Source: Bdellovibrionales bacterium (lineage in GTDB: Bacteria > Bdellovibrionota > Bdellovibrionia > Bdellovibrionales > UBA1609). Taken from it: a stretch of DNA of 32,000 nucleotides. Numbering within the stretch: the stretch's first letter is position 1; the number at the start of each line of letters is the position of its first letter. The translations under genes were made by a program, and so were the position numbers. This document shows positions 1-32,000 of this stretch, one piece after another. The notes beneath the pieces are model-generated. The model was not told the DNA's origin. It searched no databases and saw only the letters and a list, made by a program, of their open reading frames with translations. The stretch lies in assembly GCA_963692945.1 (NCBI GenBank), contig OY843585.1, positions 1,380,001 through 1,412,000 on the forward strand, given 5' to 3'.

Positions 1-1284
1 ATTTTCATCGAAGGAATAAAGAAGAATATTTGATATAACTGGAGAAGTACTAGATCCTATAGGTAGAGGATAATCTTCATTTTTCAAAGAATTATCTTTG
101 AAAACTATATCACAAATCAACTTTTTATATCCTTTAAAATGATTTTTACTTTCTAAATATTTTAAGAAGTCTGATCTTTTTATAGATGAAAAAAAATTCT
201 TAAAATCTAATTTTAAAAGAAACTGATTTTTTTGATGTCGTTCTATATTTCTTCTTATACTGTTTTTTTTGATATAAGCTGTTGCAGATGTATGAACAGG
301 AAAAATATGGTTACAATCTAATATTCTTGTTTTTAATATTTTTTGTAAACTTTTTAGATTCTCATCTGGTTCTTTATAATGCTCTCTTTGAGAATATGAA
401 AAGCAGTCTGGACTTATAAAATTTTTGATATATTTTAATAGGATTAAATCACTTTCTTCCTCTCTTTCTGTTTGAATAATAGTATGATGTAAAATACTCA
501 TTTTATTTAATATAGAGCTATCACTTCTTATCAAGCTAAGGTATTTTGTTTGATTGAAATCAGTTTCTTCAACTATAAATTTAAAAGCTTTCAGCATTTT
601 TAGATGGTTATCTAATTTATCTATGTATTTAGTTAGTTTAGTATCTTTTTTAACCTCTTGATATATTTCCTCTTTAGTTTTCCATTCACATAAAATCCCT
701 ATAAGAAAAAAATATAGAGATGTTAAATTATTTGTATTTATTTCTATGTTATAATCTGCTTTATTTCTAAAATTAAAAATTTCTTTAAAAACTTTTTCTT
801 TATGGGATTCATTGCTTTGATCATAGTAAATAATTCTTTCTTTTTCTTTAAGAAATATATCTTCTAATATTGCTTTTTTTATAAATGAGTTTTTTTTACA
901 ATGTTTTTCATCTACTATAATAAGTAATTTCTTTTTTAACTTAGGATTGCAGAAAAAAGCTCCAGTTTCCACCAGTGCTCCATGACCTTCTAAAAAAATG
1001 GGAATAACTGAAGATAACTCTGCAATTTCCATCTCAAATTCAAATAAGTTATTATATCCAGCATTTTCTTCTTTTAAACATTTTTCCCATAAAGTTTCAA
1101 TTTGCTCTGCTAGGATAATTCTTTTGTCAGAAAAAATATTCTCATCGTCTTTGTTGGTAATGAAAACATCTTTATATGTAGATTTTACATGCTTAAGAAA
1201 TGCATTTCTCATAGAATCTGAACAATTAGAACCGCATAAAAATGCAGTATTAGGCAATCTACCTAAGATATGTTTTTTATTCAT
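1..1284 (-). CDS. Reverse transcriptase (retron/Abi-like defence-type RT) with ~320-aa N-terminal extension; partial, with the 3' part of the gene outside the window
   Basis: The minus-strand frame is open from ATG 1284..1282 (in-frame TAA directly upstream) to position 1, 428 codons. It is absent from the ORF track because it runs off the window edge. Hand translation of 300->1 gives PVHTSATAYIKKNSIRRNIERHQKNQFLLKLDFKNFFSSIKRSDF...YPLPIGSSTSPVISNILLYSFDEN. This matches RT motifs 1-3 as seen in retron/group-II-like RTs (xYxxxxS..N..xH, LDhKNFFxSI, LPxGxxTSPxxSN). The N-terminus reads MNKKHILGRLPNTAFLCGSN...AELSSVIPIFLEGHGALVETGAFF. The YxDD motif is not in the window. Confidence 0.7.
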   Translation of the reverse strand, partial: MNKKHILGRLPNTAFLCGSNCSDSMRNAFLKHVKSTYKDVFITNKDDENIFSDKRIILAEQIETLWEKCLKEENAGYNNLFEFEMEIAELSSVIPIFLEGHGALVETGAFFCNPKLKKKLLIIVDEKHCKKNSFIKKAILEDIFLKEKERIIYYDQSNESHKEKVFKEIFNFRNKADYNIEINTNNLTSLYFFLIGILCEWKTKEEIYQEVKKDTKLTKYIDKLDNHLKMLKAFKFIVEETDFNQTKYLSLIRSDSSILNKMSILHHTIIQTEREEESDLILLKYIKNFISPDCFSYSQREHYKEPDENLKSLQKILKTRILDCNHIFPVHTSATAYIKKNSIRRNIERHQKNQFLLKLDFKNFFSSIKRSDFLKYLESKNHFKGYKKLICDIVFKDNSLKNEDYPLPIGSSTSPVISNILLYSFDEN

Positions 1285-1641
1285 TTACAAACTCTATAAA
1301 AAATATAAAACCCCTCTTAATAAGGGGAAGTATATTGAAAACATGAAGTATTTAAAACTGTTTGCAGATATATTCTACCAACACATTAAAAATACTTTAT
1401 TACAAAATACCTGTCAAGATTAGTCGGAAAGTGACAAAAAAGTCAATGACCCTGTGATTGTATCTCTATAGCGATACCTTCTTTTAGATTTTTTTGCTAT
1501 TCTCTATCTTTAATAGATGTTGAAAGAAAGAAGGAAGTCCAAAAATTCCCCTTTTTTTTAATTCATATTTCTAATAGTTATAAGATGATTAAAAAAGAAC
1601 ATAAAAAAGGCTCTAATAAGTTTCAAAGAATATTGCGTTAA

Positions 1642-1800
1642 TTTTTGCAGTGATTGTGCAGTGATTAGACAGTGATTTTTTCGGAAATCACGAGATTTTG
1701 AATGAAATTGAAGGAAACTGGAGGAAAATCAAAGAGCCAGCTTTGTGGCTGGTTTTGTTGAATTTGAAAGCCCAATGCTTTCGTTTTTTTAAGTTTTTTT
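1642..1800 (+). repeat. Structured ~150-nt repeat element, copy 1 (candidate sRNA with intrinsic terminator)
   Basis: This segment is near-identical to 2675-2822. It contains CAGTGATT three times at ~11-nt spacing, a hairpin GTGATTT-TTTCGG-AAATCAC (1672-1691), a hairpin CCAGC-TTTGT-GGCTGG, and a plus-strand terminator GAAAGC-CCAAT-GCTTTC followed by G T7 (1766-1790). Confidence 0.45.
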
Positions 1801-1981
1801 AGGCTAGTTAAAAAGGCTTTTTTTTAAAGCAGAGGAACTCCTCTCTATTTTTAAACTTCTTTGCTTGGATATATTTTTTAGCTTTTAAAAAAGTTATAAA
1901 AGTTTTTCAAAATCTCTAGTAGCAACCACCAAGACTCGGGACACACAATGATTTCTTTAAAAAAACAACTTGAGTTATAAT

Positions 1982-2587
1982 TTAACGGCAATTAAAATTT
2001 CTACATTCTCCTACTGAATTTAATCTACCTACATCCGTTGGGTTACGAGTAGCACAGGAAATCGTATGAAAACCAGGTGAAGTTGTTGCAACAGGGGGCA
2101 GTCGTTGTATAGAGTTACAGCCCATTTGTCTACATGAACTCCCACCAGCATTTGTCCAAGTCTGATCAGTTGGCCAACGAAAAATCCGATAGGATAATTT
2201 CGAACAAGGTATAGGGAAGTTTGCTTTGATGACTTCAGCAAAAGAACCATGACTAGTGCCTCCCTGAGAGCCTTTTAGGCAAATATTAAAACTTTTTATA
2301 CTTTGTTCTAAACAAAACTGGATTCCAGCAGTTGGAACTATTCTGACTTGAAATTTGGTACAATTTGGGCAATTCACACCTATTTGATCTAAAGAGCTAC
2401 AATTACCTATATTGTTTAATATCAGGCAGTTTTCCAATGCTTTAACAACAGTTCTCGTAGATCTGAGAAGTGATTCTTGAGCTGTTGTTCTAACATATTT
2501 TATATACGCAGGAATCACAATAGCAGATAATACACCTATAATTCCTACTACGACTAAAACCTCTATAAAAGAATATCCTTTTTTCAT
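1982..2587 (-). CDS. Type IV pilin-like protein (prepilin N-terminal cleavage/methylation domain), Cys-rich
   Basis: The N-terminus MKKG|YSFIEVLVVVGIIGVLSAIVIPAY has Gly-1, Glu+5 and a hydrophobic alpha1-N helix. The C-terminal half has many Cys and shares the ..GCN.. architecture with the other three pilins. Confidence 0.8.
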   Translation of the reverse strand: MKKGYSFIEVLVVVGIIGVLSAIVIPAYIKYVRTTAQESLLRSTRTVVKALENCLILNNIGNCSSLDQIGVNCPNCTKFQVRIVPTAGIQFCLEQSIKSFNICLKGSQGGTSHGSFAEVIKANFPIPCSKLSYRIFRWPTDQTWTNAGGSSCRQMGCNSIQRLPPVATTSPGFHTISCATRNPTDVGRLNSVGECRNFNCR

Positions 2588-2674
2588 TTGATTTCAAATT
2601 CTTTAAACTTTTTACTAGATTTTTTCTTCATTTTATAAAAAAAATAACAAAGTATTGTAAAATATCTCTGCATT

Positions 2675-2822
2675 ATTTTTGCAGTGATTGTGCGGTGATC
2701 TTTTCGGAAATCACGAGAGTTTGAATGAAATTGAAGGAAAACTGAGGAAAACTAAAAGCTAATATCGTGGTTGATTTTTGTTGAATTTGAAAGCCCAATG
2801 CTTTCGTTTTTTTAAGTTTTTT
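2675..2822 (+). repeat. Structured ~150-nt repeat element, copy 2
   Basis: This is the same element as 1642-1800, with an 11-nt deletion removing one CAGTGATT unit. The terminator GAAAGC-CCAAT-GCTTTC G T7 lies at 2789-2813. It is followed by a 9-bp hairpin AAGGGCTTC-N8-GAAGCCCTT (about 2827-2852). The 65-aa minus-strand ORF 2673..2870 inside it is not conserved in copy 1. Confidence 0.45.
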
Positions 2823-2903
2823 AGTTAAGGGCTTCTCTAAAAGGAAGCCCTTTGATTTATAAAATTTCATTATTTACAAGTACTAACTAATAAATAGAAG
2901 TTA

Positions 2904-3506
2904 TTAAGTACAAGTTCCAGTAGAACTACCACACGTTCCACCAGAAATATATGTTCCAACACAAGTTCCACCAGTAGCAGGAGTTCCTGTTCCTGCTGTA
3001 GAAGTACAACCAGATGGAACTGGGGAAGTACAACCTAAAGCAGAATCTTGTAGATTCGAACATTGATTAGGCTTCCAGTTATTAGCAAGTGAAGAAGCTC
3101 CAGTTGTTGTAGCTATCTGAACACAAGTTTTTGCCGTTGTACCACCTATCTCTGCTTCTGCTGCTACACAAAAAGTATTAGCACCTACACCCACACGTGC
3201 ATTATTTGTTGTACTATCAATACAAGCTTCACAATTTATTCCTATAGCAGAGAGAGTTTGACAACTCGAAAAACCACTAACAGTTAAACAAGCTTGAAAA
3301 GCCTTACTTATATTATGCATTGAACCCAGTAAACTTTGTTGAGCTGCATTCGTTTGATACTTCTGATAGGCTGGTATCGCTACAGCAGCTAATACACCTA
3401 TAATAGCTACAACCACTAAAAGTTCTATCAAGGAAAACCCTTTTTTCCTATTTTGTTTTTTGTTCTTATTTGAAGGCTTGAACCAGCCTATTATTTTTAA
3501 GTCCAT
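2904..3506 (-). CDS. Type IV pilin-like protein with long (23-aa) leader and Cys/Gly/Thr-rich C-terminus
   Basis: The sequence ...KKQNRKKG|FSLIELLVVVAIIGVLAAVAIPAYQKY is a canonical prepilin motif. A strong RBS AAGGAGG lies upstream on the minus strand. The C-terminus is CTSPVPSGCTSTAGTGTPATGGTCVGTYISGGTCGSSTGTCT. Confidence 0.85.
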   Translation of the reverse strand: MDLKIIGWFKPSNKNKKQNRKKGFSLIELLVVVAIIGVLAAVAIPAYQKYQTNAAQQSLLGSMHNISKAFQACLTVSGFSSCQTLSAIGINCEACIDSTTNNARVGVGANTFCVAAEAEIGGTTAKTCVQIATTTGASSLANNWKPNQCSNLQDSALGCTSPVPSGCTSTAGTGTPATGGTCVGTYISGGTCGSSTGTCT

Positions 3507-3779
3507 ATAAGACCTCCTTTTATTGTAAGAGAAATTAAAAATCTAATCCCTGTATATAAAATGATTATTAAGCTTTGGATTAAAATCAATACAAAACTTA
3601 TAAAGCAATGCAAAAAACTTAAGTTTATGTCATTTACCCGACCATTTTATGAACATTCTTTTAATTCAAACCGACCAATTTCTAAACGATCCTAAATTAA
3701 ATAAGGTTTGCCATAAAGTTTTCAGACTATCGTCCGATAAGTGAATCTAGTAACATAACAACAAACCAAAGGAGTAAAA

Positions 3780-3962
3780 ATGGAAATCAAAGAGAAAATT
3801 TTAAACAGAAACAAAGTAGAGGATGTTAGAGAAGTAATGTTAAATTCAATTCTCAAATGTTCTCAAGCTATTTCTGTCTCTCAAAATAATGACTTGTTAA
3901 GTAAATCAAAAGCACTAAAAGAATTATCAGAAGCTTTTTCTTACTTAAAGAATTTTAACTAG
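3780..3962 (+). CDS. Small hypothetical protein (60 aa, predicted helical)
   Basis: An AAAGGAG RBS precedes the ATG. It shares the conserved leader box GTCCGATAAGTGAATCTAGTAACA with the next gene. Confidence 0.5.
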   Translation: MEIKEKILNRNKVEDVREVMLNSILKCSQAISVSQNNDLLSKSKALKELSEAFSYLKNFN

Positions 3963-4004
3963 TCCGATAAATGAAGTTAGTAACAAAAAAACAAAGGAGA
4001 CAAT

Positions 4005-4235
4005 ATGAAAAGAGTAGGAATCACATCAAACCTTGAACAGCGAAGACAAGATTGGGAAAACAGTGTAGTTGGTCTTACAAACTGGCAAGTTCGCGATAGA
4101 AGCTTAACATATGATCAAGCTCAAGCTAGAGAAAATGAATTCATAAATAGAGGCTATGAAGGACATGGTGGTGGTGAAAGAAAGTTAGGTTATATATATA
4201 GTGTTTATACTTTTGAATACATTAGGAAAAAGTAA
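4005..4235 (+). CDS. Small protein with GIY-YIG-like motif (tentative)
   Basis: An AAAGGAG RBS is present. VGITSNLEQRRQDW resembles the Y(V/I)GxTxNLxxRxxxH segment of GIY-YIG/UPF0213 proteins. The conserved Glu-containing helix would be AQARENEFI. A GYIYSVY string sits at the C-terminus rather than the N-terminus. Confidence 0.4.
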   Translation: MKRVGITSNLEQRRQDWENSVVGLTNWQVRDRSLTYDQAQARENEFINRGYEGHGGGERKLGYIYSVYTFEYIRKK

Positions 4236-4256
4236 CAACAAAACAAAGGAGTTAAA

Positions 4257-4487
4257 ATGTCAGTGAAAAAGAAAAAAAAGAACCGACAATTAAACACAGA
4301 TAAGGGTGCAATAATAGGAGCAGGAACGGGAACTGTCTTAGGTTTAGCTAAGGGTGGTGCTATAGGGATCGCTAGCTTTGGTGGGGCTATCGGGTTGCCT
4401 TTAGTAGTTGCAGGAGCTGTTGTCGGTTTAGGTGTAGGTTGGACAGCTACTTATGCCTTTAATAAAATGAAAAAAAAGAAATCATAA
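4257..4487 (+). CDS. Glycine-zipper small membrane protein with Lys-rich tails
   Basis: An AAGGAG RBS is present. The core is GAIIGAGTGTVLGLAKGGAIGIASFGGAIGLPLVVAGAVVGLGVGW, flanked by KKKKKN and KMKKKKS. Confidence 0.6.
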   Translation: MSVKKKKKNRQLNTDKGAIIGAGTGTVLGLAKGGAIGIASFGGAIGLPLVVAGAVVGLGVGWTATYAFNKMKKKKS

Positions 4488-4508
4488 TCAAAACAAAGTA
4501 GTTAAAGA

Positions 4509-4901
4509 ATGAAAAAACTAATAATAATTTTAATGGTGTTTTGTTTTCAAGGGTTTGGGAAGGCTAAAGCTAAGACTAGTGTGGCTAATCCTTTAAGATC
4601 AAGTGATTGTGTTTTCACCTATGCTGAACTTGGGATTGAATATAACCCTGAACATTATAGATGCAATGTAAGTTTTAATAGTTATAGAATAACTTTAGAT
4701 AAGAGATGTAGTGTGATTGGTGATTTTTATGGTGATTGTTTGAGTTCATCTCCAGGAGTAAAAAGATTAAGTGAAAAAAAATGCAAAAAAATAAAGAAGT
4801 TTATTTCAAAGTGTAATGGAATAGCAAAGAAAAAGAGTAAAGAAAGTCAGAAGAAAGCAGAAAAGAATCTTGAAAAAATTGTAGATAGTTTAGAGATTTA
4901 A
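4509..4901 (+). CDS. Secreted Cys-rich protein with Lys-rich C-terminal tail, function unknown
   Basis: There is an N-terminal signal-like segment MKKLIIILMVFCFQGFGKAKA. The mature part has 7 Cys, and the tail is KKCKKIKKFISKCNGIAKKKSKESQKKAEK. Confidence 0.5.
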   Translation: MKKLIIILMVFCFQGFGKAKAKTSVANPLRSSDCVFTYAELGIEYNPEHYRCNVSFNSYRITLDKRCSVIGDFYGDCLSSSPGVKRLSEKKCKKIKKFISKCNGIAKKKSKESQKKAEKNLEKIVDSLEI

Positions 4902-4918
4902 TAAACAAAGGAGTTAAA

Positions 4919-5029
4919 ATGTCAGTGAAAAAGAAAAAAAAGAACCAACAATTAAAAACAGAAAAGGGTGCAATAGTAGGAGCAGGAACGGGAGCTGTCT
5001 TAGGTTTAGCTAAAGGTGGTGCTGGCTGA
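4919..5029 (+). pseudogene. Truncated duplicate of the glycine-zipper gene (36 codons)
   Basis: 4905-5027 duplicates 4243-4365 (leader plus the first ~36 codons) with a few substitutions. Homology breaks after GGTGGTGCT, and the frame ends at TGA 5027-5029, at the start of the tandem repeats next to the tRNA fragment. Confidence 0.7.
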
Positions 5030-5178
5030 AAATTCTTAAAAGACAGGCAAGGGTCAAAATAATAAAAGGTTTATGAGTGGTGCTGGTTGAAAATTCTTAA
5101 AAGACAGGTAAGGGTTTCTTAAAAGACAGGCAAGGGTCAAAACAACAAAAATCTTTATGAGTGATACTGGTTGTCAAA
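5018..5178. repeat. Tandem ~61-nt repeat (about 2.3 units, with an internal 22-nt duplication) abutting the tRNA-Asp fragment
   Basis: Unit 1 is 5018-5078: GGTGCTGGCTGAAAATTCTTAAAAGACAGGCAAGGGTCAAAATAATAAAAGGTTTATGAGT. Unit 2 is 5079-5162 and carries TTCTTAAAAGACAGG(C/T)AAGGGT twice. A partial third unit, GATACTGGTTG, follows. Confidence 0.75.
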
Positions 5179-5243
5179 TGGCAGGAGTGGACGGGTTTTG
5201 AACCCGCGACCTCTGGCGTGACAGGTCGGCGTTCTAACCAGCT
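5179..5243 (-). pseudogene. Degenerate 3' fragment of tRNA-Asp (att-like direct repeat, distal island boundary)
   Basis: TGGCAGGAGTGGACGGGTTTTGAACCCGCGACCTCTGGCGTGACAGGTCGGCGTTCTAACCAGCT aligns to 13705-13768 of the intact tRNA-Asp, covering CCA end through D-arm. There are about 7 mismatches and 1 indel. The T-loop and anticodon stem are disrupted, and the 5' acceptor/D-stem part is missing. Confidence 0.8.
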
Positions 5244-5394
5244 TTATAAATAAAACCAGACCTTTATTATTTTTTTGTTGAAAAGACTTTATGTTTTATG
5301 TAAATTCTCCGAAGGTAATAATATACAAGGCTCTATCTTCCTTATTCCCAAGCTTGATAATCTGGTGAGGGTTGGCAGAGGAGCCATTTTTTTT

Positions 5395-6015
5395 ATGCAA
5401 AGAATAGCTTTTATTGTTGATGGTGGATATTTTTGCAAGAGATACAAAGTAAGATATAAAAAATATCCAAATGCAAATGATGTTGAGAAGTATATCACCT
5501 CTATTTTTAAGTATATAAAAAAAGAAAACTCTATACAAAATCTAGAAATATATAGAGTCTTTTATTACGATTGTCCTCCTATTGAGGTTGATTTTCTAAT
5601 ATCAAAATTAGAGAATAAGCAAATATCTACTGAAGATATGGAAAGGTTCTCTGATTATTACAAAGAACAACATAACAACATGAGAAATTTTCATAACAAT
5701 CTAAAAAGAAAAAACTATTTTGCTCTAAGAATGGGCATTTTGCAATTTAAAGGAATAAATGAAAAGTATAAAAAACCGATATTGAATCAAAAAGGAGTAG
5801 ATATGAGGATTGGTTTAGATATAGCTGATATAACTAGTAAAAAATTATGTTCTAAAATTGTTTTAATCTCAGGTGATACGGATATGATTCCAGCTATGAA
5901 AAAAGCAAGAAAAGAAGGCATCCATGTTTATTTGGATATTATGAACGATGCTAAATATACTCTTGATCTTGTTACTCATTCAGATGTCATTTTGAAAAAT
6001 AAAAGATTCATATAG
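5395..6015 (+). CDS. NYN-domain (LabA/DUF88-like) predicted RNase
   Basis: MQRIAFIVDGGYF... is a typical NYN N-terminus, and GVDMRIGLDIADI...IVLISGDTDMIPAMKKARKEGIHVY provides the acidic motifs. I chose ATG 5395 (GAGGAG upstream) over the track's TTG 5275, because the extra 40 aa start inside the att region and look non-coding. Confidence 0.7.
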   Translation: MQRIAFIVDGGYFCKRYKVRYKKYPNANDVEKYITSIFKYIKKENSIQNLEIYRVFYYDCPPIEVDFLISKLENKQISTEDMERFSDYYKEQHNNMRNFHNNLKRKNYFALRMGILQFKGINEKYKKPILNQKGVDMRIGLDIADITSKKLCSKIVLISGDTDMIPAMKKARKEGIHVYLDIMNDAKYTLDLVTHSDVILKNKRFI

Positions 6016-6109
6016 ATTACTGGGTAATATAAAACGCAACGCAAAACACTATTTAAAAATCAAAGAAAAATAAAAAATTATTTATTGAAGTCATCTTGAC
6101 TTTAATTAA

Positions 6110-6556
6110 ATGAACACCACATTAAATGGCATGATAGAAAAAGATTATTTAACTGACCGCTTAGATGACCAAATTAGATGGTATTCTTCAAAAAGTTCGA
6201 AGTGTAAAAAATGGTTTCTAATAATGCGTACGTTCGAAATCACTATTGCTGCTATTATTCCAGTGCTATTCTACCTTCCTGTCAAAAGTAGCATTCCATT
6301 CCTTAGTGCAATTATTATAATTTTAGTCAGTTTAATCAGTTTGTTTAAATTTCACGAAAATTGGCTTTTATATAGAACAACTAGCGAATCTCTAAAGCAC
6401 GAAAAATATCTCTATCTCACAAATACCAAACCATACAATAGAGAAAATAAACTGGTGATACTTGTACAAAATGTGGAAGAGATTATATCTTCAGAAAATA
6501 GTTTATGGAAACAAAAAACTTTATCTAATAACAATGAAGGAGGGTTAAGTAGATGA
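6110..6556 (+). CDS. SLATT-type (DUF4231-like) two-TM predicted effector
   Basis: LDDQIRWYSSKSSKCKKWF is followed by two hydrophobic helices (FEITIAAIIPVLFYL and FLSAIIIILVSLISLF). Then comes HENWLLYRTTSESLKHEKYLYL, the pattern I recall for DUF4231/SLATT. Confidence 0.65.
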   Translation: MNTTLNGMIEKDYLTDRLDDQIRWYSSKSSKCKKWFLIMRTFEITIAAIIPVLFYLPVKSSIPFLSAIIIILVSLISLFKFHENWLLYRTTSESLKHEKYLYLTNTKPYNRENKLVILVQNVEEIISSENSLWKQKTLSNNNEGGLSR

Positions 6557-7020
6557 AAATATTTATTAGTTACGACTATAGCAACGATGGGAAATACAAA
6601 AATATGCTTCTTGCTTGGGATGGAAATAAAAAATTTGACTTTAATTTCCATGATACTTCTGCTGATGTATCTATTAATAGTCATGATGCTGGCGTAATCA
6701 AAAGAGCTATTTCTGCAAAAATTAATGAGTCTGATATCGTTATTTGTATTATTGGAAATCAAACTCACAAGAGTAAATGGGTAGAGTGGGAAATAAACAA
6801 AACTGTCGATCTCAAAAAACCTATTGTTGCAGTAAAATTAGACACGAAATTTAAATCTCCGAATGTAATTCAAAATGTTGGTGCTAAATGGGCAATGACT
6901 TTTGATTTTGAATCGATCAAAAAAGCTATTGAGTTGCACCACTCCCAACCTAGCTTTACCATAAATAAGGGAGCAGCTGGTAATCCAAGTACACCCCCTC
7001 CTCCCCCTTGGAGTTACTAA
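6553..7020 (+). CDS. TIR-like domain protein (DUF1863 / ThsB-type)
   Basis: The start overlaps the SLATT stop (ATGA). MKIFISYDYSNDG..., SDIVICIIGNQTHKSKWVEWEINK and KPIVAVKL match the TIR-like (MTH538/DUF1863) pattern. The tail is Pro-rich (STPPPPPWSY). Confidence 0.65.
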   Translation: MKIFISYDYSNDGKYKNMLLAWDGNKKFDFNFHDTSADVSINSHDAGVIKRAISAKINESDIVICIIGNQTHKSKWVEWEINKTVDLKKPIVAVKLDTKFKSPNVIQNVGAKWAMTFDFESIKKAIELHHSQPSFTINKGAAGNPSTPPPPPWSY

Positions 7021-7021
7021 T

Positions 7022-7741
7022 TTGGATTGGGATTATTCTAAGGAAGACTCTTCTTTTCTCAAAGAACATCAGTCGGAATTAAGGTATGACCATTCAAAAA
7101 AAGTGTTACTTGGATGTTTACACTTTAAAGCTAAAAATTTTGATAAAGAAATTGAAGATCATTATGAGATAGAAATTGATTTTAATCAAACATGTCCTCT
7201 ACCTTCAGTTAAAGAAACAAATGGTAGAATTGAGCAAATAGCAAAAAAGAAAAATAAGAATCTTGTAGACCTCCATGTAGACACACCTGATAGAATGCTA
7301 TGCCTGTGCTCTAGAATAAAAGCATTTGAATATTCAGAAAAATTCAATATAAGTAATTCTCCTATTGCTGATTTTATTACAGATCTGATAATACCATTTT
7401 TTTATAGTTTAAGCTATTTTGAAAAATTTAACGAATATCCATTTGGAGAATTGAAACATGGTATCCCTGGGCTTGTTAAAGATATGAAAGATAATTTACC
7501 AATTTTTTTAAAATACTCAGATCAATATCAAGAAATGAAATCAACAGAATTCAATAATTTGATTAATAGTTATATTAAACAAGATACAAAACTAGCTGAA
7601 AAATGTAAGCCAATCTCCCGAAAAATTGGTCGGAATGAACGATGCCCTTGCGGCAGTGGTATTAAATATAAAAAGTGCCATATTGAAAAAAAACATTTAT
7701 TATTGATAGAGAAAATAAAAAATCACGTTAATCACCACTAA
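7022..7741 (+). CDS. SEC-C zinc-motif protein with N-terminal domain showing an E2/UBC-like signature (tentative)
   Basis: The TTG start is 1 nt after the upstream stop, with GGAG 8 nt upstream. There is no in-frame ATG for about 90 codons. The C-terminus RNERCPCGSGIKYKKCH is a SEC-C motif. The N-terminal YEIEIDFNQTCPLPSVKE...DLHVDTPDRMLCLCS resembles the E2 beta-sheet plus HPN-x-Cys loop. Confidence 0.55.
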   Translation: MDWDYSKEDSSFLKEHQSELRYDHSKKVLLGCLHFKAKNFDKEIEDHYEIEIDFNQTCPLPSVKETNGRIEQIAKKKNKNLVDLHVDTPDRMLCLCSRIKAFEYSEKFNISNSPIADFITDLIIPFFYSLSYFEKFNEYPFGELKHGIPGLVKDMKDNLPIFLKYSDQYQEMKSTEFNNLINSYIKQDTKLAEKCKPISRKIGRNERCPCGSGIKYKKCHIEKKHLLLIEKIKNHVNHH

Positions 7742-7971
7742 AAGGTTTTTATAAATGTGAAGTTAAACTTATGAGAAAGGGTAACCCTGAAAGTGCTGAT
7801 ACTGTAATAGCTAGAGATAGTAAGGTATTTATTGCTGACAAAACTATCAGAAACCAATAAAAATCAATTAGATAAGTTAAATATTCTATGGATGAAATTA
7901 AGAAATAAAAATGGCTTTATTTATCTGGATTTATTGAGGCAGAGGGCTATTTACAGATTAGCATATAGTAC

Positions 7972-8703
7972 TCATTTTTTACATAACCATTTGGAATAAG
8001 TTTTAATATCTATCATAGAAACAGTAGCTTTTAATTGTAATTGTGAAATAAAATAAAACAGAAATAATGTTGCAGATTCTTTCTTATTAAAAATCTCATA
8101 CTTCTTTTTCTTTTGATTATAAGAAAAATAGCCATGGGACAAAATACAACCTAAATCTAACACACCAACATCTTTTCTTTTATTAAGCGATTTTTCCAAA
8201 GATTTTCCTAAAGGCGTCTGCCAATCACTTTCAAAAGCTAAAATCCCTCCAGAAATATATGGAGGGTCTTTAGGTTCATATTCTCCTCCTGCATGTGGAA
8301 TAGGAAGACTAGTTCTAAATAATTTTCTTACACTTTCTATTTTTTTTTGAGCATAAGAAATTGCATCAGAATCAACTTTTTGCTTAACCTCAAATACAGC
8401 ATAAACACTTTCAGCGGGAAGAATAGTTACTTCATTAAACTTAAAGAGGATAGGAGAATATTGACGATCAAATATAACTATATCTATTTGCTCACTAAAA
8501 TTATTTTTACTATCAACAACATGAGCTCTTGTTGCTTGATAACGTTCGGGCAGATAGTTTTGAAAAATTTTTAACCATGCTTTTTCAGTAGAATCTCCTT
8601 TAACTACAGGGTGATAATTCATGTTTTTATAAGAAATCTCCAATTCATTTTGAATTGAACTATGTATGGAAGAAAAAATCTTACTTAAGGAACAATCTTT
8701 CAT
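7972..8703 (-). CDS. nucC: CBASS effector endonuclease NucC (restriction-endonuclease fold)
   Basis: It is 243 aa and is the last gene of the operon, with an ATGA overlap with the AAA+ gene. The PD-(D/E)xK-type motif is QIDIVIFDRQYSP...AESVYAVFEVKQ. SLPIPHAGG and FESDW strings match what I recall of NucC. Confidence 0.8.
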   Translation of the reverse strand: MKDCSLSKIFSSIHSSIQNELEISYKNMNYHPVVKGDSTEKAWLKIFQNYLPERYQATRAHVVDSKNNFSEQIDIVIFDRQYSPILFKFNEVTILPAESVYAVFEVKQKVDSDAISYAQKKIESVRKLFRTSLPIPHAGGEYEPKDPPYISGGILAFESDWQTPLGKSLEKSLNKRKDVGVLDLGCILSHGYFSYNQKKKKYEIFNKKESATLFLFYFISQLQLKATVSMIDIKTYSKWLCKK

Positions 8704-9632
8704 ATAGAATCCTCTCTAAAAGGTGGTGTGGGAATAATCTGTTTTGCAATTTCTATAGCACGCTTTGGTTCAATAGCTTTATCAGGGTAGGCATCAATTA
8801 TAATTTGAGATAATAGTCGATGAGTCAAATCAGAAAATGTAAAGCCATAATTACGAACTTTATTTTTTCCTGTAGCTTCTACAATAGATTCAATATTTTT
8901 TTCAGAAAAACCAAAGTCTTTTAAAAACTGTAGCAATAAGAATCGCTGTTTTTCATCTGGTCTTTTAAAAGTTAAAATATTTGTGGAACGACGTTTTATT
9001 GCTGGATCAAGAGCATTAGTTCTATTGGTACACATTATTATTACTACAGGTATTTTATTGTTTTTAATCTTATCAATACCTCGAATAAAGGCATTAACCC
9101 CTGCTCGATCTTCATGATGCATTTGCATTGTCTCTCTTGACTGAGCTAAAGCATCAGCTTCATCTATAAGAAAAATGATAGCTCCACTACATTTATCTTT
9201 TTGTTTTAACTTTTGAGCTTCAGAAGTTACATGATTAAAAGCACTTGATAAGAGTTGTGTCATTTCACCAACCCTTCCTCTTCCTCGTGTTGAAAGACTT
9301 AATGGAAACAATGTAATATTAAGATTTTCTTTTCTTGCCACAGCATCACCTATTGTTTCTGCCAACTCAGATTTTCCACAACCAACATCACCCTCAAGGA
9401 CAACTAAAGGAGAGATTCTAAACAATGCATTTAATGAATCTTTAGAACTTTTTGGATGATATTTTTTAATCCATGTTTCCATGCCAGAATAATTAATTAT
9501 TAAGCTTATTATTTTCATCAAATTTGTTTTATGATTATCTAATCCAACCAATTGATCAAATCGCTCCTTATAATCAATATCAGGGTATTGAATATGTTTT
9601 TCAAATAACTCATTCATGCTTGGTTGATTCAT
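8700..9632 (-). CDS. cap6: CBASS TRIP13/Pch2-like AAA+ ATPase (Cap6)
   Basis: Walker A is GDVGCGKSELAE and Walker B is AIIFLIDEADAL. It is 310 aa and sits between the HORMA-size gene and nucC. Confidence 0.8.
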   Translation of the reverse strand: MNQPSMNELFEKHIQYPDIDYKERFDQLVGLDNHKTNLMKIISLIINYSGMETWIKKYHPKSSKDSLNALFRISPLVVLEGDVGCGKSELAETIGDAVARKENLNITLFPLSLSTRGRGRVGEMTQLLSSAFNHVTSEAQKLKQKDKCSGAIIFLIDEADALAQSRETMQMHHEDRAGVNAFIRGIDKIKNNKIPVVIIMCTNRTNALDPAIKRRSTNILTFKRPDEKQRFLLLQFLKDFGFSEKNIESIVEATGKNKVRNYGFTFSDLTHRLLSQIIIDAYPDKAIEPKRAIEIAKQIIPTPPFREDSI

Positions 9633-9636
9633 AGTT

Positions 9637-10149
9637 CTAACTCCTTAAAATTTTTCTTGTTATACTTCTTCCTCCCGAAGAGTATGTAAGATCTTCAATA
9701 AAACTTCCTTTAAAAGATGGCTCTTGTCCAACTACTCTTGAAAATGGAAATGATTTTTGAATTGTGTTTTGTTCTTCCGGTGATAACTTATACCATTTTT
9801 GATTATATTCTAAAAAACTAGTAAAATGTGCACCAGAAACATCTGCCCATGGAGGAATTTTTCCTGGATCATCATCATCTCCACAGTCTATCATTAACTT
9901 ATCAGAAGTATATTCTAAAGTTTGTTCAATATATTGTTCATCTTTTTTAAAGCCATAAATAACAAATTTAAAAATATTGTGCATTAACAGTATAACAACT
10001 TCCTTGTAATACTGTTCAATTTCATGATCGCTTGGTGCTCCATAAAGTCTTTGGATGCGTTTTAAGTCAGTCTGTATTTTACTTGCTAAATACCCCGCAT
10101 TTGTTTTTGTAAAAACTTCAGTGTCTGATTCAGTATAACTATAACTCAT
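9637..10149 (-). CDS. cap7: CBASS HORMA-domain protein (Cap7)
   Basis: It is 170 aa and sits immediately downstream of the CD-NTase (GGAGGA RBS) and upstream of TRIP13, the canonical type III CBASS position and size. I cannot verify the fold by eye. Confidence 0.65.
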   Translation of the reverse strand: MSYSYTESDTEVFTKTNAGYLASKIQTDLKRIQRLYGAPSDHEIEQYYKEVVILLMHNIFKFVIYGFKKDEQYIEQTLEYTSDKLMIDCGDDDDPGKIPPWADVSGAHFTSFLEYNQKWYKLSPEEQNTIQKSFPFSRVVGQEPSFKGSFIEDLTYSSGGRSITRKILRS

Positions 10150-10160
10150 TATATTCCTCC

Positions 10161-11117
10161 CTATTTAAAAAAAGATGATCCAAAAATTTTTTGCCAATAA
10201 TATACCGTCTTTTGTTTTGTAGTAGCGTATAGGGCAGCGTCTATAGCATCTCCAGCTTCTAAAGATTTTTCAACAATTATACTAACCATTTCTTTAGAAT
10301 AATTTTTACTTACATTATTACTCTTATTCACAGGGTCAATAATTTGCACTGGATCATCAAAACTTTCTAAATATACTGCTTCATAGTAATCAAAAAACTC
10401 TATACGCTTTTGCAACTGACTTGTAGCAATGTAAGTGAAAAAATGTTGAAGAACCTCAGGATAATCAGAGAAATCGAAACCCTTATCTAAAAGATGAGCT
10501 AATATGATCTCTACCATAAAAGATTTGAATTTGAAATCAGGGTTTTCTCGTTTTGTTTTTTGTATCCAAAATTTTATCAAACGAACTATTTGCGAAAAAT
10601 GCTCACACTTTTCTTTTCTCTTTTGTATAAACTTAATGTGTCTTAGAATATTAGTTTTAAGGAGAGTTCCATCCTCTTGACTTATTAAATCACCGTCCCA
10701 ATTTGAATCACCATTATATAAAATAGGTACAATATCAACATCTAGACCTGTGCCACGAAATGATATTTTCAAGCTATAGTTTTGACATGTAATTTGATCA
10801 CTATTGAAATTGGGAAATTTTGAACATAAATAATTAGATAAGTCTTGTAATAAATTTTGAATATTAAATTCTTCACCTTTTATATAACAAGCCACATCTA
10901 TATCATTCAATGATCGTAAAGCTGTTCCTTTAGCTAAGCTCCCAGATAAGATCATTTTCCTTAATTTGAAATCTGGATTAGTACCAAGATATTCCTCTAA
11001 TTTCTCTCTTAAATTTCTCACTTGAGCACGATATTTATCAGATTTGTCTTTTGGTAAGTTAACTTGATTCTGAGCAAAATTAACTATCTCTTTGTGGTTT
11101 ACATATTCCCTTGACAT
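10161..11117 (-). CDS. cdnC: cGAS/DncV-like nucleotidyltransferase (CD-NTase, CdnC-like)
   Basis: The Pol-beta NTase active-site pattern is present: GSLAKGTALRSLNDIDVACY (G-S...DxD) with a third acidic motif GLDVDIVP. It is 318 aa and is the first gene of a four-gene operon. Confidence 0.8.
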   Translation of the reverse strand: MSREYVNHKEIVNFAQNQVNLPKDKSDKYRAQVRNLREKLEEYLGTNPDFKLRKMILSGSLAKGTALRSLNDIDVACYIKGEEFNIQNLLQDLSNYLCSKFPNFNSDQITCQNYSLKISFRGTGLDVDIVPILYNGDSNWDGDLISQEDGTLLKTNILRHIKFIQKRKEKCEHFSQIVRLIKFWIQKTKRENPDFKFKSFMVEIILAHLLDKGFDFSDYPEVLQHFFTYIATSQLQKRIEFFDYYEAVYLESFDDPVQIIDPVNKSNNVSKNYSKEMVSIIVEKSLEAGDAIDAALYATTKQKTVYYWQKIFGSSFFK

Positions 11118-11270
11118 AAGCTTCCTTCCTTTTAGGTATTATTCTCAATTTAATAATGCTATATTAACATAATGATAATAAAAGTCAAGCAAAAAATTTT
11201 CAATCTGTAAATTTTTTATTTCCTATCCGTAAATTTGATGATAATCTATAAATAAAATAAGGAGGAAAGG
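11118..11270. promoter_or_regulatory. Divergent cdnC / capH promoter-operator region
   Basis: This is a 153-bp intergenic region between divergent operons. Direct repeats CTGTAAATTT (11205-11214) and CCGTAAATTT (11227-11236) are 22 nt apart, just upstream of a TATAAA box (11247-11252) and the capH RBS AAGGAGGA. Confidence 0.4.
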
Positions 11271-11624
11271 ATGAAAAAACTCAATAAAGACACTATAAAA
11301 AAGAGAATTACTACAGAAAGAGAGAAAAGAGGTTGGACACAGGCTGAGCTAGCTAAAAAAGCAAGAATCACTCCTGCTGCTATATGTCAAATTGAAAAAG
11401 GAGATCGCACACCAACAATTCCCGTTCTCCATCGAATAGCTCAAGTTCTTCAAGTTTCATTAGATTATTTAGCTGGATATAAAGATTCTGTAGAACAAGA
11501 GGATGTTCAAAAGAATTCAGAGTTAAAAGTATTTTTCAGAAAATACAGAAAACTTGATCAAAAAGATAAAGAATTTATTGAAACCTACATTCATACAATA
11601 TCAAAAACAAAGGAAAAAAAATAA
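11271..11624 (+). CDS. capH: XRE-family HTH repressor (CapH-like CBASS regulator)
   Basis: The HTH is WTQAELAKKARITPAAICQIEKGDRTPTIPVLHRIAQVLQVSLDYL. It is divergent from the CBASS operon and its stop overlaps the peptidase start (TAATG). Confidence 0.75.
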   Translation: MKKLNKDTIKKRITTEREKRGWTQAELAKKARITPAAICQIEKGDRTPTIPVLHRIAQVLQVSLDYLAGYKDSVEQEDVQKNSELKVFFRKYRKLDQKDKEFIETYIHTISKTKEKK

Positions 11625-12490
11625 TGTGTCCTAAAAAGGAAGCTGGAAAAATTTTGGAAGAGATGGGAATAGATGAACTACCTATTGATCCTGTAAAAAT
11701 TATTGATTCTTTAGATATTAAAAGAATGGATCATGATTTTAATAGTATTGAAGGGTTTTCTTTTTTTGACCCTAAAAACAAGAAATTTCATATAGGTGTA
11801 AACTCTCAAATCACAAACCTGCAAAGAAAAAAATTCACCTATGCTCATGAATTAGGACATGTATGTTTAGATGGAGGCAACCTTAATAGTTGCCAACAAA
11901 GTGATATTAATTGTTTTAAAAGGTTAGATCCAAGTGAAATAAATGCTAATACATTTGCCAGCCACTTATTACTTCCTGAGTCTTTAATAAAAGATAAAAT
12001 CAAGGGCATAGAACCAAGCTGGGATGAAATTTCCAAACTGTCTAAGATAACACAAACATCTTTAATAACAGCTGCCACTCGTTTTATTGAACTTACTGAT
12101 CATATATGTTTATTAGCTGTAATTGGAGAAAATAAATGTATTAAATATTTTAAAAAATCTCAAAGTTGGTTTTTGCATTTTGATATGAATAGTCGCATTA
12201 TTGCTACTGAATCTTGTACACATAAATCTTTTTTAAGAAAGGAGTCCTCTGACTTTACAAATATTCAAGCTAACCTTTGGATAGATGATAAAAGAGTATC
12301 TCCTGATGCTCAACTTTTGGAATGGTCACTCCCTATCAATTCTTATCGAGAAGTATTAACTCTTCTTTGGGATGATGAAGGGCTTTTAGAAAGTAATGAA
12401 TATGAAAATAATCAGATATTTCATGACAACACTAATAAAATAGGAGGAGTTTGGTCTCCACCTACATTCCATAAAAGTAAAAGAAAATAA
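11624..12490 (+). CDS. capP: ImmA/IrrE-family Zn-metallopeptidase (CapP-like CBASS regulator)
   Basis: The HExxH motif is FTYAHELGHVCL, with the downstream ANTFASHLLLPE typical of the ImmA/IrrE family. It is 288 aa with a C-terminal domain of about 150 aa. Confidence 0.75.
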   Translation: MCPKKEAGKILEEMGIDELPIDPVKIIDSLDIKRMDHDFNSIEGFSFFDPKNKKFHIGVNSQITNLQRKKFTYAHELGHVCLDGGNLNSCQQSDINCFKRLDPSEINANTFASHLLLPESLIKDKIKGIEPSWDEISKLSKITQTSLITAATRFIELTDHICLLAVIGENKCIKYFKKSQSWFLHFDMNSRIIATESCTHKSFLRKESSDFTNIQANLWIDDKRVSPDAQLLEWSLPINSYREVLTLLWDDEGLLESNEYENNQIFHDNTNKIGGVWSPPTFHKSKRK

Positions 12491-12530
12491 ATTATAAAAG
12501 ATCTAAAAGCTCTTTTTGCTAAATAATAAA

Positions 12531-12597
12531 GCCATTTTTTTATGTAAAGAATAGCTTTTATTGATGGTGGATGTTTTTTTGCAAGAGATACAAAGTA
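12531..12597 (+). pseudogene. Remnant of an NYN gene 5' end (direct repeat of 5383-5451)
   Basis: GCCATTTTTTTATGTAAAGAATAGCTTTTATTGATGGTGGATGTTTTTTTGCAAGAGATACAAAGTA aligns with 5383-5451. Codon 2 is now TAA (ATGCAA -> ATGTAA), and there are a 3-nt deletion and T-run length changes. Confidence 0.75.
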
Positions 12598-12672
12598 TAT
12601 CAATGTAAGGCAGTATTAACTAATCCTATTAACTTTACTTGATATTAAAAAAAACTGTCCGATAGGTATAAA

Positions 12673-13230
12673 ATGAGCATTCAAGAGACCGAAGAAATTA
12701 CTTTTAATTGTACACATGGAACATTTAAATCTAATAGTAATAAAATACTTGAAGATAGATTTAATTTTAGCGATGGCACTTGTGGTGAAGCTGTCTATTT
12801 TTGGACTGGTATTGATGGTTTTATAATAGACTTAGCTAAGGATTGGGTTAACTTAAAAAAGAAAAAAACTGAAAATGAAGGTGCTGTCATTAGTTGTAAA
12901 ATAAAAGTTCCTGAACATAGTATAATCGACCTTTCTTCGTTTGAGATGATTAAAGAATACAGCAATTTTATTTTAAAAAAGGGGCATAAAAATTTATGCA
13001 ATTTAAATAAAAAAAGCAGAATCACTATATTAAAAGATTTCTTAGAGACTTTTACTTTTGAAAGTGGAAGAGATTATATTTGCTACCTGACAAGACATTT
13101 TATGGAAACAGATGAAAATTTTACATTTCCTGTTAAAATTTTTGGACACCCCTTTTGTTTGGTTGTAAAGTCACTAGAAGTTATTCCTCGTAATTTAATT
13201 TCTAGTGACTTTACTATCACTCAAAAATAA
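12673..13230 (+). CDS. Hypothetical protein with ADP-ribosyltransferase-like H-Y-E signature (tentative)
   Basis: NCTHGTFKSNSNKILEDRFNFSDGTCGEAVYFW fits the HG(S/T)-x(8-10)-I-x(3)-F ... G-x-x-(V/I)-Y-F pattern of PARP/DarT-like ARTs. A possible catalytic Glu lies in KSLEVIP. The gene is preceded by a GTCCGATA box. Confidence 0.35.
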   Translation: MSIQETEEITFNCTHGTFKSNSNKILEDRFNFSDGTCGEAVYFWTGIDGFIIDLAKDWVNLKKKKTENEGAVISCKIKVPEHSIIDLSSFEMIKEYSNFILKKGHKNLCNLNKKSRITILKDFLETFTFESGRDYICYLTRHFMETDENFTFPVKIFGHPFCLVVKSLEVIPRNLISSDFTITQK

Positions 13231-13251
13231 GGTAAAAAGGGAAGAGGTAAA

Positions 13252-13512
13252 ATGAGTAAAAAAATCAAATCTTTTAGACAAATATGTGAGGACTACTCAC
13301 ATAAAATTAATAATATGAATGATGATGAGTTTAAAAAATACATAGAAGAATCTAGGAAAAGACAAGCAAATAACCCAAACCATATAGTCCACGATTTAGA
13401 AAAAGCAGGGTTATTAGATAATTTTGATAAAATATATTATGCTCCAGCAGAGTCTACCTCTGTTGATAAAATACATTATACACCACCAGATTCTAAGAAC
13501 TTATGTGGATGA
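13252..13512 (+). CDS. Small hypothetical protein (86 aa)
   Basis: It lies 21 nt downstream of the previous gene, with a GAAGAGG RBS-like sequence. No motif was recognised. Confidence 0.45.
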   Translation: MSKKIKSFRQICEDYSHKINNMNDDEFKKYIEESRKRQANNPNHIVHDLEKAGLLDNFDKIYYAPAESTSVDKIHYTPPDSKNLCG

Positions 13513-13704
13513 CATTTCAAGAAAAATAGGATTGCCATTTCCTATAACACTTCCACTTGTAAAGATTAACTTAAAATAAAAAAAGATGAAAAACGAATTA
13601 TCGTAAATACGCTACTATCGAACCCTGTTTTGAATGGGCTAAGCATTGAATATAACTACCGTTTTCCGTTCAATTTGATGGTCAATATTACTACTCGTAC
13701 CAAA

Positions 13705-13781
13705 TGGCGGGGTGGACGGGACTCGAACCCGCGACCTCCGGCGTGACAGGCCGGCGTTCTAACCAGCTGAACTACCACCCC
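13705..13781 (-). tRNA. tRNA-Asp (anticodon GTC)
   Basis: The reverse complement is GGGGTGG TA GTTC AGCTGGTTA GAAC G CCGGC CTGTCAC GCCGG AGGTC GCGGG TTCGAGT CCCGT CCACCCC G CCA. This is a full cloverleaf of 77 nt with an encoded CCA. Confidence 0.95.
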
Positions 13782-13980
13782 AAAGATTTAAAATCTCTAG
13801 TCTGTTTTTAGATATACTATAATAACCTATTTATTCAATAAATATTTGCTTACTATAGTAAGTGTCTCAATTTGTTCCATTAAAAAAAGCCTTGTTTATC
13901 CAAATTCCATAAAAAAAATTTGTTTTATGTATGTTATGGTCCATAATTTTATTTTGAACACATAAAAAAAGGAATTGATT

Positions 13981-14634
13981 ATGATCAATATAAAAAGAGA
14001 ATCTCGCTCTTGCTTTAGAAAAAATAAAGGGTTTTCACTAATAGAGTTACTTGTAGTTGTAGCCATTATTGGAATTTTAGTTGCTGTGGCTATACCAACA
14101 TACAGTCACTATAAAGTAGATGCCGCTCAATCTTCATTGACGGCTTCTCTACACTCTGTCGGAAAGGCATTTGCTGCTTGTCTTGCATTGAGATCCTTTA
14201 GTAATTGTAACAGCCTATCAGAATTGAAAGTGAGTTGTCCGGACTGTACTAAAGAATCCACTGGAAGAACCGCTATACCTTATTGTGTTGAAGCTAAATT
14301 ACAAGCAGGAGGAATAAACCATAAGGCATGTATGTCTTCTTCGGGAGGAATTCCTTCAATTACTGGTAACTGGGACAGTCTTTGTAAAGATGTAATAGCA
14401 GTTTATATTTGTGACAATGATGGTTTTGGATTTATTCCATTAAATCCAACTGTTTGTAGTCAGATAGGTTGTCTTAACCCATCTGCAATTAAGCCAAAAA
14501 ATAATCAACAGAAATGCAACGCAAATATTGAACGTGCATACCATAATTGTGGTGATGATAATAACCCTGAAGCTCGTTCAAGACATAGTAGTTTTGTTGG
14601 AAATTGTGATGTTAATACTGGACTGTGTAGTTAA
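13981..14634 (+). CDS. Type IV pilin paralog A (17-aa leader, Cys-rich)
   Basis: MINIKRESRSCFRKNKG|FSLIELLVVVAIIGILVAVAIPTY. ATG 13981 has AGGA 7 nt upstream and is preferred over the track's TTG 13975. The first ~130 aa are almost identical to 15022-15672, and the C-terminal ~85 aa are divergent. Confidence 0.85.
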   Translation: MINIKRESRSCFRKNKGFSLIELLVVVAIIGILVAVAIPTYSHYKVDAAQSSLTASLHSVGKAFAACLALRSFSNCNSLSELKVSCPDCTKESTGRTAIPYCVEAKLQAGGINHKACMSSSGGIPSITGNWDSLCKDVIAVYICDNDGFGFIPLNPTVCSQIGCLNPSAIKPKNNQQKCNANIERAYHNCGDDNNPEARSRHSSFVGNCDVNTGLCS

Positions 14635-14729
14635 TAACTAACTACTTCCAATTGATAGTTTAGGAATTGTTTTAAGAGCACACAAACATTTAGTTAATAA
14701 CTAACCACTTCCAATTGATAGTTTAGGAT
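14628..14729 (+). repeat. 63-bp tandem repeat (about 1.6 units) starting inside the pilin A stop region
   Basis: TAGTTAATAACTAAC(T/C)ACTTCCAATTGATAGTTTAGGA occurs at 14628 and again at 14691. Confidence 0.8.
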
Positions 14730-15021
14730 ATATTTATTAGCTAAACTTTTTATCTACTTTGGAACTTCTAAACAACTTTATAAAGATTGATTCTTGAACT
14801 TGATAAGTTTCTACCTAGAATTTTTAAAAAATAGAGATTTCAATATCAAGTGTTAAACTATTGAGCTGTAATAAAAGTGTCTCAATTTGTTTCACTGAAA
14901 AAAGTGTCTCAATTTGTTTTACTAAAAAAGCCTTAGTTTATTTGATTCTATAAAAAAATTTTTAATTTATGTATCTAATGAGTCATAATTTTATTTTAAA
15001 CAATAACAAAAGGAGTTAATG

Positions 15022-15672
15022 ATGTTTAACATAAATAAAAAGGTTCGTTCTTGCTTTAGAAAGAATAAAGGATTTTCACTAATAGAATTACTTGTAGTTG
15101 TAGCAATTATTGGAATTCTAGTTGCTGTGGCTATACCAACATACAATCACTATAAAGTGGATGCTGCTCAATCTTCATTGACAGCCTCTCTACACTCTGT
15201 CGGAAAAGCTTTTGCTGCTTGTCTTGCATTGAGATCTTTTAGTAATTGCAATAGTCTATCAGAGCTGAAAGTGAGTTGTCCTGACTGTACTAAAGAATCC
15301 ACTGGAAGAACGGCTATACCTTATTGTGTTGAAGCTAAATTACAGGCAGGAGGAATAGACCATAAGGCATGTATGTCTTCTTCAGGAGGAATTCCTTCAG
15401 TTACTGGTAACTGGAATGGTCTTTGTAAGAACATGTCAGTAACCTACGTTTGTAATGCTACAGGTAATGGATATGATCCAGCAACTACAACTTGTAGGAA
15501 TATAGGTTGTAATAATCCATCTCAAGCTATCCCATCAATACCAGGAGGTGTATGTACACCAAATGTTGGTAGTCTCAACCATAACTGTGGTGATGACAAT
15601 AATCCTGAAGCTCGTTCAACAGCTAGTAATCTTAATGGAAGTTGTGACACTACAACTGGATTATGTAGTTAA
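15022..15672 (+). CDS. Type IV pilin paralog B (17-aa leader, Cys-rich)
   Basis: MFNINKKVRSCFRKNKG|FSLIELLVVVAIIGILVAVAIPTY. The AGGAG RBS at 15011-15015 favours ATG 15022 over 15019. The C-terminal region is variable but retains HNCGDDNNPEARS and the ...TGLCS end. Confidence 0.85.
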   Translation: MFNINKKVRSCFRKNKGFSLIELLVVVAIIGILVAVAIPTYNHYKVDAAQSSLTASLHSVGKAFAACLALRSFSNCNSLSELKVSCPDCTKESTGRTAIPYCVEAKLQAGGIDHKACMSSSGGIPSVTGNWNGLCKNMSVTYVCNATGNGYDPATTTCRNIGCNNPSQAIPSIPGGVCTPNVGSLNHNCGDDNNPEARSTASNLNGSCDTTTGLCS

Positions 15673-15836
15673 TAACTGGGAAAGATGAGAAAGTTTAAGA
15701 ATAAAACTCAATAGGAACACCTTGTAGTTAATAACTGGGAAAGATGAGAAAGTTTAAGAATAAAACTCAATAAGAACACCTTGTAGTTAATAACTGGGAA
15801 GGATGAGAAAGTTTAAGAATAAAACTCAATAGGATA
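15664..15836 (+). repeat. 59-bp tandem repeat x3 that begins with the last two codons plus stop of pilin B
   Basis: TGTAGTTAATAACTGGGAA(A/G)GATGAGAAAGTTTAAGAATAAAACTCAATA(G/A)GAACACCT starts at 15664, 15723 and 15782. Confidence 0.85.
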
Positions 15837-15919
15837 TAGAACACTTAAAATAACAAAATTTTTATTCTTGAGACACCTCATTACTTGTTAATAAAAACAA
15901 ATGAACCAAGTGTTTCTCT

Positions 15920-17182
15920 TTAATTATGGATCTGTTTTAATTGCAGTGCCAGACATTTTAATCTGTTGTTTAAATAGATTGCCTTCTTGACCGAACTCTT
16001 GACCGAGCTCTTGACCGAGCTTTGTGTTGCCTGTTGCACGGCTCTTTTTTGTGCTCTGGAGAGATGAGATTTTGGAGGAAGTGCACTTTTTATCAAAAGA
16101 TTTATATCCTTTTTATCTAAACGTTGCCCCACAAATTTTAATAAATGAATGGCTTCATCTACGGATCGGACAGAAGGAATCTTTTTCCTTATCATTCCCA
16201 TTATTTTTTGTGTATCTTTTTTGCTAAGATGATCTCCTCCCGCTTTTACTAATCTAGCACCGTCATTCATTGTTTTAACAAGAGGGACACTTTTCTTCGC
16301 TATGATTTTCAAGTCTTCTTCATTCAAATAAGTTTTTGCAGTTGCTAACAAAAGGACGCCTTCATTCGCTGATTGAATAAGAGGAATGCTTTTTTTTGCT
16401 ATTTCTTCTTTGACGCTTTTAGGAAAAGGTAATGTTTTACTTAAAAGAATGGCGGCACGTTCGGCTGTATGTACACCTTTCACCACCTCTTCAGCCGATT
16501 TGGAAAAAGGTTTAAATGCTACACCCTCTTTGGCTTTTAATACCCACCAGCCAGAATTATTATTTTTATAAACTCCTTCAGTGAAATCAGTGTATTTCAC
16601 AGCAATATTTGGATTCAATTTAGAAATATCTTTGCGATCAATACCTTTAGCTTTTAATGCTTCAAAAACTTTTTTGTCTGTGAGATCAATATATTTTACA
16701 TCTGGAGTTACTTCCACCTCCATTACCGTTTTTCCAAAATTAGAAGAAGAGTACATATCTTCTGCTACATAGATTCCCCTTCCTACTCTTCCTTCTGCTT
16801 CAGGTTTTTTTCTTATAAAATAATTATAGACATTTGGAGTCATTGTGCCAGATCTCAAAAGACCTTCTTTACTGGATTCAGACTGCCACCTATAAAAAGT
16901 TCTTTTTTTAGAAAAAGATGTAGCTATTTTTTCTATATATTTTATTTTTTCTGCAGGAGATAAGATCTCTCCAACAACAGGAGACAAGGTCTCTCCAAAA
17001 ACAACAGGATAGTTTGTTAACAAAACAAAATGCAAAATAACCAGACTTAGTGTTTTTCTCACAGAATAACCAAACCGTAAAAAGCCATATAAGTTTTTTG
17101 GAATTAAAATAAAAAATGGTTTCACTTCTAAATCCTTCAACAAAAAATCATTTGATTTTGCAACTTTTATAAGCGGATGCAA
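15920..17182 (-). CDS. Secreted protein of unknown function, with a PARP-like GxGIYxA motif and C-terminal ~35-aa repeats
   Basis: The ORF is 420 aa. Its first 35 nt overlap the upstream gene, so the true start may be GTG 17062 (VRKTLSLVILHFVLLTNYPVVFG is signal-like). FYRW...GRGIYVAEDMYSSSNFG...VMEVEV resembles ART/PARP strands. There are three repeats of the form KKS(I/V)PL(I/V)...(A/G)..L....L.(E/K)(E/K)D, and the tail contains SSVKSSVKSSVK. Confidence 0.5.
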   Translation of the reverse strand: MHPLIKVAKSNDFLLKDLEVKPFFILIPKNLYGFLRFGYSVRKTLSLVILHFVLLTNYPVVFGETLSPVVGEILSPAEKIKYIEKIATSFSKKRTFYRWQSESSKEGLLRSGTMTPNVYNYFIRKKPEAEGRVGRGIYVAEDMYSSSNFGKTVMEVEVTPDVKYIDLTDKKVFEALKAKGIDRKDISKLNPNIAVKYTDFTEGVYKNNNSGWWVLKAKEGVAFKPFSKSAEEVVKGVHTAERAAILLSKTLPFPKSVKEEIAKKSIPLIQSANEGVLLLATAKTYLNEEDLKIIAKKSVPLVKTMNDGARLVKAGGDHLSKKDTQKIMGMIRKKIPSVRSVDEAIHLLKFVGQRLDKKDINLLIKSALPPKSHLSRAQKRAVQQATQSSVKSSVKSSVKKAIYLNNRLKCLALQLKQIHN

Positions 17183-18890
17183 TAGTTCTTTGTATTTCTT
17201 GAAATCCCACTCCTTTTACTTTCATCCCACGAACAGCATCTACTACCAATGCCACTTCCGCTGGAGAAGATTTTTCACTTATAGAAATTCCTTGTCTTGA
17301 TAAAAACTCCCGATTTTTCTTTATTCCCTGTTTAATAGATTCTCTATGTGCAAAGATGTCTTGTTCTTCTAATATAGATCGGGTTCTTCTCACCTCTTCT
17401 GGCTTGAGTGCAGTGATTTTTTGCTTCGCTTGCTTAATGACATGACCAGCCGTTCTAAGAGGTGCAGCAGTTGATCCCCAGGCTGCAAGAGGTAAAAGAG
17501 CCAATGAAAAAAACACTTCTTTGTCTTTTGCACTGAGAGTTGCAACATGTTCAAATTCTTTTCCTGTTAAAGCTCGTCCCAAACTTTCAGACCTAGCCTC
17601 TTTCGCCATATTGTAACCAACGGCACCTAAAGCCATTCCTCCACCTAAACAAATAGAAGATCCAACAGGACCAGTGAAAAAACAAGGCAGTGCCGCTAAG
17701 ACTCCTGCTCCCATAAGTGTATAATTTGTAATTTTTTTATCTTCATCAGCTATAATGCGAGCTTGTTCTGCAACGGAACAGTAACCTTTATTTTCTGCAA
17801 GAAGCTCTTCCACTAAAGGATTAAAAGAAAGAAGCAACCCTACATCCACATCCTTTGACTTGATTTTTTTCAAAGTGGACTGAAGATTTTCTTCAATTTT
17901 TAAAAAAGCCTCATTCATATCTTTGTCACTTGGATTCCCAGTTTTTAGATAGGCCATCACAGGAAGTTCACTGATTTTGTTAAAATAAGATTCACGAGCT
18001 GATTTTTGCAAACTGTAAGTCGCCTTTCTTAATTGGTATTTATCTTTTTCAGTTAATTTTTTTGACCACCCTAATTGGCGTTTTTTTGACCACATTATCT
18101 TTTGAAAATCAAAAGCCCTAATACCAGTTAAAGGTGTTTTTGCCAAAGTATCTGCATAAATTTGTTCCGCTTTGTCTTTTTCTTCTTCTGTAAGTTTAGG
18201 AAGAGAATTAAAATCAGAAACCAGATGAGAAGGTTTGGAGTCAAACCATGTTGATCTGTCTAGGAGAAACCGTTCGTCTCTTATAGCAGGAGAAGTAAGA
18301 GAAAGTTGGACACGCATATCTGACCAATTTTTTTTAACACTAGACTTTAAAAATTTAGATTGCACACATAACTCTTTCATTTTGGAATGCTCTATTCCTC
18401 TTTCTTGAAACCAAACTGTATTTTTATCAAAGCAGGCACGAACCAATTTGGTCTGAAAAACTTTACTTTCTATCTGACCAATCACGCGTTTTTTTAATTT
18501 TTTCTTAAAAGCAGAAGATTGCACAATACGATTTGCTTCACTGACCTTGCTAAAACCAAATACACCTCTAATTCCATCTTTAATAGAGCAACTCAAACAA
18601 GAACCTTTAGCCTCTGTTGCATCTTTGTCTTTTTTAATCACTTCTTCTAAAGCTGAACTTAAGTCTATGTCCTTACAACTTTCATACTTTGGCTTAATAT
18701 CTTTTGATTTTTTTAAAGGAGAAGAAGTTGAGTGAGGGGCTACCGATGAATAAACATCAGAACTGAAAGCAGGCTCTGACAAATAAGCTAAAAAAACCAG
18801 AAATACAGCCACTGAGAAAAAAGACTGGAATTCCTTAGGTTTTTTTCTACCATATTTCTTTTGTTTTTCTGGATTCTGGTAATTTATCAT
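17148..18890 (-). CDS. Membrane-anchored protein of unknown function (580 aa)
   Basis: There is an N-terminal TM/signal segment FFSVAVFLVFLAYLSEPAFS and a Gly-rich hydrophobic pair GAGVLAALPCFFTGPVGSSICLGGGMALGAVGY near residue 400. No catalytic motif was recognised. Confidence 0.5.
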   Translation of the reverse strand: MINYQNPEKQKKYGRKKPKEFQSFFSVAVFLVFLAYLSEPAFSSDVYSSVAPHSTSSPLKKSKDIKPKYESCKDIDLSSALEEVIKKDKDATEAKGSCLSCSIKDGIRGVFGFSKVSEANRIVQSSAFKKKLKKRVIGQIESKVFQTKLVRACFDKNTVWFQERGIEHSKMKELCVQSKFLKSSVKKNWSDMRVQLSLTSPAIRDERFLLDRSTWFDSKPSHLVSDFNSLPKLTEEEKDKAEQIYADTLAKTPLTGIRAFDFQKIMWSKKRQLGWSKKLTEKDKYQLRKATYSLQKSARESYFNKISELPVMAYLKTGNPSDKDMNEAFLKIEENLQSTLKKIKSKDVDVGLLLSFNPLVEELLAENKGYCSVAEQARIIADEDKKITNYTLMGAGVLAALPCFFTGPVGSSICLGGGMALGAVGYNMAKEARSESLGRALTGKEFEHVATLSAKDKEVFFSLALLPLAAWGSTAAPLRTAGHVIKQAKQKITALKPEEVRRTRSILEEQDIFAHRESIKQGIKKNREFLSRQGISISEKSSPAEVALVVDAVRGMKVKGVGFQEIQRTIASAYKSCKIK

Positions 18891-19084
18891 AACTATTATC
18901 TATTCGGCTGATTTTTAAAATTTCTTAACTTTTTTTTATTAGACAATTCGTATTTTTCGTTTTTCTATTTCCGACATACTTTAATGAGAAAACTCATAGA
19001 AAAGCTTTACTAATAAATGAGAAATTTTTACACTTTACTTGTTTTCTATTTGTAAAAAACCCGATTTTATATTAATTAAGATAT

Positions 19085-19882
19085 ATGGTAAGTGTATTTT
19101 TAAGAAGAGGGTCATTTACTCTTTCTTGTTTTTTCTTAATATTCAGCTCACTAGCTCAAGGCACAGGTTTAAAAAGCAGTGAGAAATGTTACCTTTCTTT
19201 TAACCAAGATATTAGAAAAAGTGTAGATGTAGATGTAAATTCAGCATTCACTCTTCAAATAAATAAATTAATAAATGGAAATTTTAAAAAAGAGAGTCTT
19301 TTCACTTTAAAACAAGGGTTGAAGAGTAAACAGATCTCTGTGCGTGAAACAGTTGTTAATCAAACTTATAAACTGATAAAATCATCTTTGAAAGAAGAAG
19401 ATTTTAAGACTGTGAATCAAGGATTTACTATTTTAAAACAGGGAATGAATGATAGTTCTGCATCCATACGCTTTATAATTACACATCAAATGGGTGATTT
19501 GATAAAACTAAATAAGATACAGGAAACGGAACTTTTTTCTTTTTTAAAACGAGGAGTAAAAGATGCAAACCAATCTGTGCGTAAAAAAACGTTTGATCAA
19601 ATTTATAAATTGATAAATTTATCTATAAAAGAAGGTATGAGAAAAGGATTCTATGTAGATCTTGTGCTTATAGATCAAGGAATTACCATTTTAAAACGAG
19701 CAATGAAAGATGAAAATCCAGATGCACGTAAAGCAGCTATCCAGCAATTGGATACAATAGCAGCGGATCTAATAAAATTAGACTTCAAAAAAGAAGTTCT
19801 CTCTATTTTAAATGAGGGCATGAAAAGTAGATATAAGACGATACGTGATCTTTCAGAAAAAACCTATAACAAGCATTTCTAA
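19085..19882 (+). CDS. Secreted HEAT-like repeat protein (short paralog without the N-terminal domain)
   Basis: The signal peptide is FTLSCFFLIFSSLAQG. It has divergent repeats of the form LKQG(L/M)K....(V/I)R......Q...LIK. The last 27 aa are near-identical to the C-terminus of the next gene. Confidence 0.6.
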   Translation: MVSVFLRRGSFTLSCFFLIFSSLAQGTGLKSSEKCYLSFNQDIRKSVDVDVNSAFTLQINKLINGNFKKESLFTLKQGLKSKQISVRETVVNQTYKLIKSSLKEEDFKTVNQGFTILKQGMNDSSASIRFIITHQMGDLIKLNKIQETELFSFLKRGVKDANQSVRKKTFDQIYKLINLSIKEGMRKGFYVDLVLIDQGITILKRAMKDENPDARKAAIQQLDTIAADLIKLDFKKEVLSILNEGMKSRYKTIRDLSEKTYNKHF

Positions 19883-19884
19883 AA

Positions 19885-22359
19885 ATGAAACGGTTACTTA
19901 CTTTTTCATGTTTCTGCTTTCTATTAAGTTCTTTGTCTTATGCTACAAGTTCTTCTGAAGATCTTAACATCTGTTATTTTTCTTTAAACAATGAAAAAGA
20001 ATTTCAAGAGATGGAGAGATTTACAGAAAAACTAAAAAAAGATTCTTCTGTTATTTCTGTAAAAGAGTATATGGAAAATGGAAAAGATCCAAAAGACTCT
20101 TTTAAAAAAATGTTAGAAAGCAAAGATCGTTGTGATGGAGTTGTTATTTCAGGTCATCACACAGGAGCTTTTGGAGGAAAAAGAGCAAACGGAAATTTAG
20201 ATATTAACTTTTTAGAAGAGATGTCTTGTAAAGAAGAATACAAACCCTTTTTCTTAAAAGTTAAATCTCTATGGCTTCAAGGTTGTAGAACTTTAGGAGT
20301 AGGAGAGTATCAAACAAGAGGTGAAGAAACTGCAGACTTCCATACAAATAGAGTAGGAGCTGTGTTAGAAGAAGATCATCTGGAACAATCTTTAGCCGAG
20401 TTGAATGTGGAGTTTTCAGAAGTTTTAGATGCTGATAATACTCTACCCTCTCGTTATTTAAGAGTGTTTCCACAAGCAACAGTATTTGGTTGGACAAGAT
20501 CTGCTCCAGGGGATATATCAGGAAGTCAGTACTCTATCCCTTTTCATATAGCTCATGTGGCTCAAACAAGAAACTCTCAACTTCCAGAAGAAAGTCCTAT
20601 TAAACAATCTTGGAAAGAGTCTTCTTCCATACTTTATAAAGAATCTTTAGAGAGTTTATTTTATCCCTCAACAAACAATCAATGTGTAGAGAGTGTAGAA
20701 AGTAAACAAGAAGAAGTTTGCACAAACATAGGTGTTGCAGCTTGGAAAAGCCATGGGAATGTTTTAGATCAAGATAAAGAATATGGATTTCTCAATCCTG
20801 ATTTACAAGCTTACTCTTCTCTTTCTCAAATGGATGAGCTAGATGGTTCTATTTTAAAAACAGCTCATAGCTACACTTGTTTGATTAGGAATAAACCAGA
20901 AGAAATATTTGAAGTTTTAGATGATATATTAGAAAAACCAGAAATCCTTCGTTACACTTACAATTCTTTATTTCATACATTGAAGAATTTAAAAAAATAT
21001 AAAAAAGATGAAGAAGAGTTTAGAAGAAACAAAGAACTTTATTTTGAACTGATTGAGACTTTAAAACAAAGTGAAAACATGAATGAGTTTCTCTATAAGA
21101 AGTTAACAGGAAAGAGAATTGGAGTTTTATCTAAGATAGATTACTTAGCTTTTTATCAAGAGCTTTATGGTAAGAAAGAAAAACTAAACTCTATTCTTAT
21201 AGATAAAGTTGTACAAATTTTTAAAAAACCTTATTCCTCTAACCGTTCTAGTCGTTCTAATGAAATAGATTATAAATTAACTCTTATTAACGCTTTAAAA
21301 GAGAATGGATATTTTAAAGATAAGAAGGGAGTTCTTGTTTTAAACCAAGGAATAAAAGATGAGGATCATCAAGTACGTTATGCTGTTATTTCTCAAACGG
21401 ATGAATTGATAAAAGCAGATATGAAAGAAGAAGCTCTTTCTATTTTAGATCAAGGCATGAAAGATGAGGATAGATATGTAGTTTTAACCACTCTTCGTAG
21501 AACAAACAAATTGATAGAAGCAGACATGAAAAAAGAAGCTCTTTCCTTTTTAAATCAAGGAATAAGAAGTAAGGATGGGACTATACGCTCAATAGTTATT
21601 CATCAAACAGATGAATTGATAAAATTAGGAATGAAAAAAGAAGCTCTTTCACTTTTAAAACAAGGAATGAAAGATGAGCATAGAGTCGTACGTGAAGCAG
21701 TTATTCATAAAACGGATAATTTGATAAAATTAGGAATGAAAAAAGAAGCTCTTTCCTTTTTAAAACAAGAAATGAAAGATGAGAATAGAGTTGTACGTGC
21801 AGCCGTTATTGATCAAATGGATGATTTGATAAAAGCAGGAATGAAAAGACAGGCTCTTTCACTTTTAAAACAAGGAATGAAAGATGAACATCATGAGGTA
21901 CGTGAAGCCGTTATTCGTAAAACAGATAATTTGATAAAATTAGGAATGAAAAAAGAATATCTTTCCTTTTTAAAACAAGAAATGAAAGATGAGAATAGAG
22001 TTGTACGTGCAGCCGTTATTAATCAAATGGATGATTTGATAAAAGCAGGAATGAAAAAAGAAGCTCTTTCTTTTTTAAATCAAGGAATCAAAGATGAGAA
22101 TAGAATTGTACGTCAGTTAGTTATTCGTCAAACGGATGAATTGATAGAAGCAGGAATGAAAAAAGAAGCTCTTTCCTTTTTAAAACAAGGAATAAAAGAT
22201 GAGAATCATAAAGTACGTAGATTCGTTATTTCTCAAACAGATGAATTGATAAAATTAGGAATGAAAAAAGAAGCTCTCTCTATTTTAAATGAGGGCATGA
22301 AAAGTAGATATAAGACGATACGTGATCTTTCAGAAGAAACCTATAACAAGTATTTCTAA
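19885..22359 (+). CDS. Secreted protein: caspase-like (clan CD-type His/Cys) N-terminal domain plus 9.7 HEAT-like 35-aa repeats
   Basis: The signal peptide is MKRLLTFSCFCFLLSSLSYATSS. DGVVISGHHTG (H91/H92) and SLWLQGCRTLG (C134) are 42-43 aa apart, each preceded by a hydrophobic strand. Repeats run from codon 486 (nt 21340). The start is 2 nt after the previous stop. Confidence 0.6.
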   Translation: MKRLLTFSCFCFLLSSLSYATSSSEDLNICYFSLNNEKEFQEMERFTEKLKKDSSVISVKEYMENGKDPKDSFKKMLESKDRCDGVVISGHHTGAFGGKRANGNLDINFLEEMSCKEEYKPFFLKVKSLWLQGCRTLGVGEYQTRGEETADFHTNRVGAVLEEDHLEQSLAELNVEFSEVLDADNTLPSRYLRVFPQATVFGWTRSAPGDISGSQYSIPFHIAHVAQTRNSQLPEESPIKQSWKESSSILYKESLESLFYPSTNNQCVESVESKQEEVCTNIGVAAWKSHGNVLDQDKEYGFLNPDLQAYSSLSQMDELDGSILKTAHSYTCLIRNKPEEIFEVLDDILEKPEILRYTYNSLFHTLKNLKKYKKDEEEFRRNKELYFELIETLKQSENMNEFLYKKLTGKRIGVLSKIDYLAFYQELYGKKEKLNSILIDKVVQIFKKPYSSNRSSRSNEIDYKLTLINALKENGYFKDKKGVLVLNQGIKDEDHQVRYAVISQTDELIKADMKEEALSILDQGMKDEDRYVVLTTLRRTNKLIEADMKKEALSFLNQGIRSKDGTIRSIVIHQTDELIKLGMKKEALSLLKQGMKDEHRVVREAVIHKTDNLIKLGMKKEALSFLKQEMKDENRVVRAAVIDQMDDLIKAGMKRQALSLLKQGMKDEHHEVREAVIRKTDNLIKLGMKKEYLSFLKQEMKDENRVVRAAVINQMDDLIKAGMKKEALSFLNQGIKDENRIVRQLVIRQTDELIEAGMKKEALSFLKQGIKDENHKVRRFVISQTDELIKLGMKKEALSILNEGMKSRYKTIRDLSEETYNKYF
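21340..22359 (+). repeat. In-frame 105-bp tandem repeat array (about 9.7 units) encoding HEAT-like repeats
   Basis: The consensus is L(N/K)QG(M/I)KDE..xVRxxVIxQ(T/M)DxLI(K/E)xGMK(K/E)EALS(F/L/I). Confidence 0.9.
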
Positions 22360-22361
22360 AA

Positions 22362-25300
22362 ATGAAAAGTTTGCTTACTTTTTCATGTTTGTGCTTTCTA
22401 TTAAGTTCTCTGTCTTATGCTACAAGTTCTTCTGAAGCAGAACAAGATTCTGAAGATATCAACATCTGTTATTTTTCTCTAAACAATGAAAAAGAATTTC
22501 AAGAGATGGAGAGATTTACAGAAAAACTAAAAAAAGATGATTCTGTTATTTCTGTAAAAGAGTATATGGAAAATGGAAACGATCCAAAAGACTCTTTTAA
22601 AAAAATGTTAGAAAGTGAAGATCGTTGTGATGGAGTGGTTATTTCAGGTCATCACACAGGAGCTTTTGGAGGAAAGAGAGCAAATGGAAATTTAGATATT
22701 AACTTTTTAGAAGAGATGTCTTGTAAAGAAGAGTACAAACCTTTTTTCCTAAAAGTTAAATCTCTATGGCTTCAAGGCTGTAGAACTTTAGGAGTAGGAG
22801 AGTATCAAACAAGAGGTGAAGAAACTGCAGACTTCCACACAAATAGAGTAGGAGCTGTGTTAGAGGAAGATCATCTGGAACAATCTTTAGCCGAATTGAA
22901 TGTGGAGTTTTCAGAAGTTCTAGATGCTGATAACACCTTACCCTCTCGTTATTTAAGAGTGTTTCCACAAGCGACAGTGTTTGGTTGGACAAGGTCTGCT
23001 CCAGGGGATGTATCAGGAAGCCAGTACTCTATTCCTTTTCATATAGCTCATGTGGCTCAAACAAGAACCTCTCAACTTCCAGAAGAAAGTCCTATTAAAC
23101 AATCTTGGAAAGAGTCTTCTTCCGTATTGTATAAAGAATCTTTAGAGAGTTTGTTTTACCCCTCAACAAACAATCAATGTGTAGAAAGTAAACAAGAAGA
23201 AGTTTGCACAAACATAGGTGTTGCAGCTTGGAAAAGTCATGGGAATGTTTTAGATCAAGATAAAGAGTATGGATTTCTCAATCCTGATTTACAAGCTTAC
23301 TCTTCTCTTTCTCAAATGGATGAAATAGATGGGTTTATTTTAAAAACAGCTCATAGCTACACTTGTTTGATTAGGAATAAACCAGAAGAAATATTTGAAG
23401 TTTTAGATGATATATTAGAGAAACCAGAAATCCTTCGTTACACTTACAATTCTTTATTTAATACATTGAAGAGTTTAAAAGAAAACAAGAAAGATAAAAA
23501 AGATGAAGAAGATGATGAAGATAAAGAAGAGTTTAGAAGAAACAAAGAACTTTATTTTGAACTGATTGAGACTTTAAAACAAAGTGAGAACATGAATGAG
23601 TTTCTCTATAAGAAGTTAACAGGAAAGAGAATTGGAGTTTTATCTAAAATAGATTACTTGGCTTTTTATCAAGAGCTTTATGGTAGGAAAGAAAAGTTAA
23701 ACTCTATTCTTATAGATAAAGTTATACAAATTCTAAAAAAACCTTATTCTGATAATCGTTCTAGTCGTTTAAATGAAAGAGATTATAAATTAACTCTTAT
23801 TAACGCTTTAGGAGAGAATGGATATTTCAAACATAAAAAAGGAGTTCTTGTTTTAAATCAAGGAATTAAAGATGAGGATTATTATGTACGTTATGCTGTT
23901 ATTTCTCACACGGATAAATTGATAAAATTAGGAATGAAAAAAGAAGCTCTTTCACTTTTAAATCAAGGAATGAAAGGTGAAGATCATGAGGTACGTGGAG
24001 CCGTTATTTATCAAACGGATGATTTGATAAAAACAGGAATGAAAGAAGAAGCTCTTTCCTTTTTAAATCAAGGAATGAAAGATGAGGATCTTAATGTACG
24101 TAAAACCGTTATTTATCAAACAGATGAATTGATAGAAGCAGGAATGAAAAAAGAAGCTCTTTCTATTTTAAATCAAGGAATAAAAGATGAGAATCATGAA
24201 GTACGTAAAGCTGTTATTTTTAAAACGGATGAATTGATAAAAGTAGGAATGAAAGAAGAATCTCTTTCACTTTTAAATCAAGGCATAAAAGATGAGGGTA
24301 TAATTGTACGTGCAGCAGTTATTTCTCAAACAGATTTTTTGATAAAACAAGGAATGAAAGATGAAGCTCTTTCTATTTTAAATCAAGGAATGAAAGATAA
24401 GTATAGATTTGTACGTGAAGCCGTTATTCATAAAACGGATGATTTGATAAAAACAGGAATGAAAGAAGAAGCTCTTTCACTTTTAAATCAAGGAATGAAA
24501 GATGAGGATTATAATGTACGTATAGCCGTTATTCATCAAACGGATGAATTGATAAAATTAGGAATGAAAAATGAAGCTCTTTCACTTTTAAATCAAGGAA
24601 TGAAAGATGAGCATAGTTATATACGTTACATCGTTATTTATCAAACAGATGAATTGATAAAATTAGGAATGAAAGAAGAATCTCTTTCCTTTTTAAAACA
24701 AGGAATGAAAGATGAGGATCTTGATGTACGTAAAGCAGTTATTGTTCAAACGGATGATTTGATAAAAGTAGGAATGAAAAAAGAAGCTCTTTCACTTTTA
24801 AATCAAGGAATGAAAGGTGAAGATCATGAGGTACGTGGAGCCGTTATTTATCAAACGGATGATTTGATAAAAACAGGAATGAAAGAAGAAGCTCTTTCCT
24901 TTTTAAATCAAGGAATGAAACATGAGGATCATAATATACGTGAAGCCGTTATTTATCAAACGCATGATTTGATAAAAGTAGGAATGAAAAAAGAATCTCT
25001 TTCACTTTTAAATCAAGGAATCAAAGATGAACATAGCGAAGTACGTACAGCCGTTATTTATCAAATGGATGAATTGATAGAAGCAGGAATGAAAGAAGAA
25101 GCTCTTTCACTTTTAAATCAAGGAATCAAAGATGAGCATAGCGAAGTACGTAAAACCGTTATTGATCAAATAGATAATTTGATAGAATTAGGAATGAAAA
25201 AAGAAACTCTTTCACTTTTAAATCAAGGAATGAAAAATGAGGATAGATATATACGTCAGTACGTTATTTATCAAACAGATGAATTGATAAAATTAGGAAT

Positions 25301-26450
25301 GATAAAAGAAGCTCTTTCACTTTTAAATCAAGGAATCAAAGATGAGGATCTTGATGTACGTGAAACCGTTATTATTCAAACGGATGATTTGATAAAAGTA
25401 GGAATGAAAAAAGAAGCTCTTTCCTTTTTAAATCAAGGAATGAAAGGTGAAGATCATGAGGTACGTGGAGCCGTTATTTATCAAACGGATGAATTGATAA
25501 AAACAGGAATGAAAGAAGAAGCTCTTTCCTTTTTAAATCAAGGAATCAAAGATGAGCATCTTAATGTACGCACAGCAGTTATTCATCAAATGGATGTATT
25601 GATAAAATTAGGAATGAAAGAAGAAGCTCTTTCCTTTTTAAATCAAGGAATGAAAGATGAGGATCTTAATGTACGTGAAACCGTTATTATTCAAACATAT
25701 AATTTGATAAAATTAGGAATGAAAAAAGAAGCTCTTTCCTTTTTAAATCAAGGAATGAAAGGTGAAGATCATGAGGTACGTGAAACCGTTATTCATCAAA
25801 CGTATAATTTGATAGAATTAGGAATGAAAGAAGAAGCTCTTTCACTTTTAAATCAAGGAATCAAAGATAAGAATAGCGAAGTACGTGGATCTGTTATTTA
25901 TCAAACAGATGAATTGATAAAATTAGGAATGAAAAAAGAAGCTCTTTCACTTTTAAAACAAGGTATGAAAGATGAGTATAAATTTGTACGTGAATTCGTT
26001 ATTGATCAAACGGATGATTTGATAGAAGTAGGAATGAAAAAAGAAGCTCTTTCACTTTTAAATCAAGGAATGAAAGATGAACATAGCGACGTACGTACAG
26101 CCGTTATTTATCAAACGGATGAATTGATAAAAATAGGAGTGAAAAAAGAAGCTCTTTCCTTTTTAAATCAAGGAATCAAAGATGAGAATCATAGAGTACG
26201 TTTGCAAGTTATTTATCAAACAGATGAATTGATAAAAGTAGGAATGAAAAAAGAAGCTCTTTCCTTTTTAAAGCAAGGAATGAAAGATAAGGATAGCGAA
26301 GTACGTGGATCTGTTATTTATCAAACAGATGAATTGATAAAATTAGGAATGAAAAAAGAAGAAGTTCTTTCACTCTTAAAACAAGGAATGAAAGATCAAA
26401 ATAGCAAAGTACGTAATCTTTCAGAAGAAATCTACAAAGAGTATTTCTAA
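22362..26450 (+). CDS. Secreted protein: caspase-like N-terminal domain plus 24.7 HEAT-like 35-aa repeats (1362 aa)
   Basis: The N-terminal ~495 aa are near-identical to the 19885 gene (H97/H98, C140), with an extra acidic/basic insert KENKKDKKDEEDDEDKEE. Repeats run from codon 498 (nt 23853). Confidence 0.6.
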   Translation: MKSLLTFSCLCFLLSSLSYATSSSEAEQDSEDINICYFSLNNEKEFQEMERFTEKLKKDDSVISVKEYMENGNDPKDSFKKMLESEDRCDGVVISGHHTGAFGGKRANGNLDINFLEEMSCKEEYKPFFLKVKSLWLQGCRTLGVGEYQTRGEETADFHTNRVGAVLEEDHLEQSLAELNVEFSEVLDADNTLPSRYLRVFPQATVFGWTRSAPGDVSGSQYSIPFHIAHVAQTRTSQLPEESPIKQSWKESSSVLYKESLESLFYPSTNNQCVESKQEEVCTNIGVAAWKSHGNVLDQDKEYGFLNPDLQAYSSLSQMDEIDGFILKTAHSYTCLIRNKPEEIFEVLDDILEKPEILRYTYNSLFNTLKSLKENKKDKKDEEDDEDKEEFRRNKELYFELIETLKQSENMNEFLYKKLTGKRIGVLSKIDYLAFYQELYGRKEKLNSILIDKVIQILKKPYSDNRSSRLNERDYKLTLINALGENGYFKHKKGVLVLNQGIKDEDYYVRYAVISHTDKLIKLGMKKEALSLLNQGMKGEDHEVRGAVIYQTDDLIKTGMKEEALSFLNQGMKDEDLNVRKTVIYQTDELIEAGMKKEALSILNQGIKDENHEVRKAVIFKTDELIKVGMKEESLSLLNQGIKDEGIIVRAAVISQTDFLIKQGMKDEALSILNQGMKDKYRFVREAVIHKTDDLIKTGMKEEALSLLNQGMKDEDYNVRIAVIHQTDELIKLGMKNEALSLLNQGMKDEHSYIRYIVIYQTDELIKLGMKEESLSFLKQGMKDEDLDVRKAVIVQTDDLIKVGMKKEALSLLNQGMKGEDHEVRGAVIYQTDDLIKTGMKEEALSFLNQGMKHEDHNIREAVIYQTHDLIKVGMKKESLSLLNQGIKDEHSEVRTAVIYQMDELIEAGMKEEALSLLNQGIKDEHSEVRKTVIDQIDNLIELGMKKETLSLLNQGMKNEDRYIRQYVIYQTDELIKLGMIKEALSLLNQGIKDEDLDVRETVIIQTDDLIKVGMKKEALSFLNQGMKGEDHEVRGAVIYQTDELIKTGMKEEALSFLNQGIKDEHLNVRTAVIHQMDVLIKLGMKEEALSFLNQGMKDEDLNVRETVIIQTYNLIKLGMKKEALSFLNQGMKGEDHEVRETVIHQTYNLIELGMKEEALSLLNQGIKDKNSEVRGSVIYQTDELIKLGMKKEALSLLKQGMKDEYKFVREFVIDQTDDLIEVGMKKEALSLLNQGMKDEHSDVRTAVIYQTDELIKIGVKKEALSFLNQGIKDENHRVRLQVIYQTDELIKVGMKKEALSFLKQGMKDKDSEVRGSVIYQTDELIKLGMKKEEVLSLLKQGMKDQNSKVRNLSEEIYKEYF
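23853..26450 (+). repeat. In-frame 105-bp tandem repeat array (about 24.7 units) with internal segmental duplications
   Basis: Over 140 nt at 23941-24080 are identical to 24781-24920, an offset of 840 = 8 x 105. A third, closely similar copy lies near 25411, an offset of 1470 = 14 x 105. Confidence 0.9.
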
Positions 26451-26452
26451 AA

Positions 26453-26597
26453 ATGAAAAGTTTGCTTACTTTTTCATGTTTGTGCTTTCTATTAAGTTCT
26501 CTGTCTTATGCTACAAATTCTTCTGAAGCAGAACAAGATTCTGAAGATCTCAACATCTGTTAATTTTTCTCTAAACAATGAAAAAGAATTTCAAGAG
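26453..26597 (+). pseudogene. 5' stub of a fourth caspase-like/HEAT paralog (signal peptide region only)
   Basis: It is near-identical to 22362-22506. A 1-nt insertion turns TGTTATTTT into TGTTAATTT, giving TAA after 36 codons. Homology ends at ...TTTCAAGAG (26597). Confidence 0.8.
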
Positions 26598-26741
26598 TAT
26601 GCACCTAAGCCCAATAAATTACTCAAAAATACTATAGAAACTTATCAAAGACAAAAACAACATAGTTAGAAATAAAAAACCTTGAAAAAAATAAATAAGT
26701 TGGCCTATAGTAACAATGATAAATAACAATAAGGAGTCCAA

Positions 26742-27026
26742 ATGAAAACACTGATTTTATGTCTAACTCTATTTTCTTTTCAAGGTATAGGAAATACTAT
26801 AACAACAGGACAAAAAACATATGAGATAAAACCAAAGGCTGATCTTTCAGGGGCTGATCTTTCAGAGGCTAATCTTAAAAGGGCTGATCTTTCAGGGGCT
26901 GATCTTTCAGGGACTACTCTTATTTTAGGGAAGAAACTTTTTTCAGGGGCTACATTTAATGTGGAAACAAAATTTCCATTCTCTAAAAAGTACGCAATAA
27001 AAAAAGGAATGATTTTTGTTCCCTAA
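26742..27026 (+). CDS. Secreted pentapeptide-repeat protein (94 aa)
   Basis: An AAGGAG RBS and the signal MKTLILCLTLFSFQGIG are present. The repeats are ADLSGADLSEANLKRADLSGADLSG. Confidence 0.7.
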   Translation: MKTLILCLTLFSFQGIGNTITTGQKTYEIKPKADLSGADLSEANLKRADLSGADLSGTTLILGKKLFSGATFNVETKFPFSKKYAIKKGMIFVP

Positions 27027-27064
27027 TTTAAAATAATTCTAAAGAAAAATATTTAACTAAGCTT

Positions 27065-27099
27065 AAAAAACTCTCTATTATTTAGAGAGTTTTTTTTTA
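27065..27099 (+). terminator. Rho-independent (bidirectional-looking) terminator
   Basis: AAAAAACTCTCTA-TTATT-TAGAGAGTTTTTTTTT lies about 40 nt after the pentapeptide gene stop. Confidence 0.7.
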
Positions 27100-27145
27100 T
27101 TTTTATCCTCCTTTTTAGAACTTGTTTTTGTATCTTGTCATTAAA

Positions 27146-27280
27146 ACAAAACTCTAGTTCAAACATAAGCCTGTTAAGTAACTCTTATTTTAACGAGATT
27201 TGAAGAGTGTCCCCTTTTACGATGAAAAGCTCGTTAAAATAAGAGTAAGAAAATATCTAAGTAACTGAACTAGAGTTTTG
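27146..27280. repeat. Long bipartite inverted repeat (~135 nt hairpin) immediately 3' of tRNA-Arg
   Basis: The outer arms are ACAAAACTCTAGTTCA (27146-27161) and TGAACTAGAGTTTTGT (27265-27280). The inner arms are ACTCTTATTTTAACGAG (27181-27197) and CTCGTTAAAATAAGAGT (27231-27247). The internal bulges are unpaired. Confidence 0.7.
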
Positions 27281-27284
27281 TAAA

Positions 27285-27361
27285 TGGTGACTGCGGCAGG
27301 ATTCGAACCTGCGACCTAGAATTTAGGAAACTCTTGCTCTATCCAACTGAGCTACGCAGCC
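27285..27361 (-). tRNA. tRNA-Arg (anticodon CCT)
   Basis: The reverse complement is GGCTGCG TA GCTC AGTTGGATA GAGC A AGAGT TTCCTAA ATTCT AGGTC GCAGG TTCGAAT CCTGC CGCAGTC A CCA. It is 77 nt with a full cloverleaf. Confidence 0.9.
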
Positions 27362-27429
27362 TATAGAAATCCCTTGAAACAAATATCTCTTAACTTTTTT
27401 TGTTTATAAATTCAATGTTTTTTATAACT

Positions 27430-28224
27430 CTAAGTTTTGAACAAATACTTTTTTATTTTTTTTACTAAAGATAAAATAGACTTTCCTTCTTCCGAATTAG
27501 GATAACTTTCTAAAAAAGGCACTCCTGACTCACAACTTAAACCCACATGAGTATGAAAAGGTATTTCTACAAGTTTCTCAATCTTTTTTTCTTTCAAGTA
27601 AAGATCTATTTGACCTCTAGGAAAAAGATCTATTTTTTCTCCAGCCTCATTCAACATGTAAGACATATTTTCAACAACTCCAATAACAGGTATTTCAATT
27701 TGTGGAAACATATTTAAAGCTTTGCGAGTATCTGTTAAAGATAAATTTTGAGGAGTACTTACAACAATAGCACCAGACACACAAACTTTTTGAGCAATAG
27801 TTAGAGCCACATCTCCTGTTCCAGGAGGTAAATCAATAACTAACACATCCAACTCTCCCCAATCTACATCTTTAAAAAACTGTTCTATAGTTTTAAACAA
27901 CATAGGACCACGCCACACAAGAGGAGATTCTTCTTCTACAAGATACCCCATACTCATCAAATTCACTCCATAACGACAATGAGGAATGATTTTATTTTTA
28001 GAACTCAGTTCTGGTTTTTGATTGAGTGTTCCCGTTAAACGAGGAAGAGAAGGGCCATAAATATCTGCATCTAAAAGCCCTACAGACAAACCAAGTTTTC
28101 CTAAACCCACAGCCACATTCAAAGAGATTGTACTTTTACCAACACCACCCTTACCAGAACCAACCAATAGAATATGACGAATCCCTTCAATAGAAACAGG
28201 CTTTTTAAATGGAGTTTTCATCAT
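27430..28224 (-). CDS. apbC: Mrp/ApbC/NBP35-family P-loop ATPase (Fe-S cluster carrier)
   Basis: It has the deviant Walker A GSGKGGVGKSTISLNVAVGL, plus DADIYGPS and VIDLPPGTGD. It is 264 aa. Confidence 0.8.
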   Translation of the reverse strand: MMKTPFKKPVSIEGIRHILLVGSGKGGVGKSTISLNVAVGLGKLGLSVGLLDADIYGPSLPRLTGTLNQKPELSSKNKIIPHCRYGVNLMSMGYLVEEESPLVWRGPMLFKTIEQFFKDVDWGELDVLVIDLPPGTGDVALTIAQKVCVSGAIVVSTPQNLSLTDTRKALNMFPQIEIPVIGVVENMSYMLNEAGEKIDLFPRGQIDLYLKEKKIEKLVEIPFHTHVGLSCESGVPFLESYPNSEEGKSILSLVKKIKKYLFKT

Positions 28225-28506
28225 CCCTTATTAACTGTTTTTCCTATAAGAAACAAGCCACTCTCCAACTATTCCCAAACAAAAGGATTAAAAAATATAT
28301 AAAAGCCTTTTTCTCTATAAAACTTTTCTAAAAAACAAGTTCACATTCTATAAGAATATCAGATCAAAAAAACAAAATTCCCTAAGGCAAAACCTTTATT
28401 TTATAGATTGAAAAAATCTTAAAAGAACCAAATCTCTCTTGCTCCCTGCCCTATTTAATGGCATAACAAAAGACTTGCTATACAAAAAATAAGAGAGAAA
28501 AATTAT

Positions 28507-29805
28507 ATGGAAAGTCCTCAATTGAACTCTATCGTTTCCCTTTGTAAAAGAAGAGGTTTTGTATTTCAAAGTAGTGAAATCTATGGGGGTCTCAATTCTT
28601 GTTGGGATTATGGTCCTTTAGGAGTTCAACTCAAACTCAATATCAAACAACTTTGGTGGGAACGGATGACTCGCCGATTAGATGTTGTTGGTTTAGATGC
28701 CAGTATTTTTATGCATCCAAAAGTTTGGGAGGCTTCAGGACACTTAGAAAACTTTACAGATGCTCTTTGTGATTGCAAAGAATGCAAACATCGCTTCCGA
28801 AAAGAACCAGACATCACAAAATGTCCACAATGTGGTTCAAAAGACTGTACAAAACCACGAGAGTTTAACCTACTCTTTAAAACTTTTATGGGACCTGTAG
28901 AAGAAGATAAATCTGTTGTCTATCTTCGTCCAGAAACAGCTCAAGGTATTTATGTCAATTTCCAAAATGTTCAACAATCCCTTAGAAAGCCCATCCCTTT
29001 TGGTATTGCTCAAATCGGTAAAGCCTTTCGTAATGAAATCACCCCTTCTCATTTCATTTTTAGAACAAGAGAATTTGAACAAATGGAAATGCAATTTTTT
29101 ATTCCACCAGATGAAGGAAAAAAATGGTTCAACTACTGGAAAAAAGAACGCTATGAACATTTACTCAGTCTTGGTTTAGAAGATAAAAATCTCCACTTTC
29201 ATGAACACAGTTCTAAAGACCTCGCCCACTACGCTAAAGAAGCCTTAGATATTGAATATGATTTCCCTATGGGAAAAAAAGAATTAGAGGGTTTACACTA
29301 TCGGGGAGATTTTGATTTAAGCCAACATCAAAAATTTTCTGGAAAAAAATCACTCTATTTTGATGCTGAGCAAAATAAAAGTTATTTACCTCATGTTGTA
29401 GAGACATCTATCGGTTGTGACCGTCTTTTACTAGCTCTTATCTGTTCGGCTTACAAAGAAGAGGAGATAAAAGGTGAAAAAAGGGTGTTTTTGAAATTCA
29501 ATCCAAAAATAGCCCCTATTCAAATTGCTATTTTACCTCTCTCTAAAAAGCCTCTGTTAATGGATATGGGGCACAAAATTCAACAAACACTACAAGATCA
29601 TTGGTTTATTGAATACGATATTTCTGGGAGCATTGGTAAACGCTATAGACGACAAGACGAAATTGGAACCCCTTGGTGTTTGACCATTGATTTTGAAAGT
29701 TTAGAAGATCAAAAAGTGACTGTAAGAGATAGAGACACTATGAAACAAGACCGTATCTCTTTAGAAACCTTAATCAGTTACTTTAAAGATAAAACTTCTA
29801 AATAA
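28507..29805 (+). CDS. glyQS: Glycine--tRNA ligase, homodimeric (alpha2) type
   Basis: Diagnostic strings are [48 protein letters not shown] and [13 protein letters not shown]. It is 432 aa. Confidence 0.85.
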
Positions 29806-29885
29806 AAAAATAGGAACCACAGGCCGTGAGTGATTTATCTTTTAATGTCAATACTTCTAAAGATCCTAGTTTGGAAAATAACAAA

Positions 29886-32000
29886 ATGATAAATAAGGAA
29901 ACACATAAATACATTTATCACTTCGGTAAAAACCAAACAGATGGTGATGCCTCTATGAAACAACTTTTAGGCAGTAAAGGTTCTAACCTTGCAGAAATGT
30001 CTCGTTTAGGACTACCTGTTCCACCGGGCTTTACTCTTTCTACAAAACTGTGCCATCTTTTTTATAAAGAAAACCAAAACCTCCCTGAGTCTATTAAAAA
30101 CTCCATCAAAAAATCTATTGAAAGTTTAGAAATAGAACTTGGCAAAAAATTCAATGACCCTAACAACCCTCTCCTTATAAGTGTTCGTTCAGGAGCACCT
30201 ATTAGTATGCCAGGGATGATGGATACTATTTTAAATTTAGGACTCAATGAAAAAACAGTTGAAGGTTTAAGCCAGCTTTTCCAAAACCCTCGCTTTGCTT
30301 GGGACAGTTATCGTCGTTTTATACAGATGTACTCTGATGTTGTTATGGGAATGAACTCTTCTCTCTTAGAAACTCATTTAGAAGATTACAAAAATCAAAA
30401 AAACTATACATCTGATACACAACTAACAGCTACGGACTGGAAAAATGTTATTACCTATTTTAAAGAATCCATCTTACAATGCACAGGAAAAGTTTTTCCT
30501 GAAGATCCATGGAATCAATTATGGGAATCAATCAAAGCGATTTTTAATAGCTGGAACAACCCAAGAGCTGTTATCTATCGTAAAATGCAAGGAGAAACCT
30601 CCTGTTTAGGAACAGCAGTGAATATCCAATCTATGGTTTTTGGTAATAGAGGAAATGATTGTGCAACAGGAGTGATTTTTACACGAAACCCATCTACAGG
30701 AGAAAAATCTATTTTTGGAGAATTCCTTATCAATGCTCAAGGAGAAGATGTTGTTGCTGGTATAAGAACACCTCAAATGATTCTCAACACCAATGGAAAC
30801 TCTGAAAAAGATTTAAAAAATCTTATGCCTAATTCTTTTGATGAACTTTCTAACCTATGTAACAAATTAGAAAAACATTACAAATATGTTCAAGATATTG
30901 AATTCACTATTGAAAAAAATAAGCTTTGGCTCTTACAAACTCGTAATGCAAAATGTTCGTCCATCGCTCAATTAAAAATTATTTTTGATCTTATTGAAGA
31001 GGGACTACTTACGGAAAAAGAAGCTCTTACAAAAATAGATCCCTTCTCTCTCAATAAACTTCTCCATCCTTCTATTGATGAAAAGGACAAAAAAGTCATT
31101 TTAACAAAAGGCTTACCAGCCAGTCCCGGTGGAGCCATTGGGAAAATTGTTTTTAATAATCAAAGAGCCGTTGAACTTCAAAAACAAGGTCTATCTGTTA
31201 TTTTAGTTAGGACAGAAACATCTCCCGAAGATATAAATGGAATGATAAGTTCTCAAGGAATTTTAACAGCAAGAGGAGGTATGACTTCTCACGCGGCCGT
31301 AGTGGCTCGTAGTATGGGTAAACCTTGTATTGTTGGTTGTGGATCTTTGCATATCAATGAAATCAATAAAGAATTAAAAATTAAAGATAAACTTTTAAGA
31401 GAAGGAGACGAAATAACCATTGATGGCTCAACAGGAGAGGTTTTATTAGGAGTCATTCAAACTAAAACTCCAAAATTAGATGAAAATTTTTTCAAACTGA
31501 TGAAATTATCAGATAAATATACAAAATTAGAAGTCCGAGCCAATGCAGACACTTCTTCAGATGCTAAAAAAGCAAAAGAATTTGGTGCAACAGGAATTGG
31601 TTTATGCCGAACGGAACACATGTTCTTTGCATCTAATCGCATCAACATTATGAGAAAAATGATTTTGGCAGATAATAGTGACGAAAGACAAGAGGCTCTT
31701 AATGAACTTTTTGTCATGCAAAAAAAGGATTTTCATGAATTGTTAGACATTATGGATGGTTGCCCTGTGACCATTCGTTTATTAGACCCACCACTTCACG
31801 AATTTTTACCTTGCACAAAAGAAGATATAAAAAAACTATCAGAAAATTTACATTGGAGTGAAGATAAAATATCAACAAAAGTGAATCTTCTAAAAGAATC
31901 AAATCCCATGTTAGGTCATAGAGGTTGTCGCTTAGCCATCACCTTTCCTGAAATTTATCTTATGCAAACAAAAGCTCTTAGCGAAGCTTACGCAGAACTA
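29886..32000 (+). CDS. ppdK: Pyruvate, phosphate dikinase (partial, continues past window end)
   Basis: The frame is open to position 32000 (705 codons) and is not in the ORF track. Diagnostic strings are KYIYHFGKNQTDGDASMKQLLGSKGSNLAEMSRLGLPVPPGFTLST, the swivel-domain motif GGMTSHAAVVARSMGKPCIVGC, and GLCRTEHMFF. An in-frame GTG at 29826 is an alternative start. Confidence 0.9.
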   Translation, partial: MINKETHKYIYHFGKNQTDGDASMKQLLGSKGSNLAEMSRLGLPVPPGFTLSTKLCHLFYKENQNLPESIKNSIKKSIESLEIELGKKFNDPNNPLLISVRSGAPISMPGMMDTILNLGLNEKTVEGLSQLFQNPRFAWDSYRRFIQMYSDVVMGMNSSLLETHLEDYKNQKNYTSDTQLTATDWKNVITYFKESILQCTGKVFPEDPWNQLWESIKAIFNSWNNPRAVIYRKMQGETSCLGTAVNIQSMVFGNRGNDCATGVIFTRNPSTGEKSIFGEFLINAQGEDVVAGIRTPQMILNTNGNSEKDLKNLMPNSFDELSNLCNKLEKHYKYVQDIEFTIEKNKLWLLQTRNAKCSSIAQLKIIFDLIEEGLLTEKEALTKIDPFSLNKLLHPSIDEKDKKVILTKGLPASPGGAIGKIVFNNQRAVELQKQGLSVILVRTETSPEDINGMISSQGILTARGGMTSHAAVVARSMGKPCIVGCGSLHINEINKELKIKDKLLREGDEITIDGSTGEVLLGVIQTKTPKLDENFFKLMKLSDKYTKLEVRANADTSSDAKKAKEFGATGIGLCRTEHMFFASNRINIMRKMILADNSDERQEALNELFVMQKKDFHELLDIMDGCPVTIRLLDPPLHEFLPCTKEDIKKLSENLHWSEDKISTKVNLLKESNPMLGHRGCRLAITFPEIYLMQTKALSEAYAEL

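Follow-up and report, generated by a model that had tools for sequence, protein, structure and literature searches.

The window, by which we mean the whole 32,000-nucleotide stretch of DNA that was analysed, carries at its left end the 5' part of a gene on the minus strand (1..1284). The reading frame starts at an ATG at 1284-1282, with an in-frame TAA immediately 5' of it at 1287-1285, and leaves the window at its left edge after 428 codons. The initial annotation, which worked from this truncated frame, proposed that the two domains of Ec86/St85-type retron effectors are fused here to a reverse transcriptase (RT), and advised obtaining the full RT. The complete product, P0001, was recovered and is 588 aa long; a 100% identical 588-aa protein was found in the sequence collection. 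Both halves of P0001 score above curated HMM cut-offs, with NCBIfam retron_St85_RT at 236.5 (cut-off 235) and STM3845_fam at 109.1 to 110 (cut-off 100), and the PADLOC models returned 6.6e-76 for RT_II-A and ~4e-37 to 9e-37 for NDT_II-A (residues 9-260). The effector occupies residues 9-260 and the RT residues 304-561 of one chain. The separate effector and RT polypeptides of the II-A1 and II-A3 organisation in the 2020 classification are absent, a single ORF covering both. The NDT-like effector that marks type II-A is present, and its linkage to the RT is covalent here.

The N-terminal extension contains the NDT-like and winged helix lobes that had been suspected from the truncated frame. The NDT-like (N-glycosidase-type) effector domain, residues ~9-183 (736..1260, minus strand), is recognised by PADLOC NDT_II-A, and a profile search matched its residues 13-183 to the Ec86 effector 7v9x_C at 1.2e-20. 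The motif picked out in the initial annotation as a Rossmann-like segment with an acidic residue, IPIFLEGHGALVETGAFF, contains Glu106 (codon GAA at 969-967, minus strand). This residue, within ALVETGAF, aligns with the catalytic E106 of the Ec86 effector, and the E106A mutant chain in 8QBL differs at exactly that column. E99, G102, E106, G108 and F110 are invariant in 11 sequences, canonical Ec73-like and Vibrio effectors included, and the catalytic Glu106 is, as read from this alignment, intact. The winged-helix-like C-lobe follows at residues ~187-250 (535..726, minus strand), within the match to STM3845_fam, which runs from position 9 to position 255 of 277. An AlphaFold2 model of the whole protein, built from 10 sequences and with a mean pLDDT of 60, served solely to read local secondary structure and to obtain coarse Foldseek matches. 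It gives H-H-H-strand-strand in the C-lobe, where the pLDDT is ~70-87, and Foldseek aligned 278-346 columns of this model, of low confidence overall, to whole Ec86 effector chains (~302-306 residues).

Between the two halves lies a variable linker, residues ~251-303 (376..534, minus strand), delimited by the alignment of relatives, the pLDDT and the start of the RT profile. The linker varies in length and is poorly conserved among the relatives, and the pLDDT is < 50 over residues 252-322. It stands in place of the C-terminal tail of the effector and of the first ~40 profile positions of canonical St85-family RTs, the RT profiles being matched only from position 42-45. Similarity to RTs sets in only near residue 304-307, the initial annotation having placed RT motifs 1-3 from around codon 325, and the extension preceding it, put at ~320 aa in the initial annotation, is real and roughly 300 aa long. 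The N-terminal part of the RT domain, residues 304-428 (1..375, minus strand), is defined by Pfam RVT_1 (residues 307-426, above its cut-off), by PADLOC RT_II-A (304-427 in the windowed 428 codons), by alignment and by motifs. The retron-specific N-x-x-x-H motif reads NIERH at residues 346-350 (family consensus NAEKH), and Asp360 of motif A also falls within the window; YGDD and ITG lie past its edge. In P0001 the YGDD is at 443-446 (YADD in most relatives), with D360, Y443, D445 and D446 invariant, and I-T496-G497, inside RKITG, is the equivalent of the VTG triplet, with a conservative I for V throughout the family. The NAxxH and VTG motifs of retron RTs were defined in PMC7736814. Models for other RTs stayed far under their cut-offs on P0001 (group II 55.8 against 300, Drt2 44 against 390, Drt3a 40 against 200), and the best PDB and Foldseek matches are the Ec83, Ec78 and Eco7 RTs, all clade-1 retron RTs. 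The enzyme sits, as first supposed, among retron RTs and not among group II intron, DRT (UG) or Abi enzymes; by sequence it is a clade-1 (St85/Ec78-type) retron RT with an intact active site.

The fused reading frame recurs in many independent contigs. We found 10 full-length fused relatives of 587-608 aa, with 52-56% mutual identity, from independent contigs and assemblies and from Bdellovibrionales MAGs, and the frame across the dedicated linker is conserved in all 10. The protein P0018, representing a sister lineage that is 37% identical, is fused too, and a separate second fused family comprises at least 26 clusters; on a crude RT tree, whole-effector fusion occurs in at least three places. 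The genes of canonical operons abut or overlap by a few bases and one indel could merge them, so that the long ORF might be thought an assembly or frameshift artefact, or a decaying pseudogene. The ORF is indeed broken at one homologous locus, L007, and several short fragments exist (P0011-P0014). We give this explanation almost no credence, since the frame is kept through the linker in full-length proteins from independent contigs, P0018 and the second family are equally fused, and the catalytic residues are invariant in both halves. The comparison of sequences shows that the fusion of effector and RT is real.

The surroundings are those of a defence island. The window also holds a CBASS type III operon (7972-11117) and a pair of genes for a SLATT protein and a ThsB-like TIR protein (6110-7020), and homologous loci adjoin genes for transposases, an integrase, RES, KAP NTPase, Fic and AAA_13 proteins. 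The defence-island and mobile-element context by which an anti-phage system is recognised is present.

Upstream of the gene, conservation is limited to the last ~135 nt before the ATG and begins at a TTGACA promoter. The promoter-like TTGACA box noticed in the initial annotation is the -35 element (1417-1412) of a predicted sigma-70-type promoter (1389..1417, minus strand), with a 17-nt spacer and a -10 element TATTTT at 1394-1389, together giving 10/12 matches to the consensus. The predicted transcription start is G1382 or a position just before it. In most aligned loci of this family the eye can pick out a -35 of TTGAC type and, at a spacing of 17-19 nt, a -10 of TAT type; the exceptions are L007, where the upstream sequence differs, L011, with an unclear -10, and L010, in which the leader is followed by an IS element. 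Downstream of the promoter comes a leader of ~80 nt, in which a spacer joins a 5' hairpin (1382-1360) to a second, terminator-like one (1335-1303). In a search by regular expression the leader was found exactly once upstream of the gene in 13/13 loci with 5' sequence, including the sister loci L139 and L140, and it is present in L010 even though the IS element separates it from the ORF. No other segment within the gene or near it is consistently structured. In the leader alignment 97% of cells are paired, and 0/500 shuffles reach the observed covariation, the evidence coming from 11-13 sequences of one order. A covariance model of the leader was dropped, the trimmed alignment having misplaced the 5' ends, and the regular-expression search was used instead.

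The first stem-loop, SL1 (GUUgGUAG-AAUAUAU-CUGCaAAC; 1360..1382, minus strand), forms its 7 pairs in 11/11 sequences, with compensatory changes from U-A to C-G in L005 and from G-C to C-G in L139. A switch from G.U to G-C is also seen, consistent with an RNA transcribed from the minus strand. SL1 bears an unpaired, almost invariant G adjoining a 3-bp outer helix. Read as DNA, SL1 forms an imperfect palindrome where transcription is predicted to begin; an operator is possible there, though the G.U to G-C variation favours RNA. The single-stranded spacer (1336..1359, minus strand) consists of the conserved AGUUUUAAAUAC and then ~10-14 variable nt, unpaired in the consensus fold. Pairing between the spacer and the start codon can be drawn by eye in four loci (the window, L003, L008 and L011) and is absent in the others. 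The second stem-loop, SL2, with its T-rich tail, lies at 1296..1335 (minus strand) and pairs as AUAUA-CUU-CCCCUU-loop-GAGGGG-UUU-UAUAU at 1335-1303. Its stem has 13 pairs with an internal loop, compensatory changes are seen in 4/8 pairs of the inner helix, and a terminator-like prediction covers 1327-1311. The local pairing of CCCC with AGGGG (~1313), mentioned only in passing in the initial annotation, corresponds to this hairpin, which exists and is conserved with covariation. SL2 looks like an intrinsic terminator, and termination is predicted there. The canonical clade-1 retrons L012, L013 and L141-L143 likewise have, after a2 and ahead of their first ORF, a GC hairpin with a T tract, and SL2, the sole candidate for an msd-type hairpin, is placed like the terminator hairpin of these relatives.

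The initial annotation had tentatively read the upstream region in another way, as ~340 nt of structured non-coding DNA with a pairing of a1/a2 type across about 220 nt, between AAAAAGGGGAATTTT (1555-1541) and ATACTTCCCCTTATT (1334-1320). The complementarity itself stands (12/15, with an 8-nt perfect core), and the single-sequence minimum-free-energy fold of 1285-1620 makes use of it. It is not conserved, however, and several equally good chance matches occur at unrelated positions in each homologous locus. The GGGG box sits in non-conserved sequence that is unalignable in any homologous locus, conservation setting in only from about the -35 box, and for its CCCC partner the pairing that shows covariation is a local one. 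In L002 and L003 the upstream neighbouring gene ends too near to leave room for such an RNA; the conserved promoter would fall within it; and the a1 candidate is followed by TT, with no G. Folding of the minus strand of 1285-1620, the check proposed at the outset, gave 336 nt that are not significantly structured (z = -1.65, with 5/100 shuffles folding as well), against -4.79 and -6.65 for true retron ncRNAs folded in the same way. A canonical msr-msd of ~220-340 nt upstream of the gene, yielding ordinary msDNA, is in our judgement very improbable; what is conserved is the promoter and the two-hairpin leader, devoid of a1/a2 repeats.

Other searches for msr-msd features agree with this outcome. 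Ungapped helix scans near the leader and through 600 nt upstream found no complementary pair of a1/a2 type at a consistent position in 11 loci, and the same scan recovers a1/a2 as its top match in the canonical-type locus L134. RNAduplex between the flanks gave nothing better than shuffles. AAAGUAU pairs recurrently but weakly with AUAUUUU at the -10 box, and base composition probably accounts for this. A conserved branch G context is absent: the two bases before GUUGG vary (GU, UA, AU, AG, AA, GA) and lie at the predicted transcription start or 5' of it; canonical clade-1 loci read a1-G-C/U-(G)UU(G/A)GG. A branch G may lie at an alternative site inside SL1. Rfam, at a permissive threshold over positions 1-4000, returned chance-level matches only and no retron msr; no conservation was found for an ncRNA downstream of the RT, and no consistently stable window for one inside the ORF or the linker. 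Elsewhere in the window only one long hairpin of msd type occurs, at 13153-13226, and it is part of an unrelated ORF 12 kb off. The segment 1641-1799, beyond position 1640, repeats the 3' module found in the neighbouring pilin genes. In metagenome contigs scanned with an 18-nt leader core, CTGCAAACAGTTWTAMAT, 120 matches were obtained, and the full leader was present in 0/120 of these loci.

Among known systems the closest is type II-A1 (Retron-Sen2/St85, Retron-Eco3/Ec73, Retron-Vmi1), known as tripartite toxin-antitoxin defence systems. It shares with P0001 the same RT and effector families, both NCBIfam St85 models being passed, and the order of RNA element, effector and RT is the same, with a terminator-like hairpin before the first ORF as in SL2. 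GUUGG opens the msr of type II-A1, and SL1 is similar to the first msr stem-loop of its Vibrio member, a canonical St85-family retron, GUUGGUUUUGUUACAAACAG; this likeness consists of 13 bases and a shape common to SL1 and that one retron, together with a GUUGG start in two other canonical retrons, and could be convergence. A covariance model of the clade-1 msr was uninformative as a homology test for SL1, its strongest columns (RSL2 and the following single strand) having no counterpart here. In type II-A1 effector and RT are separate, as in L012, L013 and L146, which have two genes, whereas here they form one 588-aa chain that lacks the first ~40 RT profile positions and the effector C-terminal tail. 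The ncRNA differs as well. That of type II-A1 measures ~165 nt and comprises two msr hairpins, a 73-85-nt msd and an a1 of ~10 nt, its branch G standing at position 12; the ~80-nt leader here has neither a1/a2 nor a branch-G context, and it lacks both a long hairpin and the conserved segment CCAGAC..UAAUUUAUUG.

The effector of Retron-Eco1 (Ec86, type II-A3) has the same two-lobed architecture of NDT-like and DNA-binding parts, and its catalytic E106 is the residue to which Glu106 of P0001 aligns. Retron-Eco1 RT and effector act 1:1 in the solved complex, and a fusion therefore fits the stoichiometry. Unlike the present locus, Retron-Eco1 has separate proteins, a canonical ncRNA and an 85-nt msDNA bound by the effector, and its clade-9 RT matches less strongly, at 113 bits, where the best clade-1 RT in the PDB reaches 198. 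In type II-A2 a winged helix is fused to the RT N-terminus and the NDT is separate (Mestre et al. 2020; PMC7736814), whereas here NDT, winged helix and RT share one chain. The PADLOC RT_II-A model of 477 positions, whose RT part begins at about position 229, was taken to be the II-A2 form, and the RT here matches it less well than the plain PDLC02939 (143 against 254 bits). Retron-Eco2/Ec67 (RT-Toprim, I-C), RT-TIR (XII), RT-protease (XI) and RT-DUF3800 (VII) are, as here, single polypeptides with an upstream ncRNA, but their effectors are C-terminal and of unrelated folds and their RTs belong to other clades, in contrast to the N-terminal effector of P0001, on which the Ec67 model scores 104 (cut-off 450) and the TIR model 95 (cut-off 600).

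The second fused STM3845-RT family (~600-690 aa; for example P0033, P0037, P0164 and a protein of a Methyloligellaceae MAG) has the same layout of N-terminal effector and C-terminal RT, and both St85 models are passed. It adjoins restriction-modification genes. Its RT is only ~35-40% identical to the one studied here, falls in a different part of the crude RT tree and retains its N-terminus (profile positions 1-19 onward). It keeps a canonical ncRNA: at L134 there is an a1, TGATTTTTAT, followed by G, a 24-bp msd hairpin and an a2 ending 4 nt before the ATG (z = -4.79).

Taken together, the locus is a new variant of type II-A retron, possibly with a reduced ncRNA. We put at about an even chance the fuller statement that a type II-A1 (St85/Sen2/Ec73-family) retron defence system has here, in a Bdellovibrionales-like genome, given rise to a single-polypeptide form with a leader whose SL1 is a remnant or counterpart of the first msr stem-loop. 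Background for its mode of action comes from RcaT and the Ec86 N-glycosidase, for both of which RT-msDNA is the antitoxin (PMC12673091, PMC8632793). In the mechanism that we infer, covering RNA binding by the RT, the logic of inhibition in cis, the substrate, the trigger and whether DNA is made, transcription would run from the conserved sigma-70 promoter through the ~80-nt leader. SL2 would correspond to the terminator-like hairpin following the canonical clade-1 ncRNA, and termination at SL2 would supply leader in excess over full-length mRNA. The RT domain would bind this RNA by way of SL1 and the spacer, perhaps with the addition of no more than a short non-canonical cDNA. The resulting ribonucleoprotein would silence the fused N-glycosidase in cis, just as RcaT and the Ec86 effector are restrained in trans by RT-msDNA. 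A phage that interferes with the nucleic-acid ligand may then free the effector, leading to hydrolysis of NAD(P)+ or nucleotides and to aborted infection. Against this explanation, the RT active site is fully conserved, which argues that the enzyme still polymerises something, and no template with retron hallmarks was found around the gene or elsewhere in the window.

How the leader functions admits several readings. It is possible, although we hold this with some doubt, that this lineage is a retron without an msd and without classical msDNA, in which the ncRNA shrank after the fusion to an msr-derived hairpin and a terminator, and the RT gates the effector by RNA alone or by a very short cDNA made without a1/a2 priming. 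If true, this would be a retron-derived, single-gene, RNA-gated toxin-antitoxin switch. A purely cis-regulatory leader, with SL1 an operator or mRNA-stability hairpin and SL2 an attenuator, and with the template a canonical msr-msd encoded elsewhere in the genome or the RT serving only as a structural antitoxin, has in its favour the fit of SL2 to the intrinsic-terminator pattern, the near-palindrome at the predicted transcription start and the lack of any template-like structure nearby; the winged helix, as a DNA-binding element, could provide autoregulation. We regard it as rather unlikely, however. Characterised retron RTs are all specific for the adjacent ncRNA (PMC7736814), and the constant presence of the leader beside the gene, in mobile and varied contexts, would be odd if the RNA were distant. 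The G.U to G-C variation in SL1 also speaks for RNA over a DNA operator, SL1 resembles an msr element, and the RT has kept its catalytic residues.

The leader might instead be a complete miniature retron ncRNA, with SL1 as msr and SL2 as an msd of ~35-50 nt, giving a small msDNA primed from one of the invariant G residues of SL1 (G1382, G1379 or G1378) without an a1/a2 duplex. Short hairpin, single strand and longer hairpin follow one another here in the way of msr and then msd, the 13 pairs of SL2 lie within the 10-50 bp quoted for msd stems (PMC7736814), the RT core is intact, and the unpaired G of SL1 beside its outer helix is almost invariant. This we consider distinctly improbable, given that no a1/a2 pairing occurs at any consistent position, that the bases at the canonical branch-G position, two before GUUGG, are not conserved, and that the position, GC clamp and T tract of SL2 match the terminator hairpin after a2 in canonical clade-1 retrons and not their msd. 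The second fused family keeps its a1-G, 24-bp msd and a2, so that fusion itself does not remove the need for these elements, which also counts against a miniature ncRNA.

[quoted passage not shown] A natural single-chain form of the best-studied toxin class, the RcaT/Ec86 N-glycosidase, fixes the stoichiometry and gives structural and mechanistic studies a compact object in which to follow the silencing of an effector by an RT and its nucleic acid. Comparing a lineage that appears to lack a1/a2 and a long msd with the second fused family, which keeps them, would test whether msDNA is indispensable or an RNA hairpin suffices, and a very small pair of RT and ncRNA would be of interest to retron engineers. 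The whole-effector N-terminal fusion is not described in the retron literature searched (the classification and reviews), where RT fusions are C-terminal (Toprim, TIR, protease, DUF3800) or N-terminal with a winged helix only. The NCBI naming files the fused architecture as a plain RT, for example as 'retron St85 family RNA-directed DNA polymerase' for the Methyloligellaceae MAG protein of the second fused family.

The locus is a single-chain type II-A1-like retron. Its open reading frame lies on the minus strand, starts at an ATG (1284-1282) immediately preceded by an in-frame TAA (1287-1285), and leaves the window at its left end after 428 codons. The window's own product is present in the protein collection as P0001, a 588-residue protein identical to the translated frame across those 428 residues. 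PADLOC matched residues 9-260 to NDT_II-A (4e-37) and residues 304-561 of the full protein to RT_II-A (6.6e-76), with RT_I-A second, and the Pfam RVT_1 match starts only at residue 307. The fused protein passed two curated NCBIfam models, retron_St85_RT (236.5 bits, cut-off 235) and STM3845_fam for the St85 effector (109.1 bits, cut-off 100), and scored far under the cut-offs of the group II intron, Drt2, Drt3a, Ec67 and RT-TIR models.

The best solved relatives of the family profile are clade-1 retron RTs (22et 'Retron', Ec78/Eco7 and Ec83), and its N-terminal part finds the Ec86 effector among solved structures; a broader N-terminal profile matched this effector at 1.2e-20 over residues 13-183. 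Glu106, in the motif ALVETGAF, falls exactly in the column where the wild-type and E106A chains of 8QBL differ, E106 being the reported catalytic residue of the Ec86 effector (bioRxiv 10.1101/2023.08.16.553469). In our alignment E99, G102, E106, G108 and F110 are invariant, also in canonical Ec73-like and Vibrio effectors. The RT half retains the motif A Asp360, Y-G/A-D-D, the retron N-x-x-x-H motif and the I/VTG triplet, as defined in PMC7736814. The AlphaFold2 model was poor overall (pLDDT 60), with residues 187-250 modelled as a helix-helix-helix-strand-strand unit, and Foldseek on this model returned clade-1 retron RTs and whole Ec86 effector chains. The initial annotation, which had read the domains of an Ec86/St85-type effector fused to an RT and had singled out the Glu106 motif, was therefore correct on the protein.

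The effector-RT fusion is genuine, and it recurs. Precomputed annotation assigns PF28093 (STM3845) and PF00078 together to ten full-length proteins from separate assemblies, which measure 587-608 residues and share 52-56% identity with P0001; in a scan of species-representative genomes the family turned up in Bdellovibrionales MAGs. Exhaustive searching across 1.84 billion representative proteins added P0018, a 37%-identical sister of 552 residues, also from a Bdellovibrionales MAG; P0140, a further fused protein of 587 residues; and a second fused family of ~600-690 residues, with at least 26 clusters carrying both domains and one member from a Methyloligellaceae MAG. All three matched both St85 models. 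A crude neighbour-joining tree of the RT domains, drawn without support values, puts the fused RTs at no fewer than three positions between unfused ones. Among plasmid and phage records no match spanned 80% of the fused protein; the RT half alone does match. In canonical relatives the effector and RT genes are separate, yet abutting or overlapping. In the II-A2 variant (Mestre et al. 2020) the RT is joined to the winged helix alone, and besides II-A2 the effector fusions listed there and in a 2021 review are C-terminal; full-text literature searches found no description of a whole effector fused to a retron RT. The fusion is an incremental extension, present in other lineages too. In the Bdellovibrionales MAG OZ251471.1 (L007, 5001-6756) the fused frame is broken after 237 codons and resumes as an RT-only product of 343 residues (P0014), and the sequence upstream of the leader is GC-rich without a TTGACA box; decay of this copy or an error in sequencing is the probable cause. 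A Bacillus mycoides plasmid (L144, 571-2853) carries a St85-family effector gene, a 200-nt gap and a 395-residue RT gene, and may be a II-A2-like form or have its ncRNA between the two genes.

Upstream of the fused gene, an alignment of 10-11 loci showed conservation starting at the -35 box and extending to the ATG. Alignment and consensus scan place the minus-strand promoter at TTGACA (1417-1412) and TATTTT (1394-1389); in several loci, though not in the window, the A/T-rich stretch GAAATAATTTA lies ahead of the -35 box. The conserved leader holds two minus-strand hairpins, both predicted by RNAalifold. SL1 (1382-1360) has the form GUUgGUAG-loop-CUGCaAAC, and a spacer starting AGUUUUAAAUAC separates it from SL2 (1335-1303), in which an internal loop joins the AUAUA/UAUAU helix to a CCCC.../...GGGG helix, with a T-rich tail after them. 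In the leader 97% of cells were paired, against 41-65% with the partners slid, and none of 500 shuffles reached the observed covariation. SL1 is fully paired in 11 of 11 sequences with two compensatory changes, the sister lineage included, and its U.G to C-G switch fits an RNA of the gene's strand. In each of the 13 loci having 5' sequence the motif is found once only, ahead of the gene. In L010 (1993-3001) an IS element with an rve-family transposase gene (2388-2978) separates the leader, which starts at 1993, from the ATG of an otherwise intact fused gene.

Of the fused retron-like system proposed initially, the protein architecture and the promoter stood, whereas the long structured RNA with a1/a2 pairing did not. 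The 336-nt upstream region folds with z = -1.65, and 5 of 100 shuffles fold as well. The suggested complementarity of 1555-1541 with 1334-1320 exists (12/15, with an 8-nt perfect core) but fails as a1/a2: matches of 8-11 nt at such distances occur several times per locus at unrelated positions, and the G-box, which has no G directly after it, falls outside the conserved sequence, on the upstream side of the promoter. What occurs is the local pairing of the CCCC run, mentioned as an alternative. The sequence from 1641 onward also counts against that RNA, as it belongs to a ~160-nt direct repeat (1641-1799 and 2664-2822; 82-100% identical, spacing 1023) that contains terminator-like hairpins and comes after each of two type IV pilin-like genes on the minus strand (1982-2587 and 2904-3506). 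The window has a further two pilin paralogues (13975-14634 and 15019-15672).

We compared the leader with canonical ncRNAs from Ec73-like E. coli (L012), Vibrio (L013), Ec78-type (L141-143) and Acinetobacter (L145) loci. Their order is promoter, a1 of 7-10 nt, branch G, C or U, a first msr hairpin often beginning GUUGG, a second hairpin and a conserved CCAGAC..UAAUUUAUUG strand, the long msd hairpin, a2, a GC-rich hairpin with a T tract, ~15-27 nt and the first ORF. Given this order, and since the Vibrio msr stem-loop 1 (GUUGGUUUUGUUACAAACAG) shares with SL1 an outer GUU/AAC helix, a G-A mismatch and a trailing AG, we take SL1 to correspond to msr stem-loop 1 and SL2 to the terminator-like hairpin after a2. 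Unlike the canonical loci, the Bdellovibrionales fused family shows no counterpart of a1, the branch G and the following C/U, the second hairpin, the CCAGAC..UAAUUUAUUG strand, the long msd hairpin or a2; a1/a2 scans at its loci were negative, and the bases at the branch-G position show no conservation. By the criteria that define a retron ncRNA the conserved leader does not qualify as one, which may matter more than the fusion; an msd-less state is possible and would be surprising if true.

A textbook ncRNA with a compact msr-msd does occur in the second fused family (L134 2850-2996; L137 2586-2717), so fusion alone does not account for the reduction. In L134, TGATTTTTAT-G is followed by a 24-bp hairpin and ATAAAAATCA (a2), ending 4 nt before the ATG (fold z = -4.79). 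RT profiles match from positions 1-19 in this family and only from 42-45 in the Bdellovibrionales family and P0018. The second-family loci adjoin type I restriction-modification genes. In L012 (1327-1348), L013 (1376-1400), and L141/L142 and L143 (within 1380-1670), a GC-rich hairpin with a T tract follows a2 and precedes the first ORF, which suggests that the ncRNA of canonical clade-1 retrons, here of types I-A and II-A1, is usually terminated apart from the mRNA. No discussion of this hairpin was found in the retron literature examined.

In Retron-Sen2 RT-msDNA is the antitoxin of RcaT, and in Retron-Eco1 it binds the N-glycosidase effector 1:1, which hydrolyses NAD(P)+ once a phage methylase modifies the msDNA (PMC8632793, PMC12673091). 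By analogy, we infer that the fused protein works in this way in cis. Its RT domain with a bound nucleic-acid ligand would keep the Glu106 active site off, and infection would perturb the ligand and release the effector. The ligand would most likely be the leader RNA, bound via SL1 and the spacer and made in excess through termination at SL2. The intact polymerase site is the chief reason to think that DNA synthesis persists; any such product would be short and non-canonical. Alternatively, SL2 could itself serve as a miniature msd, or the RT template could be encoded elsewhere. The leader is the sole consistently stable segment in or around the fused gene, and no conservation was found downstream of the gene.

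A defence role for the fused gene is supported by context, as mobile and defence genes lie near homologous fused-gene loci and the window holds a CBASS operon and a SLATT-TIR pair. The minus strand encodes a complete type III CBASS operon (7972-11117; PADLOC E-values 1e-57 to 1e-127) of CD-NTase (10161-11117), HORMA (9637-10149), TRIP13 (8700-9632) and the NucC nuclease (7972-8703). On the plus strand a SLATT/DUF4231 two-transmembrane protein gene (6110-6556) overlaps the start of its partner, a ThsB-like TIR gene (6553-7020), likely forming a two-gene defence pair, flanked by an NYN-domain ORF (5275-6015) and a SEC-C-motif ORF (7022-7741). The longest hairpin in the window (13153-13226; 31-nt arms, 84% complementary, 12-nt loop) has no link to the retron. 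It sits inside the 3' end of an ORF (12673-13230), a short way downstream of a gene pair (11271-12490) labelled XRE-type HTH and HExxH peptidase-like from reading the translations.

Follow-up and report, generated by a model that had tools for sequence, protein, structure and literature searches.

A type VII Thoeris core coupled to a single-E2/SEC-C gene: a candidate three-gene anti-phage operon in a Bdellovibrionales defence island

In the window, i.e., the whole stretch of 32,000 nucleotides of Bdellovibrionales DNA analysed here, we identified three linked genes on the + strand (6110-7741) that probably constitute a three-gene anti-phage operon (we put the probability of this reading at about 0.7). 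In this operon, a type VII Thoeris core would have received an additional single-E2 regulator of the E2-CBASS kind, acting via the C-terminal tail of ThsB. The first gene (6110-6556) encodes a ThsH-like SLATT (DUF4231) effector of 148 aa with two transmembrane segments, the second (6553-7020) a ThsB-type TIR signal synthase of 155 aa, and the third (7022-7741) a protein of 239 aa that combines a single E2 with a C-terminal helical region and a SEC-C zinc knuckle. The first-pass annotation had considered the whole set as unnamed and uncharacterised. This is outdated for two of the three genes, the SLATT and ThsB pair matching type VII Thoeris and the third protein matching the E2 family of E2-CBASS.

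The three open reading frames are tightly packed. The ATG of the TIR gene (6553-6555) overlaps the TGA stop of the SLATT gene (6554-6556) in an ATGA junction, and the TAA stop of the TIR gene (7018-7020) is followed one base on by the TTG start of the E2/SEC-C gene at 7022, with a GGAG at 7010-7013 upstream of it. This TTG is the sole workable start of the E2/SEC-C gene because the first in-frame methionine is residue 92 and the homologues align from residue 4. The SLATT, TIR, and E2/SEC-C genes are translationally coupled. The earlier proposal that they form one unit was borne out by these junctions and by the triplet, which we recovered in the same gene order at 10 distinct loci including the window (one of them, sequenced at 1x coverage, was counted although its E2 is frameshifted). 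Promoter-like sites were no more numerous than in shuffled sequence, and the region 5200-8100 yielded no terminator-like site, so that the limits of the operon are set from spacing only.

At all 10 loci the E2/SEC-C gene lies immediately 3' of ThsB. The flanks of the triplet are unrelated from one locus to another and often contain RM, TA, or Abi genes. The loci closest to the window come from Bdellovibrionales MAGs. Since the TIR-linked clade is small, with about 10 loci mostly from Bdellovibrionales-like MAGs, the number of independent lineages behind the co-occurrence statistics is low.

The assignment of the second gene to DUF1863/ThsB-type TIR-like proteins, already made in the first pass, was corroborated by profile matches to ThsB_TIR (PF08937, 7e-22) and to the PADLOC ThsB model (5e-19); this domain call, like those for SLATT, SEC-C, and NYN, exceeds the curated cut-off. 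Sequence searches of the PDB retrieved 8fz9 and ThsB (6lhy/9b7d), and the best Foldseek match was again 8fz9, a B. cereus TIR (1.6e-4). Glu80 (codon 6790-6792, + strand; WVEWEI) falls opposite the E of RRWVRYEI when aligned to B. cereus ThsB (6lhy/9b7d) and is invariant in 21/21 TIR homologues. We take the aligned residue of B. cereus ThsB to be the catalytic glutamate of that enzyme, hence Glu80 is the predicted catalytic residue here. Among 15 reference TIRs covering all Thoeris types, the closest was the type VII ThsB of B. licheniformis SCCB37 (49% identity, E 2e-33), whereas identity with the other types did not exceed 32%.

The SLATT protein matched DUF4231 (PF14015, 9e-22), PF18181 (3e-10), and SLATT_1 (NF033634, 3e-35), and it has hydrophobic stretches with centres near residues 44-56 and 61-77, in agreement with the two transmembrane helices that had been read from its sequence. 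It is 49-60% identical to the SLATTs of the other triplets and 45% identical, over the full length, to the SLATT of a two-gene SLATT-ThsB operon lacking the E2.

Type VII Thoeris, which consists of a ThsB TIR and the SLATT protein ThsH, has been shown to defend and uses canonical cADPR as its signal; the B. licheniformis system protects from phage and is lethal upon addition of cADPR (Yirmiya et al., Sorek lab, December 2025, bioRxiv 10.64898/2025.12.03.692087). In type VII relatives, cADPR is made only upon infection and the SLATT partners are triggered specifically by cADPR (bioRxiv 10.64898/2025.12.03.692087). The window shares with these systems the adjacency of SLATT and ThsB_TIR genes, a defence island setting, the catalytic glutamate, and a TIR sharing 49% identity with validated or listed ThsBs, among them three Bacillus type VII ThsBs of Table S1 of that preprint (E about 1e-33 to 1e-41). 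Judging from these sequence relationships, we assign the SLATT and TIR pair to type VII Thoeris (ThsH/ThsB), and by analogy with the 49%-identical relatives the signal molecule is most likely canonical cADPR. The published systems differ from the window in two respects: they comprise two genes, whereas the window has an E2/SEC-C gene as third member, coupled to the others by translation, and two-gene relatives lack a C-terminal tail on ThsB, whereas the window ThsB belongs to a group with a tail of 25-35 aa.

The third protein matched the PADLOC E2 model PDLC00872 over nearly its full length (2e-26), as well as five more E2 models. Its AF2 model (pLDDT 86) retrieved E2 enzymes as best Foldseek matches, namely UFC1 and the E2 bound to Serratia CdnG (8yjy_B), with weak E-values (0.06-0.3). 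PDB sequence searches with the protein and its profile recovered only the SEC-C knuckle and no UBC match, and an hhalign comparison of the family profile with human UBE2D2 aligned the YEIEIDF strand only and was not significant. Among 150 representatives of the family, 99% share H85 and 100% share C94, the two residues delimiting an active-site stretch at 7274-7303 on the + strand (His85, 7274-7276; Cys94, 7301-7303), and His146 (7457-7459, + strand), in the motif PFGE..HG..G, is conserved in 99%. The UBC/E2-like reading of the N-terminal half thus agrees with the PADLOC match, the conserved His85/Cys94, and the Foldseek matches at the E-values given. Both cysteines of the MLCLC stretch had been proposed as mutation targets; of the two, only the first, C94, is conserved family-wide. 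The SEC-C knuckle noticed earlier at the C-terminus is also real (PF02810, 2.5e-9; residues 204-220, with C208, C210, C219, and H220; 7631-7681, + strand). It matches SecA zinc-binding peptides in the PDB (2e-5) and is present in 131/150 family representatives, including the E2s of genuine E2-CBASS operons. A scan of viral contigs for relatives of this E2 found none.

We thus place the third protein, by homology, in the single-E2 family of "E2-CBASS", whose members adjoin CD-NTases in genuine E2-CBASS operons. The Serratia marcescens CdnG-E2 pair has been studied by structure (PDB 8yjy) and biochemistry, and its E2 cleaves and covalently binds the tail of its cyclase, H87 and C101 both being needed for linkage and cleavage (Yan et al. 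bioRxiv 10.1101/2022.05.25.493364; Xiao et al. PMC12948482). His85/Cys94 are predicted to be analogous to this H87/C101, and His146 is possibly the counterpart of H152 of the Serratia E2. The window resembles this type II-short E2-CBASS in the PADLOC E2 family and its His...Cys...His signature, in the E2 gene located directly after the signal-synthase gene, and in the C-terminal tail of the synthase. It differs in the synthase itself, a TIR instead of a CD-NTase (no CD-NTase lies nearby other than that of a distinct type III CBASS in convergent orientation), in the end of the tail (P-W plus 2-3 residues vs. a conserved Gly plus 1), and in the size of the E2, which is 157 aa in Serratia but 239 aa here with the extra helical region and knuckle.

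The 25-35 aa tail of the E2-linked ThsBs carries the pattern I-x-K-G ... P-x-x-P-W. In the window it spans residues 133-155 (6949-7017, + strand), with I137-x-K139-G140 and P149-x-x-P152-W153, and is predicted to be disordered (pLDDT <50). It was found in 14 of the best 120 TIR homologues, 105 short homologues being devoid of it. An E2 is present at every tail-bearing locus examined and is absent from three independent tail-less contexts. The TIR tails terminate in P-W-x(2-3), and their sole invariant glycine is G140, 15 residues before the end. Cyclases paired with E2s of the same clade in three divergent lineages likewise end in ..P-[ST]-K-P-W.. or ..N-P-W... This tail had been overlooked in the first-pass annotation and is the strongest clue to the E2 target. 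We found no description in the literature of an E2-only Thoeris or of a P-W tail.

The codon following the Trp often yields GGAG or GGAA 7-10 nt ahead of the E2 start, and conservation at the residue after the Trp could be partly due to the ribosome-binding site. As an explanation of the whole P-W motif, a by-product of the Shine-Dalgarno sequence was rejected for the Pro and the Trp, and it may apply to the residue after the Trp; the Pro codons of the tail vary synonymously.

Close parallels in architecture are SEC-C E2-CBASS operons from gut Firmicutes and other metagenomes, with the same E2/SEC-C organisation (23-35% aligned identity) and a partner enzyme carrying the C-terminal P-x-x-P-W motif. 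Their partner is a CD-NTase and their effectors are 4TM or patatin proteins, vs. TIR and SLATT in the window, and their gene order is synthase-E2-effector instead of effector-synthase-E2. A Thoeris with Cap2 and Cap3 (bioRxiv 10.64898/2025.12.03.692087, Fig. 6F/S10A) is similar in bearing a ubiquitin-like conjugation accessory of CBASS and a tailed ThsB, but there the accessory is an E1-E2 fusion with a JAB peptidase and the tail contains a glycine, whereas in the window the E2 stands alone, neither E1 nor JAB being present, and the tail is of the P-W kind. The terminal glycine is conserved and required in the Serratia E2-CBASS and in Cap2/Cap3 systems. The window tail lacks this C-terminal glycine, the conjugation site of E2-CBASS, and the conjugation chemistry may thus differ here or be absent.

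The following scheme would account for the operon. Upon infection, ThsB would turn NAD+ into a cyclic ADP-ribose signal through Glu80, most likely canonical cADPR, and binding of this signal to the SLATT protein would lead to its oligomerisation in the membrane and to cell death or arrest (abortive infection). Translational coupling would ensure that the E2/SEC-C protein is produced in step with ThsB, and its His85/Cys94/His146 site would engage the disordered tail. As in the Serratia E2 and cyclase, the E2 might trim the tail and hold or conjugate ThsB covalently, which would set a threshold for signal production or prime it. We infer that the E2/SEC-C protein acts on the ThsB tail, either to activate the enzyme or to restrain it. 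The domain identities, the conservation of the three genes together, the association of the tail with the E2, and the tail motif common to TIRs and cyclases were computed in this analysis; cADPR signalling, SLATT killing, and the cleavage and conjugation chemistry of the E2 are carried over from the literature on homologues. The working model proposed at first, with the TIR making a signal, the SLATT protein as membrane effector, and the E2/SEC-C protein as regulator, is the one best favoured by the evidence.

It is unlikely, although conceivable, that the E2/SEC-C protein is instead a phage sensor or adaptor that does not touch the ThsB tail. It might then bind, for instance, a phage protein via the helical or the SEC-C part, and the tail would have another role, e.g., in contacting SLATT or the membrane. 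The helical part (residues 98-194) and the knuckle are indeed conserved and missing from the 157-aa Serratia E2, and the E2-CBASS literature gives no established trigger for the E2. Against this, cyclases that work with 4TM or patatin effectors, and not with SLATT, also end in the P-W tail, therefore the common factor is the E2, and at the loci examined no tail occurs without the E2.

NADase activity is common among bacterial TIRs, and the Serratia E2 has protease-like activity. One could thus imagine that the TIR is an NAD+-depleting effector, or that the pair behaves like a toxin-antitoxin, with no diffusible signal and the E2 as a protease-type maturation factor only. We regard this as quite improbable, given that the 49%-identical relatives make cADPR only on infection and have SLATTs triggered specifically by it.

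The gene upstream of the triplet, which the earlier reading had included in the set as an NYN RNase, does encode an NYN domain (PF01936, 5e-9), but its membership of the module did not hold. A four-gene NYN-SLATT-TIR-E2 system with the NYN RNase as second effector would fit the position of the gene, on the same strand and 94 nt upstream with no terminator-like site between, as well as its match to the PADLOC NYN model (2e-7). However, NYN is absent from 9/9 other triplet loci, and a 64-nt stretch from its 5' end, repeated at 12535-12597, marks the gene as island flanking or scar sequence, making such a system very improbable. The ORF at 12673-13230 was considered as a second NYN copy and rejected, as it shows no similarity to NYN; the repeat is limited to those 64 nt.

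As described at first, the set lies inside a tRNA island, bracketed by a tRNA-Asp (13705-13781) and a 60-nt tRNA-Asp fragment (5184-5243), beside a type III CBASS (NucC, TRIP13, HORMA, and CD-NTase, with capH/capP; 7972-12490). This neighbouring CBASS is not part of the triplet. That the E2/SEC-C gene serves it in a hybrid type II/III CBASS is hardly credible, in spite of the CBASS association of the E2 family elsewhere and the 230 nt separating the end of the E2 gene from the NucC gene: the two operons are convergent, the window CD-NTase ends in ..KIFGSSFFK without a P-W tail, this CBASS already has HORMA/TRIP13 regulators, and the nine other triplet loci have no CBASS.

If the E2 does act on the ThsB tail, the E2 regulatory layer of CBASS would not be tied to cyclases, the E2 and its recognition tail having moved jointly onto a Thoeris TIR. 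More tentatively, and with considerable doubt, the SEC-C E2 clade (several hundred clusters at 50% identity) may read a portable C-terminal 'P-x-x-P-W' tag in place of a glycine, and this tag would travel with the E2 as a cassette onto unrelated signal synthases, namely CD-NTases, TIRs, and perhaps also a small protein of 93 aa, bringing them all under one type of control. Should this be true and the bond form at or beside the Trp, processing or conjugation of the ubiquitin-like kind would proceed with no C-terminal glycine, E1, or ATP. The non-glycine P-W tail of TIRs and cyclases would offer a mutable handle on the substrate choice and processing of single E2s. Two-gene and three-gene type VII Thoeris would likewise form a natural matched pair for the contribution of the E2, be it a threshold, priming, or protection from phage counter-defence. 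These systems also bear on how ubiquitin-like machinery joined immune signalling enzymes.

The three coupled genes, all on the plus strand, comprise a SLATT gene (6110-6556, 148 aa; ORF listing and raw sequence), a ThsB-type TIR gene (6553-7020, 155 aa) whose ATG overlaps the SLATT TGA as ATGA, and an E2/SEC-C gene (7022-7741, 239 aa) that begins with a TTG one base past the TIR TAA, with a GGAG at 7010-7013. The layout proposed in the first-pass annotation could thus be seen in the raw sequence. The TTG is the only plausible start of the last gene, since no in-frame Met occurs before residue 92 and homologues already align from residue 4. Profile searches backed all four domain calls of that annotation: SLATT (DUF4231 9e-22, SLATT_1 3e-35; two hydrophobic stretches with centres near residues 44-56 and 61-77), TIR (ThsB_TIR 7e-22, PADLOC ThsB 5e-19), SEC-C in the third protein (2.5e-9) and NYN in the product of the upstream gene (5395-6015, plus strand; 5e-9).

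The triplet had been taken to match no named, experimentally characterised system, a view overtaken for SLATT and TIR by a Sorek-laboratory preprint of December 2025 on type VII Thoeris, defined as a ThsB TIR with the SLATT effector ThsH (bioRxiv 10.64898/2025.12.03.692087). In that preprint, canonical cADPR is made in a phage-dependent manner, added cADPR specifically arrests growth, and defence is reported for systems of an Alteromonadales scaffold, Pseudohongiella and Bacillus licheniformis SCCB37. Compared with the TIRs listed in its Table S1, the window TIR is 49% identical to the three Bacillus type VII ThsBs, that of SCCB37 among them, and at most 32% identical to representatives of the other Thoeris types. 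Its Glu80, invariant in homologues, corresponds in the alignment to the Glu of WVRYEI from Bacillus cereus ThsB. The SLATT protein shares 45% identity over its full length with that of L034, a two-gene SLATT-ThsB operon without E2 located inside a prophage-like region. The same TIR clade also occurs with a different effector: at L035:2304-4399 and L036, next to a type I restriction system, the order is ThsB, TPR-S protein, ThsB, the ThsB being a tail-less close homologue.

Six PADLOC "E2" models and one "E1-E2" model aligned over almost the full length of the third protein (best "E2" match 2e-26, residues 9-224), in agreement with the earlier E2-like guess. The protein had 735 relatives at E ≤ 1e-10 and only 9 at ≤ 1e-30 (HMMER, 1.84 billion cluster representatives); the close family is small, with 19 matches in a set of 5.8 billion proteins. 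Among the best 150 of the 735 relatives, Cys94 was kept in 100%, His85 and His146 in 99% each and the four zinc ligands in 93-95%, the knuckle being present in 131. This His-Cys-His pattern parallels H87/C101/H152 of the E2 of the Serratia marcescens CdnG-E2 system, in which covalent capture, as well as the removal of residues or fusions from the cyclase C-terminus, requires H87 and C101, and H152 tunes bond interconversion (bioRxiv 10.1101/2022.05.25.493364; PMC12948482). The AlphaFold2 model (pLDDT 86, alignment of 16 homologues) predicted an N-terminal helix, a four-stranded sheet, the Cys94 loop, a helical region and the knuckle, in this order. In a Foldseek search of the PDB, E2 enzymes ranked best (UFC1, E 0.06, probability 0.99), 8yjy chain B, from the Serratia complex, was also among the best matches (20% identity), and no match reached E ≤ 0.001. 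Assignment to the E2 family was therefore based on the PADLOC matches and on residue conservation, with which the weak fold evidence is consistent.

SLATT, ThsB and E2/SEC-C genes followed in this order in all ten distinct loci with readable context (the window and its homologous loci L001-L005, L009, L037, L038 and L041), with gene junctions of 0-4 nt; the E2 of L038, on a contig of 1x coverage, is split by a frameshift. The available titles point to MAGs of Bdellovibrionales and, in one case, to a MAG labelled as Thermodesulfobacteriota. The flanks were unrelated to each other and often carried restriction-modification, toxin-antitoxin or Abi genes. The NYN gene had been counted as a member of the set, yet it was missing from the nine other triplet loci, as was CBASS. 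The triplet is a genuine, conserved operon of probable defence function. At L037 (3072-4305), a divergent HTH and Peptidase_M78 pair (capH/capP-like) lies directly upstream of the triplet, a hint that CapH/CapP-type regulators may control transcription of some copies.

In the window, the triplet lies within an 8.5-kb island bordered by an intact tRNA-Asp (13705-13781, minus strand) and, on the same strand, a 60-nt tRNA-Asp 3' fragment (5184-5243, 90% identical), which enclose the whole defence island as att sites would; no integrase was seen between them. Besides the NYN gene, the island carries a full set of minus-strand type III CBASS genes (NucC, 7972-8703; TRIP13, 8700-9632; HORMA, 9637-10149; CD-NTase, 10161-11117) and, divergent from them, capH (11271-11624) and capP (11624-12490), the whole spanning 7972-12490. 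The NYN gene's initial 64 nt, with the upstream T-run (5388-5451), recur just past capP (12535-12597), in a copy that stops early (ATG TAA). This repeat looks like a recombination scar and suggests an exchange that brought the defence cargo in between stretches derived from NYN; the following ORF (12673-13230) proved unrelated to NYN. Outside the island are pilin-like, HEAT-repeat and housekeeping genes: pilin-like genes with N-terminal methylation motifs flank it (2904-3506, 13975-14634, 15019-15672), and three consecutive HEAT/TPR-repeat proteins of 265, 824 and 1362 aa (19085-26450) matched no defence model. A small Gly-rich ORF (MSVKKKKK..GAGTG.., 4257-4487) with a truncated second copy (4920-5030) is followed by three 39-nt direct repeats (5016-5137) just before the tRNA fragment.

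Among the best 120 homologues of the window TIR, 105 were short, almost all of 129-133 aa, and ended right after the last TIR helix (..SIKKAIE.A), whereas 14 reached 155-167 aa through an added linker and tail. In these 14 the tail reads [FL]-x-I-x-[KT]-G, 9-12 residues, P-[SP]-x-P-W and a further 2-3 residues. The remaining homologue (143 aa), tail-less and from an E2-bearing contig, may be truncated. AlphaFold2 predicted a confident TIR domain for the window protein and a disordered tail (residues 133-155, pLDDT < 50). An E2 gene directly followed every tail-bearing ThsB with a readable neighbourhood, and three independent contexts of tail-less ThsB (L033, L034 and L035/L036, the last with the TPR-S effector) were without E2.

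Scanning the E2 alignment against genome and metagenome collections recovered more distantly related E2/SEC-C proteins, aligned at 23-35% identity, in genuine E2-CBASS operons, confirmed with PADLOC and Pfam. Their arrangements were CD-NTase, E2 and 4TM effector (many gut Firmicutes contigs, L011-L013 and L017-L031), patatin, CD-NTase and E2 (L014), and a divergent CD-NTase with E2 (L016). The E2-paired cyclases ended in ..IITPTKPWKK, ..ISKPSKPWGMHE and ..RPRVTNPWSRISSDGTYK; in the window itself, the cyclase of the adjacent type III CBASS lacks a P-W tail. At two further loci (L039:3720-4705 and L040:70-1070), a distant E2/SEC-C relative is preceded, with start-stop overlap, by an ORF of 93-98 aa without Pfam match that ends in ..ISDSPRKAWCV; it could represent a tagged partner of small size or what is left of a larger one.

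The P-W motif is conserved at the protein level, because all four Pro codons are used before the Trp and three at position -4. The codon after the Trp is mostly AGY, AAT or AAG, and a GGAG or GGAA thereby arises 7-10 nt ahead of the E2 start, so that this residue may be doubly constrained by the ribosome-binding site; L013, L014 and L016 break the codon pattern yet retain P-W. At window positions 7007-7024 and the equivalent junctions in L001-L038, TGG AGY or TGG AAT yields the GGAG or GGAA. Weak E2 starts (TTG or GTG) occurred at four of nine tabulated triplet junctions, with starts 0-3 nt past the ThsB stop, which suggests reinitiation-type coupling together with dual coding.

The common factor of the P-W-tailed partners is the E2/SEC-C protein, and neither the effector nor the type of signal synthase. 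Read most simply, this E2/SEC-C clade would recognise the P-W tail, tail and E2 would have been transferred jointly from a cyclase setting to a type VII ThsB, and the E2 would govern ThsB in the manner of the Serratia E2 and its cyclase, gating signal synthesis through docking, trimming and covalent capture, by either priming or restraint. A terminal glycine, which the Serratia and Cap2/Cap3 systems conserve and require (bioRxiv 10.64898/2025.12.03.692087; bioRxiv 10.1101/2022.05.25.493364; PMC12948482), is however lacking in the window ThsB tail; the chemistry may thus differ, the bond lying at the Trp or, once a longer stretch has been cleaved off, at the invariant G140, or the contact being a non-covalent docking. 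Thoeris with both Cap2 and Cap3 is described in the type VII preprint (bioRxiv 10.64898/2025.12.03.692087) and E2-CBASS biochemistry has been published (bioRxiv 10.1101/2022.05.25.493364; PMC12948482), while our full-text literature searches, of incomplete coverage, found no paper linking SEC-C to a CBASS E2 and none that describes an E2-only Thoeris or the P-W tail. The triplet probably represents type VII Thoeris plus an E2-CBASS-type accessory, and it yields a specific, testable hypothesis on tail recognition.

Follow-up and report, generated by a model that had tools for sequence, protein, structure and literature searches.

What do the tandem genes at positions 19085-26597 of this window (the whole 32,000-nucleotide stretch of DNA analyzed here) encode, and are their products exported proteases? 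A sequence-only reading had taken them for four tandem paralogs that fuse a caspase-like His/Cys domain to long HEAT arrays. Sequence comparison and structure prediction lead us to propose that the two large ones probably belong to a new family of exported Cys/His peptidases of the clan-CD type whose repeat arms can be swapped, HEAT in this window and WD40 elsewhere. The locus is laid out as follows:

19085-19882, + strand: 265-aa ORF (ORF list), a predicted exported HEAT-only protein
19885-22359, + strand: paralog 1, 824 aa, with signal peptide, Cys/His domain, helical domain and nine HEAT units
22362-26450, + strand: paralog 2, 1362 aa, with the architecture of paralog 1
26453-26563, + strand: 36-codon stub ORF (ORF list)
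26453-26600, + strand: remnant of a third copy, with junction, signal peptide and the opening ~48 codons still present (junction alignment)
26742-27026, + strand: pentapeptide-repeat gene downstream of the stub
27065-27095, + strand: terminator-like hairpin (consensus scan alone), the only such hairpin downstream

Neighboring ORFs of the cluster are separated by 2-nt gaps throughout, and all three inter-ORF junctions agree, reading ...TATTTCTAAAAATGAAA... and having the junction sequence TTTCTAAAAATGAAA in common, as had been noted earlier. The first 482 codons of paralogs 1 and 2 are 95% identical in nucleotide sequence, matching the common N-terminal region of ~480 aa described in that reading, and their codon differences comprise 42 synonymous and 24 non-synonymous changes. 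Because synonymous differences outnumber non-synonymous ones, both full copies appear to be functional and under purifying selection. The 265-aa ORF has an N-terminus of its own and degenerate HEAT repeats, gives no match to the family HMM of the Cys/His N-domain, and has nothing in common with the 824-aa gene beyond repeats, the last ~100 nt (nearly identical) and the junction; it is not a paralog of the His/Cys domain. The sizes and tandem order of the supposed four paralogs hold, but their common paralogy does not: of the four, two are full copies, one has HEAT repeats only and one is a remnant. The stub is indeed what is left of a further copy, although its extent needed correction, in that homology runs for ~150 nt, past the 36 codons and up to ...GAATTTCAAGAG near 26600, and the stop after codon 36 is created by a 1-nt insertion that interrupts the homology (junction alignment). 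The cluster is the result of recent tandem duplication in which the arrays expanded or contracted and the third copy decayed to a stub; the TRF counts, the junction alignment and the codon comparison bear out both the change in repeat number and the recent duplication. The hairpin at 27065-27095 may perhaps end a single transcription unit spanning 19085-27026, the pentapeptide-repeat gene included; a promoter scan of the region returned fewer sites than shuffled sequence. GlyRS is also encoded in the window.

The features within the two large genes, with residue numbers of the respective paralog, are:

19885-19947, + strand: predicted Sec signal peptide of paralog 1, MKRLLTFSCFCFLLSSLSYA with cleavage before TSS
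19954-20829, + strand: alpha/beta Cys/His domain of paralog 1, aa 24-315 (AlphaFold models; family HMM match aa 25-314)
20155-20157, + strand: H91 codon of paralog 1, candidate general base, in the motif SGHH just after b3
20284-20286, + strand: C134 codon of paralog 1, candidate nucleophile, in the motif QGCRT just after b4
20830-21330, + strand: conserved all-helical domain of paralog 1, about aa 316-480 (AlphaFold helices 318-473), containing C332
21338-22289, + strand: HEAT array of paralog 1, 9.1 copies of a 105-bp (35-aa) unit (TRF, Pfam HEAT_2)
22650-22652, + strand: H97 codon of paralog 2
22779-22781, + strand: C140 codon of paralog 2
23851-26396, + strand: HEAT array of paralog 2, 24.2 copies of a 105-bp unit, consensus LNQGMKDEDHDVREAVIYQTDELIKLGMKKEALS (TRF, consensus translated)

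The three ORFs and the stub all begin with a basic and then hydrophobic, signal-like N-terminus, in agreement with the signal peptides claimed for all of them, and a hydrophobic N-terminal segment lies just upstream of the domain in 198 of 208 full-length family members. A rule-based call (basic n-region, hydrophobic h-region, small residues at -3 and -1) thereby assigns the N-terminal signal peptide that marks Sec-exported proteins. At the other end, Pfam HEAT_2 detects both large ORFs far above its cut-off of 27.7 (82.8 bits, E 2e-23 for the 824-aa ORF; 195.9 bits, E 1e-58 for the 1362-aa ORF), and Pfam HEAT (PF02985) detects the 265-aa ORF (36.7 bits, E 3e-9). Together with the TRF counts, these scores confirm the arrays read from the large ORFs as tandem helical-hairpin repeats of the ~35-40 aa and above-gathering score that define HEAT repeat proteins. 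Precomputed PF03130 matches occur in homologs, and the NblB and CpcF models of NCBIfam match the C-terminal arrays weakly, with scores far under the family cut-offs. Across the family the repeat arm is either HEAT (the window and its homologs) or WD40 (the distant L013 paralogs).

The family defined by the N-terminal region comprises 761 clusters at 50% identity; the best 150 of the 761, listed from an exhaustive search of representatives, all have E ≤ 7e-42. One database entry (P0001) is an 824-aa protein identical to paralog 1. A taxonomic survey of the N-terminal domain, proposed beforehand, placed nearly all assignable members in Bdellovibrionota metagenome-assembled genomes (MAGs). The statement that no described family is recognizable held up: searches of Pfam, NCBIfam and PDB with single sequences, with each member in turn and with profiles of core and divergent members found no sequence match to the N-terminal region at E ≤ 10, and 33 core and 17 divergent N-domains gave no match at E ≤ 10 to Pfam, including Peptidase_C14 (PF00656), other clan CD families and CHAT. 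When the 17 most divergent N-domains were aligned and used as the query, a homolog search found 23 core members only and no annotated distant relative.

The two motifs on which the caspase comparison had been built, DGVVISGHHTG and SLWLQGCRTLG, are both found, with 43 residues from H91 to C134 and 42 from H92 to C134. Their conservation, set beforehand as a test, was counted over 245 aligned family rows in the numbering of paralog 1: H91 is kept in 229 of 232 homologs, C134 in 238 of 239 and G133 in 237 of 239, and the H91/C134 conservation extends to members only 25% identical and to flanking paralogs at E 1e-13. Only eight columns stay invariant in the 17 most divergent N-domains, among them SGH, C134, C115, two Phe and P208. 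The sole loss of C134 (C to N, in P0284) coincides with loss of H91 (H to K). The core clade further conserves H92, D151, H153, D182, D184 and H221, but D151, H153, D184, E176 and H221 vary in divergent members; no other polar residue comes near H91 and C134 in strictness of conservation. The remaining cysteines behave differently. C30 and C83 are always lost jointly and never one alone (P0292, P0326 and the L013 paralogs), and all four members that lack C115 also lack the C332 equivalent, which is present in 192 of 197 members; because these residues are lost in pairs, we infer that C30/C83 and C115/C332 are disulfide partners. The C279 equivalent is absent in 53 of 220 members, with C134 retained, and C134 is tied to no other cysteine.

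Three further readings were tried and rejected. An arginase-like or other metal site (H91/H92, D151-x-H153, D182-x-D184) conflicts with the variation of D151, H153, D184, E176 and H221 in divergent members, and D151, H153, D182 and D184 lie on or beside the helices of the b4-b5 insert and not at strand ends. A C(X)5R phosphatase motif at C134 fails on the missing Arg at +6, and the C-terminal tail ...Y-x-x-[YH]-F, considered as a family-wide sorting signal, did not survive checking against family members.

The AlphaFold models are confident (pLDDT 89.8 and 88.0, pTM 0.88) and predict strands b1 (27-33), b2 (57-61), b3 (85-89), b4 (128-132) and b5 (199-203), with helix a3 at 107-114. The predicted element order is b1-a1-b2-a2-b3-[His]-small beta elements-a3-b4-[Cys]-insert-b5-a4-a5-b6, with small beta elements between b3 and a3, a long helical insert between b4 and b5, and two helices plus a hairpin after b5. 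The insert spans 63 residues and is highly conserved (ADFHTxRVG, EFSATLDQDNPLSSRYLR). H91 directly follows b3 and C134 directly follows b4, on consecutive predicted strands. A mean-field direct-coupling analysis (225 sequences, Meff 183) yielded one strong contact, 28-58 (b1-b2), and weak register-consistent signals for b1-b3, b3-b4, b4-b5 and b5-b(278-281); because b1-b4 and b2-b5, non-adjacent pairs used as controls, gave comparable scores, the strand order is not fixed by this analysis.

The central sheet of clan CD has the order 2-1-3-4-5-6, five parallel strands and one antiparallel, with five flanking helices; its His sits on L3 and its Cys on L4, and a small beta-sheet lies between b3 and a3 (PMC4357240). 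Clan members have the two catalytic side chains juxtaposed in space and cleave peptide bonds with strict P1 specificity. The model likewise places the His loop after b3 and the Cys loop after b4, His first, and this putative dyad is the pair conserved across homologs (229/232 and 238/239). Reading the sequences, we also found four collinear motifs in the same structural positions as in caspase-3: CYFSLNNEKEF against CIIINNKNF (b1), VVISGHH against VLLSHG (b3), LWLQGCRT against FIIQACRG (b4) and FGWTRSAPG against YAYSTAPG (b5). Against a low-diversity profile of caspase-3 orthologs (Neff 2.2), hhalign found nothing significant whether run globally, locally or on sub-regions, C14A being the sole profile-profile comparison; full-length runs reached P 0.14-0.48, the best full-length alignment being in a non-homologous register, and sub-region runs aligned three of the four motifs at only P 0.08 and 0.06. 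Foldseek found no match in the PDB at E ≤ 0.001 (best E 0.05 with the whole model, 5e-3 with the domain alone; TM ≤ 0.41). Caspase-8 (0.69), CED-3 (0.54) and procaspase-3 (0.51) were weak matches among those of highest probability for the whole model, whereas flavodoxin-like, CheY, WrbA and periplasmic-binding-protein folds led the domain-only search, with no caspase in the top 50. The earlier proposal of a caspase-like domain is upheld in its conserved His and Cys, their placement after consecutive predicted strands and the element order, but the Foldseek check did not establish a clan CD fold, caspases appearing only weakly (probability 0.5-0.7), and hhalign gave no significant similarity.

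On this evidence we put at about an even chance that the products of the two large genes are cysteine hydrolases exported through Sec, most likely endopeptidases, with a predicted His91/Cys134 dyad in the caspase-hemoglobinase layout. Catalysis would be carried out by this dyad at the C-terminal ends of the neighboring strands b3 and b4 of an alpha/beta sandwich. The putative disulfides C30-C83 and C115-C332 would stabilize the exported domain and staple the Cys/His domain to the helical domain, and the variable repeat module (a HEAT solenoid built from 9 or 24 units of 35 aa, or WD40 blades in distant paralogs) may bind or position the target.

A Cys/His enzyme that is not a clan-CD-type peptidase, its dyad having converged on the caspase layout within a new or unrelated alpha/beta fold, would account for part of the same evidence; it might act on non-protein envelope substrates (such as peptidoglycan stems or lipids) as an amidase or esterase, or else work as a transpeptidase or a ligase. 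We consider it unlikely: it draws on the generic flavodoxin-like or Rossmann-like sandwiches that lead the Foldseek domain matches (TM ≤ 0.37), the lack of profile similarity to caspases, the b4-b5 insert and the Gly-His-His motif, but runs against the element order, the His-before-Cys arrangement, the ~43-residue spacing, the four collinear motifs and the caspases among the top-probability matches of the whole model. Other His-before-Cys cysteine-hydrolase folds (sortases, L,D-transpeptidases and clan CE) are not known to include a parallel alpha/beta sandwich of such order.

The N-domain could instead be a non-catalytic recognition or scaffold module in which His and Cys bind a ligand or metal, making these exported binding or adhesion proteins that act through their HEAT or WD40 arms. 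Raptor, which joins a caspase-like domain to HEAT and WD40 repeats, sets the precedent: it was inactive on Ac-DEVD-AMC, the one substrate tested, and its authors propose a role in substrate recruitment (PMC5205667). Because Raptor keeps both residues and yet shows no activity on that substrate, His/Cys conservation alone is no proof of catalysis; the long repeat arrays, typical of binding proteins, and several further His, Asp and Glu positions that the core clade conserves also fit such a module. We nevertheless judge it improbable, given that H91 and C134 are stricter than other polar residues (H153, D184, E176 and H221 vary in divergent members), that C134 stays free while other cysteines pair, an invariant free Cys being costly in an exported, oxidizing compartment unless functional, and that P0284, having lost both, resembles a pseudo-enzyme that arose within an active family. 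That the cluster is merely decaying repetitive DNA or a repeat-region assembly artefact, with no selected function, is strongly disfavored: the truncated stub, the highly repetitive 105-bp arrays and the HEAT fragments after the copy in a sister genome point that way, against intact frames of 824 and 1362 codons, the excess of synonymous differences, an identical protein recorded on a 1.56-Mb contig and 761 related clusters with conserved motifs.

Returning to the clan-CD-type peptidase, we tentatively propose, at slightly below an even chance, an undescribed exported family that would rank as a new MEROPS family, clan-CD-like and nearly confined to Bdellovibrionota, whose caspase-type His/Cys core would be disulfide-stapled to the helical domain and carry HEAT or WD40 as interchangeable arms for target binding, a bacterial, extracytoplasmic counterpart of Raptor and separase that possibly processes prey or envelope proteins. 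Bdellovibrionota are best known for preying on other bacteria, and on taxonomic grounds these proteins may plausibly act in contacts with prey or host. Exported hydrolases from this phylum attract attention both as sources of enzymes and as tools for living antibiotics, and here is a large, phylum-restricted, multi-copy exported family with a caspase-like Cys/His center that has no name, Pfam model or solved relative. If it is a peptidase, it represents a new clan CD family or a convergent fold, places a caspase-like core with a HEAT/WD40 arm (cf. Raptor, separase) in exported bacterial proteins, and offers a concrete candidate for targeted proteolysis in predation or envelope remodeling. Genetics and biochemistry may be feasible, because one member (L007) comes from a MAG that was assigned to Bacteriovorax stolpii, a species in culture.

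Among known systems, clan CD (caspases C14, legumain C13, clostripain C11, gingipains C25, separase C50, MARTX/TcdA CPD C80) resembles the predicted domain in its His after b3 and Cys after b4 at ~43-residue spacing in an alpha/beta sandwich, hydrophobic blocks before both catalytic motifs, a QxC motif and small beta elements between b3 and a3; gingipains, clostripain and legumain are likewise exported or extracytoplasmic. C13 carries a helical domain after the core. So does C11 (PMC4357240). The window family differs in its Gly-His-His in place of the usual His-Gly, its 63-residue conserved helical insert after the Cys, which has no counterpart in caspases, its putative disulfides and its HEAT/WD40 fusion behind a Sec signal, and it has no detectable sequence, profile or significant Foldseek similarity to the clan. 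Raptor, an mTORC1 subunit, has an N-terminal caspase-like domain with conserved H153 and C196, 43 residues apart, followed by HEAT/ARM repeats and then WD40 (PMC5205667). The window family echoes this with HEAT here and WD40 in the L013 paralogs, but Raptor is a cytosolic protein of eukaryotes to which we found no sequence relationship, and the window proteins are bacterial, exported and multi-copy, with one repeat type per protein. Separase likewise joins a clan CD catalytic domain to a large helical ARM/HEAT/TPR-like region that recognizes substrates or regulators (PMC4626109, PMC4852461); that region is N-terminal to the protease, and separase is eukaryotic and intracellular, with no sequence similarity detected. 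The arrays themselves resemble the PBS-lyase-type HEAT proteins (HEAT_2 PF13646, HEAT_PBS PF03130; NblB, CpcE/F), matching HEAT_2 at E 1e-58, but those are cytoplasmic lyases or adaptors with few repeats, whereas the window family carries 9-24 near-identical 35-aa units on exported proteins, fused to a Cys/His domain.

Four open reading frames (ORFs) occupy the forward strand at 19085-26563, in a window that is AT-rich (G+C about 30%):

19085-19882 (+): 265-aa ORF, HEAT repeats and nothing else
19885-22359 (+): 824-aa ORF, paralog 1
22362-26450 (+): 1362-aa ORF, paralog 2
ending at 26563 (+): 36-codon stub

Successive ORFs are spaced by 2 nt, and all three junctions read TATTTCTAAAAATGAAA. These sizes, spacings and junctions bear out the sequence-only reading, but its count of four tandem paralogs does not stand: because the 265-aa ORF is HEAT-only and the stub truncated, the cluster has only two full paralogs, next to a HEAT-only gene and a remnant. 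The HEAT-only gene has its own signal-like N-terminus and resembles the next gene only in the final ~100 nt and in the junction. In the stub, junction and signal peptide are retained along with some 48 N-terminal codons; homology stops near 26600, and the stop arises from a 1-nt insertion. The stub represents either a third copy in decay or the edge of a duplication. Over their first 482 codons, the two large ORFs share 95% DNA identity, with 42 codon differences that are synonymous, 24 that are non-synonymous and three in-frame indels, which argues that both full copies are under purifying selection. The window thus records a recent tandem duplication in which the arrays have grown or shrunk and one copy has decayed. 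The tails of the HEAT-bearing ORFs are alike and end in Phe (...TYNKHF at 19862-19882, ...TYNKYF at 22339-22359 and ...IYKEYF at 26430-26450). Conservation of this tail does not extend to other family members, which rules out a shared C-terminal sorting signal; the similarity reflects local duplication.

The C-terminal parts of both large ORFs are built from a tandem 105-bp (35-aa) unit with the consensus LNQGMKDEDHDVREAVIYQTDELIKLGMKKEALS. The unit recurs 9.1 times in the 824-aa gene and 24.2 times in the 1362-aa gene, and its copies match one another at 78-83%. Both arrays match Pfam HEAT_2 (E 2e-23 and 1e-58, respectively). Across the family, the modules that follow the conserved ~480-aa region vary:

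Low-G+C clade that includes the window: HEAT arrays
Paralogs at locus L013: WD40, seven or so blades
Other family members: long regions without a Pfam match

At L013 (MEPW01000043, Bdellovibrionales RIFOXYA1_FULL_36_14), two distant Cys/His-domain paralogs (3118-5460 and 8644-10998) flank a canonical member and carry WD40-type repeats in place of HEAT; the repeat arm is therefore swappable. In a sister genome (L033, 11619-12136 of a 1.33-Mb contig, ENA ERZ25072854), a 534-aa member has two short ORFs behind it, of 66 aa and then 50 aa, and the 66-aa one matches HEAT. This arrangement suggests an array broken by frameshifts, and array decay may thus be recurrent in the clade.

The cluster has no conserved partners. 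The single copy of the sister genome lies in an unrelated neighborhood with HEAT fragments after it. In the window, the cluster is flanked on one side by two ORFs that match no family and on the other by a small gene for pentapeptide repeats, in a region downstream of a defense island and bounded by tRNA-Asp and tRNA-Arg, whose positions mark a variable region between tRNA genes:

13705-13781: tRNA-Asp
15920-18890 (-), immediately upstream of the cluster: overlapping 420-aa and 580-aa ORFs without a Pfam match; the 580-aa product combines a hydrophobic segment at its N-terminus with hydrophobic stretches rich in glycine
26742-27026, directly after the stub: 94-aa pentapeptide-repeat protein (Pfam E 1.6e-10) whose N-terminus is signal-like
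27065-27095: the region's sole terminator-like hairpin, 3' of the pentapeptide-repeat gene
27285-27361: tRNA-Arg(CCT)

Because this hairpin comes only after it, the pentapeptide-repeat gene may be co-transcribed with the cluster. The defense island comprises a complete type III CBASS-like operon on the minus strand with divergent regulators (7972-12490; PADLOC E 1e-65 to 1e-127) and a second putative module (5275-7741):

5275-6015: NYN-domain protein
6110-6556: SLATT/DUF4231 two-transmembrane effector, overlapping the next gene
6553-7020: ThsB-like TIR protein
7022-7741: SEC-C-motif protein
7972-8703 (-): NucC endonuclease (PADLOC)
8700-9632 (-): TRIP13 (PADLOC)
9637-10149 (-): HORMA (PADLOC)
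10161-11117 (-): CD-NTase/oligonucleotide cyclase (PADLOC)
11271-11624: CapH, divergently transcribed regulator
11624-12490: CapP, divergently transcribed regulator

Four small proteins with a type IV pilin N-terminal methylation motif lie two on each side of the island (1982-3506 and 13975-15672).

The N-terminal region shared by the two paralogs has no match in Pfam, NCBIfam or PDB sequences, whether searched with single sequences, member by member at E<=10 or with profiles, and the domain is covered by no described family. A word-indexed search returned 179 relatives, every one labeled hypothetical; the few that are named come from Oligoflexia, Bdellovibrionales or Halobacteriovoraceae MAGs, and the relatives include an identical protein, encoded on a 1.56-Mb contig. 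When 1.84 billion cluster representatives were searched exhaustively with HMMER, 761 clusters passed E<=1e-3 and 202 passed E<=1e-30, which places ~560 clusters in the distant range between these cut-offs. With one genome per GTDB species searched, we located 32 family loci, 30 of them in Bdellovibrionota MAGs or MAGs with uninformative labels (Bdellovibrionales, Bacteriovoracaceae, Bacteriovoracia, Oligoflexia and Pseudobdellovibrionaceae, including one assigned to Bacteriovorax stolpii and one, L025, labeled only 'Proteobacteria bacterium'). The other two, L021 (JARFQU010000181) and L022 (JAIBDN010000043), lie on contigs of 16 and 19 kb whose bins are labeled Halioglobus sp. and Gammaproteobacteria; either Bdellovibrionota contigs were mis-binned or the gene has, rarely, been transferred horizontally. 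Several genomes hold two or three copies (for example, L023 and L024). A hydrophobic signal-like segment directly precedes the domain in 198 of 208 full-length members; the remaining ten look like mis-called starts.

The sequence-only reading had proposed a caspase-like His/Cys pair, H91/H92 and C134 in paralog 1, that homologs should conserve. Among 245 aligned rows, H91 is kept in 229/232, H92 in 222/232, G133 in 237/239 and C134 in 238/239, so the proposal withstands its own refuting condition on conservation. The farthest locus (25% identity) retains CDGLVISGHHTG and WLDGCNT, and the flanking L013 paralogs (E 1e-13; ISGHF...FLACNN) keep H91 and C134 and not H92. When the 17 most divergent N-terminal domains are aligned, only eight columns are invariant, including S-G-H, C115, C134 and P208. 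Since the protein is exported, its six conserved cysteines were examined for possible disulfide partners. C30 and C83 are absent jointly in two homologs (P0292 and P0326) and in the L013 paralogs, and never singly. The equivalent of C332, at the start of the helical domain, is present in 192/197 members; C115 is missing in four full-length members, every one of which belongs to the five without the C332 equivalent. A cysteine near W287 is missing in 53/220 members, all of which keep C134. The sole loss of C134 (to Asn, in P0284) coincides with loss of H91 (to Lys). This pattern of losses indicates two putative structural disulfides and a free His/Cys pair that is probably functionally coupled.

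AlphaFold models of residues 1-482 (pLDDT 89.8, pTM 0.88) and 24-315 (pLDDT 88.0) give the same order of elements:

b1 27-33, helix, b2 57-61, helix, b3 85-89, then GHH
several short beta elements, helices 107-114 and 120-125, b4 128-132, then GC
63-residue three-helix insert, b5 199-203, then T-x-S-A-P-G
two long helices, beta hairpin, all-helical domain 318-473

Model confidence is low in the loop 136-150 that follows the Cys. In caspases, a 2-1-3-4-5-6 sheet is accompanied by five helices, and a small sheet of three strands lies between b3 and a3; the loop following b3 carries the His and the loop following b4 the Cys (PMC4357240). The predicted order in our models agrees with this description. 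Read side by side with caspase-3 (a sequence 100% identical to database entries), four motifs are collinear at equivalent structural positions:

b1: family CYFSLNNEKEF, caspase-3 CIIINNKNF
b3: family VVISGHH, caspase-3 VLLSHG
b4: family LWLQGCRT, caspase-3 FIIQACRG
b5: family FGWTRSAPG, caspase-3 YAYSTAPG

Foldseek against the PDB did not bear out a clan CD fold. The whole model gave nothing better than E 0.05, with caspase-8 (0.69), CED-3 (0.54) and procaspase-3 (0.51) among the highest-probability matches at TM<=0.41; the domain alone reached E 5e-3 and TM 0.37 at best, with no caspase in the top 50 and PBP type I, CheY-like, flavodoxin and WrbA folds heading the list. In hhalign, the family profile matched a caspase-3 ortholog profile at P 0.14-0.48, with the best full-length alignment in a different register; separate halves aligned the b1, Cys and SAPG motifs as expected, at P 0.08 and 0.06 only. 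Direct-coupling analysis supported b1-b2 and b1-b3 contacts and gave weak, register-consistent signals for b3-b4, b4-b5 and b5 with 278-281, though its controls were not clean.

With moderate confidence, we read these proteins as Sec-exported cysteine hydrolases, most likely endopeptidases, in which H91 and C134 would perform hydrolysis on a caspase-type scaffold, two disulfides would stabilize the exported domain and the repeat arm would bind or position targets. For homology to caspases, element order and motifs agree and statistical tests do not confirm it; a Cys/His enzyme with an unrelated fold or different chemistry seems to us somewhat unlikely. A non-catalytic, Raptor-like recognition module is a quite unlikely alternative. 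Raptor, with conserved H153 and C196, showed no activity on Ac-DEVD-AMC despite this dyad, so a conserved dyad need not mean proteolysis (PMC5205667). The pattern of conserved and jointly lost residues is the strongest evidence here for a putative catalytic dyad. Meaningless repeat decay, set beside purifying selection on both full copies, is highly improbable. Only phyletic restriction and export suggest a role in predation for the proposed hydrolases. This large family is specific to its phylum and open to direct tests; if the clan CD reading is true, it would count as a new one whose exported, modular architecture is also new.

Separase joins a clan CD domain to a helical region, the two standing in reverse order relative to the present family. 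The closest architectural analogue is Raptor, in which a caspase-like domain precedes HEAT and WD40 repeats and His and Cys are likewise 43 residues apart (PMC5205667).
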